Positions 1 to 53,502 of a stretch of 53,502 nucleotides of DNA are shown piece by piece. The translations under genes were made by a program, and so were the position numbers. The DNA lies in NCBI GenBank assembly GCA_947586205.1, contig CANPXO010000003.1, forward strand, positions 1-53,502, written 5' to 3'. The notes beneath the pieces are model-generated. The model saw only the letters and a list, made by a program, of their open reading frames with translations, made no database searches and was not told the DNA's origin. Origin of the DNA: an uncultured Bacilli bacterium. Its GTDB lineage: Bacteria; Bacillota_I; Bacilli_A; RF39; UBA660. Each line of letters opens with the position of its first letter. Position 1 is the first letter of the stretch.

Positions 1-204
1 CTTGAATCAGATAAAACCCTTACCAAAACAACAGAAGAAACTTGTTATATTATCGAATCATACCGTCATCTTTATGCCCTTTATTTAAAAGAGCAAAATG
101 AAGTTCAGGCAACTAAAATGTATCAAAAATTAAAATCTTATGCTTCATCTATGGAAATCTCTGATATGTCTTTATTAGAGTTAAATAAAAAGAAAATACT
201 TTAG
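1..204 (+). CDS. 3' end of an unidentified gene, truncated by the window edge (C-terminal 67 aa)
   Basis: Frame 1 is open from the window edge to TAG at 202-204. It is convergent with fmt and the stop codons overlap by 4 nt. No family is recognisable from the fragment. Confidence 0.3.
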   Translation, partial: LESDKTLTKTTEETCYIIESYRHLYALYLKEQNEVQATKMYQKLKSYASSMEISDMSLLELNKKKIL

Positions 205-1133
205 TTTATTTTCCATTCTAAGATATTTTCTTTTTTTATACCATTTAAATAATCTTTCGTCAAAAGTTCTTTTTTGCCAAATGGTTTTAATTTGGTGACA
301 AAGATGATTCCATCTACACAGCCAATGCCAATCGCATCTTTTGTGATTTCTACAACTTCGTTAATTCTTACCTTTTCTTTTGGAGTAAAGGTTGCTTCTA
401 ATACTTTATATTCTTCGCCGTTTACAAGCATATTTGCAGTAGGCCATGGATTTAAACCCCGAATTAAATTAATAATGTCTTTCCCATTTTTCGTAAAGTC
501 AATTCGTTCTTCCTCTCTTTTGATGTTATAAGCATAAGTAGCTTCTTCTTCTTTTTGTTTTTCACGATGATTTGTTCTTGCAATAATACTTGGTAAGACT
601 TTTAATAAAAGACGACTACCTATTTTAGATAGCTCTTCATGTAAAGTGCCAACGTTATCAGTCTCTTTAATGCGATACTCTTCTTTTTCAATAATGTCTC
701 CCGTATCCATTCCCTTATCCATATACATAATGGTAACACCTGTTTTTTCTTCCCCATTGATTAATGCATGATGAATGGGAGCCCCTCCTCGGTATTTGGG
801 AAGTAGAGATGCATGCACGTTAAAAGAGCCAATGGTTGGAATATTTAAAATACTTTCAGGAATAATTTGCCCATATGCGCATGTAATGATAAGGTCAGGA
901 CTCACTTCTTCAATCGGAGCATAGTCCAGTTTAATTTTCTCTGGTTGATGGACTGGAATATGATGTTTTAAAGCGACTTCTTTGATTGGCGTTGGAGTAA
1001 GAATTTGCTTTCTTCCCACCGGTTTATCTGGTTGAGATACCACTAAAACAACATGATAGTTTTGAATTAATGCTTCTAATACAGGAACTGCAAAATCTGG
1101 AGTTCCCATAAAGACAATTCTTGGTTTCATCAT
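201..1133 (-). CDS. fmt: methionyl-tRNA formyltransferase
   Basis: 310 aa. N-terminus is RIVFMGTPDFAVPVLEAL, followed by the SLLPKYRGGAPIH formyltransferase core and a C-terminal Fmt domain. Confidence 0.95.
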   Translation of the reverse strand: MMKPRIVFMGTPDFAVPVLEALIQNYHVVLVVSQPDKPVGRKQILTPTPIKEVALKHHIPVHQPEKIKLDYAPIEEVSPDLIITCAYGQIIPESILNIPTIGSFNVHASLLPKYRGGAPIHHALINGEEKTGVTIMYMDKGMDTGDIIEKEEYRIKETDNVGTLHEELSKIGSRLLLKVLPSIIARTNHREKQKEEEATYAYNIKREEERIDFTKNGKDIINLIRGLNPWPTANMLVNGEEYKVLEATFTPKEKVRINEVVEITKDAIGIGCVDGIIFVTKLKPFGKKELLTKDYLNGIKKENILEWKIN

Positions 1134-1145
1134 TTTTTCCTCTTT

Positions 1146-2024
1146 CTATTTCTTTTTACATAAAAGATATTCATCAATATTTTGTAAAGCTTGCATTTTT
1201 TCATCATGTTGAGATTTGTTTTCTCGATTCCAAACAGAAAGATCTTTTAATTCTTTTATTAAATCAGCTCTTACTTGTTCTAAAGTTTCACGATCAAAAT
1301 ATAAGGCATTGATAATATCTCTTCCCACTAAATATTCAGGATTTTTTTCTAACTCTTTATCTTCCTCATTCTCTTGACTGCTATGTATATTCTTAAATGT
1401 ATACAGAATTGTTGCTAAGAATTCATAAGTACTATAAGTTTGTCTTTTATTTGCACATTCCAAAAAAATATCTTCTAAATTATGATAGTTTTCAATGAGA
1501 GCCATATGCTCACTTGTTAAAAACTCTTCTTGCATTTTTATTTTTGGTCGATTTGGAAAAATCCAACTAAACATAGATACTTCATAATCAAACTTACGAA
1601 ATGCTGTGATGATAAGAGCAAATTCTTTTTCCGTTAATTCTTCCATCTCTTTTTGATATAAAATTTCGACACTTTGATCTACCATATTTTTTAATTCATA
1701 AATATGTAATAATCGATAGTATTCTTTTTGAGATAAAAAAATATCTTTTAAATTTTGAAACGTATCCATAGCTCTTTGATATTTAGGAAAACCTGAAATT
1801 TTTCTCGCATTTAACTCTCCTATTTTAGCAGTATAATCAATTTCTTTGGATTGTTCTGTTTTTCGCTTGAAATCAAAAAGTTTGGGATAATTATTCTCTT
1901 TGTCTCTTTTTATTCTTATATTTTTATATTTTTCATCAATGGCAACTTGTAATTCATCTTCAATTTTTTTATTCCATTCTTGTATTTTCATACATGGGCT
2001 CATATAATCACTTCCGTTCTTCAT
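1146..2024 (-). CDS. hypothetical protein with an internal duplication
   Basis: 292-aa ORF packed tightly between priA and fmt. It has a repeated NL(K/E)DIFL...Y block and no recognisable catalytic motif. Confidence 0.6.
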   Translation of the reverse strand: MKNGSDYMSPCMKIQEWNKKIEDELQVAIDEKYKNIRIKRDKENNYPKLFDFKRKTEQSKEIDYTAKIGELNARKISGFPKYQRAMDTFQNLKDIFLSQKEYYRLLHIYELKNMVDQSVEILYQKEMEELTEKEFALIITAFRKFDYEVSMFSWIFPNRPKIKMQEEFLTSEHMALIENYHNLEDIFLECANKRQTYSTYEFLATILYTFKNIHSSQENEEDKELEKNPEYLVGRDIINALYFDRETLEQVRADLIKELKDLSVWNRENKSQHDEKMQALQNIDEYLLCKKK

Positions 2025-2041
2025 TTATTCTAATTCTTTTT

Positions 2042-4213
2042 CTAGTGAAAATCAATATCCAAAGAAACTTCTTTATTTGTTAAATAAAGTTCATCTAGTT
2101 CTTTTAAAGTTTCTTTTAAATGTTTATCATACTTATATTTAATCGTAATCTCAAAATGATAAATCTTATTGAGTAAAAACTGAGATGCTGTTGCTGGTCC
2201 TAGAATAATACTCGTTTCCTCTAAGTGTTTCGTTAAATAATCTTTTACTTTACGAGATTCACGACTTGCACTTTCATAGTTTTTACTTTTCACAAGAATC
2301 GTGACTAAATAGTAAAAGGGTGGATACTTCAAAGCTTTTCGAATATTCATTTCATATTTATAAAAATCTAAATAATTATGATTCTGTACACATTTTAAAA
2401 TGTAATGTTCAGGATAAAAGGTTTGAATAATGACTTCACCTGAAGTTTCACTTCTTCCCGAACGACCACTTGCTTGACACAGTAAATCAAATGTTTTTTC
2501 ATTGCTTCGATAGTCAGGAATATTAAGGGATTGATCCGCATTTAAAATTCCTACTAAGGTCACATGTTCAAAGTCAAGTCCTTTGCTAATCATTTGAGTT
2601 CCTAATAAAATATCATATTTATGGGATCCAAAGTCTTCAATAATTTGCTCATAAGCACCCTTTTTGGTGGTACTATCCCGATCCATTCGAATGACTCTTG
2701 CTCTTGGAAACACTTCTTCTAAATAATCTTCTAGTTTTTCCGTTCCAAGGCCATAGTAACTCAAACCTTCTTCATGGCATTCGGGACAAACATCACTTTT
2801 AAATTTGGTATATCCACAGTAATGACAACGAAGTTGGTTGGAACTTTTATGATAAGTAAGAGCGATATCACAGTTTGGACAACGATAAGTAAATCCACAG
2901 TTCGAACAGGTAATGGTGGTCGAGTGTCCTCTTCGATTGAGTAAAAGTAAAACTTGTTCATTTTTATTTAATTTTTCAATCATCTTACATTCTAATTCAC
3001 GGCTTAGAATCGGATGACGAGCTTTCGTTTCTTCTTCCATGTCCACGATAGTCACAGTAGGCATAAGTTTCCCATTCGCTCTCTGAAGTAATGGGACATA
3101 CTCATAAACATGTTTCATTGCTCGTGCCATCGTATCTAATGTTGGGGTAGCACTTCCAAGAACGATCGGGCAAGTGTGTGTTTCACTTCTTATTTTAGCA
3201 ATATCAAGAGCATGATACTTCGGATTGTTTTCTTGTTTATAGGAATCGGAATGTTCTTCATCAAAAATAATAATTCCGATATTGGTTAAGGGGGCAAAGA
3301 TCGCACTTCTAGCCCCAATTACAATATCCGCTTCTCCCTTTAGGATCTTACGCCATTCATCATAACGTTCCCCGTCACTAAGACCAGAATGTAACACTGC
3401 AATTCTTGTAAATCTTTCACTAAAACGATGAACAAGCTGTGGTGTTAAACTAATTTCAGGTACTAAAACAAGAGCTTGCTTTCCAGATCTTATCACGTCT
3501 TCAATAAGTTCTAAATAAATTTCAGTTTTTCCAGAACCCGTCACCCCATGTAAAAGATAAACTTTCGAAGTCCCAAGGCCTTCTTTCATTTTCCCGTAGG
3601 CACTTTCTTGCTCTCTCGTAAACACTTTTTTCGCTTTTCTCTCAACCTCTTTCATCGTGTACCGATAGACCTCTTCTTCGATTTCTTCTATCACATGATT
3701 CTTGAGTAACGTTTTCACAGCAGAGGCACTCACTTGATTTGCTTTCTTCTTAAAAATTAAATGTTCTTCTTGAAACAAGTCAATCACTTTTTTTTGAGAG
3801 TCATTTATCGCTTCTTCTCTTGCACTTTCAAAACTCATACAAAGTTTTAAATAACTTTCCATTTTCTTTTTGATTTGAACTTTTTTCTTTGCTTTCAAGG
3901 CTTTTGGTAACATAGCTCCATAACACGAACTTAAGGAGCTTAAGGTGAGCTCTTTTAAACTTTTCCCTAACTCCAACATTTCCTCATTTAAAACAGGTTC
4001 TTCATCTAATACTTCAAAAATATCTTTGGCATCAACTTCTGTACTTTCTAAAACATTTAAAATATAACCTTCTAACATTTGTTTTCCAAAAGGCACTAGA
4101 ACACGTTTGCCAATTTGGATTTCTTCTTGAAGACTCTCTGGAACTTGATATGTAAAAGTTCGATCTACATGTTTATTTTGAATTTCTACTAATACTTCTA
4201 CATACATAAGCAC
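2042..4213 (-). CDS. priA: primosomal protein N' (replication restart helicase PriA)
   Basis: 723 aa. Walker A GVTGSGKTE, DEEH box, a Cys-rich zinc-binding insert (CSNCG..CPNC..CHYCG..CPEC), and a C-terminal helicase lobe. Confidence 0.95.
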   Translation of the reverse strand: MLMYVEVLVEIQNKHVDRTFTYQVPESLQEEIQIGKRVLVPFGKQMLEGYILNVLESTEVDAKDIFEVLDEEPVLNEEMLELGKSLKELTLSSLSSCYGAMLPKALKAKKKVQIKKKMESYLKLCMSFESAREEAINDSQKKVIDLFQEEHLIFKKKANQVSASAVKTLLKNHVIEEIEEEVYRYTMKEVERKAKKVFTREQESAYGKMKEGLGTSKVYLLHGVTGSGKTEIYLELIEDVIRSGKQALVLVPEISLTPQLVHRFSERFTRIAVLHSGLSDGERYDEWRKILKGEADIVIGARSAIFAPLTNIGIIIFDEEHSDSYKQENNPKYHALDIAKIRSETHTCPIVLGSATPTLDTMARAMKHVYEYVPLLQRANGKLMPTVTIVDMEEETKARHPILSRELECKMIEKLNKNEQVLLLLNRRGHSTTITCSNCGFTYRCPNCDIALTYHKSSNQLRCHYCGYTKFKSDVCPECHEEGLSYYGLGTEKLEDYLEEVFPRARVIRMDRDSTTKKGAYEQIIEDFGSHKYDILLGTQMISKGLDFEHVTLVGILNADQSLNIPDYRSNEKTFDLLCQASGRSGRSETSGEVIIQTFYPEHYILKCVQNHNYLDFYKYEMNIRKALKYPPFYYLVTILVKSKNYESASRESRKVKDYLTKHLEETSIILGPATASQFLLNKIYHFEITIKYKYDKHLKETLKELDELYLTNKEVSLDIDFH

Positions 4214-4222
4214 TCCTCATTT

Positions 4223-4789
4223 CTATTTTATTTTTTTAGGGATTCCATGATTCACAATATAAACAGATTTTGCAAGTTCCATCAAAGGTTGATCGTTATA
4301 GGAATCGGTATATAAAGCTTCCACTTTTTCATTGGGATACATTTCTTTCCATTTTTTCACTTTATTTTCTCTAAAGTTTAAATATTTGATACGTCCTGAT
4401 TTTAAATCTAATTCCGTTGATAAAATATGGTCTGTATGTAAAACATCACGGATACCATCAATTAAAAACTTAGGACATGTTGTAATAATCACATCTTCTT
4501 CTTTTATTTTTTTTAACATATTGGGATAAAGTTTTTCAATACGACTATTCCAAAATTCTTCCACTGATTCTTCAATCAGTTCTTGATTTTCTAAAAAAAT
4601 AGAAGCATATTTTTCTAATCTTTTTGTAAATTCATCAATATCCATTTTACATATTTTATACAAAAACAAAATCCTTAAAATAGCTGGTAAATGTACAATT
4701 AAGGATTTTTTCTTTTTCATTATATAGAGAGCAAAGTCAAAGCTACTCTCTCCATCATAGATCGTGTTATCAAAGTCAAACACTTTCAC
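4223..4789 (-). CDS. HAD-superfamily (HAD-IB-like) hydrolase
   Basis: 188 aa. The N-terminal FDFDNTIY motif is the DxDxT nucleophile motif. A C-terminal YTDSYNDxPL acidic motif is also present. Confidence 0.8.
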   Translation of the reverse strand: MKVFDFDNTIYDGESSFDFALYIMKKKKSLIVHLPAILRILFLYKICKMDIDEFTKRLEKYASIFLENQELIEESVEEFWNSRIEKLYPNMLKKIKEEDVIITTCPKFLIDGIRDVLHTDHILSTELDLKSGRIKYLNFRENKVKKWKEMYPNEKVEALYTDSYNDQPLMELAKSVYIVNHGIPKKIK

Positions 4790-5253
4790 CTTCCTCTTCC
4801 CCTTTCTTCTTCTAATTCTTGTTCTTCCATCATGCGTTTAAAATAAAGTTCTTCCATTCTCCTTCTTTCCACAAGTGTTCTTTTTAAATCACTTTCTAGA
4901 AGCTCTACTTTTTGCCACATCATATGAAACTCAGATGTACTAACCTCTTGTTCATATTTCTCTTTCAATATTTTTTTCATCCGATCCAGTTCATTTAAAG
5001 CAATCCCGATGTCAGAGTCTCCCCCATCTTCGACGGTATCCATCACCATACGAAGAGCTTTTCGAAAAGCTATATTAAACTGCATTGTTAAAACTTTATC
5101 TTTTAAATTAGGACTTGCAATGATAATTTCTTCGACATTCACTAAAGACTGATGATTTTTAAATTTTGGATTCATTTGTAAGCCTTCGACAACAATTTTT
5201 TTCTTTCCTAGTTTTCTTTCTTTGGTATTTTTATCTAGTTTATACTCCGTCAT
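4786..5253 (-). CDS. hypothetical coiled-coil protein
   Basis: The ORF track begins at a GTG (5262). The ATG at 5253 is preceded by AGGTGAG and is the likelier start. The protein has a charged, helical C-terminus and shows translational-coupling overlaps with trmD and the HAD gene. Confidence 0.55.
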   Translation of the reverse strand: MTEYKLDKNTKERKLGKKKIVVEGLQMNPKFKNHQSLVNVEEIIIASPNLKDKVLTMQFNIAFRKALRMVMDTVEDGGDSDIGIALNELDRMKKILKEKYEQEVSTSEFHMMWQKVELLESDLKRTLVERRRMEELYFKRMMEEQELEEERGRGR

Positions 5254-5920
5254 GTTTCTCACCTAATAAGTCCTTTCTTCTTTTTTCAGTATTTAAAAGA
5301 CGTTCTTGTTCCCTCCATGCATCAATTTTGACATGGTCTCCAGAAATTAAGACATCAGGAACTTTTAAACCTCGAAACTCTTGAGGTTTTGTATAAGTTG
5401 GATAATCAAGTAAGTTATTCATGAAAGAATCATTTTCATAAGAGTTTTCTTTAATGACACCTGGAAGTAAACGAATCACGGAGTCACAGACAGCCATAGC
5501 TGGAATTTCTCCACCTGTTAAAACATAGTCACCAATCGAGATTTCTCCATCAACAAATTCCCGTATCCGTTCATCAAAACCTTCATAATGGCCACAAACT
5601 AAGATTATGTGTTTTAATTTGGAAAGTTCCATCGCATGCGATTCTTTATAAGGCACTCCTTGAGGACACATGAGAAAAACTTTTGCATCTTCATCTCTTA
5701 AATCCTCAATCGCCGTGACAAGAGGTTCACATCTTAAAACCATGCCTCCTCCTCCACCATAAGGAGTGTCATCGACTTGATGATTATTTAAGGTGGAATA
5801 CTTACGAAAATCGACAATGTTTACTTCTACAAGTCCTTTTTCTATGGCTCTTTTAATAATGGATTCATGTAAAAAACCTTCTACTATATTTGGAAACAAT
5901 GTTAAAATATCTATTCTCAT
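5240..5920 (-). CDS. trmD: tRNA (guanine37-N1)-methyltransferase
   Basis: 226 aa. MRIDILTLFP start, DDTPYGGGGGMV, and GHYEGFDERI motifs typical of TrmD. Confidence 0.95.
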   Translation of the reverse strand: MRIDILTLFPNIVEGFLHESIIKRAIEKGLVEVNIVDFRKYSTLNNHQVDDTPYGGGGGMVLRCEPLVTAIEDLRDEDAKVFLMCPQGVPYKESHAMELSKLKHIILVCGHYEGFDERIREFVDGEISIGDYVLTGGEIPAMAVCDSVIRLLPGVIKENSYENDSFMNNLLDYPTYTKPQEFRGLKVPDVLISGDHVKIDAWREQERLLNTEKRRKDLLGEKHDGV

Positions 5921-5935
5921 GGCCTCACCCCCACC

Positions 5936-6430
5936 TTATAATGTATTTAGTACTCCATTTACATTCTTGACATAAACTTCTTTTAATTCATCTGAAGAAC
6001 TCTCTATAAATTCTTTTTGATATGGGATATAAAACTTTGAAGCATTCTGAACCTCTAGTAATATACCACCTTTATTATATCGAATATTTCTAATTTTTCC
6101 AAGTACTTCTTCATTTTCTTTGACAAGATAGCCAACCCATTTTTCGAGTAGTACTTCATCACTTGTTAAATGTAAGTCACTTTCTTTGATATAAACTTCG
6201 GAATGTCTAAAATTTTCTACTAAATTGATGTCTTGTAAATCATCAATGGTCACCAAATAGTATTCTTTATGAGGACGAACACTAGTAATCACATGTTTTT
6301 CACCACGTATGTAAATTGGTAGTCCAACTTTTAAAACTTTTTCTTTTAAAGAAAAGTCTGTATATAATTTTAATTCTCCCTTTATACCATGAGTCATGGT
6401 GATATTTCCAAAATAAAATTCATTCATCAT
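5936..6430 (-). CDS. rimM: 16S rRNA processing protein RimM
   Basis: 164 aa. G(x)ITxTHGIKGELK N-terminus. The conserved rimM-trmD gene order is present. Confidence 0.9.
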   Translation of the reverse strand: MMNEFYFGNITMTHGIKGELKLYTDFSLKEKVLKVGLPIYIRGEKHVITSVRPHKEYYLVTIDDLQDINLVENFRHSEVYIKESDLHLTSDEVLLEKWVGYLVKENEEVLGKIRNIRYNKGGILLEVQNASKFYIPYQKEFIESSSDELKEVYVKNVNGVLNTL

Positions 6431-7155
6431 CTTTTACTTCTTTCATACAGCAAAATGGAAGCACTCACCGCAGCATTTAAAGATTCACAAGCATTAGTCA
6501 TAGGAATTCTTACAAATGTATCAATACACTCACGTACCTCGGTGCTTATTCCTTGTCCTTCACTTCCAATCACCAAAATCACTGGTTCTGGGAAATCTAT
6601 TTTTTCAACATCCTCCCCATTCATATCAGCTCCCATGACAACATATTTTGCATTACTCATTTTTTGCTTTTTAATAAAAGATACTAAATCGGTACGAATA
6701 ATATTTAAAGAAAAGAAAATTCCTTCCGTACTTCGAATGACTTTCGGATTATACAGGTCGACACAAGTGGGACTTAACACAATATTTTTCATGTCAAAGG
6801 CAACGGCACTTCTTAAAATAGTTCCAAGATTTCCTGGGTCTTGAATTCCATCTAAAATTAAAATACTACCTGAAACTTCATGTTCCTCTAATTTTTGACA
6901 AACACCTATCACACGAGGTGGAGTTTGTTGTTCGGTTAATTTCTTCATAATTTCATTTGTAACTTGATAGGTTGGAACATCATAAGGTTCATCATCTAAC
7001 GTAAGAATTTCTTTTACTAAATGGTACTTTAATGCTTCTTCAACCAAATGGTCTCCTTCTACTAAAAAGAGTCCTTCTTCATCGCGAGTCTTCTTTTCTT
7101 TAAGTTTCGACCAAGCTTTTACTTTTTCGTTTTGGATTGATTCTATTTTATACAT
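6427..7155 (-). CDS. TrmH/SpoU-family RNA 2'-O-methyltransferase
   Basis: 242 aa. Contains DGIQDPGNLGTILRSA and IPMxxxxESLNAAVSASI SPOUT knot motifs. Confidence 0.85.
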   Translation of the reverse strand: MYKIESIQNEKVKAWSKLKEKKTRDEEGLFLVEGDHLVEEALKYHLVKEILTLDDEPYDVPTYQVTNEIMKKLTEQQTPPRVIGVCQKLEEHEVSGSILILDGIQDPGNLGTILRSAVAFDMKNIVLSPTCVDLYNPKVIRSTEGIFFSLNIIRTDLVSFIKKQKMSNAKYVVMGADMNGEDVEKIDFPEPVILVIGSEGQGISTEVRECIDTFVRIPMTNACESLNAAVSASILLYERSKR

Positions 7156-7783
7156 CTCTTAACCTCTTTCTTGCTTCTTTATATTTTGGATAATATTCTT
7201 CTACATGTCTCCAAAATCTACTACTGTGATTGGCTTCATAAAAATGACACAGTTCATGAATAATTACATAATCAATTAAATCATATTCTTTTTTTAAAAG
7301 TTCACTGTTTAAAGTAATTGTTTTATTGGTAATGTTATTCACTCCCCATCTTGTTTTCATATTTCTTATTTTTAAAGAGAATTTTGGAATATTCTCAAAA
7401 TAGGGAACAATTCGATTCATCTCATCCGTGAATACTCGAACACATTCTCTTTTGTAAAATTTTTCTAAGGTATTCTCATCTTTCGCAATCACGTTATCTT
7501 GCAAAAAAGTCACTTCTTTTGTCATCCCATCAAACACTTTGGTATAACATTTCCCTAAGTACCAAAAGAAAGAATCTTTTGTTTCTTCTTTTTCTTTTTT
7601 GGCTTGCATTTTTTCTAAAGCCTCTTTATTCTTTTCTAATAATCTTGCTATTTCTTTTTCACTTACCAATCGATTACAACTGACAGTAAGTACATTAGCA
7701 GAAGCCATTCTCATATAGATATTTTTGTTTGGCTTTCGAATAATTTCTACTTGAATTGTTTTTTGATTTAATTCTATTGTCAT
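7148..7783 (-). CDS. YgjP-like (DUF45) zinc metallohydrolase
   Basis: 211 aa. C-terminal HELCHFYEANHSSRFW contains an HExxH motif in the typical DUF45/M48-like context. Confidence 0.8.
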   Translation of the reverse strand: MTIELNQKTIQVEIIRKPNKNIYMRMASANVLTVSCNRLVSEKEIARLLEKNKEALEKMQAKKEKEETKDSFFWYLGKCYTKVFDGMTKEVTFLQDNVIAKDENTLEKFYKRECVRVFTDEMNRIVPYFENIPKFSLKIRNMKTRWGVNNITNKTITLNSELLKKEYDLIDYVIIHELCHFYEANHSSRFWRHVEEYYPKYKEARKRLRDV

Positions 7784-7869
7784 AGTTACGACCTCTTGCT
7801 CTTATTTTATCAAATTCTATAAACCTTGTCTATGAGGCTACTTTACAGCAAAGTGAATTTAATCATGTA

Positions 7870-8699
7870 TTATTTTTTCATTTCTTTTTGAATTTTCTTA
7901 AGTTCCTTTTTTGATAAACCTGTAAGTCCTATAATTTCTTGGATACCATAATTTTTATCTAGCATTGATTTGGCTATTTCTACATTTCTTTCTTCTTTTC
8001 CTTCTGCAATTCCAGTTTCTTTAATTTTGTTTTCCATTGTAAACATAGTATTACTAAATTCATCATCCATGAATCCATTTAAAAAATAATTTACACTCAT
8101 AAGATATTCTCCTCCCTTTTCTGCATAATCATCTCTTTTTTCTTTCGTTTCTGCTCCTATGAATCTTAATAATATGATTAATTCACTTTCACCTTCATCA
8201 TAATCATTCTTTCTCACTTTGTCAAGTCTTAAAAATTGAATTTCCATTTTATCAGTCAGCTCATGTTCTAAATATCGAAAGCGATACTTACTTTGCCATT
8301 CTTTATGAACCTTTACTTTCACATTATCAATGATATTAATACTAACAAATTTCTTGGCTTTCTTATATTTCTCCCCAACATCAAGTAAACTTCCACTGAT
8401 TCTTTCTCCATAAAATATGACTTTACTTAAAGCTTCATCATCAAAAGTGGAATAGAGCTCTAGATTGATAATACAATCATCCATATAAATCAAAATATCT
8501 CCCCTGCAATTCTTATCTCCATCTTTCGTTTTTTCTAAAGTCGTTTCCATCTTCACAGTTATTTTTCCATGTAAAGAATCTTTTGGAAGTCCAAAAAAGA
8601 TTTCTAAGAATCTTTCTAAAAAGAGAATATACTCTCTCTTCCGAATGTTTCTTTAAATAAAGAATCATCTGTTAAAGGTTTAAATTCAATTTTTGACAT
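7870..8699 (-). pseudogene. Rpn-family (YhgA-like PD-(D/E)XK) recombination-promoting nuclease/putative transposase, frameshifted
   Basis: ATG at 8699 opens MSKIEFKPLTDDSLFKETFGRE and hits TAG at 8618-8616. Another frame continues as YILFLERFLEIFFGLPKDSL... into the 228-aa ORF 7870..8556. That ORF has the family-typical C-terminus (EGKEERNVEIAKSML...GLSKKEL). Confidence 0.65.
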
Positions 8700-8871
8700 T
8701 TACATCAACACTCACTTCTAAGGCTGTACTTAAAATACCTCCTATATATATATTCTGGGTATGTGCCGATTTCTTTTTTTTCATGCAAATTTCTTTAAAA
8801 AAATTAAAAATTATACATTTTGTTTACATTTTTAACTATTTTTCTGATTTATTTTACATTCTGTTGACATA

Positions 8872-8898
8872 TAAAAATAACTACTTTTTTGGTAGTTA
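8872..8898 (-). terminator. putative Rho-independent terminator downstream of the DUF2207 gene
   Basis: The minus strand reads TAACTAC-CAAAAAA-GTAGTTA followed by TTTTTAT. It begins 18 nt after the stop at 8916. Confidence 0.45.
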
Positions 8899-8915
8899 CG
8901 TTTTATTTTTTTGAT

Positions 8916-10805
8916 TTAAAATCCATGGCCTCCTCCGCCTCCACCGCCGAAGCCACCACCAGACGAAAATCCTCCACCAAATCCACTTCCGCTTGAAGAA
9001 GAACTTGAGGCAACTCTAGCATTATAAGTAGACTCATTTAACTGTATAGATTCATGAATACTACTCGATATATGGTTCGCAATATGAAAATCAATCCATG
9101 AGAAATTATAGTTTTCATTATTTAAATCCATTTCTTTAATTTTGACATTCATACTTTTTTCCACTTGGTCAGCAATTCCGAAGACTGTAGCATAAACAAA
9201 ATATCTTTCCCATAAAGCAATTTCTGGTAATTCTTTTACTTCAAAATTTCCAAAATCTTTTAAGAAACGCTTCATGGCTTTCCATCTTACATAATCTTCA
9301 TTTCCTTCTTTGGTTCTTTTTTTAATGAACATCGAATAAATAAAGAAAGATGCACCTAAAAGAAGGACAATTCCGCTGTAAAGGAATGGCAATTCAAAGA
9401 ATAATACAAAGAAATTAATAAATAAAGCAATCAGTAATAAGAAAATTCCAGTAATAATTGGTAATCCATTCTCTTCATAAAACTTTTGTCTATCTGCATC
9501 ATTTTTGACTGAGTTACGCCAATTTGTGTAAGAGTTATGAAATCCTTGATATGTTTTTGTTGATGTTGCATATTCTTTTAAATCTAAAGATGTAAATTTA
9601 TCTTCACTTCCCACTTTTTCAAAAAGAAAATGTACGAGAGATTCTTCTGTATTATTAAGTCCGTTTTTATTCAATAATGTAAATTCATAGTATTTTACAT
9701 TTTCTTTTTTCTTGGTCATTTCTTTTTCTTCCACTTTTATATTTTTTTTATAAATTAAATTTAAAATAGACGCGGTTAAAGCATTTTCAGTGACTCTTCC
9801 ATTCATGAGCACATCCACAACTTCTACGTTATAACGATCAATGAATTCCCTGTTGTACTCATTTTGAAATTCACTTTTATATTCTCGATCATGAAAAAGA
9901 TAAACATAAATCCACCAAAGAATGATTAAAATAATATAACTGATACTTACAGCTTTTACAATAGTAGTTAACCTTTGGGCCCTTTCTCTTGTCTCATTGG
10001 CTTCTGTTGCTCTTTTTTCTTCTATTTCTAAGATTTGAGGTAAGGCGCTCTCATTGGTTTCTTTTTCTTTTTGGACATTTACGAGTGTTTTATCAAAAGT
10101 CATACGAATATCGACTGGCGAATTTGCCTTTAACTTTTGAATCGTCGCGACAATGGTACGATTATCGAGCCTTTCAATTTCTCCATTTAAGTCTCCATGC
10201 GCCCAGAAACGTAATGTATCTTGGTTGTCTTCTTTCGGTAAGGAGACATGAATCTCCACATTTTGAATCGCATCGTCAAATTCATCCCCAATAAATGTCC
10301 AATAAATTTCCGCGATATCCTCATGTTTTACAACAACATCTCGAATGGTATATTCTATATAAAATGCAACGGTTTCCTCTTGTCCTTCAAAGTACATCCG
10401 ATAGGACTTTCCATCTTGCACACTCGATTCCACAAACTCGCCATCTTCAGCATCTTCTTTGTAATATGCTTTTTCGAGGTTTGTATAATCTAAATCTTCA
10501 AACGTTTCAAAGGTTGGAATCTCAGTCATTTTCTTTGCTTTTAAAATCACGTCTTCTAAATTACTTCCATTATAAATCGCATCACTCAAAAAAGACACAG
10601 GTTCATGATAACTTAGTTTACTATTTCGGTAACTAATAAGTCTTTCATAGCCATGAAAAGTTCCAGTTAAAACAATCAGTTCTTTCACTTTCATGTCGCC
10701 ATTTTCTAAAATTTTAGCATCCACAAAAAGATCATCGACATCATAGTTTATCGCATGAACTGTCAATGGAATCATTAAAATAAAAATCAGCAATAATTTT
10801 TTCAT
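8916..10805 (-). CDS. DUF2207-family membrane protein with a Gly-rich C-terminal tail
   Basis: 629 aa. Signal peptide, large ectodomain, three or more TM helices, and the family-typical C-terminal SSSSSGSGFGGGFSSGGGFGGGGGGGHGF. It sits next to lemA, as is usual. Confidence 0.85.
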   Translation of the reverse strand: MKKLLLIFILMIPLTVHAINYDVDDLFVDAKILENGDMKVKELIVLTGTFHGYERLISYRNSKLSYHEPVSFLSDAIYNGSNLEDVILKAKKMTEIPTFETFEDLDYTNLEKAYYKEDAEDGEFVESSVQDGKSYRMYFEGQEETVAFYIEYTIRDVVVKHEDIAEIYWTFIGDEFDDAIQNVEIHVSLPKEDNQDTLRFWAHGDLNGEIERLDNRTIVATIQKLKANSPVDIRMTFDKTLVNVQKEKETNESALPQILEIEEKRATEANETRERAQRLTTIVKAVSISYIILIILWWIYVYLFHDREYKSEFQNEYNREFIDRYNVEVVDVLMNGRVTENALTASILNLIYKKNIKVEEKEMTKKKENVKYYEFTLLNKNGLNNTEESLVHFLFEKVGSEDKFTSLDLKEYATSTKTYQGFHNSYTNWRNSVKNDADRQKFYEENGLPIITGIFLLLIALFINFFVLFFELPFLYSGIVLLLGASFFIYSMFIKKRTKEGNEDYVRWKAMKRFLKDFGNFEVKELPEIALWERYFVYATVFGIADQVEKSMNVKIKEMDLNNENYNFSWIDFHIANHISSSIHESIQLNESTYNARVASSSSSSGSGFGGGFSSGGGFGGGGGGGHGF

Positions 10806-10844
10806 GTTTCACCACTCTCAAAAAGAAGCTTACTCTTGTAAGCT

Positions 10845-11465
10845 TTAAAATTCTACTTTGACATTTTCTCTTTCAGATTCATCTGCTTGGAAAAATTCTT
10901 CTTTCGCAAAATGGAACAACCCTGCGATGATATTTGATGGAACCATCATAATCTTATTATTATATTTTAAAACAGCATCATTATAAAATTGTCTTGCATA
11001 AGCAATTTTATCTTCTGTTTCCTGTAATTCTTTTTGTAATTCTAAAAAGTTTTCATTTGCTTTTAAATCAGGATAACTTTCTGATAAAGCAAATAATCTT
11101 GGTAAAACATTAGATAACTCGTTGTTTGCTTTCATTTTTTCATTTGGTGAAGTTGCAGATGTATAATTATTACGTGCTTTTACAATATCTTCTAAAGTTT
11201 CTTTTTCATGTTTTGCATACCCTTTTACAGTATTTACGATATTGGGAATTAAATCAAATCTTCTTTTTAATTGAACATCAATTTGACTCCATTGATCTTT
11301 CACTCTATTTCTTAAAGTAATAAGATTATTATACACTCCAATCCCCCATAACACTATAAGAACAAGCAAAACCCCTATTACAATTAAAACAATTAACCAT
11401 CCTGGCATAATTTCATAACCTCCATTCACTAATTTTATTCTATCACTTTTTATATATGAAATCAA
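10845..11465 (-). CDS. lemA: LemA family protein
   Basis: 206 aa. N-terminal TM helix, then the conserved [31 protein letters not shown] and ESYPDLKAN blocks. Confidence 0.9.
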
Positions 11466-12337
11466 CCTTCTTTGACTTCAATTACAGGTCGAATAAAGGC
11501 ACTGGTTGTCGAAGTGACTAGTTGCAGGTTTGGTCCATAAATATGAATTTGAGCTTCTCTTATAGCACCCATAGTACTTAAAATATGGAAAGGTGCCCCA
11601 GTACTTGTCCAACTACTACTATTTGCCGCGGTGACTTCTGATTGCAAAGGTATACGTACATAAATTTCTCTTGATGCATCATAATGAAGAAATCCATCAT
11701 CAAAGTCAAGGGCATTCAACTTTCCTAAATCTAAAGCTCTTTGAAGCCCTAAATGAGACTGAAACCAATTCATAACAATCGTACTTGGAATCTTCTGACC
11801 AAAATTTTGAGTTTCTACTTGAGCAGTTGTTGGCAGCCAGCTAGCTTTAATATATTGACTTGGATTTCTTGGGTCATAATAGCAATTTTCTCTTCCATAA
11901 ATACCTATAGGAGGGTTATTGGGATTAAAAGTTGGCACCTCTCGACAGGAACGTACTTGGCAAGATGTTTCATCACAGGTTCCAGTTTCATAATAAGCCG
12001 TGTTTGTCGTGGCAATGTTAGAACCAAGCGCATTCACAATTTCACCACGAGTCAAAGTTCTTTGTAAAATTAATATGATAGAAGCCCCTTTATCTTTAAT
12101 CACTTGCCATGTCTCCCCAGCAAAAGAAACTATAGAACCTTCCATATAGATTTTACTCTCTAATTTATCTACAACAAATTCATTATCTTCTTCTAAACTA
12201 CTTCGAATATTCTCTTCCATCGCATTTAATAAAATACGATTATTTGCATCTTTGGCTAAGAGAGAGGCCATTAACAGTAAAAAAACAAGAAAGAAAGAAT
12301 AAATTAAAGAAGTAGCCATAAAACCATTTTTTTTCAT
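11462..12337 (-). CDS. secreted or anchored hypothetical protein with a prepilin-like N-terminus
   Basis: 291 aa. The N-terminus is [22 protein letters not shown], a G|F-type hydrophobic segment that lacks the usual Glu+5. There is a Cys-containing ectodomain and a 4-nt overlap with the lemA start. Confidence 0.5.
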
Positions 12338-12362
12338 TTGTACCCCTTTCTAAAGTATTTTC

Positions 12363-13010
12363 CTATTCTTTTTCTACTAAATCCGTTGTATCTTTTTTCT
12401 TGTCTTTTTTAGAATCATAGTTGCGAATGCCAAATAAAATTACAAGATTTTGAATACAAAACAAAGTTTCTATCACAATTAAAACAATTGATACAAAGGC
12501 ATTCTCATTAACATTTGGAATAGGATTAATCATAAGTAATATTGATGCTAAAATGTTTATTCCAGCAAGAACCAAAAGAATGATCCAAACAAAACTTTTT
12601 TTATTTTTCACCATCATTGCGAGTTCTATTCTTTGAGCATTTAAGATAAGTAAATACCCTCCTAGTAAAATAGTAATCATATTTCTGAGTAATTGATTTT
12701 CAAAGAATGATACAAATCCAAAGGCAAGAAGAACAATACCTGTCATAAGTCTTTTATTATAGATGCGGTCACTTTCTGGAACACAAAAATAAAGAAAAAC
12801 AGAAATCACTCCTAAAGCAATGGCAAGATAGCCAAAAATAGAAATCGCAACGGATAAAAAGTTCTCTGGATTTCGAAATAATACAACAGCAAAAACGATA
12901 ATAAGAAATGCCCCGACAAAAGAAGTTGCCGCGCTTTTTTTCATTCTTTTTAAAATTTCTTTTTCTTGTAAAATCATATACATCACACTTTCTATAACAA
13001 ATTTTACCAT
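12363..13010 (-). CDS. multi-pass membrane protein (HdeD/DUF308-like)
   Basis: 215 aa with about six hydrophobic helices and a Lys-rich tail. The family call is tentative, and the true start may be an internal Met. Confidence 0.45.
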   Translation of the reverse strand: MVKFVIESVMYMILQEKEILKRMKKSAATSFVGAFLIIVFAVVLFRNPENFLSVAISIFGYLAIALGVISVFLYFCVPESDRIYNKRLMTGIVLLAFGFVSFFENQLLRNMITILLGGYLLILNAQRIELAMMVKNKKSFVWIILLVLAGINILASILLMINPIPNVNENAFVSIVLIVIETLFCIQNLVILFGIRNYDSKKDKKKDTTDLVEKE

Positions 13011-13038
13011 TATCTCAATCGAAATACAATCTAAAAAA

Positions 13039-15180
13039 TTAAGGTTCTAAAGTGATTTCTAAATTCATGTCTTTTGTAATCATGGTATCTTTTGGAATAC
13101 TAAAAGACTTCACGGTTCCATAGCCATTTAAAGTATAAGAAAGGCCAACTATATCACAAAAACGAATTGCTTCATTGGTACTCCAACCTGTCATGTCCAC
13201 CATCTTAAATTCAGTCCCATTGGTTTTTAAGAAAACTTTAGAACCAACAATGACTCTCGTTTTTTCTTTCGGATACTCACTTACCACATATTTGCCATTT
13301 CCTAAAACAATGGGATTTAATCCTAATTTTTTTAATTTTTCTTGTACTTCCGTAACATTAGAAGAAACAAGTTGTTCTATAGTCACAATCTTACTTTCAT
13401 CGACATCATTTTCTTCTTCGGTAGCTTCCACCATATTTGCAATATCTTTGATACTACTTGCAACCGTTGTTGCAATATTGTTACTATCTCCGACATATTT
13501 TTCGGTTGCAAAATAAAATACGTATTCAGGATCATCATAAGGGAAAAAGCCAATAAAGGAACGAATGTAATCATAAGCTCCAGTTAAATATCCTCCATTT
13601 GGTGAAGCAATCTGAGCAGTACCTGTTTTTCCACCTATTTTTACATTGCTTGGAGCATAAAGTTTATTATAACTGAATCCATTATAAACCACGTCATACA
13701 TAAGTTGTTTCATTTTACTTATAGATTCAGATGATACCACACGCCCTATCTCTTCTCTTTCCGTTTTTGTGACATTTCCATTTGCATCCACGATTTTTGA
13801 AACGATATGAGGTCTTACCATCACACCGTCATTGGCAAATATTGTCATGGCTTGAAGCATTTGAACAGGTGTTACCAAAACCCCTTGTCCAAAGGAAGCA
13901 TTCGCAAGTTCCGATTCATACTGAAAATTAATAAGGCCTTCTTCTTCGCCAGGCAAAGTGATTTTTGTTTTCGAACCAAACCCCATTTTATTATAGAAAT
14001 CGGTAAGCTTCGCGGTTCCAAGTTTTAAAGCTAAATTGGTCGCGGCAACATTAGATGAATAAGCAAAGCCTAAATCATAAGAAATTTTTCCCCAACCAAC
14101 GGCATTAAAGTCTTTAATTTTCGTTGAACCATCACTTAAAACGGCTGTTCCTGATTGATATAACTCACTGCCATCATAAATTCCATTTTCTAATGAAGCA
14201 AGCCAAGAAAATATTTTCATGGTACTTCCTGGTTCGTATTGATATCCGACTAAAGGATTGAGATAATTATTTAAGTTTTCCAAAGTATTTGGATTAAAGT
14301 TCGGATTAGAGGCACTTCCTAAAATCTCACCGGTCTTCGCATTCATAACTGTAAATGTTACCCAAGATAAAGAAGTATCTTTAGAGAAATTAGCCACCGC
14401 ATTTTCAAGGATATTTTGAACATCGGTATTGATGGTTAAGTAAACGTCACTTCCCGAAACTGCTTCTTCTTCATAAACCTCACTTGTTGGCATTCTGTAT
14501 CCATACGCATCTTGTTGATACTCCGTATAGCCATTCTTTCCTTTTAGTTCTTTGTCAAAATAGGATTCGATACCCATTTCTCCCACAATTTCACCTTCGT
14601 CATTACTTCTTGCATAACCCAAAATATAAGAGGCCCAAGAAGAATTAATGTATTGTCTTTTTTTTGCTAGTGTTTCAAAAGTAATTCCCGGTAAATCTAA
14701 GTTTTGAATTTCCATTTTTTTATCTTCACTCACTCTTCCCCAAACACCTAGCTCGGCTTGATATAAATCTTGACTAAAATATCCGATTAAATCACTTTGA
14801 CATTGTTTCTTTCCTTCCTCTGTCTCAGCTAAAATGTTACACATAGCTTCGGCAGTCCCCTCTTTATCAATCACATGCTGAGGGTATCTTTCATCTGTCG
14901 TTCTTGATGGACTTAACATAGCAATGATTTTATAGGAATTTGCGTTTTTAGCAAGAGGCTTTCCGTCATGATCATAAATCACTCCCCGAGATGCGTAAAG
15001 CGTTTCTTTGACCGTATTTCTATTATTTGCAAACTCCGTTAAATCGATTCCATCTACTTTACTACTTAATACGACATAAGATAATTTTAAAATAATCAAA
15101 ACGAAAAAAAACCCAACAATGAGCATCGTTAGTTTTACATTCAAATTTGCCTTTCTCATTCTAACTTTGGATTTTTTCAT
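13039..15180 (-). CDS. class B penicillin-binding protein (PBP2B/FtsI-type) with two C-terminal PASTA domains
   Basis: 713 aa. STMK, SSN and KTGTA transpeptidase motifs. It follows ftsL, as in dcw clusters. Confidence 0.9.
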   Translation of the reverse strand: MKKSKVRMRKANLNVKLTMLIVGFFFVLIILKLSYVVLSSKVDGIDLTEFANNRNTVKETLYASRGVIYDHDGKPLAKNANSYKIIAMLSPSRTTDERYPQHVIDKEGTAEAMCNILAETEEGKKQCQSDLIGYFSQDLYQAELGVWGRVSEDKKMEIQNLDLPGITFETLAKKRQYINSSWASYILGYARSNDEGEIVGEMGIESYFDKELKGKNGYTEYQQDAYGYRMPTSEVYEEEAVSGSDVYLTINTDVQNILENAVANFSKDTSLSWVTFTVMNAKTGEILGSASNPNFNPNTLENLNNYLNPLVGYQYEPGSTMKIFSWLASLENGIYDGSELYQSGTAVLSDGSTKIKDFNAVGWGKISYDLGFAYSSNVAATNLALKLGTAKLTDFYNKMGFGSKTKITLPGEEEGLINFQYESELANASFGQGVLVTPVQMLQAMTIFANDGVMVRPHIVSKIVDANGNVTKTEREEIGRVVSSESISKMKQLMYDVVYNGFSYNKLYAPSNVKIGGKTGTAQIASPNGGYLTGAYDYIRSFIGFFPYDDPEYVFYFATEKYVGDSNNIATTVASSIKDIANMVEATEEENDVDESKIVTIEQLVSSNVTEVQEKLKKLGLNPIVLGNGKYVVSEYPKEKTRVIVGSKVFLKTNGTEFKMVDMTGWSTNEAIRFCDIVGLSYTLNGYGTVKSFSIPKDTMITKDMNLEITLEP

Positions 15181-15188
15181 AGACTCTC

Positions 15189-15476
15189 CTATTCGTTAAT
15201 ATTTTTAATGTTGTTATTATTATAAGTCATTCCTTTTGCTTTTGCAACTTCTTGAATTTTATCTAGGGAAGCAAGCTCATCGACCTGCATGGATAAAGAT
15301 TCATTAATGCCTTCTTGTTCACTAATTTTACTACGCATTTGCTCTAAAGTAATATTGGTTTCTGATAAAACGGCTTTTGTAAATACAATGGAAACAGGAA
15401 ACAAAAACAACGCGATTCCAATTAAAACAAATAACATTTTTTCTCCTCTTAAATAACGATAATACCTTTTTTTCAT
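15189..15476 (-). CDS. ftsL: cell division protein FtsL
   Basis: 95 aa, single TM helix plus coiled coil. It occupies the conserved position between rsmH and the PBP gene. Confidence 0.75.
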   Translation of the reverse strand: MKKRYYRYLRGEKMLFVLIGIALFLFPVSIVFTKAVLSETNITLEQMRSKISEQEGINESLSMQVDELASLDKIQEVAKAKGMTYNNNNIKNINE

Positions 15477-16402
15477 GAATTCTCTATCCTTTCTATGATT
15501 CTTAATTTAGCACTTTTGCTTCGACTATTCATCTTTAACTCTTCTTCACTTGGAAGAATTGGTTTTTTATTCACTAATTTAACTTTTGGTAAGTATTCTT
15601 TTGGAATTTCTGGAAGTCCTTTTACTATAGGGTTTACTTCACTGTACTCCCTAAAGACTTTTTTTACAATTCGATCTTCTAGAGAATGAAAAGTAACAAC
15701 CACAAGTCTTCCACCAGGATTTAGTAAGTCTATCGCATCAGGTAAGACACTTTCTAAATCTTTTAATTCTTCATTCACTTCGATACGGATGGCTTGAAAG
15801 ATATTTCTTTCTGGATGATTTTTAAAGAAATAATTTGCTCCGACAGCATTCTTTATGATATCCACAAGTTCTAAAGTTGTTTTGATTGGTTTTTCTTTTC
15901 TTGCACTCACAATTTTACTCGCGATAAACGCGCTTTTCTTTTCTTCTCCATATGTATAAAAGATTCGTTTTAAGTCTTCCACTGAGTACGTATTTACAAC
16001 GTCATAAGCAGTTTTATTATCACGCTTATCCATACGCATGTCCAAGGCTTCTTCTCTCATAAAAGAAAACCCGCGTTCCTCATCTAGCTGTGGAGAGGAA
16101 ACCCCCAAATCAAATAAGATACCATCCACTTTTGTTACTCCGACACTTTCTAAGCATTTCTTCATATTGGAATATCTAGTTGAAAAAATTTCAAAGTTAT
16201 CCCCAATCTCACTTAAAACTTCTTTTGAGTAACAAACTGCTGTTTCATCACGATCGAAGGCGAATAATTTTCCCCTTTTTATTCTTTTTAATATTTCACT
16301 AGCATCGCCAGCATATCCAAGTGTAGCATCGACATAGATTCCATCACTTTTGATATTTAATCCTTCTATGGATTCTTTTTTTAAGACTGTATAATGTTTC
16401 AT
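15473..16402 (-). CDS. rsmH: 16S rRNA (cytosine1402-N4)-methyltransferase
   Basis: 309 aa. Contains YVDATLGYAGDA, FDLGVSSPQLD and VVTFHSLEDRIVK motifs. Confidence 0.95.
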   Translation of the reverse strand: MKHYTVLKKESIEGLNIKSDGIYVDATLGYAGDASEILKRIKRGKLFAFDRDETAVCYSKEVLSEIGDNFEIFSTRYSNMKKCLESVGVTKVDGILFDLGVSSPQLDEERGFSFMREEALDMRMDKRDNKTAYDVVNTYSVEDLKRIFYTYGEEKKSAFIASKIVSARKEKPIKTTLELVDIIKNAVGANYFFKNHPERNIFQAIRIEVNEELKDLESVLPDAIDLLNPGGRLVVVTFHSLEDRIVKKVFREYSEVNPIVKGLPEIPKEYLPKVKLVNKKPILPSEEELKMNSRSKSAKLRIIERIENS

Positions 16403-16833
16403 TCGTTCACTTCCATAAATAGATTCTCAGCGATATCACTAAGTTGTTCTTCGTTCGTGGTTAAGAATTTTTCCCACTCATCCTTATCCCATATTTCAAT
16501 TCGATCATTCGCGCCGATTACAACGCATTCTTTCGTTAAACCGGCGTGATGAACGAGTGGGGAGGTAATACAAGTTCTTCCTTGACGGTCAAACTCGCAA
16601 ACAGTAGCACCAGAGAAGAAACTTCTTATAAAAGTTCTAGCATCTTTTTTGGTAAAAGGTAGAGTATTTAATTTTTCCACAAGATTTTGCCAATCTTTCA
16701 TAGAATAGATGTATAAACATTTTTCAAGACCTTTTGCAATAATGAATTCATCTTGCAAAACTTCACGAAACTTTGTTGGGATAACGATACGTCCCTTTTC
16801 ATCAATGTTATGATGGTATTCACCCATGAACAT
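16399..16833 (-). CDS. mraZ: transcriptional regulator MraZ
   Basis: 144 aa. MFMGEYHHNIDEKGRIVIP start and a second DxxGR repeat (FDRQGR). Confidence 0.95.
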   Translation of the reverse strand: MFMGEYHHNIDEKGRIVIPTKFREVLQDEFIIAKGLEKCLYIYSMKDWQNLVEKLNTLPFTKKDARTFIRSFFSGATVCEFDRQGRTCITSPLVHHAGLTKECVVIGANDRIEIWDKDEWEKFLTTNEEQLSDIAENLFMEVNE

Positions 16834-16840
16834 ATTTTAT

Positions 16841-16880
16841 CCCCCACTTTCTTCCACATTTCACCACTGTTCTACCACTA
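16841..16880 (-). promoter_or_regulatory. four phased GTGG(N) direct repeats (putative MraZ boxes) in the mraZ leader
   Basis: The minus strand reads GTGGT-N5/6-GTGGT-N5-GTGGA-N5-GTGGG with 10-11 nt phasing. On the plus strand the CCAC cores end at 16847, 16857, 16867 and 16878. The last box abuts the RBS. Confidence 0.45.
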
Positions 16881-16944
16881 TATTACTAAAAGTCCTAAAA
16901 AAAGTAAAGAGAAAAGATTTTAAAAATTACAAAAAAAATCAACT

Positions 16945-17550
16945 TTACATAAAAGTTGACATTTTTATTTTTTCTCTTTCATTATTCTTGTAACTTGTTT
17001 TATTGTTTTGATAATTGCATAAATGATATTTTTGATGTTGTATATTATAATCAAGTATATTTTTTTCAATTTTTTCTCTATCCAGTTTATTTGCTTTTTT
17101 AAAATAAATATGAATTTCTTGTCCTTGCTTAAATAATTTCATAGCAATTTGATTCATTCGGCAATTTGTGCTTTGACCACCTTTAAAAATGTTTCTTGGC
17201 GAGATATGACCATAACCAGTATTAAATCTTTTTCTCATATCAATAGTTTCACCTACATATATAGGCTTATGATTAAATACCCATAAATATACTCCTGAAA
17301 GATTTGCTAAAGTATTAGAAAAATTTTCTAATTCAAATTCACAAAATTCTATGTTTTCTGCATTCTCTGTATTATAATTACAACGTTGTAACGACCTTAC
17401 CAGTTCTTTATATTTTCCGCTCTTTCTATACTCAATTACTTTTTCCTTATATTTTTTAGTTTGTTCTTCTGTTCTTTTTCTTTCGACTAATTTACCGATA
17501 TATTCAAATTCATATTTATCAATTACTATGATCTTCTCATTTGGCATCAT
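16945..17550 (-). CDS. GIY-YIG domain nuclease-like protein
   Basis: 201 aa. SGVYLWVFNHKPIYVGETIDMRKRF...GxxSxN resembles the GIY-YIG core. The N-terminal ~85 aa are unassigned. It overlaps the rpe stop by 4 nt. Confidence 0.6.
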   Translation of the reverse strand: MMPNEKIIVIDKYEFEYIGKLVERKRTEEQTKKYKEKVIEYRKSGKYKELVRSLQRCNYNTENAENIEFCEFELENFSNTLANLSGVYLWVFNHKPIYVGETIDMRKRFNTGYGHISPRNIFKGGQSTNCRMNQIAMKLFKQGQEIHIYFKKANKLDREKIEKNILDYNIQHQKYHLCNYQNNKTSYKNNEREKIKMSTFM

Positions 17551-18167
17551 TTTTTTAATTTTCCTATTTGACTTTCAAAATCTTCTTGCATACAAACAAA
17601 TGAACCACTTACCACTCGATCGGCATAAGGACTAACCAAAGACACTGTTTGATCGTTAATGCCCCCATCAATGGAAATTTCAAAATTCTTTTTTAAATTA
17701 TATATTTCTTGTAATTTAGGAATTACACTTTCCATAAATTCCTGTCCGCCTTTTCCTGGATGAACCGTCATCACTAGAACAACATCAATATTACTTAAAA
17801 AAGGTAGAATCTTTTCAATCGATGTTTCAGGGTTAATAGATAAACCGACTGGAATAGAATAAGATTTGATAAGAGTTATAAACTCATTTACATTCGGTAT
17901 TTCAACAGGAATCGTAATACAACTTGGTTTTAATTTAGCTAAGCATTCAATTTCTTCTTTTGGATCATTCACCATTAAATGAATATCGATAGGCTTTGTG
18001 ACATCTTGTAAATCTTCCATGATTTCTTGAATTTCATAATTTCTTTCTCCACAAAAAATACCATCAATTAAATCGACATGGATATAATCTGCCGAAGATT
18101 CATTAATTTTTTGAATCGTTTCTTTTTTTTCATAAATACTTTTTAAATATGACACGGCTACTTTCAT
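17547..18167 (-). CDS. rpe: ribulose-phosphate 3-epimerase-like protein
   Basis: 206 aa. HVDLIDG, HLMV, VHPGKGGQEF and SIDGGIN TIM-barrel motifs. The conserved prkC-rsgA-rpe context is present. Confidence 0.8.
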   Translation of the reverse strand: MKVAVSYLKSIYEKKETIQKINESSADYIHVDLIDGIFCGERNYEIQEIMEDLQDVTKPIDIHLMVNDPKEEIECLAKLKPSCITIPVEIPNVNEFITLIKSYSIPVGLSINPETSIEKILPFLSNIDVVLVMTVHPGKGGQEFMESVIPKLQEIYNLKKNFEISIDGGINDQTVSLVSPYADRVVSGSFVCMQEDFESQIGKLKK

Positions 18168-19000
18168 TTTTTTCTCTCCAATACTATTTTTTGATAATTT
18201 TCATATCGTGATGGTAGAATATTTCCATCTTCCACGGCTTGTTTTACTCCACAGCCGATTTCTTTTTGATGACTACAGTCTCGAAACTTACAAGGATACT
18301 CGTTAAACTCTGTAAAACTTGTTTTGATTTCTTCTAAAGAATACTTATCAAAGCTTAAACTTGAAAAACCTGGTGTATCACAAAAATAAATATCTTGAAT
18401 TTCATAGATTTCTGTGTGTCTTGTCGTATGTTTTCCACGATTTAAAGCTTCTGATATGGCTTTTGTTTCTATATTCAAATTCTTATCCATTCGATTTAAC
18501 AGAGTACTTTTCCCTGCTCCACTTTGCCCTGTTAAAACTACAAAAGAATGTTTTAAATAGGAAATAAGCGGTTTTAAATGTTCATTATCAAAAACAGGTA
18601 CATCAATACTTTCATAGTACTTTTTAAGTATTTGATATTCTTTTAAAATTTGTTTACTTGCTAAATCTAATTTGGTAAAACAAATGACTGGTTTCACATT
18701 GGCAAGAAGAATACTTGCAATTTCTTTATCTAATAAAAGGGTACTTAAATCAGGTTCTACTAAAGAGGTCACTATAAGAGCTACATCTACATTTACAACT
18801 CTTGGTCTTAGAAGTTCATTTTTTCTTGGCAGAATTTCAACAATTGAAGAAGTTTTTTCATCAATTCTCACTTTATCTCCAACAAAAGGAGTTATTTTTT
18901 GTTTTCGAAATAACCCCCTTGGAGTACAGACATACTTTGTTTTATTACAAAGGACTGTATAAGAATTGCTTATATTTTTAACAATGATACCCTCTAACAT
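18164..19000 (-). CDS. rsgA: ribosome small-subunit-dependent GTPase A
   Basis: 278 aa. Circularly permuted GTPase (TKLD ... GQSGAGKST) with a C-terminal zinc cluster (CKFRDCSH..CGV). Confidence 0.9.
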   Translation of the reverse strand: MLEGIIVKNISNSYTVLCNKTKYVCTPRGLFRKQKITPFVGDKVRIDEKTSSIVEILPRKNELLRPRVVNVDVALIVTSLVEPDLSTLLLDKEIASILLANVKPVICFTKLDLASKQILKEYQILKKYYESIDVPVFDNEHLKPLISYLKHSFVVLTGQSGAGKSTLLNRMDKNLNIETKAISEALNRGKHTTRHTEIYEIQDIYFCDTPGFSSLSFDKYSLEEIKTSFTEFNEYPCKFRDCSHQKEIGCGVKQAVEDGNILPSRYENYQKIVLERKK

Positions 19001-20763
19001 AAGCCATCACATGTTTCTTCGTCTTCTGGGTCTTCCTCAGTAGAGTCTCCTTTTTTAGCAACTGTAATTGTAATACTTGTTCCACTTACTATTTGAGTTC
19101 CTTCTGCTCTACTTTGCCCGATGACAAGACCTGGTGTTTTATTACTTACTTGTTCGATTTTATTAATAGTAACATTATATTTCTTTAAGTACTCTTCCAC
19201 ATCTTCAAATGTATAATGTCCATTTGCAAAATTTGGATATTTGTCTACATTTGGAATATATAAAGTGACATAATCTCCTTTCGTGACTTTTTCTCCAGCT
19301 TTCGGACTTTGATCTAAAATAATATTTTCTTCTACATCTTTATCTTTAGAATCTCGTTTTTCCACAATGACATGGACGTTCTTAGCTTCTAATTGTCCTT
19401 TTATTTCTAAATAATTTTTACCTTTAAAGTCATCTAATGTAATTTTCGTATCTCCTTCACTAATCCATAAAGTAATTTCAGTACCAGTCGTTCTGATTGT
19501 ATAAGCAAGAGGTGCAGTTTTGGCAACTTTTCCGAATGGCACATCGTCAGACGCGATATGCTCTTGTTCGGTTGCTACGGTAAATCCGGCATCTTGTAAA
19601 GTTTTAATCGCATCTTCTACAGAGTAACCTGTGACATCTGGAATAGAAATTTTCTTTGTTTTCGTAAGTGCTGGAATTAAAGCAAAACCAACGGTTATGA
19701 TAACCACAAGGATAGTAAAGATACTTGCAAGTATAATTAATAATTTGCTATTAGACTTTTTTAAATCTTTTTTTGTAATTTGTTTTGCGAGTACATCTGT
19801 GTCTTCTTTCACTTCTTTCTTTGCCATTTTCTTATCCACACTTTCTTTTTTCTCTTCTGTAACTACCTTTTTTGGTGCTTTTTTCATATCTTCAAGAACT
19901 TCTGGATAAGGTAATACAATCTTTGGTTCATTTTTACGATCCTCATCTAAGCAAGTGAGTAAATCGTTATGCATTTCTCTTGCATCGGTATAACGATTCT
20001 TTGGGTTCTTAGCCGTTGCTTTAATAATGATATTTTCAATACTTTGAGGAATGTTTGGAAGTTCATCCCGAATGCTTGGAAGTGGTTCTTTTAAGTGTTT
20101 TAATGCAATCTCGACTGCATTGTCGCCTTTATATGGTAAGGAACCGGTTAAAAGTTCATACATCACAATTCCCATGGAATAAATATCACTTTGTAAAGTA
20201 GACCCTTTTCCATTTGCTTGCTCAGGTGGAATATAATGAACACTTCCCATCACGGAATTTGTTTGGGTTAACTGAGTAGAGTTCATTGCCATTGCAATTC
20301 CAAAATCCATGATTTTCACTAAACCATTTTCTAAAATCATAATGTTTTGAGGTTTAATATCGCGGTGGATAATATAAGAGTCATGCGCGACACTCATACC
20401 ATCGGTAATTTGTAACATGATATCAATCACTTCACTGATGGTAAGTTTTCCACGTTTTTTAAGCAAATTCTTTAAATGTTTTCCTTCTACGTATTCCATT
20501 ACTATGTAGTATTGTCCATTATCTTCGCCAACATCATATACTTCTACAATATTGGGGTGTGTCAAACTACTTGCAGATAACGCTTCTCTTTGAAAACGTC
20601 TTACAAATTTCTCATCATTTGCAAGATCTCCTCTTAATACTTTTACTGCTACATTTCGATCTAATATGGTATCATAAGCCAAGTAAACGTTGGCCATCCC
20701 GCCTTCGCCAATTGATTTTATTATTTGGTAACGGTCACTAATTTTTTGCCCCTTCATTATCAT
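18994..20763 (-). CDS. prkC: PASTA-domain Ser/Thr protein kinase
   Basis: 589 aa. Hanks kinase motifs (GEGGMANVY, HRDIKPQN, DFG), a TM helix, and three PASTA repeats. Confidence 0.93.
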   Translation of the reverse strand: MIMKGQKISDRYQIIKSIGEGGMANVYLAYDTILDRNVAVKVLRGDLANDEKFVRRFQREALSASSLTHPNIVEVYDVGEDNGQYYIVMEYVEGKHLKNLLKKRGKLTISEVIDIMLQITDGMSVAHDSYIIHRDIKPQNIMILENGLVKIMDFGIAMAMNSTQLTQTNSVMGSVHYIPPEQANGKGSTLQSDIYSMGIVMYELLTGSLPYKGDNAVEIALKHLKEPLPSIRDELPNIPQSIENIIIKATAKNPKNRYTDAREMHNDLLTCLDEDRKNEPKIVLPYPEVLEDMKKAPKKVVTEEKKESVDKKMAKKEVKEDTDVLAKQITKKDLKKSNSKLLIILASIFTILVVIITVGFALIPALTKTKKISIPDVTGYSVEDAIKTLQDAGFTVATEQEHIASDDVPFGKVAKTAPLAYTIRTTGTEITLWISEGDTKITLDDFKGKNYLEIKGQLEAKNVHVIVEKRDSKDKDVEENIILDQSPKAGEKVTKGDYVTLYIPNVDKYPNFANGHYTFEDVEEYLKKYNVTINKIEQVSNKTPGLVIGQSRAEGTQIVSGTSITITVAKKGDSTEEDPEDEETCDGLC

Positions 20764-20765
20764 AA

Positions 20766-21506
20766 TTATTCACACTCACTCTTCATATCTAATAAGGCAA
20801 TGGATATATTATCATTTCCACCTCTTGCATTACATTTACGGACTAATAATTTCACTTTATCTTCGATGCTTCCTTCTTCATCTAAAACTTTTTCAATTTG
20901 TTCGACGGTAAGCATTCCAGTAAGACCATCGCTGCAAAGAAGGATGCCATCGACATCTCTTTCGACATCAAAAATATCCATATCAATTTGTTCCCCTGCC
21001 CCAAGTGCTTTCATAAGCACATTTTTCTTTGGATGATACTTTGCTTCTTCTTCAGTTAAGTTTCCAGCTTCCACAAGTAAACTTACTAAAGTATGGTCTT
21101 TTGTTACTTTATGTAACTTTTTATTTTTCCAAACAAAGCCTGAAGAATCCCCAATATTTCCAAAAATTAAATAATCTTTTGTGACAAGTGCTAGAACTAA
21201 AGTCGTACCAAGTCCTGTTGAATCATGATGATTCTTAGCATATTCTAAAATAGCTTCATTAATTTCACTCACGTTATCATTAAGCCAATTCACAGCATCT
21301 AATTTAGACCCAATACTGCTCATCGATGAAAATCGTTTCCCAAAATGAGTCACTGCTAGACTTGAAGCCACTTCTCCTGCTCGATGTCCCCCCATCCCAT
21401 CCGCGACAAGAAGTAAAAGTTCTCCACTTCCATTTTTAACAATCGTGACAGAATCTTCATTATGACTTCTTACTTTTCCAGCATCGGTTAAGTAATAAGA
21501 TTTCAC
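20766..21506 (-). CDS. prpC: PP2C-family Ser/Thr phosphatase (Stp/PrpC)
   Basis: 246 aa. Contains NEDS, ADGMGGH, LCSDGL and GGNDNIS motifs, and lies directly upstream of prkC. Confidence 0.93.
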   Translation of the reverse strand: MKSYYLTDAGKVRSHNEDSVTIVKNGSGELLLLVADGMGGHRAGEVASSLAVTHFGKRFSSMSSIGSKLDAVNWLNDNVSEINEAILEYAKNHHDSTGLGTTLVLALVTKDYLIFGNIGDSSGFVWKNKKLHKVTKDHTLVSLLVEAGNLTEEEAKYHPKKNVLMKALGAGEQIDMDIFDVERDVDGILLCSDGLTGMLTVEQIEKVLDEEGSIEDKVKLLVRKCNARGGNDNISIALLDMKSECE

Positions 21507-21628
21507 ATGATCACCTCAATCATATTAAGCATATCAAAAATTTGAAATGAAGTAAATTCTTAACTGATTTTGTCATTTGTTTTTTTCCAAAGTTTCGACA
21601 TATATTGACATCTTCTTTACATCATATG

Positions 21629-21652
21629 AAAAAAGGATGAATTTTTTTCATC
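21629..21652 (-). terminator. weak putative terminator downstream of the NTPase gene
   Basis: The minus strand reads GATGAA-AAAAA-TTCATC followed by CCTTTTTTC. The stem is only 6 bp. Confidence 0.3.
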
Positions 21653-21706
21653 TCTTTTCATATTTAATCATTCGAAGTAATCATGAATGTGTCCATTTTT
21701 TCTTCT

Positions 21707-22261
21707 TTATTTTTCTTTTTTTAAAACTGGCTTGTCATTCCAAACATCATTTATATGTTGAGTAAGAGCCATCACAAAAGCTTCTTTTGTCTGATCAATT
21801 CGACTCACCACACCGTTTGTTAAAAGACTCACTCCACCTTTTCCACTTCTTAAATCTTCTTCTTTAAAAATGTGATCCATGACTTGTCCTAAATCAGTTT
21901 CGATAATTTCTTTCACATATTTATCAGGTACTGGAAAAGCGGGACTCATGCCCCAGCTCTCATAGCCATCTTTGTCTTTAATCACCGCGACACTTACAAT
22001 CACCCATTTTCCTAAAGCATTGGTAATTCCTGATTCAATACCTAAATAGTAATCAGCATCAATATGATTCTCCACTGCATACTCTCTTAAATGGTTTACT
22101 CGGTTTCTAGAGCCTTCATAAATTTCAAGGTTCACTGGTTCTTCTCCCACATCGGAAGAAACCTTAATTCCTTCTATTTCAAAGTCTTCAAAATAATTTT
22201 GAAAAGCTTCTTTCGCTCCCTTTATTTTTCCTGGATTTTGAGTTCCAATTAATATTTTCAT
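21707..22261 (-). CDS. inosine/xanthosine triphosphatase (YjjX/DUF84 family)
   Basis: 184 aa. The N-terminal GTQNPGKIKGAKEAF, EEP and GIESGI blocks match the non-canonical purine NTPase family. Confidence 0.8.
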   Translation of the reverse strand: MKILIGTQNPGKIKGAKEAFQNYFEDFEIEGIKVSSDVGEEPVNLEIYEGSRNRVNHLREYAVENHIDADYYLGIESGITNALGKWVIVSVAVIKDKDGYESWGMSPAFPVPDKYVKEIIETDLGQVMDHIFKEEDLRSGKGGVSLLTNGVVSRIDQTKEAFVMALTQHINDVWNDKPVLKKEK

Positions 22262-22266
22262 AATGC

Positions 22267-22677
22267 TTACCTCTTTAATAATTTTAATGTTTGTTCATCT
22301 AAACTTCCTTCATAATATTTTTCTAATACTTGTTTAAATATTTCTCTCTTTGTTGCTTCATAAAATAAGGTCATGGAAGATTTTAATTTTAAATCATCCG
22401 GTGGATCCATCACACTTTTGATATTGTTTGTTGGAATCGAAAGAACAGCTTCGGTAATTTCTAATAAATGATTTCTTAAATATTCATTTGCAAAATAAGC
22501 TTTTGCTTCTTCTAAATCTTCTATTCCATAATAGTCAGCATAGTAACTCATGCCAAGGCCTTTTAACTGAGGAAAGATATACCATATCCAATGGGTTTCT
22601 TTCTTGCCATTTTTCATTTCTTCTAACGCACTTTCATAATCTCTTTCTTGAGCTTCAATAAACCGTTCTAAATTCAT
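22267..22677 (-). CDS. DUF1810 family protein
   Basis: ERFIEAQERDYESALEEMKNGKKETHWIWYIFPQLKGLGMS is the family signature. The start is set at the ATG at 22677, which overlaps the mraY TAA (TAATG). The longer tracked ORF runs into mraY. Confidence 0.8.
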   Translation of the reverse strand: MNLERFIEAQERDYESALEEMKNGKKETHWIWYIFPQLKGLGMSYYADYYGIEDLEEAKAYFANEYLRNHLLEITEAVLSIPTNNIKSVMDPPDDLKLKSSMTLFYEATKREIFKQVLEKYYEGSLDEQTLKLLKR

Positions 22678-23699
22678 TATAACCATACTCCATAAGTAAT
22701 CGCGGCCATGGCAAGTAATAAGCCGACAACATAGAATGCTTTCACGATATCCGTTTCTTTCCAACCTAATTGTTCAAAGTGATGATGTAAAGGTGCCATT
22801 TTAAATACTTTTTTATGGAATTTACGAATGGCAATAATTTGAATTAAACTTGATAACGTTTCTACCACAAAGACTCCACCAATTAAAGCAAGAGATAATT
22901 CATGTCGTGTAATAATCGCGACGGTTGCCATTGCAGCCCCTAAAGATAAACTTCCTAAGTCTCCCATGAAGACTTTGGCAGGATGCGAATTAAAAAGTAA
23001 GAAGCCAAGTAAAGCACCGACTAATACAAAACAGAAAATGGCAACTTCTTGATATCCTTCCATCCAAGTTGTATTCCAAGTAATAATACCGAATGCGACA
23101 AAGGCAATCATACTAAGTCCTCCACAAAGGCCATCTAATCCATCCGTAATATTGACCGCGTTACTAGAACCAACAAGTAAGAATAAAATGAATAAGCCAA
23201 ACGTCCAACCCATGGGAATTAAAATTCCTAAAGAAGTAATTTCGAGCTCCGGTTTTCCTCCATTTTGCATAAAGATATAGAAGAAAATGAGGGCAATCAC
23301 CATTTGAATTAAAAATTTGGTCGAGATACGAAGTCCTTGATTGTTGTTATAACGTACCTTTAACCAGTCATCAATAAATCCTAAGAAAGCATAGGCTAAG
23401 AAGACAAATAAAACAATAATTAAATTATGATTGAATGTAATACTTCCTCTGATATACAGTAATAATAAAGTAATCACCACCGGAATGATAAAAATAATTC
23501 CACCCATGGTTGGCGTTCCTTCTTTTTTCAAATGGTTTTCTCCAATTAAATGACTCACATGTTGCCTTACATTGATTTTTTTTAACATCGGAATAAAAAT
23601 TAATCCACAAACAATTGCAAAGATAAAACCTAACATCATTGCAAGAGCTGTTTTTGCTAAAATAAGCATAGTTCCACCTACCTCATAAGTATTATACAA
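22677..23699 (-). CDS. mraY: phospho-N-acetylmuramoyl-pentapeptide transferase
   Basis: 340 aa, about 10 TM helices. Contains DDWLKV, NAVNITDGLDGL and HHHFE motifs. Confidence 0.95.
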   Translation of the reverse strand: MYNTYEVGGTMLILAKTALAMMLGFIFAIVCGLIFIPMLKKINVRQHVSHLIGENHLKKEGTPTMGGIIFIIPVVITLLLLYIRGSITFNHNLIIVLFVFLAYAFLGFIDDWLKVRYNNNQGLRISTKFLIQMVIALIFFYIFMQNGGKPELEITSLGILIPMGWTFGLFILFLLVGSSNAVNITDGLDGLCGGLSMIAFVAFGIITWNTTWMEGYQEVAIFCFVLVGALLGFLLFNSHPAKVFMGDLGSLSLGAAMATVAIITRHELSLALIGGVFVVETLSSLIQIIAIRKFHKKVFKMAPLHHHFEQLGWKETDIVKAFYVVGLLLAMAAITYGVWL

Positions 23700-23752
23700 G
23701 AAAACAAGGTCTCTTTTCTACCTTTTTGTTTATTTTTTTACATATTTATACA

Positions 23753-25666
23753 TTAGCCTAACATAAGCTTGACACTTCCACCTTCTTTTACGAATTGATT
23801 TTCACCTGGACTTTGATAAATGACTGTCTCTCCACTTCCTGAAAATTCTAAGGTATATCCTTTTAAATTTTTTTTAGCTTCCTCGACACTCATTCCAACG
23901 ACACTTGGAATTCGATAGTATTTGGTATCCATCCAATTATATTCTTTTTCCATCCCTTCGGTGGTTGGTTCGAGTTTCAACACACTGATAGCTGTTTCTA
24001 AAATGGATTTGGCGACAGGTGCTGCCGTTTGTCCACCGTATTGTATAGCTCCAATTGGATGGTCAATTGCAACATAAACGACAATTTCAGGGTCATCAGC
24101 AGGCATGAATCCCATGAAAGATAAAATGTAATTTCCGACCATATAATGCCCCGCTTCTACTTTTTGAGCCGTTCCTGTTTTTCCTCCAACTCGGTAATTT
24201 TCAATGTAAGCATTTCGTCCACTTCCATTTGCCACGACACTTTCTAAGGCGTATCTTGCAAGTTTACTCGATTCTTCACCGATCACTTTTCTTTTTAAAG
24301 TGGGCTCTGCACTAAAAATGACGGAGTTTGTTTCAGGTTCTAACATTTCTTTTACTAAATAAGGAGTATAAAGATTGCCCCCATTAATGACAGCTGAGAC
24401 AGCTACTGCTTGTTGAATGGGTGTGACTGAAATACCTTGCCCAAAACTGGTTGTTGCAAGTTCTACAGGTCCCATTTTCTCTGGTCGAAATAGAATTCCA
24501 CTTGATTCTCCATTTAAATCAATTCCTGTTTTTTCTCCGAAACCAAACTCATGAATGTATTTCATAAGTGTTTCGGTTCCGAGCTTCTGACCTAGAGATA
24601 CAAACCCCGGATTACAACTATTCTCCACTACATTTAGGTATGTCTGGGTACCATGTCCTCCACTCTTCCAACAGTGAATCGTCGCCCCATCGACGTGGAC
24701 GCTTCCTGAGTCATAAAAAGTATCTTCAAATAAATTCACAGTCTTTTCTTCTAGAGAACTTGCGAGGGTCATAATTTTAAAAGTTGAACCAGGCTCGTAA
24801 GTCATCCATATCGGTAAGTTTCGATTAATGGTTTCATTGTCATAATCTTGATAGTGATTTGGGTCAAAGTTAGGTCGGCTTGCCATTGCATAGATTTCCC
24901 CTGTTTTGGGGTTCATTGCTAAAATCATTGCATGTTCTGGTGTAAATTTGGCCATGACATTATCAAGTTCTCGCTCGGCCGCCAGTTGTAAGTCCAAATC
25001 TATGGTAAGAGTGATATTAATTCCATTTTGAGGTTTTTCATATACTTCGGATAGTTCTAATCGATTTCCTTTACCATCGGAAAAATACTTAATCGACCCA
25101 TTCTCTCCTGTTAAATATTCATCATAAGTAAGTTCTATCCCAGATAATCCTTGATTATCAATTCCGACATAACCAAGAACATGCGAAAGTAAAGAACCAT
25201 ATGGATAATATCTTTTACTTTCTTTTACTAAATAAACTCCATCATAACCTAAATCATTAATTTGAGAAGCTATCTCATAAGAAAGTTGTCTTCCTTCTGG
25301 ATGAACTCTTTCAATACTTGTTTTTTTACTGACATGGGCAAGCATACTTTCATAATCCGAATTTAATATTTCACTTAAGGACCTCGCCACCTCTTCTTTG
25401 TTTTTAATTTGATTTGGAATTAGTACTAAAGATGTTGTTGTTAAATTCGTAGCTAACACTTTTCCATTTCGATCATAAATTTCTCCACGGTCTGCTCCAA
25501 TGGGAAGTTGCCTACTCCATAAAGATTCGGCTAAAGAACTTAATTTATCATATTGAAACACTTGAATATAAAAGACTCGTATCATAATAATAATTAAAAT
25601 GCATAAAACCATTAAAAAGAAAAAACGTATTCTTGTATGAATATCAGAAAAAAACATAAAAGTCAC
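23753..25666 (-). CDS. class B penicillin-binding protein (SpoVD/FtsI-like) with one PASTA domain
   Basis: 637 aa. Contains STFK, SCN and KTGTA motifs plus a C-terminal PASTA domain. Confidence 0.9.
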   Translation of the reverse strand: MTFMFFSDIHTRIRFFFLMVLCILIIIMIRVFYIQVFQYDKLSSLAESLWSRQLPIGADRGEIYDRNGKVLATNLTTTSLVLIPNQIKNKEEVARSLSEILNSDYESMLAHVSKKTSIERVHPEGRQLSYEIASQINDLGYDGVYLVKESKRYYPYGSLLSHVLGYVGIDNQGLSGIELTYDEYLTGENGSIKYFSDGKGNRLELSEVYEKPQNGINITLTIDLDLQLAAERELDNVMAKFTPEHAMILAMNPKTGEIYAMASRPNFDPNHYQDYDNETINRNLPIWMTYEPGSTFKIMTLASSLEEKTVNLFEDTFYDSGSVHVDGATIHCWKSGGHGTQTYLNVVENSCNPGFVSLGQKLGTETLMKYIHEFGFGEKTGIDLNGESSGILFRPEKMGPVELATTSFGQGISVTPIQQAVAVSAVINGGNLYTPYLVKEMLEPETNSVIFSAEPTLKRKVIGEESSKLARYALESVVANGSGRNAYIENYRVGGKTGTAQKVEAGHYMVGNYILSFMGFMPADDPEIVVYVAIDHPIGAIQYGGQTAAPVAKSILETAISVLKLEPTTEGMEKEYNWMDTKYYRIPSVVGMSVEEAKKNLKGYTLEFSGSGETVIYQSPGENQFVKEGGSVKLMLG

Positions 25667-25694
25667 CTAGTACATTTTATGTTTCTTTTTTAAG

Positions 25695-25723
25695 AATATA
25701 AGTGATAGTCTAACACTTATATT
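25695..25723. other. 10-bp perfect inverted repeat (hairpin) between fic and the PBP gene
   Basis: AATATAAGTG (25695-25704) and CACTTATATT (25714-25723) with a 9-nt loop. No U-tract follows on the minus strand, so it is not a canonical terminator. Confidence 0.3.
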
Positions 25724-25787
25724 TCAACTTCTTCAGTAGTATCTTCAAATTCAACTCAATATAGATACTAATTTAAAATTAAGTTAT

Positions 25788-26543
25788 TTATCCTCCTAAT
25801 TCAAAATCAAGCATTTCTTTAGCAACACTTTCATATATATCTTGTTCATGTTTCATCGTATCTATTAAAAACATTTTATCTTCTTTGTAATTTTTAAGTC
25901 CTCTCATATAATAAGGTTTATCACTATCAAAAACAATAAATGGCATGATATGATTTTTAAAACATTCTTTAAACATAATCATTCTACCTACTCGGCCATT
26001 TCCATCTCCAAAAGGATGAATACACTCAAAATGATAATGAAAATCAATAATATCTTCAATTTTTACTTTTTCTATTTCTTGATATTTCTTTAATAATTTA
26101 TCTAAATCTTTTTCCACATTTTTGGGTGATGATGCATGAATCACATTGATAAGTCCAATTTTATTTGGAACAACTTTAAATCCACCAACATTATAACGAG
26201 GATTTTCTTCATCAGTCGTATTTCTTTTTAAAATCATATTCATTTTAATCATGATTTCTTTGGTTAATGGTTCATCCATAATGTCTAAGCAATAATCAAA
26301 AAGTCGAAAATGATTTTTCATTTCCATTAAATCATCCAACTGAATCGCATCATTACTTTTTGGTATAAAAGAATTTGTTTCAAAAATTTCTTCTGTTTCA
26401 TCTTCTGTGAGATGTCCACCTTCTATTTTATTAGAATTATACGCAAAATTTACTTGTGAATAATGATAGATATTTCCTTTAAACTTTGATTTTCGTTGTT
26501 CTATAAGTTCTTCTTTTATTTTATCAATTAACATACCTACCAT
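25788..26543 (-). CDS. fic: Fic/Fido-domain protein (AMPylase-type, class II auto-inhibited)
   Basis: 251 aa. The HPFGDGNGRVGR motif matches HxFx(D/E)GNGRxxR. An N-terminal SNKIEG matches the (S/T)xxxE(G/N) inhibitory helix. Confidence 0.9.
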   Translation of the reverse strand: MVGMLIDKIKEELIEQRKSKFKGNIYHYSQVNFAYNSNKIEGGHLTEDETEEIFETNSFIPKSNDAIQLDDLMEMKNHFRLFDYCLDIMDEPLTKEIMIKMNMILKRNTTDEENPRYNVGGFKVVPNKIGLINVIHASSPKNVEKDLDKLLKKYQEIEKVKIEDIIDFHYHFECIHPFGDGNGRVGRMIMFKECFKNHIMPFIVFDSDKPYYMRGLKNYKEDKMFLIDTMKHEQDIYESVAKEMLDFELGG

Positions 26544-26560
26544 CTTCCTTTAACAAAATA

Positions 26561-26589
26561 AGTATAACATTTAAAAAACTTACTTACAA
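26561..26589 (-). promoter_or_regulatory. putative sigma-A promoter for fic
   Basis: The minus strand reads TTGTAA (26589-26584), 17 nt, TATACT (26566-26561). A TGn extended -10 is present. Confidence 0.45.
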
Positions 26590-26732
26590 ATTTAATAATC
26601 CTAACAAAGCATTAATTTAAAACTAAAATGTTAGTTCAAATATTCTTTAAATTTATAATTGTTATTATATTAACTCCACATAAAAGACATCTTCAAATAA
26701 TTGACGGCTTTTTCTTCATCCTTTTTGACAAT

Positions 26733-27575
26733 TCATTTTTGATTAGATAATATATCTATTATTTTGTAAATTGCCTTTATTGTATCTTCAAAAGTTACAT
26801 TTTTAGTATATTCGAGTTTTTTCTGATAATTAGTAAATACATTTTTTAAAGTTTCACTATCTTCTAGCATTTTTACAATTTCTTTAAAATTATCTACATT
26901 AAATTCAATGTTTCTTTTATGGAAAGTATTCTCAATGGCTTTCACTAAATTTTTATCATTTATATCATCATTATGTTTATTCATTAACATATACAAATCA
27001 TAAAAATCTTTTGCTCTTGTCGTAGTAATATTTTTACTGATTATGCTTTCAAACTTTTCTGCAATAATCGTTTCCATTGTATATGCCATAATATTTATTT
27101 TCCTATTTTCAAATATTGAATGATATTGATATTTTATTTCACGAGGTGTAATAATATCTCCAGTAGTTATTTCAATAAAGAAATTCGTTCTAATTTTATC
27201 AAATGTACCTTTGACATTTATTCGAAAACCTCCATACTCATCTTCTAATCTAATGTCTCTGATACTAACAATTTCAAAATGTATATTATCATCAATATCA
27301 ATTGCTAATATTTCTTCAAAGATATGTTTAATAGATTCCATATTTAATGGCAAACTTTTTAAAGTCGCATCTATATCTTTTGTAGTCCTCAAATCCTCAC
27401 CAATAATAGAAGAAAGTAAAACTCCACCCTTTAATATAATATTGTTTTTATATTTACTCTTTTCAAGTCTCATTAACACATGTTCAAAGAAAAACATTTG
27501 ATGAAGATGAAGAGCCACATTATTATTGCCATTAGACTTTTTTTTAATAATTCCATTTAATTTGTCTGAATTCAT
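26733..27575 (-). CDS. abiEii: AbiEii/AbiGii-family nucleotidyltransferase toxin (DUF1814)
   Basis: 280 aa. ILKGGVLL...TKDIDA is the NTase hGG + DxD motif. The start codon directly abuts the abiEi stop (TAGATG). Confidence 0.85.
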   Translation of the reverse strand: MNSDKLNGIIKKKSNGNNNVALHLHQMFFFEHVLMRLEKSKYKNNIILKGGVLLSSIIGEDLRTTKDIDATLKSLPLNMESIKHIFEEILAIDIDDNIHFEIVSIRDIRLEDEYGGFRINVKGTFDKIRTNFFIEITTGDIITPREIKYQYHSIFENRKINIMAYTMETIIAEKFESIISKNITTTRAKDFYDLYMLMNKHNDDINDKNLVKAIENTFHKRNIEFNVDNFKEIVKMLEDSETLKNVFTNYQKKLEYTKNVTFEDTIKAIYKIIDILSNQK

Positions 27576-28178
27576 CTATAATAGCACCTCCATTAACTCT
27601 ACTACTTCATTTTCAATTCCTAATTGCTTAGAATATTTCACAAGCTTTAATAAATTCTTATTCTTATTTCTTGCATATTCCTTTAAAGCTTTAGAATAAA
27701 TTTCTTTATCCATATGATTTTTATCTTTAATGATATCACATAATGTTCTTTCTAAATCGTAGCACTGAACTGTTAAATCATTAATTGTTTTAACTTCAGT
27801 CTTACCAATATCAAAAATATTGTCATTTACATAATGAAGAGATACTGATTCGTTATGTAATAAGTTTCCACTGTAATGATAAGGAACTGTTACATCATAA
27901 ATTAATGGAATTCTGTCAGACATATTATGTAAATATAAACTTGTTGCATGAGAATAACACATTTTTTTGCTATATTTTGATAAAATGTAAAAGCTATCCA
28001 ATGGATATTTAGGCAATTTATATATACCAAATCCGACTCTTTCCAATTTTTTATCATTTACTAAGTTGCTTAAAAATTTTCTATGTACACCTAATTCTTC
28101 TGCTTCTTTGGTAGTAATATATCCATTATTTGTTTTCGAATATTCTAAAATTCTAATATAACAATTCATATCTATCAT
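27576..28178 (-). CDS. abiEi: AbiEi-family antitoxin/transcriptional regulator (type IV TA)
   Basis: 200 aa. N-terminal winged-helix segment (GYITTKEAEELGVHRKFLSNLVNDKKLERVGFGIYKL) plus a C-terminal AbiEi_4-like domain. It lies upstream of abiEii. Confidence 0.8.
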   Translation of the reverse strand: MIDMNCYIRILEYSKTNNGYITTKEAEELGVHRKFLSNLVNDKKLERVGFGIYKLPKYPLDSFYILSKYSKKMCYSHATSLYLHNMSDRIPLIYDVTVPYHYSGNLLHNESVSLHYVNDNIFDIGKTEVKTINDLTVQCYDLERTLCDIIKDKNHMDKEIYSKALKEYARNKNKNLLKLVKYSKQLGIENEVVELMEVLL

Positions 28179-28181
28179 TCC

Positions 28182-28224
28182 CTTTCACAAGGAAAATTTT
28201 AACATTTTTCCTTGTGAAAGTCAA
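28182..28224 (-). promoter_or_regulatory. abiE promoter with an embedded 15-bp perfect inverted repeat (putative AbiEi operator)
   Basis: The minus strand reads TTGACT (28224-28219), 17 nt, TGtTAAAAT (-10 at 28201-28196). The IR arms are CTTTCACAAGGAAAA at 28182-28196 and its complement at 28206-28220. They flank and overlap the -10 and the spacer. Confidence 0.55.
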
Positions 28225-28245
28225 CTTGTAATTTGCTGTTTTTTT

Positions 28246-29544
28246 TTATTTTTTATCAATACAAAAGATTGCATATAATGGAACAGATTTTATATCATTC
28301 TCAAATCCAAAATTTTTAGAAGAAATTCTAATGCTATACTTTGGATGATACTCTTTTATATATTCATTTAAACTTTTACTGTTTGTTCTTCTTCCACTTT
28401 TTACTTCTACTGGAATGATATCTCCATCAATCTTAATTAAAAAATCAATTTCATATCTACCAAATGTATAATAAAATAATTCTTTAAATTTTGAAGCAAA
28501 TTCACAAGCGACATAATTTTCTATTAACATTCCTTTAAACATCTCATTTTTATCCAATAATATTTCACTGTAATCCAAATTAGATAGAGACCTTAATAAT
28601 CCAACATCACTTAAATATAATTTAAATTTTTCAGTATTCGCAAATGCTTTTAATGGAGACTCATTTTTGTCTGCTAAATTACATTTGAATATCATATTAC
28701 TTGCTAGTAACCAATCCAAACTACTTTCATATCTAATTTTTCTAGCATCTTTATCTACTAAACTGTATTTAAAAACATTATTTTCTCTTGCGAGTTCTCT
28801 TGGCATCGCATTATAAATTTGAGCATTTTTAATTCCTTCACTATTCTCTGTATATTTACTCATATCAGCTAAATAGGAAGTAATAATTTGTTCTTGTAAT
28901 TCAAAATGAACATGAGCTATATTACAATCATTTTCAATAAAATTTTGTATCAAAGCTGGCATACCACCTAAAACTAAATATTTTTTATATAAATCCAAAG
29001 CTTTTTCATGAATAGGAGTTATTAAAGCTTCATTAGATTCATAATGAGTTCTAATTTCTTGAATGAGTTTTTCTTCCCCTAAAGCTATCAAATATTCTTC
29101 AAAATCCATAGGATATAAATATTTAATGGTTACTTTGCCAACAGGGAAAGAAGAATGAAACCGATTAATTTTTACTCCAAGTAAAGAACCTGCACAGATT
29201 ACTTTATAAGGTTTTTCACTTTCACAAAAATATTTTAAGGAAGTAATAGCTCTTTCACTCACTTGAATTTCATCTAAAAAAAGAACACTATCTTCTGGAG
29301 TAAAGACGATATTTTTTAAAATTTCTATTTTTTCTATAATTTTATCAGGGTCAATCGTTTCCTCAAAAACTTGTTTAATACGATCTTCCTTATCTAAATT
29401 AATATAGATATACTGCTTATAATTTTTTTTGCAAAACTCATCAAGAATATAAGTTTTTCCAGTTTGTCTTGCACCAACTAACATTAATGGCATTTTGAAA
29501 TTATTGTTCCATTCTTTTAAATTTTCTTCTATTTTTCTATACAT
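28246..29544 (-). CDS. AAA+ ATPase with C-terminal DUF4143 domain (COG1373-type), paralogue 1
   Basis: 432 aa. Walker A GARQTGKT, Walker B LFLDEIQ, and a C-terminal E.DF..... IPVEVKS block typical of DUF4143 proteins. Confidence 0.85.
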   Translation of the reverse strand: MYRKIEENLKEWNNNFKMPLMLVGARQTGKTYILDEFCKKNYKQYIYINLDKEDRIKQVFEETIDPDKIIEKIEILKNIVFTPEDSVLFLDEIQVSERAITSLKYFCESEKPYKVICAGSLLGVKINRFHSSFPVGKVTIKYLYPMDFEEYLIALGEEKLIQEIRTHYESNEALITPIHEKALDLYKKYLVLGGMPALIQNFIENDCNIAHVHFELQEQIITSYLADMSKYTENSEGIKNAQIYNAMPRELARENNVFKYSLVDKDARKIRYESSLDWLLASNMIFKCNLADKNESPLKAFANTEKFKLYLSDVGLLRSLSNLDYSEILLDKNEMFKGMLIENYVACEFASKFKELFYYTFGRYEIDFLIKIDGDIIPVEVKSGRRTNSKSLNEYIKEYHPKYSIRISSKNFGFENDIKSVPLYAIFCIDKK

Positions 29545-29566
29545 ATTAATTCACCTTCCAAACATT

Positions 29567-29595
29567 ATTATAGTGCTTTTTTGTAAAAAATGCAC
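29567..29595 (-). promoter_or_regulatory. putative promoter of DUF4143 ATPase 1
   Basis: The minus strand reads GTGCAT (29595-29590), 17 nt, TATAAT (29572-29567). ATPase 2 has the same architecture. Confidence 0.4.
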
Positions 29596-29733
29596 GTATT
29601 TTTTGATTATTTTCGTACTTTTTGTACGTTTTTAAAAAATATTTGAGCTTTAATTTGTTGTTTTTTTTCGCATTTTTCCCCTTTTTTGCGTATTTTTGCA
29701 ACAGTTTATATAAAAAAAGAAGTCATTTTTGAC

Positions 29734-29814
29734 TCACTTTGATTTAGACGCTACCACACAACAAGTAATATCTATAAGTAATATCAGAAATAAACCTAAT
29801 AAAACAAGCCACAT
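29734..29814 (-). CDS. possible 26-aa hydrophobic small protein (MWLVLLGLFLILLIDITCCVVASKSK)
   Basis: An ATG at 29814 lies 7 nt after AGGTGA. The product has one TM-like helix and a basic tail. The ORF is below the ORF-track cutoff and has no homology support. Confidence 0.25.
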   Translation of the reverse strand: MWLVLLGLFLILLIDITCCVVASKSK

Positions 29815-29885
29815 ATTTCCATCACCTAGTAATAGTATGTCCAAATTAGGTATAATTATTCTTATATTTGGTAATAATAACTAGT

Positions 29886-30335
29886 TTATATTTGCTTTTT
29901 AGAAAATAACAAGTAACTTATCATTCCAAAGAAACTTCCTAAAGAATCAATAGATACATCCCAAAAATTACCGGAACGATTCACGATAAAAATTTGATGA
30001 AATTCGTCTGTGAAAGCATAAAATACACAGAATAATAGGATGAAAAAGAGTTGCTTTTTATGTATACTCCTATATTGGTTCCACAAATTCATAGTAAGAA
30101 TCCCTAGAATCGCATACTCTGTAAAATGTGCAAGTTTACGAATCATAAAAGAGACTATTTCACTGGAAAGAGGAATATGAGTGAGACTCTCTAAAAACTC
30201 TATAAGTCCACCTGATAAATGAGAACTCTCTTCCCCACTTTGAGAAGAAAAACAAAAAATAAGAAGGAGCCAAAGAAGGAAAAAACTCCAAGCAAGAATC
30301 TTTTTCTTATTCATCTGGAGTTTCCAATACTTCAT
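29886..30335 (-). CDS. VanZ family membrane protein
   Basis: 149 aa. KLAHFTEYAILG and TDEFHQIFIVNRSGNFWDVSIDSLG are VanZ-like signatures. The start may be the Met at 30314, which overlaps the LCP stop (ATGAATAA). Confidence 0.85.
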   Translation of the reverse strand: MKYWKLQMNKKKILAWSFFLLWLLLIFCFSSQSGEESSHLSGGLIEFLESLTHIPLSSEIVSFMIRKLAHFTEYAILGILTMNLWNQYRSIHKKQLFFILLFCVFYAFTDEFHQIFIVNRSGNFWDVSIDSLGSFFGMISYLLFSKKQI

Positions 30336-31770
30336 TTAATTTTTGAATAGCAGCCTCGACAGTTTCCATGTTTGGCTCCATAACATATAAGTTCTGTCCA
30401 GGATAACTATACGTAGGTAAGTTTGCTCCTGTTCCATCCACATTCGCGGTCTCCATCGTCCATGATGCCATGTCATTAATTTGCATCTTCACTAAATTGG
30501 TGATTTCTTCTGAGGATAAACTTGTTTCAAATGTTCCTTCTAAAGCATTTAAAATTTGATTATAGTTTGCAATTAAGGTTGATGAACTTGTGACTTTATT
30601 AATAATAAGTTGCATGACTTGTTCTTGGTTTTCTCCACGATGACGATCTCCCGTATCATACGCATAACGTTCTCTTGCAAAGGCAAGAGCACATCTTCCA
30701 CCAACAGAATTATATCCAGGATAGAATGTACAGCCACTATCAGTCCAACATCTAAAAGAATAATTAACGTCAGAATAAATATTTACTCCACCTATGGCAT
30801 CTACAAGTTTTACAACAGCATTAAAGTTTACTCTTACATAATATGGAATTTCAATTTCAAGTAAATCTTCAATCGTACTCATAGAGGCTTCAATTCCTCC
30901 AATGGTTCCTGCATGAGTGAGTTTATCAGGAAGTCCAGTCGTTCCATGAATCTGTACATAATAATCTCTTGGAATATGAATCATTAAGATTTTTTTCTTA
31001 GTTGGATTAATCGCTAATATAATATTCACGTCACTTAAACTTCTTGATGGTAAATAATTACTTCTTGTATCAATTCCACTTAAATAAACTACAAATGGAT
31101 CTTTCGTCACATCTAAATTTGTATCTTCTTGTTCAATTTTCACTTTAATTTCAATCGTATCTAAAACTCGAACTGCACTTTCAAAGTCTTTGTCATTTTC
31201 TACCATCGCATCATAATTTCCTGAGTTTACGACTAAAACCATTTCTGTATCTGTTTTTATTTGTGTTAATAATTCTACAATATTTTCTTGATATTCAATG
31301 GCTCCATTTAATTTTTCATGAACATTTTTTTCAAATAAATCTAAATCTTCAAAGTCTTTGACAGTTTGAATACTTTTGTCTTTTATATCATTTATAGATT
31401 GATAAGATGATTTGGCATTTACGACTACATTATAAATATTAACAGAATATTTTGCTTGAATTTTACCTAGAAATGATAAGACATCATTAATCTTAAAGAC
31501 TGCAAAAAGTTCTATTCCAATAAATAGTATACTAATGATACTTACCGTAATTTTCATCCATGACTTTATATTTTTCTTCATTACAATTAAACCATGAATT
31601 GCTAAAAATAAAACAAGGATAATCACTACTAATATAAAGTATTTCATTGGAAGCACATTTGCTTTAAAAATAAAATACCCCAATATAATCATCATAATAA
31701 TAGATAATACCCATAAAATACGAGTTATTAAATTTATATTTTTCTTTCTATTTTTTTGTTTTCTTGCCAT
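30307..31770 (-). CDS. LCP (LytR-CpsA-Psr) family glycopolymer ligase, paralogue 1
   Basis: 487 aa. N-terminal TM helices and an LCP core (SDVNIILAINPTKKKILMIHIPRDYYV, RERYAYDTGDRHRGENQ). Confidence 0.9.
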   Translation of the reverse strand: MARKQKNRKKNINLITRILWVLSIIMMIILGYFIFKANVLPMKYFILVVIILVLFLAIHGLIVMKKNIKSWMKITVSIISILFIGIELFAVFKINDVLSFLGKIQAKYSVNIYNVVVNAKSSYQSINDIKDKSIQTVKDFEDLDLFEKNVHEKLNGAIEYQENIVELLTQIKTDTEMVLVVNSGNYDAMVENDKDFESAVRVLDTIEIKVKIEQEDTNLDVTKDPFVVYLSGIDTRSNYLPSRSLSDVNIILAINPTKKKILMIHIPRDYYVQIHGTTGLPDKLTHAGTIGGIEASMSTIEDLLEIEIPYYVRVNFNAVVKLVDAIGGVNIYSDVNYSFRCWTDSGCTFYPGYNSVGGRCALAFARERYAYDTGDRHRGENQEQVMQLIINKVTSSSTLIANYNQILNALEGTFETSLSSEEITNLVKMQINDMASWTMETANVDGTGANLPTYSYPGQNLYVMEPNMETVEAAIQKLNEVLETPDE

Positions 31771-31849
31771 ATATTTGGTTACCTCTTTTCACTACCTTTT
31801 AAAGTATAACATACTTTCGACACATTTTGGAAAAAAGTTATTGTCTACT

Positions 31850-32629
31850 TTACACAGTAACCTTTGATATTTCTTCTACATTTATAATCATAAAATTCTT
31901 CTTTAGTTTTAGTTTAAGTATTTCCATAGTTCTACTCAAATTATAATCTAACACAATAAAAGGAAACATAGATAATACAAAAATTTCATTTTTTTCTTTT
32001 TTTCTTTCTAATTGTACCTCTAATACTTTTTTGTGGTCTATTTGTTTTTGATTTGTGATATATATTGCTTTATTATAATTTTGCATAATAATAAAACATA
32101 ATTCACGATTAGTCATTAAATTTTTCTTTAAACATGTTGCCTCATATACCATTTTTTTATATTTTTTTCCATTTAAATTTGTAATATCTACAACTCTATC
32201 ATTATAATTATTATCAGGTAACTTTTCTAAATGATAATAAGATTCCACCATAGGATAATTAATATACAACTTGCCAAGTTCTGTCTCGTTATTAAATAAT
32301 TCTAATAATTGTTTTATTTTTTCATCTGAATATTTATGATCTTGAACCTCAAAATCAAAAACCAAATAAATTGCACTAAAAGCATTTTTAGATAAAACAT
32401 TTTTTGGAAGTTGCAAACCTTTTTCATATCTTAAATAAGACACAATATCGTCATATTTTCCTTTTTGGTATGCATCATATAATTCATAAATAGGATTGGC
32501 AAATGAAACAATTTCATATTCTGCTCCTATTAACGATAAAAGTCCATGACTAGCTTTTCCTAATATTCTTAGTTCCTCTTTTTCTCCTTCAACAATCAAT
32601 AAAATCTTACTCTTCAAATTCTCCTCCAA
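31850..32629 (-). CDS. RloB-like (Toprim-like) protein, partner of the upstream ATPase
   Basis: 259 aa. N-terminal ILLIVEGEKEE (EGxxE), AIYLVFDFEVQD, and LYINYPMVESYYHL parallel the RloB blocks (ivcEGekTE / vvfDrD / SNPcFElWlllH). It overlaps the ATPase gene by 23 nt. Confidence 0.6.
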   Translation of the reverse strand: MEENLKSKILLIVEGEKEELRILGKASHGLLSLIGAEYEIVSFANPIYELYDAYQKGKYDDIVSYLRYEKGLQLPKNVLSKNAFSAIYLVFDFEVQDHKYSDEKIKQLLELFNNETELGKLYINYPMVESYYHLEKLPDNNYNDRVVDITNLNGKKYKKMVYEATCLKKNLMTNRELCFIIMQNYNKAIYITNQKQIDHKKVLEVQLERKKEKNEIFVLSMFPFIVLDYNLSRTMEILKLKLKKNFMIINVEEISKVTV

Positions 32630-33707
32630 GCATCATCTTTTCTAAATTATGCATTTGTCTAATTGTTTTCGTAGTTCTATCCGCAAAACTTTTGACTTTT
32701 CCATTTTTTAAAATAGCATAGCAATCAGGTCGCATAAGTTCATTATCGATTAAATATGTATTATGTGATGTTAATACAGATTGAAATTCTTTTCTTTGAT
32801 TAATATAGTTCAAAATATATGTTGATAATTCATAATGATAAAAAGCATCAAATTCATCTAAATAAATAAATGAAATATTATTTGTTCGGTTCATCCAATA
32901 GAAAAACAACCATAATGTTTTCGTTCCAGTTGATGCCACTAAGCTGAACAAAGCTTCATAATTTTTATATTTGACTCCAATAACCTTTTTTCCACCATCA
33001 TTCATTTCACATAAATGATAATTTTGTCCACAATCATGTAAAAACTTTTCAAAGGAAGAAAGAAGTCTATTATTGATAATAAAATCATTTAAATCTTCCC
33101 CATTGGACATGACACCCATAAATTCATTATTTCTTAAACTTCTGAACCATAACATATTATTTACAAATTCCATAAGTAATTTGACTGAGCTATCTTCTTT
33201 CCAATAAAGTGTATTTAAATAAATAAACTTTAATACCGACATTTCTGTATTGTTTCTTTTAGAAATATCAATCGTTTGAGCTTCCTCAATGTTATTATCA
33301 AATTTATTTGTTACATAATTATATCGAAAAAGTAAATTTCCTTCTTCTCTTAATTCTTCTGATAACAACTTCATTGTAGGATCTTTTTTATAAGTATATT
33401 TGATATTTTTATCTTGAATCAAAAATTCATACTCAAATTCAACTGTATCATCAGTATAATCTCCATTTAAATAATAGGCATATAATACATTGTCTTTTAC
33501 ATAATCAGTTAGATGTGTAGTGACATCCATAATAGCTGCACCTAAGTTGCTTTTTCCTGAATTATTTGGACCATATATCATCATTTTATTAACTAAATGA
33601 TTTTTAATCAAATGTTCATTAAACTCATACTCTTTCACTCTTGAAAAATCTAATGTTAACTTTTCTTTAAAATTTTTAAAATTTTTGACACTAAATTTCT
33701 TTATCAT
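32607..33707 (-). CDS. ABC-type AAA_15/21-like ATPase (RloA/AbiLi/AriA-like)
   Basis: 366 aa. Walker A GPNNSGKSN, signature-like ASTGTKT, Walker B FIYLDEFD, and H-loop TSHN. Confidence 0.8.
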   Translation of the reverse strand: MIKKFSVKNFKNFKEKLTLDFSRVKEYEFNEHLIKNHLVNKMMIYGPNNSGKSNLGAAIMDVTTHLTDYVKDNVLYAYYLNGDYTDDTVEFEYEFLIQDKNIKYTYKKDPTMKLLSEELREEGNLLFRYNYVTNKFDNNIEEAQTIDISKRNNTEMSVLKFIYLNTLYWKEDSSVKLLMEFVNNMLWFRSLRNNEFMGVMSNGEDLNDFIINNRLLSSFEKFLHDCGQNYHLCEMNDGGKKVIGVKYKNYEALFSLVASTGTKTLWLFFYWMNRTNNISFIYLDEFDAFYHYELSTYILNYINQRKEFQSVLTSHNTYLIDNELMRPDCYAILKNGKVKSFADRTTKTIRQMHNLEKMMLGGEFEE

Positions 33708-33725
33708 TTTCCCTCACCTACTATT

Positions 33726-33754
33726 AGTATACATCAAATGTATATTTTTTACAA
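33726..33754 (-). promoter_or_regulatory. putative sigma-A promoter of the ATPase/RloB-like pair
   Basis: The minus strand reads TTGTAA (33754-33749), 17 nt, TATACT (33731-33726), then the RBS AGGTGAGGG before the ATG at 33707. Confidence 0.45.
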
Positions 33755-33785
33755 CACCCAATGTATTTTTTTTACCACATAAATT

Positions 33786-35240
33786 TTAACTTTCATTAAC
33801 AATTTCATTCATTTTTGAAACCGCACTTGCCACACTATCCATATCTGGAATCATAACATAATCAACAAAATTTGTTAAATGAACACTTCCTTGTGAATCA
33901 CTTCCAGTCACGGATTGTTGTTCATATTGCCAGTTAGGTCTTTCAATCGTATCTCGAACGAATTCAGTGGCTAAATCTTTAGGTATATTTGTTGTATATA
34001 AATCACTCACAGACTCTAAAATTTCAAAATAATGAACTAAATTACTTGCTTGAATCATTTTATCTATAATATGAATCATGATTTGTTGACAATTCTTTTG
34101 TCTTTGCCTATCTCCTTCAGGAAATGCTTTTCTCTCTCTTGCAATGGTTAAAATTTCAATTCCTGAGTAATTTCGACATCCTGCTGATACATGCAACTTT
34201 TCCCCTTGATTGTCGTCATACGTTCCCATGACGAGAGCATGAGTAGTTATAAAAGAATGATCAGAACAAAATTCTACTCCACCTAGAGTATCTACAAGTC
34301 CGACTAAACCTTGAGTATTAATTTTAATATAATAATCAATATTGATACCATATAACTTTTCTAAAGATTGCATCGAAGTTTGAATTCCCCATACCCCTGC
34401 ATATCCAAGGATATCTTTTGCGCCATTCTTACCCGCTAATTCAATATAATAATCTCTTGGAGTACTGGTAAGTAAGATTTTATGAGTTTTTTTATTCACC
34501 GTTAGAATCAAATTAAAATCCGTATACATTTCCGTAAAATCAGTCCCACCAATATAAACATGAAAAGAATCAGCATCAGGATTTGTATCATCTAACTGTT
34601 CCTTAACAGTCACATCAAAACTATAAAGAATTTCATATAAATCCGAATGAAAATCAGTATCATATTCTAAGAAAAATAAATAGACCGTTTTTTCAACAAT
34701 AACTGCAGATACTTCTTCTTTTCTTAAAGCATCAAAAGAAACCGTAAAATCATTATATTTAATATTTTCCGTTTCTATCATTTTATTTAACGTATCAAAA
34801 ACTGTATCAATATTTGGAATATAATCATAATAGCCAAGTTTATGCCCATTAATTTCTTGAATATCATGATATTTTTGCTTTAATGTTACCACATAATAAG
34901 TATTTGTATGAGTTCCTACTTCTGGTTCAAACAACTTATTTAATAAACCATTGGTTTTATCGGCAAAATAAATAATCAAAATATTAAGAAGTACAAATAT
35001 TATAGATAATACATAACCAACATAATGAACTTTTTTATTCTTATGCTTTAATAATAGACAATTCCCTACCCATAATAAAAGCAGTACTAAAAGGATACAA
35101 ATCATATAAACAAGAGGAATAATATTTAATTTATTTAAAAACAAAAACAATAATAAAATAAATAGTAATGTAATACTAGAAAACACAAAAAATGGTATTC
35201 CAAATTTCTTCTTTAATTTCATATAGTTCAACTCCGACAC
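33786..35240 (-). CDS. LCP (LytR-CpsA-Psr) family glycopolymer ligase, paralogue 2
   Basis: 484 aa. TM N-terminus and an LCP core (ILLTSTPRDYYI, RERKAFPEGDRQRQKNQ). By eye it is roughly 40% identical to paralogue 1. Confidence 0.9.
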   Translation of the reverse strand: MSELNYMKLKKKFGIPFFVFSSITLLFILLLFLFLNKLNIIPLVYMICILLVLLLLWVGNCLLLKHKNKKVHYVGYVLSIIFVLLNILIIYFADKTNGLLNKLFEPEVGTHTNTYYVVTLKQKYHDIQEINGHKLGYYDYIPNIDTVFDTLNKMIETENIKYNDFTVSFDALRKEEVSAVIVEKTVYLFFLEYDTDFHSDLYEILYSFDVTVKEQLDDTNPDADSFHVYIGGTDFTEMYTDFNLILTVNKKTHKILLTSTPRDYYIELAGKNGAKDILGYAGVWGIQTSMQSLEKLYGINIDYYIKINTQGLVGLVDTLGGVEFCSDHSFITTHALVMGTYDDNQGEKLHVSAGCRNYSGIEILTIARERKAFPEGDRQRQKNCQQIMIHIIDKMIQASNLVHYFEILESVSDLYTTNIPKDLATEFVRDTIERPNWQYEQQSVTGSDSQGSVHLTNFVDYVMIPDMDSVASAVSKMNEIVNES

Positions 35241-35280
35241 TAGATTTTGAGTATAACATGAATGACTATCTCGTTCAAGT

Positions 35281-36600
35281 TCACTTTATTAAATTTTTAA
35301 TCAAGAATGTTGCATACAAAGGAATTGATTTTATTTTTGTTTCTGGATTGTATCCAAAATCTTTTAAACTAATCCGAATCATATACTTTGGATGATACAA
35401 CTCATCATAAACTTTTAAACTTTTGGATTGAGTATGTTCTTCGGCTTTTACTTCAATAGGAATAATACCATCATCTTTGGTTGTAATTAAAAAATCAACT
35501 TCAGAATCTCTATTACCTTTCCAATACAATAAATCAACACCATTTGCTTTTAATTGATTTGCCACATAATTTTCAGTAATAATTCCTTTATACATTGTCA
35601 TATCATCAAGCATAACTGTTTTAATATCATTATTCACTAATCGATTAAAAATACCAACATCTGAATAGTAAACTTTAAATACATCATTATCGACAAAGCC
35701 TAATAATGGCTTTTCTGGCAATTTCACACATTGACAAAGCTGTACCATATTACTTTCTACAAGCCAATTAAGTGGTAACGAATATTCCCTTGATTTTGCA
35801 CTAGAATCAATAACCGAATATTGAAATTTTTTAGAAGCATTTTGTAATTGAGACGATAAGGAATTATATATGTTTCTAATTTTCAATGTTTCACTAGCAT
35901 TAGCAATATGATGATTCATATCATTTTTATAATCTTCTATAATATTATTGAGTTTAGACAAATCATAATGATAGTAATCATCTCCACAATCTATCATTGT
36001 TTTTACACTTTCAGGCATTCCACCTGATAATAAATATTTTCTGTAATAATCTATTGCCTTATTATGAAGTATTCCCATAGAACTATTGTTTTTGAAACAA
36101 TCCTTTATTTTATCTAAAAGTGGTTGTTGTTCAAAAGCAATTAAAAATTCTTCAAAGTCCATAGGATACATATATAATCTAGTAACTTTTCCAACTGGAA
36201 AAGGCTTGTTTAATCTTGCTAACTTAACTCCTAATAAAGACCCAGCACCTATAATTCTCACATTACTATGTTTTTCTTGAAAAAATTTCAAATCGGATAT
36301 AAGTTCTTCACTTTCTTGAATTTCATCAATAAATAAAATACTATCTTCTTGTTCAAAATCAAAATCCAATAATGCTTTTAAATCATTATACTTTTTTTCG
36401 GATGGTTCGTCTGTGGCATACAATTTAACAACATCTACATCATATAATAAATTTATTTTTCTATAATTTTTAAATTCATTCCTACAAAACTCATCAATAA
36501 TATATGTTTTTCCACATTGTCTTACTCCCAAGATAATCAAAGGTTTAAAAGACTTAGTATTTTTCCATTCCATGAACTGCTCATAAATTTTTCTTTTCAT
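35281..36600 (-). CDS. AAA+ ATPase with C-terminal DUF4143 domain (COG1373-type), paralogue 2
   Basis: 439 aa. Walker A GVRQCGKT, Walker B LFIDEIQ, and a C-terminal EVDFL...IPIEVKA block. It is collinear with paralogue 1. Confidence 0.85.
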   Translation of the reverse strand: MKRKIYEQFMEWKNTKSFKPLIILGVRQCGKTYIIDEFCRNEFKNYRKINLLYDVDVVKLYATDEPSEKKYNDLKALLDFDFEQEDSILFIDEIQESEELISDLKFFQEKHSNVRIIGAGSLLGVKLARLNKPFPVGKVTRLYMYPMDFEEFLIAFEQQPLLDKIKDCFKNNSSMGILHNKAIDYYRKYLLSGGMPESVKTMIDCGDDYYHYDLSKLNNIIEDYKNDMNHHIANASETLKIRNIYNSLSSQLQNASKKFQYSVIDSSAKSREYSLPLNWLVESNMVQLCQCVKLPEKPLLGFVDNDVFKVYYSDVGIFNRLVNNDIKTVMLDDMTMYKGIITENYVANQLKANGVDLLYWKGNRDSEVDFLITTKDDGIIPIEVKAEEHTQSKSLKVYDELYHPKYMIRISLKDFGYNPETKIKSIPLYATFLIKNLIK

Positions 36601-36627
36601 TATTAATCAACTCCTGTGAACATTTTA

Positions 36628-36656
36628 ATTATAACATGCATTACACCTTTTTGCAC
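36628..36656 (-). promoter_or_regulatory. putative promoter of DUF4143 ATPase 2
   Basis: The minus strand reads GTGCAA (36656-36651), 17 nt, TATAAT (36633-36628). The -35 element lies inside the first tandem repeat unit. Confidence 0.4.
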
Positions 36657-36738
36657 CCACTTTTTGATGAAATTTACACCTTTTTGCACCCACTTTTTGA
36701 TGAAATTTACACCTTTTTGCACTCACTTTTTAGAAAAT
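36641..36738. repeat. 33-bp tandem repeat, 2 perfect copies plus 1 diverged copy
   Basis: The unit is TTACACCTTTTTGCACCCACTTTTTGATGAAAT, at 36641-36673 and 36674-36706. A diverged third copy is at 36707-36738. Confidence 0.9.
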
Positions 36739-36767
36739 GCCCATTTTTTGGATTTTATTGAAAAGAT

Positions 36768-37907
36768 TTATTTACATATCTTTAAAATTAATTGTTTGAT
36801 TCTTCCTCTTAATGTTCTTTTACGTATTTTGCTATATTTTTTAGATAATGCTGTAATACTTAATTGCTCTAGATCATCAAAAAAATCTTTTCTTGTTTCA
36901 GTTAAAACTGCTGATTTTGATAAAGAAGGATTGCCATTTAATATTTCCTCTATATTGCAATTTTGATAAATAAGAGAGCCTTTGATTTGATTAAATAAAA
37001 TATTCCCCTTTTTTGTATTAATAATAACTGCTGAAGTTCCTTTCTTATTATAAGTTTTTGGATAATAGTCTTGCACTCCCCAAAAATCTCCTAAGGTTAT
37101 ATCAGAATATTTATTACCAAATTTGAAATTACAATTATAACAACTTTCTCTTAAAGCATTGTCAGATAAAAATAATTTCATATAATCATTTTGGCTAGCA
37201 AGTTCACTAATATTGTTATTATTTTCAAATGTAATTCTATTCGAATATGTTACCCAACCAGTCTCTTTATTTCTAAAATTATAATCTTTTAATTTAGAAT
37301 TTTCTTGACTTTCTAATTCTTTAATATATTTAGAAAATAGTTTAGGACTAGGTACCCCATGACATATTAAATCTATACAATATAAATTATCATTATCATT
37401 TTTTATAAATGCTTTTAGACCTGCAACTTGACATGGAGTACCAGCAAAAAGCACTTTTTTATGTTTTATGTTTTCTTTTACATATTTAAACATATCATTT
37501 AAGTCGCTTTGTAAATATTTGCTACCTTTTAATTTGAATAAATCTTCCTTTTTTTCAATTACAATATGTTTTAATTTATTATTAACAAGTGCTGCACCTA
37601 TTACAACTCCACCACTATCTAAAATAAAATTAGCAATTGCTGAAAATATAGCTCCAGAAGATGATGATAAAATTTCTTCTATTTTTTTATTATATGCTAA
37701 ATAGCACGTATTTAATGATGCGTTTTCTCTAGTATTAATAACAGGACATATCTTTTGACATAACTTACAATTAATACATTTATTGTTATCAATGAATGGA
37801 TATTTAAAACCATCTTTGCCTTCTTTCATTACAATAGCATTTTTAGGACAAATATTCATACATGCCGTACAACCTGTACATCTATTTTTTTCTAAAACCT
37901 GTTCCAT
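36768..37907 (-). CDS. FrhB-like (coenzyme F420 hydrogenase beta-subunit family) 4Fe-4S protein
   Basis: 379 aa. It has two ferredoxin motifs, CTGCTACMNICP and CINCKLCQKICP, followed by an FrhB_C-like domain. This family commonly accompanies pyruvyl transferases in glycan loci. Confidence 0.75.
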   Translation of the reverse strand: MEQVLEKNRCTGCTACMNICPKNAIVMKEGKDGFKYPFIDNNKCINCKLCQKICPVINTRENASLNTCYLAYNKKIEEILSSSSGAIFSAIANFILDSGGVVIGAALVNNKLKHIVIEKKEDLFKLKGSKYLQSDLNDMFKYVKENIKHKKVLFAGTPCQVAGLKAFIKNDNDNLYCIDLICHGVPSPKLFSKYIKELESQENSKLKDYNFRNKETGWVTYSNRITFENNNNISELASQNDYMKLFLSDNALRESCYNCNFKFGNKYSDITLGDFWGVQDYYPKTYNKKGTSAVIINTKKGNILFNQIKGSLIYQNCNIEEILNGNPSLSKSAVLTETRKDFFDDLEQLSITALSKKYSKIRKRTLRGRIKQLILKICK

Positions 37908-37908
37908 T

Positions 37909-39153
37909 TTAGTTTAACCACCCGTCATTTGTAATTATGCCTTTTTTTATACGATAATCATGAATTTTTTTAACTATTTTTTTAGGTACTAATTTCCTTA
38001 TAAAATTTTTGAAACCATAGTACGTTGGAAAATATGAAATTATATAAGATTGAAATGGAATTTTGACATTATTTTTTTTACAAGTATCGACAACCTCTTT
38101 ATAATACTCTTTCTTATCCTTTGTCCTACTCCATTTAAGTACCTTGCCATAAATTTTTACTCTATTCTTATAAAATAATTCTAAATCAAATACACTTTTA
38201 TAAAGTTCTAATTTGCCAATAGATTCTAAATCAACCATCGTTCTTATACATTTTTCACAAAGTCCACAATTTTTTTCATCATTGCCAGCAATGCAGACGT
38301 TTAGCCAATTATACGTTTCTTTGAATTCAGATATATATTTTACTTTGCCTAACCTAGTTTCTTCCATCCCACTGCTATAAAACAGTGTATTTTGATTGCT
38401 TAAACATTCAATATTAAGAATATCATAATATGCACTATCAACAGGAGTAATACAAATATCATCAAATGAAGAACCCATACTTGAAAAGTAATATATGCCA
38501 AAAAGCTTTTGCAAAGCTAAAACACAGCTTAAAGTTCTAAATGTGTGTGTAGCAAGATGATTCATTTTTATAAATTCATTCATATTTGAATCTACAGTAA
38601 CTAATTTATAATTATTTTGTACACAAAATTTTTTGATATAATCCAATCTTTTATGAAATAAAGTACGTGCTTTTTCACCCCCATATTCTCCATGTGAACC
38701 TGCATTAAAAAAAGTTAAATGTGTTATATTATATTTTTTGTCTTTAAAATTTTTATGTTTTAGAACTGCATAAAAAGAATCGACTCCACAAGAAATACCT
38801 GTACCTACTCCATTAGGTTTAAAATCATAATCACTTATATCACACTTAATATGAATACTTCTTTTATTAAAACTCTTACAAAGCAAAGGAATTAAATAAG
38901 TAGTTAGTTGATAATATAATCTTGAACTTATGCTACCCTCTATTTCTACATCAAGCTCATGTTTGATAACATATGAAAGTAACGCGATAAGAAAAGCATC
39001 TGCGTTCTCATCACATAAATAATCTTTATACTCCTTTTCAACTTCAAACCACATATCATACGTTGTACCTTTATCATACATTAGTGTTGAAGTTAATCTA
39101 TAAGTATTTTCATGTTTTTCAATTTTTGGTCTTCCAATTACAATTTTATCCAT
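37909..39153 (-). CDS. hypothetical protein, possibly a PP-loop ATP-pyrophosphatase-like enzyme with a Cys cluster
   Basis: 414 aa. GISCGVDSFY resembles the SGGxDS PP-loop. CGLCEKCIRT resembles the QueC-type CxxCxxC zinc motif. The function is not established. Confidence 0.4.
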   Translation of the reverse strand: MDKIVIGRPKIEKHENTYRLTSTLMYDKGTTYDMWFEVEKEYKDYLCDENADAFLIALLSYVIKHELDVEIEGSISSRLYYQLTTYLIPLLCKSFNKRSIHIKCDISDYDFKPNGVGTGISCGVDSFYAVLKHKNFKDKKYNITHLTFFNAGSHGEYGGEKARTLFHKRLDYIKKFCVQNNYKLVTVDSNMNEFIKMNHLATHTFRTLSCVLALQKLFGIYYFSSMGSSFDDICITPVDSAYYDILNIECLSNQNTLFYSSGMEETRLGKVKYISEFKETYNWLNVCIAGNDEKNCGLCEKCIRTMVDLESIGKLELYKSVFDLELFYKNRVKIYGKVLKWSRTKDKKEYYKEVVDTCKKNNVKIPFQSYIISYFPTYYGFKNFIRKLVPKKIVKKIHDYRIKKGIITNDGWLN

Positions 39154-39163
39154 TCTATCACCT

Positions 39164-40408
39164 TTATATTACATATTCTCTTTCGTTAATAAATTTTGTA
39201 TTTTTTTGTTCTGTAAATCTATTATAAATTATTAAACTTTCTTCTATAAGTGTTTCTTTTTTATTCTTGTCACTTTCTTTGTTTATTAAATCATATACTG
39301 GAACAACAGTTATATAACCATCTTCACTTTCTACACTTTTCATTAGACTAAAAGTATATTTTTCTATTTGCTTCGTTTTTTTATTTATATAAGCATTTAA
39401 TATCACACTATATTCCCCTAAATTTTCTTTTCTATAATTATTTGCTCTATATGAGTTTATTACATTTCCTAATGAGTAAATAACAAGTTGATTATTTTTA
39501 AACTCTTGTCTTTGTACTACATGTGGATGATTTGAAACAATCAATGGTACTCCTGTTGTCTTAATCTTTTCAATTAACATTTTTGTGAAAGAACCTGGTT
39601 CTTCATTAAATTGTCCTCCACTGTGTAACATAAATATTGTAATATTGCTATTATTAATTGCTTCTCTAATTTTCTGAATGCTATCATTTAATAATGTCTC
39701 ATCAATAACCCATTCTCCAGTGTTAATTTTATCAATAACTTTCATATTTTCTTCTAAATTGTATGGTTTAGCCTTATAATTAATAATTTTTTTTATAAAA
39801 TACTTGATATTTCTGATAATAAATTTTCCAAATAAATCTTTATAAAAATTTATTTTATGAAAGTGCCAAGTTTGATCAGAGTCTTGTTTTTTGATTAAAT
39901 TGATTTTTGGCAAATCTTTTTCTTTTATTTTATAATAATTATAACTATAATTTGTACCATAAGTATATGCAAGAAAAGCAATTTTCACACCATCTATTTC
40001 AATTATTTTATAATCTTTTTCTTCATTATTTAACTTTGTACCAAGGTATTCCATATCATATTTTTTTATATTTTTGATTGTTTGCTTTAATCCAAGTATT
40101 CCTCTATCTAGGCAGTGATTATTTGCTGTCGTAAGTAATTTGAAGTTAGAATTTTTAAGAGCTTCCAAAAAACTTTTAGGAGTATTAAATGAATACCAAT
40201 CAATTGTGTAACCTCCAAATATTGGATTACATATTGGAGTTTCTAAGTTGCCAACAACATAATCAGAATGTTTCAAATATTCTTTTAAATAAATAAACGT
40301 GTCATTAAAATTATATTGATTTTTTCTCTTTTTTACCGCATAAAAATACTCTAATTGACAAATCAAGTCACCTGTAAAGCTAATTTTTATCATGTTCTTT
40401 TCTTTCAT
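39164..40408 (-). CDS. CapA-family (PGA_cap metallophosphatase-fold) protein
   Basis: 414 aa. Contains FTGDL, GNLETP, TANNHCLDRG and SNHPHV motifs. Confidence 0.8.
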   Translation of the reverse strand: MKEKNMIKISFTGDLICQLEYFYAVKKRKNQYNFNDTFIYLKEYLKHSDYVVGNLETPICNPIFGGYTIDWYSFNTPKSFLEALKNSNFKLLTTANNHCLDRGILGLKQTIKNIKKYDMEYLGTKLNNEEKDYKIIEIDGVKIAFLAYTYGTNYSYNYYKIKEKDLPKINLIKKQDSDQTWHFHKINFYKDLFGKFIIRNIKYFIKKIINYKAKPYNLEENMKVIDKINTGEWVIDETLLNDSIQKIREAINNSNITIFMLHSGGQFNEEPGSFTKMLIEKIKTTGVPLIVSNHPHVVQRQEFKNNQLVIYSLGNVINSYRANNYRKENLGEYSVILNAYINKKTKQIEKYTFSLMKSVESEDGYITVVPVYDLINKESDKNKKETLIEESLIIYNRFTEQKNTKFINEREYVI

Positions 40409-41931
40409 AATTTCCTCCTCTTGATTTTTCTTTTTAATTCTTTTAAAAGTCCTTTTTCGTACTCAGTCAGATACAACTTAGAAAGTATTATGTAAATAAT
40501 AGTATATATTAAAATCCATATAGCTAAACTTATCCAAGAAACAATTTTAAAATTAAATATATTTATAATTAGAATAAATGCTATAGTTTCGACTATTAAT
40601 GTAATCACAATATTAAAAATACTTTTAAAAAATTTTAAAATATCCAAATGTAACGATTTGTAATAATAAATGTTTTTAATAATTATATTTCCAATAAGTA
40701 ATGACAATGCTGTTCCAAGAGCAGCTCCAAATCCACTATACATTTTTATTAAAGGAATACTAACAATAATATTTAATATTGATGTAAAAATAAGCACTAT
40801 TGGCATAAATTGATGTTTATTCTTAACCTGTGCAATACTTACTACTGAATTTTGTGTAAGCGATACTATCATAGGAATCATTAAAGCAAGTCCAATATAA
40901 TAAGCATCTTTATATTCCGGTCCTACCCAAAGAATAATAAATTCTTTACCGAAAACGATAAATCCAGTTAATATCAGTCCTACTATTATTAATTGAATTC
41001 TCCCCGTTTTAATTAAAACATTAGTAAATTCCTCATCGCTAGCTCCATCTTCATTCATTTTTGTCATTTTAGGAAGTAAAACATTGCTTATGGAAGTAGA
41101 AAATGAAACATAAACTTGATTTATATGTGAAGCAATCGCGTATATTGAAACAGCTGCTGCCCCACTCAAACTTCCAATTAGAAAATTATCTATACTCCAA
41201 TTTACTTTATCAATGATGGAATTTAAGAATATCCAAAATGAAAAGGCAAATATAGACAATAATAATTTAAAATCAATTTTACCAAAAGTAATTTTTGTTT
41301 TAATATTAAACTTACAATATAAAGCATTAAATAATAAACTTAAAATATTTAAAATTGTAATTACTATGGCTAATGCAATAGACTTATAACCTAATGAAAG
41401 TAAAATGAGCATTATTATTGGTTGCAGAATTACAGTAATAATATTTACTATTTTTGCAAATATAAACTTTTCATAAGCAACAACTATGGAAGAAAATACA
41501 CTAAGTGGAAATGTGATAGCTAAATTAAATGTTAAAATTAACATTAATTTTTTTGCAATTACCAGTTCATTAAATGTCATAGTTGCCCCAAATAAATTGT
41601 CAACATTTAAGAAAATAATAAATCCAATTAGTCCTGCAATTAATCCAATAATAGAATATACTACTATAAACATACCATATAATTTATGTTCTTTTTCTAT
41701 TTCATTTTTTGCTCGATATCGATTAGAATAAACAACTAAAGCACTTGCAAAGCCAAAATCTAAAATAGTTAAAGTAGATATAATAGAAGCCACCATTGAA
41801 TATAAACCATATTCAGCTTGCCCTAAGCTATTAGTTAAAATAGGTGTATAAAATAATGTTATAGCAAGGTTTAATAAAATAACAACGTAAGATAGCAAAG
41901 CTCCTATTTTCCTCTGCTTACTAGCTTCCAT
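40405..41931 (-). CDS. wzx: Wzx-type oligosaccharide flippase (MOP superfamily)
   Basis: 508 aa with about 14 TM helices and a polysaccharide biosynthesis protein N-terminus (ALLSYVVILLN..LGQAEYGLYS). Confidence 0.85.
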   Translation of the reverse strand: MEASKQRKIGALLSYVVILLNLAITLFYTPILTNSLGQAEYGLYSMVASIISTLTILDFGFASALVVYSNRYRAKNEIEKEHKLYGMFIVVYSIIGLIAGLIGFIIFLNVDNLFGATMTFNELVIAKKLMLILTFNLAITFPLSVFSSIVVAYEKFIFAKIVNIITVILQPIIMLILLSLGYKSIALAIVITILNILSLLFNALYCKFNIKTKITFGKIDFKLLLSIFAFSFWIFLNSIIDKVNWSIDNFLIGSLSGAAAVSIYAIASHINQVYVSFSTSISNVLLPKMTKMNEDGASDEEFTNVLIKTGRIQLIIVGLILTGFIVFGKEFIILWVGPEYKDAYYIGLALMIPMIVSLTQNSVVSIAQVKNKHQFMPIVLIFTSILNIIVSIPLIKMYSGFGAALGTALSLLIGNIIIKNIYYYKSLHLDILKFFKSIFNIVITLIVETIAFILIINIFNFKIVSWISLAIWILIYTIIYIILSKLYLTEYEKGLLKELKRKIKRRKL

Positions 41932-41945
41932 ACATTTACTCCTCT

Positions 41946-43073
41946 CTATTTTAAAGCATTTTCTAAATAATTTTTTGATTCATTTATAAACACTTGTAAT
42001 TTTTTATTTATTTTTTTATAATTCCAACTTATCTTAGATAATTTTTCATAATTTGGAACTAACATGTACTTATCACTTTCATCAATAGTATTCAAAAAAT
42101 CTATTAATCGATTATTTATGTTTTCCTTATAATCTCTTTTTAAAGCAATGAAATTTTTTTCAAATATGCATGAAAATATAATACCATGAAAACTATCGGT
42201 AAATATATATTCGGCATTTTTTATTAAATAAAGCCATTCCTCTGGAGAACAATTATCAAGTCTATAATTGCCAAAAGTTTCATCTACTACATTATAATTA
42301 CCATCTGCATGTGGAATAGTAACTATTTTTAATTGTAATTGATTAGCTACTTTTTGAATTTCTGACCTCTGATTTTCATCTTTTCCAAGCATGTACACAA
42401 ATATAAATTTATCTTTTATATTTATTTTTTTAGAAATATTTGTCCACTCATCTTTAGAAATAAGTAAAGTCGGATCACACACATGGTATACGTTCTCTAT
42501 TTTTAAATCATTGAGCATTTTTACTGAAGATTTTTCTCTTACTGATATATTATTAAATTTTTTTAATGCTTTTATAATATATTTTTTATTTTCTTTTGGA
42601 ATATAATCCCTACCAAATGAAGCAGCATAAGAAATTCTTTTAAAATTCTTTTTATTTTTAAAATCTAAGAACTTTATTTTATTTACTCCTCTATTAAATT
42701 GGGCCCACACAACATCGCTACCAACAATAAACACATCATAATCGGTATTTTGTATTAAATTATAATTTAATAGTTCTGGACATAACTTTGTATTCTTATG
42801 TGTAAATTCATTTGAGTTTTCAATACGTTTAGAAAAATCGTATGGACTAAAATTATTTGCTGATGAAATTTTAAATTTTTTGAAAAAATTTAAAAAAGTT
42901 TGATAAGTAATTTTTGTTCTTTTTTGTTTACATCCGTTACTAAAAACTAATGATTCAGTTATATAGTTTTTATAATGGTTATTCAAATAATGATTAAGAG
43001 CAAATGATTGTAATCTGTTCCCGTAATTAAAATTATTCATGGCTAATTCTGATATTATTGCAATTTTTTTCAT
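41946..43073 (-). CDS. polysaccharide pyruvyl transferase family protein
   Basis: VGSDVVW and SFHGIIFS blocks. The start is set at MKKIAIIS (43073), which is preceded by GAAAGGAAAA. The tracked ORF extends to 43094. Confidence 0.8.
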   Translation of the reverse strand: MKKIAIISELAMNNFNYGNRLQSFALNHYLNNHYKNYITESLVFSNGCKQKRTKITYQTFLNFFKKFKISSANNFSPYDFSKRIENSNEFTHKNTKLCPELLNYNLIQNTDYDVFIVGSDVVWAQFNRGVNKIKFLDFKNKKNFKRISYAASFGRDYIPKENKKYIIKALKKFNNISVREKSSVKMLNDLKIENVYHVCDPTLLISKDEWTNISKKINIKDKFIFVYMLGKDENQRSEIQKVANQLQLKIVTIPHADGNYNVVDETFGNYRLDNCSPEEWLYLIKNAEYIFTDSFHGIIFSCIFEKNFIALKRDYKENINNRLIDFLNTIDESDKYMLVPNYEKLSKISWNYKKINKKLQVFINESKNYLENALK

Positions 43074-43077
43074 GTTA

Positions 43078-43833
43078 TCATTTTCCTTTCTCAAACTTTT
43101 TATGAATTTTATGTTTTAAATCTCTAATTTTATAATAATTATCAATGCCTACAATATTGCTTATAAATCGTTTTATTTTATATTTGACCTTCATCTTAGG
43201 GCTTTCCCACGATGCATTGTAATGATGAATTGTATAAGTTTTTTCACTAACAATACAGTGTTGCGTAAAAACATCAAAACCGCCTATATATTCTTTACTA
43301 TATATTGGAAGCAAATCTATTTTTTGACCACTTTTAATTTCGTATCCCATGTTAATTAACGCATTACTATTTCGCTCTGTGCAAGGAGTTAAGTCCATTG
43401 TACCATCTTTTTTTATAAAATTCAAATTATCATAATCATCTAACAATATTTTAACTATTTTATTTTTAGGCTTTGCTGCAAAGCCTAATCCAGTATTAAT
43501 TATACTGGGTCTTTCCTCCCCTAAAAAGCCAGCTTTTAATAATCCCTCATCAAATGTTTTTAGTACTTCTACATCTGTATCAAAATAAATTCCGCCATGC
43601 TCATAAATCACTTTAAGACGAGCAACATCGCTTACGAAAGCATATTTTTTACATTGATATGCTTCTTTAACATAGTTATTATAGTTGATATCGAAATTGT
43701 CTTCATTCCATTCTATAATTTCATAATCTGGGAAAAAATTTTTCCAAGACTCCAAGCATTTATAAAACAATTTATTTTTTTTACCTCTTCCAAACCAGCA
43801 ATAATGTATTTTTTTTGGTATCATAATATTCAC
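43078..43833 (-). CDS. GT32-like glycosyltransferase (Gly_transf_sug / capsule synthesis type)
   Basis: 251 aa. Contains IPKKIHYCWFG, FVSDVARLKVIYEHGGIYFDTDVEV and a DxD motif. Confidence 0.8.
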   Translation of the reverse strand: MNIMIPKKIHYCWFGRGKKNKLFYKCLESWKNFFPDYEIIEWNEDNFDINYNNYVKEAYQCKKYAFVSDVARLKVIYEHGGIYFDTDVEVLKTFDEGLLKAGFLGEERPSIINTGLGFAAKPKNKIVKILLDDYDNLNFIKKDGTMDLTPCTERNSNALINMGYEIKSGQKIDLLPIYSKEYIGGFDVFTQHCIVSEKTYTIHHYNASWESPKMKVKYKIKRFISNIVGIDNYYKIRDLKHKIHKKFEKGK

Positions 43834-43846
43834 ATCCTATCTTTTA

Positions 43847-44983
43847 TTAATATAAAAATGTAATTATATCTGAATGATACGGAAAAGTCTCACACCATTG
43901 ACTTACAGGAAATTTCCAAATCCAATAAACCAACATTATTAAAACAAAACCCATTGATACAAATTTTCTTATATTATACTTATTTCCAAATGCTTTATTT
44001 ACATTAGGTATCAAATAAAATGCTGCTGGATAAAAGAAATATAAACCAATTCTACTAATATTAACTATTTTATAACTTAATAAAAATACCGAAAAATCTA
44101 CTGCTAAAAATGACATTACTAATAAGATGTTAATTTTTGATTCTTTTTTATTAATAAAATTTGCATAAAAGAACCCGGAAAATAGCAAAATTATTCTTAA
44201 TAAAAGTTCTGATCCCATCGAAACTTTCTCTTCTTGAATATATGTCTTAACATAATAGTAATATCTATCAGGTAAAACATGAGCAATTCGCGTCAAAAAA
44301 TAAACGATTTCTTCAAAAAACACTATAGAACATGCTAATCCTAATAAGAAAACAAAACAAAGAATTAACTTTTTATTTTTGGACATCCTAATATTTGAAA
44401 AAATTAGCAATCCATAAATTAATATTGATACAATTGCTGCACTATGAAAACTAACGGCAATCAAAAAAGTTAAAAGTGTTCTCCAATATTTTTTTTCTTG
44501 AAAAAGAGTGATTGAAAAAAGAATCAAAGCCATTGAAATACTTTGACGCATAAAAGTAAAAGACACGCAATACCAAAGTAACATATAAATTATCATAGTA
44601 AATGTCATATTAATTTTGTCACGACTTTTATATGCAAATAAATATACAAACAATATTGTAACAAATTGAATGAAAAACAACGATACATTTGGAAAAGAAG
44701 AAAAGCGGGTTATTAAATAAATAAAAAGTTTATATCCAACTTCAAAATTAATCGTTTTCATATACATATTAAAGCTTAACGATTTAGCAGCATTTACGGT
44801 TGGTACTACATACATAACAGTATCTCTACCTACGTTATATGCTCTAAATCCTGCTATTAAGGAAGGTATTAAAATAGCAATAAAGCTATAAAATATTCCT
44901 AATTTTTTATTTTTCTTTTCAAATTGTTTTTCTGCCAAATATGTGAATAATGGTGTAAATATAAAGCAAATAAAGTATATCAT
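43847..44983 (-). CDS. EpsG-family membrane protein (putative Wzy-type polymerase)
   Basis: 378 aa with more than 10 TM helices and an N-terminal RAYNVGRDTVMY motif typical of EpsG. Confidence 0.75.
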   Translation of the reverse strand: MIYFICFIFTPLFTYLAEKQFEKKNKKLGIFYSFIAILIPSLIAGFRAYNVGRDTVMYVVPTVNAAKSLSFNMYMKTINFEVGYKLFIYLITRFSSFPNVSLFFIQFVTILFVYLFAYKSRDKINMTFTMIIYMLLWYCVSFTFMRQSISMALILFSITLFQEKKYWRTLLTFLIAVSFHSAAIVSILIYGLLIFSNIRMSKNKKLILCFVFLLGLACSIVFFEEIVYFLTRIAHVLPDRYYYYVKTYIQEEKVSMGSELLLRIILLFSGFFYANFINKKESKINILLVMSFLAVDFSVFLLSYKIVNISRIGLYFFYPAAFYLIPNVNKAFGNKYNIRKFVSMGFVLIMLVYWIWKFPVSQWCETFPYHSDIITFLY

Positions 44984-44984
44984 T

Positions 44985-46106
44985 TTATTTTTTTCGCTCT
45001 CCTTCTAAGTACATTTTTTCTATCTTATTTATTTCAGTATGCAAGTCATAACCTGCTTTAATAAGTACATTTTTCATATTTTGTCTTGTGTAATTACTTT
45101 CTATTATATTATTAATTTTATCTTTCCACACATCTAAATTATTTAAATTAATAAATTCTACATTACCACTAATATCACATTTAAAATCTATATTTTTCGA
45201 AAATAGGCATTTCAATCCACTAGCCTGAGCCTCTATTCCAACGACAGGTAAGCCTTCAAATAAAGATGGTAATATAAATAAATCCATAGCTTGGTAATAT
45301 TCATTAGCCTCTAATGTTAAGCCTAAAAATAACACACGATTACGTAATCCTAAGCATTCCACATATTCTTTTATTTGTTGTTCTAATTCTCCAGTTCCTA
45401 AAAGGATTAACATCACATTGTCATTTTCTGCAGCTACTTTCGAAAAAATATCTATTAGTCCCTTATGATTTTTTTGATTTGCAAACCTTCCAATATGTCC
45501 TATTACAAACATATCATCATGAATTTTTAATTTATTTCGAACCTTGTTTCTAATAGTATTGTTAAATAAAAATTTATCAGTATCTATAAAATTATTACAT
45601 AATATAATATTACTTGTCTTGAAAGCATTTTTTCCAAACATCCATTGTGCAGCTTTTTCTGAACAGGCAATTTTCACATTGGCTATTTTATTGACTAATG
45701 GTCTAAATAAATAATGTGTTATTTTTTTGTCGCTGTTCCCATTATGACTGTGAATAAAAATTCTAGTTTTTTTTGAATAAAATTTAATTATTAAAGCATA
45801 AACTCCAACAACTGAAGTACAATAATTAAAATGAACTACATCATATTGATTTTTTTGACTTAATCGTTTTAAATATAAAAAAAACTTTATTGGATGTCTT
45901 TTTATACTAACCATTTTGTACATTTTATTATAATACCCACGAATTTTGTCGCCATTACTTCCATAAATATTTTCTTTTACTAGTAGATCTATATCAAATT
46001 TTTCATGATTAATATTTTGCAGAATATTAATTAGGTAATTTTCTATACCTCCTATATAAGGAGTCATTCCAAATATTAATATTTTTTCTTTTTTCAAGTT
46101 ACTCAC
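44985..46106 (-). CDS. GT4-family glycosyltransferase
   Basis: 373 aa. The C-terminal PSLFEGLPVVGIEAQASGL matches the EX7E motif. Confidence 0.9.
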   Translation of the reverse strand: MSNLKKEKILIFGMTPYIGGIENYLINILQNINHEKFDIDLLVKENIYGSNGDKIRGYYNKMYKMVSIKRHPIKFFLYLKRLSQKNQYDVVHFNYCTSVVGVYALIIKFYSKKTRIFIHSHNGNSDKKITHYLFRPLVNKIANVKIACSEKAAQWMFGKNAFKTSNIILCNNFIDTDKFLFNNTIRNKVRNKLKIHDDMFVIGHIGRFANQKNHKGLIDIFSKVAAENDNVMLILLGTGELEQQIKEYVECLGLRNRVLFLGLTLEANEYYQAMDLFILPSLFEGLPVVGIEAQASGLKCLFSKNIDFKCDISGNVEFINLNNLDVWKDKINNIIESNYTRQNMKNVLIKAGYDLHTEINKIEKMYLEGERKK

Positions 46107-46139
46107 TTCCTTATCATTTTTATAGAATTAAAAATTCAA

Positions 46140-47167
46140 TTAGGTTCTTTTAGTTATTTTTTTATACAATGTCCAACTTGCTGCAAATGGTGCAAATCCA
46201 AATTTTAGTGCAATAAGTGCGATTCTATCTCTTTTAGGAATTCTTTTATCTTTTAAAACTTCTTTAGAGTGACTCTTAACATAACTTATACATATTTTCA
46301 ATTCTTCTCTTGGCTTATTTTTTACATTGGCCATCTGAGACAAAGTGCTCAAATAAGCAAACATTTCTCTTCTATTACACGCTTTTTCTAAATTAGGATA
46401 CTCATATCTTATATAATCACACATATCTTTAGTAGATTTAATTAAATCCATTTTTCCAGAATCAAAAGGCTTTGTGGTTATTGAATCTACTTTAATAATA
46501 TAATTATATAAAATAATATTTGTAATAGCAATCTTTTTTGAATTTAACACCAATTTATATATTGTTGCAACATCTTCGTAAAGCCTATCTTTAGGAAATT
46601 CTATATTTTTAAAAAGTTCTTTTTTAAATAACTTGTTCCAAGCACTAAATTCAATTTGCTCATCATATAGCATCCGTTCTAAAACCTCTAAATTATTTAA
46701 TGTCATATTACAGTCCACATTTTTTTTAAGTATAGTTTCTTTTTTACATCCTACCCCCCCCCCCCTATTAAACTAGAATTATAAATTACATTATGTCCTG
46801 CAATTGATATATCCGCATTATTATTAATTAAATTATTATAATGTGTTTCTATATAGTTAAGTTCAATATAATCATCCGAATCAACAAAAGTTATAAATTG
46901 ACCTGATGCAGCGATTAACCCACGATTTCTAGCATCTGATAGTCCACCATTATCTTTGTGTACAACAATAATTCTTTTATCGGTTTTTGAATAATCATCA
47001 CATATTTTTCCACAGTTATCAGGAGAACCATCATCTACTAATATAATTTCAATGTTTTTATAGGTTTGGTTTATTATACTATTTATACATTTTTTAATAT
47101 ACATTTCCACTTTATACACAGGAACAATTATAGAAATAAGTGGTGCAACAATATGCTTCTGTTTCAT
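46140..47167 (-). pseudogene. GT2-family glycosyltransferase split by a G12 tract (frame-shifted, phase-OFF allele)
   Basis: The N-terminal ORF 46751..47167 (ISIIVPVYKVE..VDDGSPD..DSDDY) ends in GGGG*. The C-terminal ORF 46140..46718 continues the GT2 fold in another frame. G13 or G10 fuses them. Confidence 0.8.
46754..46765 (-). repeat. homopolymeric tract, C12 on the plus strand (G12 in the coding sense)
   Basis: Counted directly: ...cta cccccccccccc tatta. This is the longest G/C run in an AT-rich window. Confidence 0.95.
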
Positions 47168-47227
47168 TATCTTACCTCTTTTCTTTTGATGATATTATAT
47201 CATTTATAGTCTATTTTAAGAAAAACG

Positions 47228-49147
47228 TTATTTTTTTTCATAGATAGCTTTTAAAAACTTGTAGTATGGAAACTTTAACTTAAATACTGATTTCATAAAC
47301 ATAATTTTACAATCTGAGTTTTTTAAATCTACATAAAATATTTTTGGATGTAATACATAATAGAACAAAGATTTATTATGAATCAATTTATATTTTCCAG
47401 CATTAAGAAATTCGATATTTTTAAACAATTTTACATTTTTTAAAGTCGGTTTTTGAATAAAATTTTTATAATTTTGAAAGGCAATATTACAATCTTCAAG
47501 AAATAAAAATTCACTTGTAAAAGCATCGTCAACAAATAGTTTTGCTGCACTTTGCAGTTTTTGAATTGTTAAAATATTTTTTTCACTATAGTCCACTTCT
47601 GCACATACAGGAACAATTTTATGATTTACTTCTTTATATCCTAATGTTGAACCTTCAGTGGCCAAAAACAACATTTCAAATAGTCCTAAACTAACCTGTA
47701 TTGTTCTCTGATTATCTAAATCCAATTGTGACGAAAATAAATAGCCAGATCGATTAAGTGTATCGTAATTTTTATATCTATTATCGTTATTAACACCATA
47801 ATAATAGCCAAAAATTTTAGTGCTTGTATCACAAAACTTTTGCAAATAATATTGAATAGTACCATTCCAACCAATATCAATTAATGCTATATTTCCTGTA
47901 AAATTAACTTGCTGTAGATATTTTTTTAAATAATTATTTTGTAATTTACAATTTTCATATAAATCATCTTTTATAATATTAAATAAATTATTTTGTTGAG
48001 TTTTTGATAAGTTCATAATTAAAACATTATCAAAAATGCTATATTTTTCTAATTCTTTTTTATAACTTTCATATTTTAAATTCACAGATGAAAATAAGTC
48101 TTTTACATTTGAAGTGTTTTTTAGCATCATTTGAAATTTTTCTAGCAGTTCATCTAAAGTTCTAATATTAACTATATTGGCCATAAGAACCGATTTACGT
48201 GAAACTTTTAAATAAAATATTGGAAGTTCTTCTTGGTATTGTTTTTTATAAACATCCATTATAATTTTCGCATCTCTAGCTAAAAAGAAAATCTTTTGAA
48301 TTTTATTTTCAATAACTTGAGTATGAACCCATCGGACAAAACTTAAAAGTATAGGTCCAAACACTTCATAGCCAAATTTTTCATAAACATCCATTTTATA
48401 TTGACAAATATGATTATTTATAAAAGATGATAGTACATTGTAATTTAAATCGACCGAGTTATATAATTCAAATAAAGTGTTACATGTATATCTATCAACC
48501 AAAATAGAATTCATTCCTATTTTTTTAGGAGGTAAAAAATCAGTCATAAATGTATCACCTAAATGTAAAATTGTTTCATAAGATAAATTATTTTCTTTTG
48601 CCACTAATTCAAAAAGTTTACCACTTCTTTTGGTCATCATTTTATCAGACGATAAATAAATTCCATGATTTACACTATAACCATTTTTTTCTAATATTTG
48701 TTTTAGTAGATTTATTGGTAAATACATGTCAGAAACAAAAAATATTTTCTTTTTTTGCTGTACACATTTTTTATAAAATAAATAAATTGGATAATTTATG
48801 CATGTAATATTAAGTTCTACTTTACATTCTAATTCCATTAACTTTTGATTATTTTTATAATCTAAATAATGATAAATTTCATCTAAAGTTAACTCTTCAT
48901 TTTTACTATTATTTCGTGCTCGTCTTTCAGCATTTATTCTTTTTTCTTTAAAATCATAAATTTGTTCAGAAAATAAACAATTATACTCTTTTTGAACTAA
49001 GTCGTAAACATCAGTTACGTTCTTTACATCTCTTTTTATCAATGTATCATATACATCAAAAAAAATTACATCAAAATTATCTAAATCGATTTTTTCACAA
49101 TCATCAGAAAATAATTTATAGAAAATTTTTTTAAAAACTTTTGTCAT
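47228..49147 (-). CDS. large hypothetical protein with an N-terminal HAD-like domain
   Basis: 639 aa. VIFFDVYDTLIKRD is a DxxDT-type nucleophile motif, and HLGDTFMTD is a late acidic motif. The C-terminal ~380 aa are unassigned. Confidence 0.5.
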   Translation of the reverse strand: MTKVFKKIFYKLFSDDCEKIDLDNFDVIFFDVYDTLIKRDVKNVTDVYDLVQKEYNCLFSEQIYDFKEKRINAERRARNNSKNEELTLDEIYHYLDYKNNQKLMELECKVELNITCINYPIYLFYKKCVQQKKKIFFVSDMYLPINLLKQILEKNGYSVNHGIYLSSDKMMTKRSGKLFELVAKENNLSYETILHLGDTFMTDFLPPKKIGMNSILVDRYTCNTLFELYNSVDLNYNVLSSFINNHICQYKMDVYEKFGYEVFGPILLSFVRWVHTQVIENKIQKIFFLARDAKIIMDVYKKQYQEELPIFYLKVSRKSVLMANIVNIRTLDELLEKFQMMLKNTSNVKDLFSSVNLKYESYKKELEKYSIFDNVLIMNLSKTQQNNLFNIIKDDLYENCKLQNNYLKKYLQQVNFTGNIALIDIGWNGTIQYYLQKFCDTSTKIFGYYYGVNNDNRYKNYDTLNRSGYLFSSQLDLDNQRTIQVSLGLFEMLFLATEGSTLGYKEVNHKIVPVCAEVDYSEKNILTIQKLQSAAKLFVDDAFTSEFLFLEDCNIAFQNYKNFIQKPTLKNVKLFKNIEFLNAGKYKLIHNKSLFYYVLHPKIFYVDLKNSDCKIMFMKSVFKLKFPYYKFLKAIYEKK

Positions 49148-49919
49148 ATTTTTTACCTAAAAACTTTGCTTTTAAAAAACTAGTCCCTTTCTTCCACCAA
49201 TTAATGCTTTGCATATCCATAAATCTTACCTCTTTATAAGTTATATTATTTGTATTTAAATATACATCTAAAAGTAATTCAGAAATTCTTCCAAAAAATC
49301 TTGCATGAAATGCATCATACTTATTATAATCTATCTTTTTCTCTAATTCAAATAAAATATCAAATAACCATGTACAATAACCATCTAATATGTCTTTCTT
49401 CATAATAAACATATTAAACATATGCGCACTAGTTCTTTTCTTTAATCTGTCAAATTCATATAAGTACTCAGGATATTTTTCTTCTATAATATTTCTAATT
49501 TTATCTAAAGGTTCAATATACATTGTATGTTTGTAATGATCATACAAATTTTCTATATAATACTTTCTTATTTTAGGTACAATAACATCTGTACTCACTA
49601 ATAATTGATTTGCTTCCTCAAATGTTAAAACATGTTTAAATTTTTCATCTTCTGTTTTATATTTCTTTTTACTTAGTGTAAAATACCTTCTATAATGACA
49701 TAATCCTATATAATTTACATCTAAATTTTTCCAAGCCCAATAAAGCCCTGTTAATTCACAAAAATAAGGATTTTTTTTAGAGATATTTTCCCCATCATTA
49801 TCTTTTTGATAGCCTAAATCCTCTTTACCTTCTGCACCTACGTGCAATGGTAAATATAATTTATCACTAGGCATCTGATATTTTTTATGTGTTGCTATAA
49901 CCACTTTGATATTTTTCAT
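49131..49919 (-). CDS. DUF4422 domain protein (glycan-locus glycosyltransferase-like)
   Basis: 262 aa. Family-typical blocks are IATHKKYQMPSDKLYLPLHVGAEGK and NPYFCELTGLYWAWKN. Confidence 0.8.
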   Translation of the reverse strand: MKNIKVVIATHKKYQMPSDKLYLPLHVGAEGKEDLGYQKDNDGENISKKNPYFCELTGLYWAWKNLDVNYIGLCHYRRYFTLSKKKYKTEDEKFKHVLTFEEANQLLVSTDVIVPKIRKYYIENLYDHYKHTMYIEPLDKIRNIIEEKYPEYLYEFDRLKKRTSAHMFNMFIMKKDILDGYCTWLFDILFELEKKIDYNKYDAFHARFFGRISELLLDVYLNTNNITYKEVRFMDMQSINWWKKGTSFLKAKFLGKKYDKSF

Positions 49920-49926
49920 ACTTCAC

Positions 49927-50931
49927 CTACTCAATTGTTAAATTTTGATTATTGGATTGAAGTTGAATAAAAGTATTTCCATCACTTAATTTTACTTCAT
50001 TTCCATCTAAATAAGTATATATTGTTTTATCTGTTCTACTCTGTTTGCTCCACTTAATTGGTACAGCATAACCATTCGTAATGAAATAGCCATTTCCACT
50101 TCCTACTGTCTCTAAATCCCAATAGTAATTATCACTAGCCATTTTTGTATTTATCTTTTGAACAATAATATTTTTTGTTGTAAATTGTTGTTTCGTTTCA
50201 TGATCAATATTCGCATCTCCATTTACAAATCTTTTGTAAACTTTATTTGCTTCATCATATTCATAAGTAGTATTTAAAGATGCATTCGATGGAATATAAA
50301 CTTTATTTGCTATTTGACTTTGTTCTTTTTCACTTAAGTTTACATCTTTTGGTTCATAATTGAAAACTAAACCTTTCTCTGTTGTACTTGCAAAACTACG
50401 ATCTGTAGCAAATTCTCTAATATTACCAATACTTGTATATGCTGTATGCTCACTTGCTAAATTCTCAGGATTATTTCTCCAGAAAGGTCTACCATGCACA
50501 ACACCATTTACATAGTTAATACCAGTAGATTTCATATCATCTTGAGCATAATGACTCCAACCATAACAAACGAATATAGCATCTTGTTCAAAAGCATAAT
50601 CTAAGAAATTATGTCTTGCACTTCTAATCGTTCCAATCATTAAATCATTAATATCTTTATAAAAAGCAAGAAGTCTTGTAATTCCCCCTTCTACAGGAAT
50701 TTCATACACCATATAAGCTTGTTGCATACCAGTTTGTACTTTTACAGCTGCTGGAGAATTATTAATGACGACTGCATAAGGTCTTGTTTTAGAGTTTACA
50801 TCAATAATGTCAACTGTTTCTACAACAGGAATTTCTTCTTTATTCTCACGTTCTTCTATTACTGGTTCCTCTTTTTTTCCACATCCTACACATAAAAAAG
50901 ATACTAGAAAAACAACAAATAACTTTTTCAT
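49927..50931 (-). CDS. DUF3048 (YerB-like) lipoprotein
   Basis: 334 aa. Lipobox LCVGC, then RPYAVVINNSPAA and VEGGITRLLAFY blocks. Confidence 0.85.
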   Translation of the reverse strand: MKKLFVVFLVSFLCVGCGKKEEPVIEERENKEEIPVVETVDIIDVNSKTRPYAVVINNSPAAVKVQTGMQQAYMVYEIPVEGGITRLLAFYKDINDLMIGTIRSARHNFLDYAFEQDAIFVCYGWSHYAQDDMKSTGINYVNGVVHGRPFWRNNPENLASEHTAYTSIGNIREFATDRSFASTTEKGLVFNYEPKDVNLSEKEQSQIANKVYIPSNASLNTTYEYDEANKVYKRFVNGDANIDHETKQQFTTKNIIVQKINTKMASDNYYWDLETVGSGNGYFITNGYAVPIKWSKQSRTDKTIYTYLDGNEVKLSDGNTFIQLQSNNQNLTIE

Positions 50932-51602
50932 TACTTCGCACCATCCTTCTTTATTACAGCAAATATTGTATCAAAAATTATTTGTAAATCTAGTAAAAAC
51001 CCACAATGGTCAACATAATAAAGTTCCATCTTTATTCTTTCATCATAAGAAATATTGCTTCTTCCATTACTTGCCCAATAACCAGTAAGTCCTGGTCTTA
51101 CACTTAAAAATTTATCTTTATTCTTTTTATATTTTTTTACTTCATCAGGCACTACTGGTCTTGGTCCAATTAAAGACATATCTCCAACAAAAATATTAAT
51201 AAATTGAGGAAATTCGTCTAAAGAAGTTTTCCTTAAAAAATTTCCAATTTTTGTAATCCTTGGATCATTCTCTATTTTTCTATCTCTTAGGTATTCTGCC
51301 CTTTTTTCAGGATTATGATTCAACCAATTTTTCAATATTTCATCCGCATTAGGAACCATAGTTCTTAATTTAAAAATTCTTATTTCCTTTCCATGTTTTC
51401 CCAATCTTGTTTGTCGATAAAAAATAGAATTAAAATCACCTGTACAAATATAAGCAATTTTAACCCCTATAACAATAGGAACTAAAGCAATTAGACCAAT
51501 AATACTGCATAATATATCAAAAATTCTTTTACAGCCAAAATAGAAACATCTTTTTCTATGATGAACATAATCTGTAGTCATAACTAATTCTTCACTTTCC
51601 AT
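50931..51602 (-). CDS. undecaprenyl-phosphate sugar phosphotransferase (small 'bacterial sugar transferase', priming enzyme)
   Basis: Contains KRIFDILCSIIGLI, YRQTRLGKHGKEIRIFKLRTM and DEFPQFINIFVGDMSLIGPRP. The start is set at MESEE (51602), preceded by GGGGTGA. The tracked ORF extends to 51638. Confidence 0.9.
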   Translation of the reverse strand: MESEELVMTTDYVHHRKRCFYFGCKRIFDILCSIIGLIALVPIVIGVKIAYICTGDFNSIFYRQTRLGKHGKEIRIFKLRTMVPNADEILKNWLNHNPEKRAEYLRDRKIENDPRITKIGNFLRKTSLDEFPQFINIFVGDMSLIGPRPVVPDEVKKYKKNKDKFLSVRPGLTGYWASNGRSNISYDERIKMELYYVDHCGFLLDLQIIFDTIFAVIKKDGAK

Positions 51603-51716
51603 ATAAATATTCACCCCATAGCTTAGGTCTGTTAACATTTTAGCATTTAATCAAATTGAGTTCAACCCCAAATTTTACAATTTACTGTATATATACACAT
51701 ATTTTAAATCATAGTA

Positions 51717-51742
51717 AAAGCTAACCCTCACAGATTAGCTTT
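51717..51742 (-). other. 8-bp hairpin in the glycan-operon leader
   Basis: AAAGCTAA (51717-51724) and TTAGCTTT (51735-51742) with a 10-nt loop. It lies between the left IR and the priming transferase start. Confidence 0.3.
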
Positions 51743-51768
51743 ACTTACGCTTGCAAATGAAATAAATT

Positions 51769-51796
51769 TTTACCTCAATTCGCCTAAAGTGTTGCT
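51769..51796. repeat. left arm of the 28-bp perfect inverted repeat
   Basis: TTTACCTCAATTCGCCTAAAGTGTTGCT. Confidence 0.9.
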
Positions 51797-52087
51797 CGAA
51801 TAATAAAAAGTACACAAAAAAGGATTATATTGAAGTGTATATTATATTCTCTTTTTTGTACATGAATTTTTTCCTTTTTTGTACATTCTTATAGTATCAT
51901 TCAAACTCCACTCGTTATTTACAACATCATAGAATTTTGTAAAATAAAGAGCAATCTTAAAGTATACAATTGAATATTTAGAGAAAAATTAATACCAATC
52001 TTAAAATAATGATGTTATATACAATACCGATTTGCCTATAGATTTGGAAGATATAAGAAATAATTCAATCATAATTTTTAAATATAC

Positions 52088-52115
52088 AGCAACACTTTAG
52101 GCGAATTGAGGTAAA
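52088..52115. repeat. right arm of the 28-bp perfect inverted repeat
   Basis: AGCAACACTTTAGGCGAATTGAGGTAAA is the exact reverse complement of 51769-51796. Confidence 0.9.
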
Positions 52116-52119
52116 TTTT

Positions 52120-52365
52120 TTAAATATTTGGTGTATTCTTACCTTTAAAAAGAATAGATTGTGTAATAATCATCTTATCATCAGGACTTAATCTTTCAGA
52201 TATAGCACTATATATTTCTGGTAAATCTTGAGTACTAAATACTTGATATGTATTATCAAATAATTTTGTATTGTATTGAAATGATTCTACATAATCAATT
52301 GCATCTTTTTTACAGTTGCAATCATTATTGTCTGAAAAATTAAAGGTAATAATATAACTATTCAA
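52120..52365 (-). CDS. hypothetical small protein (81 aa)
   Basis: The ORF's stop lies 4 nt from the right IR arm. No family is recognised. Confidence 0.45.
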   Translation of the reverse strand: MNSYIITFNFSDNNDCNCKKDAIDYVESFQYNTKLFDNTYQVFSTQDLPEIYSAISERLSPDDKMIITQSILFKGKNTPNI

Positions 52366-52561
52366 AATACTTCTTCCTCCCTTCTATTTGATAAAGTAAT
52401 AGAAGCAACACGTATACATCATATCTTATATTTCATTCATCCTTTATCATCTTTAAAATATCACTATTTAAAACAAAAATCAATGATAATGTAACGGTGT
52501 GCCGTTAATAATGTATATAAGTTAATTATTTGTTATTAGACAGCATTAACAAATCACATAT

Positions 52562-53335
52562 CTATGACAATAGTCCAGTATCTTGCAGTTCTTTTATTAT
52601 TTGACGATACATATTAATGACATTTCTCCTAAATAATTTAACATCTTCATTTTGCAATTTGGTATTAGTTTTTTGATTGACCAATGGATAATCGAATGGA
52701 ACATGTTCATTCATTTGTTTTTTTAATGAACTCATGATACTTGTACCAGTAAAAACATATTTTTCAATATCATATAAACTACAAACTTTAATATGACTTA
52801 TAATCCATTCATATTGTACGTCATTCGTATTAATTGATAATTTTTCTGCTACCATTTGATATATTGTTTCTCGCTTAATATAAGACTCTTCCAATAAAAT
52901 AACAATTCCAAAGCAGTTATCGCGATTAAAATTAGTTTTATCATCAGTTTTAAAAAAATCATAATCTTTTTTAAAGTCTTTATAAATTTGGTTATATAAT
53001 TGCATAACAGCATTACTTATCTTTTCTATTTCATTTAAAATAGAGTTTTCATCCATACATCTTGTTTTAGAATAAGGAACCATCGATTTACATTCAAAAA
53101 ATAAATATTCATCATTAATTCTACACATAACATCTGAAGTTCTTTTTGTTTGTTTATTTTTTTTATATTCTTGTTCTGGTATAGTTTCATTAAATAAATC
53201 TGATTTAAATAGAATATCATATAAATAGGTTTCTAGAATATCTTTCCCAAATACCGCTCTGATGTGTTCTTGATTGTCAGTAACCCTATAGGGAATTTCC
53301 AAAAATAAATTTGCCAATTGACAAAATAAAAACAA
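52562..53335 (-). CDS. hypothetical protein with a possible PD-(D/E)XK-like motif; start uncertain or truncated
   Basis: 257 aa. SDVMCRINDEYLFFECKS fits D...ExK. The frame opens after a TAA with only a TTG start and no RBS, so it may be a remnant. Confidence 0.4.
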   Translation of the reverse strand: MFLFCQLANLFLEIPYRVTDNQEHIRAVFGKDILETYLYDILFKSDLFNETIPEQEYKKNKQTKRTSDVMCRINDEYLFFECKSMVPYSKTRCMDENSILNEIEKISNAVMQLYNQIYKDFKKDYDFFKTDDKTNFNRDNCFGIVILLEESYIKRETIYQMVAEKLSINTNDVQYEWIISHIKVCSLYDIEKYVFTGTSIMSSLKKQMNEHVPFDYPLVNQKTNTKLQNEDVKLFRRNVINMYRQIIKELQDTGLLS

Positions 53336-53502
53336 CTTCGTAAACTGATATTAGAAAAATATAAAACAGTAAGGAAGTTGTTAATATGAGTATACTACAA
53401 AAAATAGAAAAAAGTCATAAAAATTCAGCAAAAAAGAGTAAATTTAAAAAAATTTCTTCGCAAAGAAAATTTGATATAATACTACCATAAGAAGGTAGGT
53501 TA

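Follow-up and report, generated by a model that had tools for sequence, protein, structure and literature searches.

A probable slipped-strand contingency locus in a split GT2 glycosyltransferase gene of an uncultured gut Firmicute

The 53,502-nt stretch of DNA analysed here, referred to as the window, contains a 13-gene surface-polysaccharide operon of the Wzx/Wzy type on the minus strand (36768..51638), as identified by Pfam and NCBIfam scans. The first four genes of the operon encode a Bac_transf priming transferase, a DUF3048 protein, a DUF4422 protein and an unknown protein of 639 aa. Genes 5 to 9 encode the split GT2 glycosyltransferase described below, a GT4 glycosyltransferase, an EpsG-type polymerase, a GT32/Caps_synth protein and a pyruvyl transferase. 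The last four (genes 10 to 13) encode a Wzx flippase, a PGA_cap protein, an unknown protein of 414 aa and an FrhB-like Fe-S protein. The priming transferase, the flippase and the polymerase are found in one operon (Bac_transf 202.9, Polysacc_synt 67.9 and EpsG 121.8 bits, respectively). Two LCP ligase genes are located downstream of the operon (33786-35240 and 30307-31770). No CpsBCD-like chain-length regulator/tyrosine-kinase module is present among the scanned ORFs, which comprise the operon and its neighbours and cover part of the window. The genome may encode such a module at another locus or lack it. Because it is missing from the scanned ORFs, the locus is named Wzx/Wzy-type and not a Cps-type capsule locus.

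Chromosomal housekeeping genes make up the remainder of the window, including those for PriA, Fmt, a PASTA kinase, RsmH, MraY and a protein at the equivalog level of SpoVD. The DNA comes from an uncultured gut Firmicute that has a low GC content and forms spores. The nearest named relatives of the PriA sequence are a 'Bacilli bacterium' MAG (64% identity) and Candidatus Ventrenecus (63%).

An inverted repeat is present directly upstream of the operon. The operon-proximal arm (51764..51812) and the distal arm (52072..52120, read directly) are each 49 nt long, are 82% complementary, share a perfect 25-nt core (ACCTCAATTCGCCTAAAGTGTTGCT) and are separated by 259 nt. The best sigma-70-like site within the segment faces away from the operon, and such sites are no more numerous than in shuffled sequence, which makes this a weak signal. 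No recombinase gene was found near the repeat. A preliminary description of this DNA treated the repeat as a candidate inverton and thus as a second switch. The repeat itself is borne out, and inversion is not, as no flipped copy of the segment occurs among the other contigs examined for spanning it. The first base of one SPAdes contig from another assembly (L093) lies 7 nt into the segment, beside the arm.

The complete GT2 gene occupies 46140..47167 on the minus strand, as delimited by reading frames, homologue alignment and a structure model, and is divided into two ORFs. The N-terminal ORF (46751..47167, minus strand; 138 aa) encodes the half that binds the nucleotide sugar and contains the DXD motif, and ends in a TAG codon directly after a poly-G tract. 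The C-terminal ORF (46140..46718, minus strand; 192 aa from a GTG codon) encodes the acceptor-side half of the GT-A domain and a helical C-terminal region; gene callers start it at an ATG at 46706, which gives 188 aa (P0001). The N-terminal ORF matches the Pfam family PF00535 (Glycos_transf_2) with 123.6 bits (cut-off 23.3) over positions 1-118 of the 168 profile positions. The C-terminal ORF alone has no Pfam match. When the two are fused, thousands of single-chain GT2 proteins of approximately 324 aa cover 96-100% of the length of the product. The best full-length single-chain homologues are 57-59% identical to it, and the C-terminal ORF aligns with residues ~150-324 of single-chain homologues.

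In an alignment of the fused GT2 with 15 homologues (16 sequences), 76 columns are invariant. All of these are retained in the fused GT2, 40 or more of them in the C-terminal half. The DXD motif (D96-S97-D98-D99) is invariant in 16/16 sequences. The family-invariant pair E198-D199 is encoded in the C-terminal ORF and is predicted to provide the acidic catalytic function of the second domain half. Beyond the tract, this alignment reveals no other stop codon or frameshift in the GT2 gene.

The structural comparisons are congruent with the alignment. In a sequence alignment, PDB entry 5hea (CgT/GalT1) covers residues 9-231, a region that spans the ORF junction. The AlphaFold2 model of the form with 13 G residues (G13) has a pLDDT of 89.5 and a pTM of 0.88 and consists of one GT-A domain. 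In Foldseek searches, this model matches 5hea across the junction with a target-normalised TM-score (TMt) of 0.84 and 34% identity over 294 columns, and matches TarS, TarP and RmlT over approximately 350 columns with approximately 20% identity. The model, the 5hea match and the position of E198-D199 indicate a single GT-A domain that requires both halves. The proposal of the preliminary description that a single GT2 gene is split into the two ORFs is thus upheld by the homologue alignment, the 5hea match and the single-fold model. The 138-aa product lacks half of the catalytic domain and, judging from homology, would be expected to have lost its function.

The two ORFs differ in their translation signals. 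The N-terminal ORF has a Shine-Dalgarno (SD) pairing energy of -7.2 kcal/mol, and most other genes of the operon have energies of about -6 to -12 kcal/mol. The gene for the 639-aa protein is an exception (-3.8 kcal/mol), and its start overlaps the preceding gene. The two candidate starts of the C-terminal ORF (+2.0 and -3.0 kcal/mol) are both without an SD. Because neither start has one, it is unlikely that the C-terminal half is translated on its own.

The poly-G tract is located at 46754..46765 on the minus strand and is G12 in the coding sense (C12 on the plus strand), where it is read as GGG glycine codons. Its position and length had been given in the preliminary description and were recovered both by a minus-strand reading and by a homopolymer scan. 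The same holds for the features of the upstream ORF, which contains the motifs VPVYKVE, VDDGSPD and DSDDY and was described as ending in LIGGGG followed by TAG; on re-reading, its full end is NSSLIGGGG. The homopolymer scan of the 53,502-nt window found no other G/C run of 7 nt or more, the second longest being 6 nt. The GC content of the window is 28.8%, and from base composition 4.6e-5 C12/G12 runs are expected in it. A chance origin of the run, already called improbable, is therefore quantified by this expectation and by the gap to the next run of 6 nt. The tract lies within a reading frame, is longer than the lower bound of approximately 8 nt applied here to such homopolymers, and has a length far above the compositional expectation. 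GGG is a rare codon in the window, with 11.6% of the glycine codons in its ORFs.

Directly 3' of the tract is the sequence TAGGATGTAA (46744..46753, minus strand), which supplies the stop codon for both OFF frames: TAG when the number of G residues (n) is 0 mod 3 and TAA when n is 2 mod 3. When tract length is varied in silico, G10 gives a product of 341 aa and G13 a product of 342 aa. In these frames the sequence reads GGG(G)VGCKKETILKKNVDCNMTLNNLEVL and continues into the 192-aa ORF. The complete GT2 gene is in frame at G10, G13 and G16 (341, 342 and 343 aa, respectively), and the sequenced form is out of frame. In G8, G9, G11, G12, G14 and G15, a stop codon is found 0-3 codons from the tract, and the products are 137-141 aa long. 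As in a contingency locus, tract length in silico toggles between a full-length and a truncated product. The frames predicted earlier by hand, in which G13 and G10 but not G11 restore the gene, are reproduced, and the sequenced allele is OFF as had been proposed, with G12 out of frame and TAG directly after the tract. The read-through to a full-length GT2 enzyme also stands. The length of approximately 345 aa assigned to that enzyme does not (342 aa; approximately 324 aa in homologues).

The tract is carried by a 12-residue insertion (46737..46771, minus strand; LIGGGGVGCKKE in the G13 form), recognised by an alignment gap and by low pLDDT. The insertion corresponds to a 12-column gap in 15/15 aligned homologues. 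In the G13 model, residues 1-4 and 133-141 are the only ones with a pLDDT of less than 50, and the insertion is placed between strands 120-129 and 145-149 as a disordered hairpin loop. According to this model, the loop should tolerate three, four or five glycines. Because the insertion is missing from the homologues and forms a disordered loop, the tract represents a lineage-specific acquisition at a permissive site.

Contigs of the same strain were found by exact-protein look-ups of the flanking genes, in four other ENA metagenome assemblies and four Logan assemblies. Tract length in these same-strain assemblies, a comparison that the preliminary description had proposed as a check, differs between contigs. 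With the window as the reference (G12), the tract is G12 in L084 (ERZ27249236; 9,137 nt compared), G15 in L001 (ERZ27249433; 14,797 nt compared) and G7 in L002 (ERZ27249426; 11,434 nt compared). In L002 the preceding A is also gone, which results in a 6-nt gap. BLAST comparison of these three contigs with the window reveals 0 substitutions and only two indels, both at the tract. The same 14.8 kb contains 43 A/T runs of 7 nt or more, 11 of which are 8 nt long, and 0/43 vary. Tract length is therefore polymorphic among near-identical genomes, as assembled from short reads at low coverage. Pure slippage does not account for the loss of the A from the L002 allele.

In four further assemblies, the contigs break exactly at the tract. 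L003 runs through 13 G of the tract before it ends, and L094 and L095 through 3 G. L086 opens with 3 G followed by the TAG, and L087 begins at the TAG. L093 (ERZ27060014) departs from the tract after the first G into 33 nt of unrelated sequence, and this tail has no match elsewhere, including in a scan of JGI metagenome DNA. The tract is found at the same place in at least eight assemblies. A hypermutable repeat present in mixed lengths would leave just this signature, in which the tract is the sole polymorphism and a systematic break point. As evidence of localised variability, the comparison between samples is unusually clean, but it includes no ON allele. Each of the four complete alleles (12, 12, 15 and 7 G) is OFF, and all share one frame (n = 0 mod 3). 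With adjacent accession numbers and an identical strain, the samples are not independent draws.

Alleles in frame and homologous tracts were searched for more widely. Searches of 5.8 billion clusters with the fused protein and with the N-terminal half plus the L093 tail, followed by a listing of cluster members, gave no ON protein of 341-343 aa in this collection of 15 billion proteins. The members of the N-terminal half cluster are OFF forms of 136, 138 and 139 aa only. The next relative is at most 71% identical for the N-terminal half and 59% for the full length. Among the complete alleles, 0/4 are in frame, in what is a small and non-independent sample. No close orthologue of the GT2 was recovered from the protein-cluster or GTDB searches. 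The best match in the GTDB genome scan, at 54% identity, is from a rabbit-gut 'Bacilli bacterium' MAG, and the source species with the GT2 gene is not represented among the GTDB genomes scanned. A DNA scan of JGI metagenomes for the tract flanks with a variable gap gave no match. The literature search found no paper for run accession ERR10663686.

Two truncated homologues, P0177 (...RGGG...) and P0205 (...WGGG...), raised the possibility of a conserved poly-G hot spot in the family. This was rejected. Among 80 homologous loci from GTDB genomes, 0 contain a G/C run of 8 nt or more in the GT2 gene. In L097, a G10 run is followed by a response regulator on the opposite strand, which points to a misjoin or rearrangement and not to a homologous tract. 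The run in L096 is impure (GGGGAGGGGGG) and does not support a conserved hot spot.

Taken together, the tract is interpreted as a slipped-strand contingency switch in the GT2 gene, with the sequenced alleles OFF, at a probability of roughly 60%. Under this interpretation, slipped-strand mispairing in replication would cause G residues to be gained or lost. The G10, G13 and G16 forms would encode an enzyme of 341-343 aa whose flexible surface loop would contain 3-5 glycines. Other lengths would yield a fragment of approximately 136-141 aa, which would contain the UDP-sugar/DXD half and lack the acceptor half and E198-D199. Because the downstream half has no ribosome-binding site, it would not be made as a separate product. 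The population would therefore be a mixture of cells with and without this sugar-transfer step, and the glycan would be altered or absent in the latter. The variation of the tract would be biological and not technical. ON alleles would be expected to occur, switching would be reversible and frequent, and it would have a phenotype. The shared frame of all alleles is the one observation that a simple ON/OFF model does not predict.

It is rather unlikely that the differences in length are technical, that is, that a real tract has a uniform true length, possibly in frame, and that Illumina error at low coverage accounts for the rest. The contigs derive from short reads with coverages of 5.3-7.8x, so absolute tract lengths are uncertain. 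Illumina reads over G11-12 tracts are known to degrade into G runs ('G's end' reads), and lengths in databases can be wrong (PMC9187656). The contig breaks in four assemblies, the flanking A lost from L002, the chimeric-looking tail of L093 and the G10 at the apparent misjoin in the unrelated assembly that contains L097 are also congruent with an artefact. However, the lengths are shifted by +3 and -6 nt and not by the usual +/-1, and these differences exceed ordinary homopolymer error. An in-frame length is found in 0/4 complete assemblies, and the 43 A/T homopolymers of the same DNA are invariant. Poly-G added at read ends is ruled out as a source of the tract, because all four complete assemblies have both flanks correct and continue into the proper downstream sequence, and the position of the tract is the same in at least eight assemblies.

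It is unlikely that the GT2 is instead a pseudogene fixed in the OFF state, in which the tract drifts neutrally in length and no functional switching takes place. An ON allele is found neither among the four alleles nor in the protein collection, one OFF frame is common to all alleles, and truncated GT2 fragments are common in homologues from other MAGs. These observations favour a dead gene. However, long-standing pseudogenisation is disfavoured because the untranslated half retains every family-invariant residue, and this half has no second lesion. The model also has a confident fold. The sole lesion is at an easily reverting site, and the tract is located in a tolerant loop and not in the protein core.

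A more elaborate view is that two stochastic switches are stacked at this locus, the upstream inverton and the poly-G tract, and that the shared OFF frame has been selected for recoding via slippage. One clone would then produce several glycan states (none, complete, or with one sugar missing). This combination is doubtful.

Recoding alone is very unlikely. In such a scheme, RNA polymerase slippage or ribosomal +1/-2 frameshifting would give a low level of full-length enzyme, and the length of the tract in the DNA would tune expression. Long homopolymers are RNA polymerase slippage sites, which is established mainly for A/T runs, and the restriction of four alleles of differing length to n = 0 mod 3 fits selection for a recoding-competent frame. 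However, no stimulatory structure or SD-like element is identifiable, and the same frame in four non-independent samples is weak evidence (approximately 1 in 27 if they were independent). The documented poly-G systems operate at the DNA level (PMC9187656, PMC3068675). A split enzyme, in which two stable genes are translated separately and their products assemble, is rejected on fold and SD evidence as most improbable: both ORFs are intact and are annotated as separate genes in every assembly, but the break falls within a single GT-A domain, the starts of the C-terminal ORF have no SD, every close homologue is single-chain and the spacer is a hypervariable homopolymer.

If the slipped-strand switch is real, localised hypermutation varies surface glycans in uncultured low-GC Firmicutes too, which would bear on the pressure exerted by phages and the immune system in the gut. 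Metagenomes could then reveal loci of this type as the sole polymorphism between otherwise identical contigs combined with a systematic break point, and 'split' glycosyltransferase annotations in MAGs may conceal functional genes. The practical value is modest, as a known principle is extended to a new host.

Phase variation of glycosyltransferases by simple sequence repeats (SSRs) is textbook knowledge in Campylobacter, Neisseria, Haemophilus and Helicobacter. To our knowledge, it is hardly documented in Clostridia-like or Bacilli-like gut commensals. In Campylobacter jejuni, poly-G contingency genes are found in the capsule, LOS and flagellar-glycan loci, for example Cj1295, wlaN and cgtB (PMC3068675, PMC7142995), and tract length varies between isolates (PMC3068675, PMC7142995, PMC3025981). 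The present locus is similar in that an intragenic G run (approximately 8-13 nt in C. jejuni) occurs in an AT-rich gut bacterium (approximately 30% GC), in a glycan-modifying or glycosyltransferase gene within a surface-glycan locus, and in that the frameshift acts as ON/OFF. Unlike C. jejuni, the host here is a Gram-positive-type spore-former and not a member of the Campylobacterota. A single tract is known here, from a 53.5-kb window, with no ON allele among four.

In Bifidobacterium breve UCC2003, G11-12 tracts split the pilin genes bbr_0113a/b and bbr_1889a/b, and the tract length in the database differs from the true population mixture (PMC9187656). B. breve is also a Gram-positive gut commensal, and in both cases a G tract divides a gene for a surface structure into two annotated ORFs, the second of which lacks a separate translation start. 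The B. breve genes differ in that they encode pilins in a high-GC actinobacterium and slippage was measured there by maximum-depth sequencing, whereas the gene described here belongs to a genome of 29% GC, encodes a polysaccharide GT2 and is documented by between-assembly comparison only.

The capsule of Neisseria meningitidis is switched by a poly-C tract in siaD. The Neisseria gene pgtA is a pilin galactosyltransferase gene with a poly-G tract (PMC2193922). As in the present locus, these homopolymeric G/C tracts are inside a glycosyltransferase or capsule-synthesis gene, and glycan loss is reversible there. Unlike the present host, the Neisseria species are proteobacterial pathogens with an experimentally shown phenotype, and the enzymes are unrelated. 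At the level of the protein, 5hea (CgT/GalT1), TarS, TarP and RmlT share the GT-A fold and the DXD motif with the GT2, and their acidic catalytic residue is located in the latter half of the domain, as in the RmlT D198A entry. None of these four has the Gly-loop insertion or a homopolymer.

Invertible promoters are the documented form of phase variation in Clostridia and are known from Bacteroides as well (PMC11868660). The inverted repeat described here resembles the capsule invertons of Bacteroides and the switches of Clostridioides difficile, in that its arms enclose a short segment immediately upstream of the operon. Unlike those systems, it has no flipped copy or nearby recombinase among the sequences searched, and the likeness concerns the element next to the GT2 gene and not the tract. 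Homopolymeric tracts have been proposed by Orsi and co-workers as a general prokaryotic regulatory device (PMC2831843). Viewed against these systems, the locus is a probable slipped-strand contingency locus, in which a known principle is found in an unusual host.

The contig L093 (ERZ27060014 NODE_6800) is identical to window positions 51819-46765, up to the first G of the G12 tract that splits the GT2 glycosyltransferase gene. Past this first G, the contig runs into 33 nt, AAGATTTTTATCTTAAATTTAAAGATGGAAAAG (L093 5055-5088). This tail keeps the frame, reading ...SSLIEDFYLKFKDGK, and is absent from the window, the fetched loci and the JGI metagenomes. A chimeric join or an alternative allele could account for it.

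The first base of L093 lies 7 nt within the inverted-repeat segment upstream of the polysaccharide operon, which the preliminary description had proposed as a candidate inverton. The two 49-nt arms (51764-51812 and 52072-52120) show 82% complementarity, include a core of 25 nt that matches perfectly, and are separated by 259 nt. The top promoter-like site between the arms (51918-51945, plus strand) is directed away from the operon. A flipped copy of the segment was looked for and not found.

Within the operon, the 639-aa protein encoded directly upstream of the GT2 gene (47228-49147, minus strand) has no Pfam match, and the same is true of a 414-aa protein (37909-39153). Downstream of the operon, two LCP ligase genes are intermingled with an AbiEi/AbiEii type IV toxin-antitoxin pair, a Fic-domain gene and two AAA_14/DUF4143 ATPase genes (together at 26733-28178, 25788-26543, 28246-29544 and 35281-36600). 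This stretch looks variable and island-like.

In ERZ1667816 scaffold_2943 (L097), the truncated GT2 N-half P0177 terminates at a G10 tract (~474-483), beyond which the opposite strand encodes a response regulator. The junction has the appearance of a misjoin, or of a rearrangement, at the G tract and calls for caution with poly-G in short-read assemblies. The GT2 homologue P0205 (ERZ1667847 k87_2829677, L096) contains a frameshift at GGGGAGGGGGG (~3396-3406), roughly at the same loop as the tract in the window, and its C-half (…YYEDTVTIYK…) carries on in a different frame. In the Muribaculaceae MAG contig CAZQOT010000060.1 (L081), a G11 tract (2329-2339) separates a 292-aa ORF, ending in …RLSGGGVHNGA and a stop, from a 42-aa continuation (MVHDYNNSAYGGCKKAVQKF…). 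The split pair appears to resemble a TylF-type methyltransferase, and a GT2 homologue lies ~1.3 kb away. After the tract in the window, this G11 run is a second candidate for a poly-G switch within a glycan locus of a gut bacterium.
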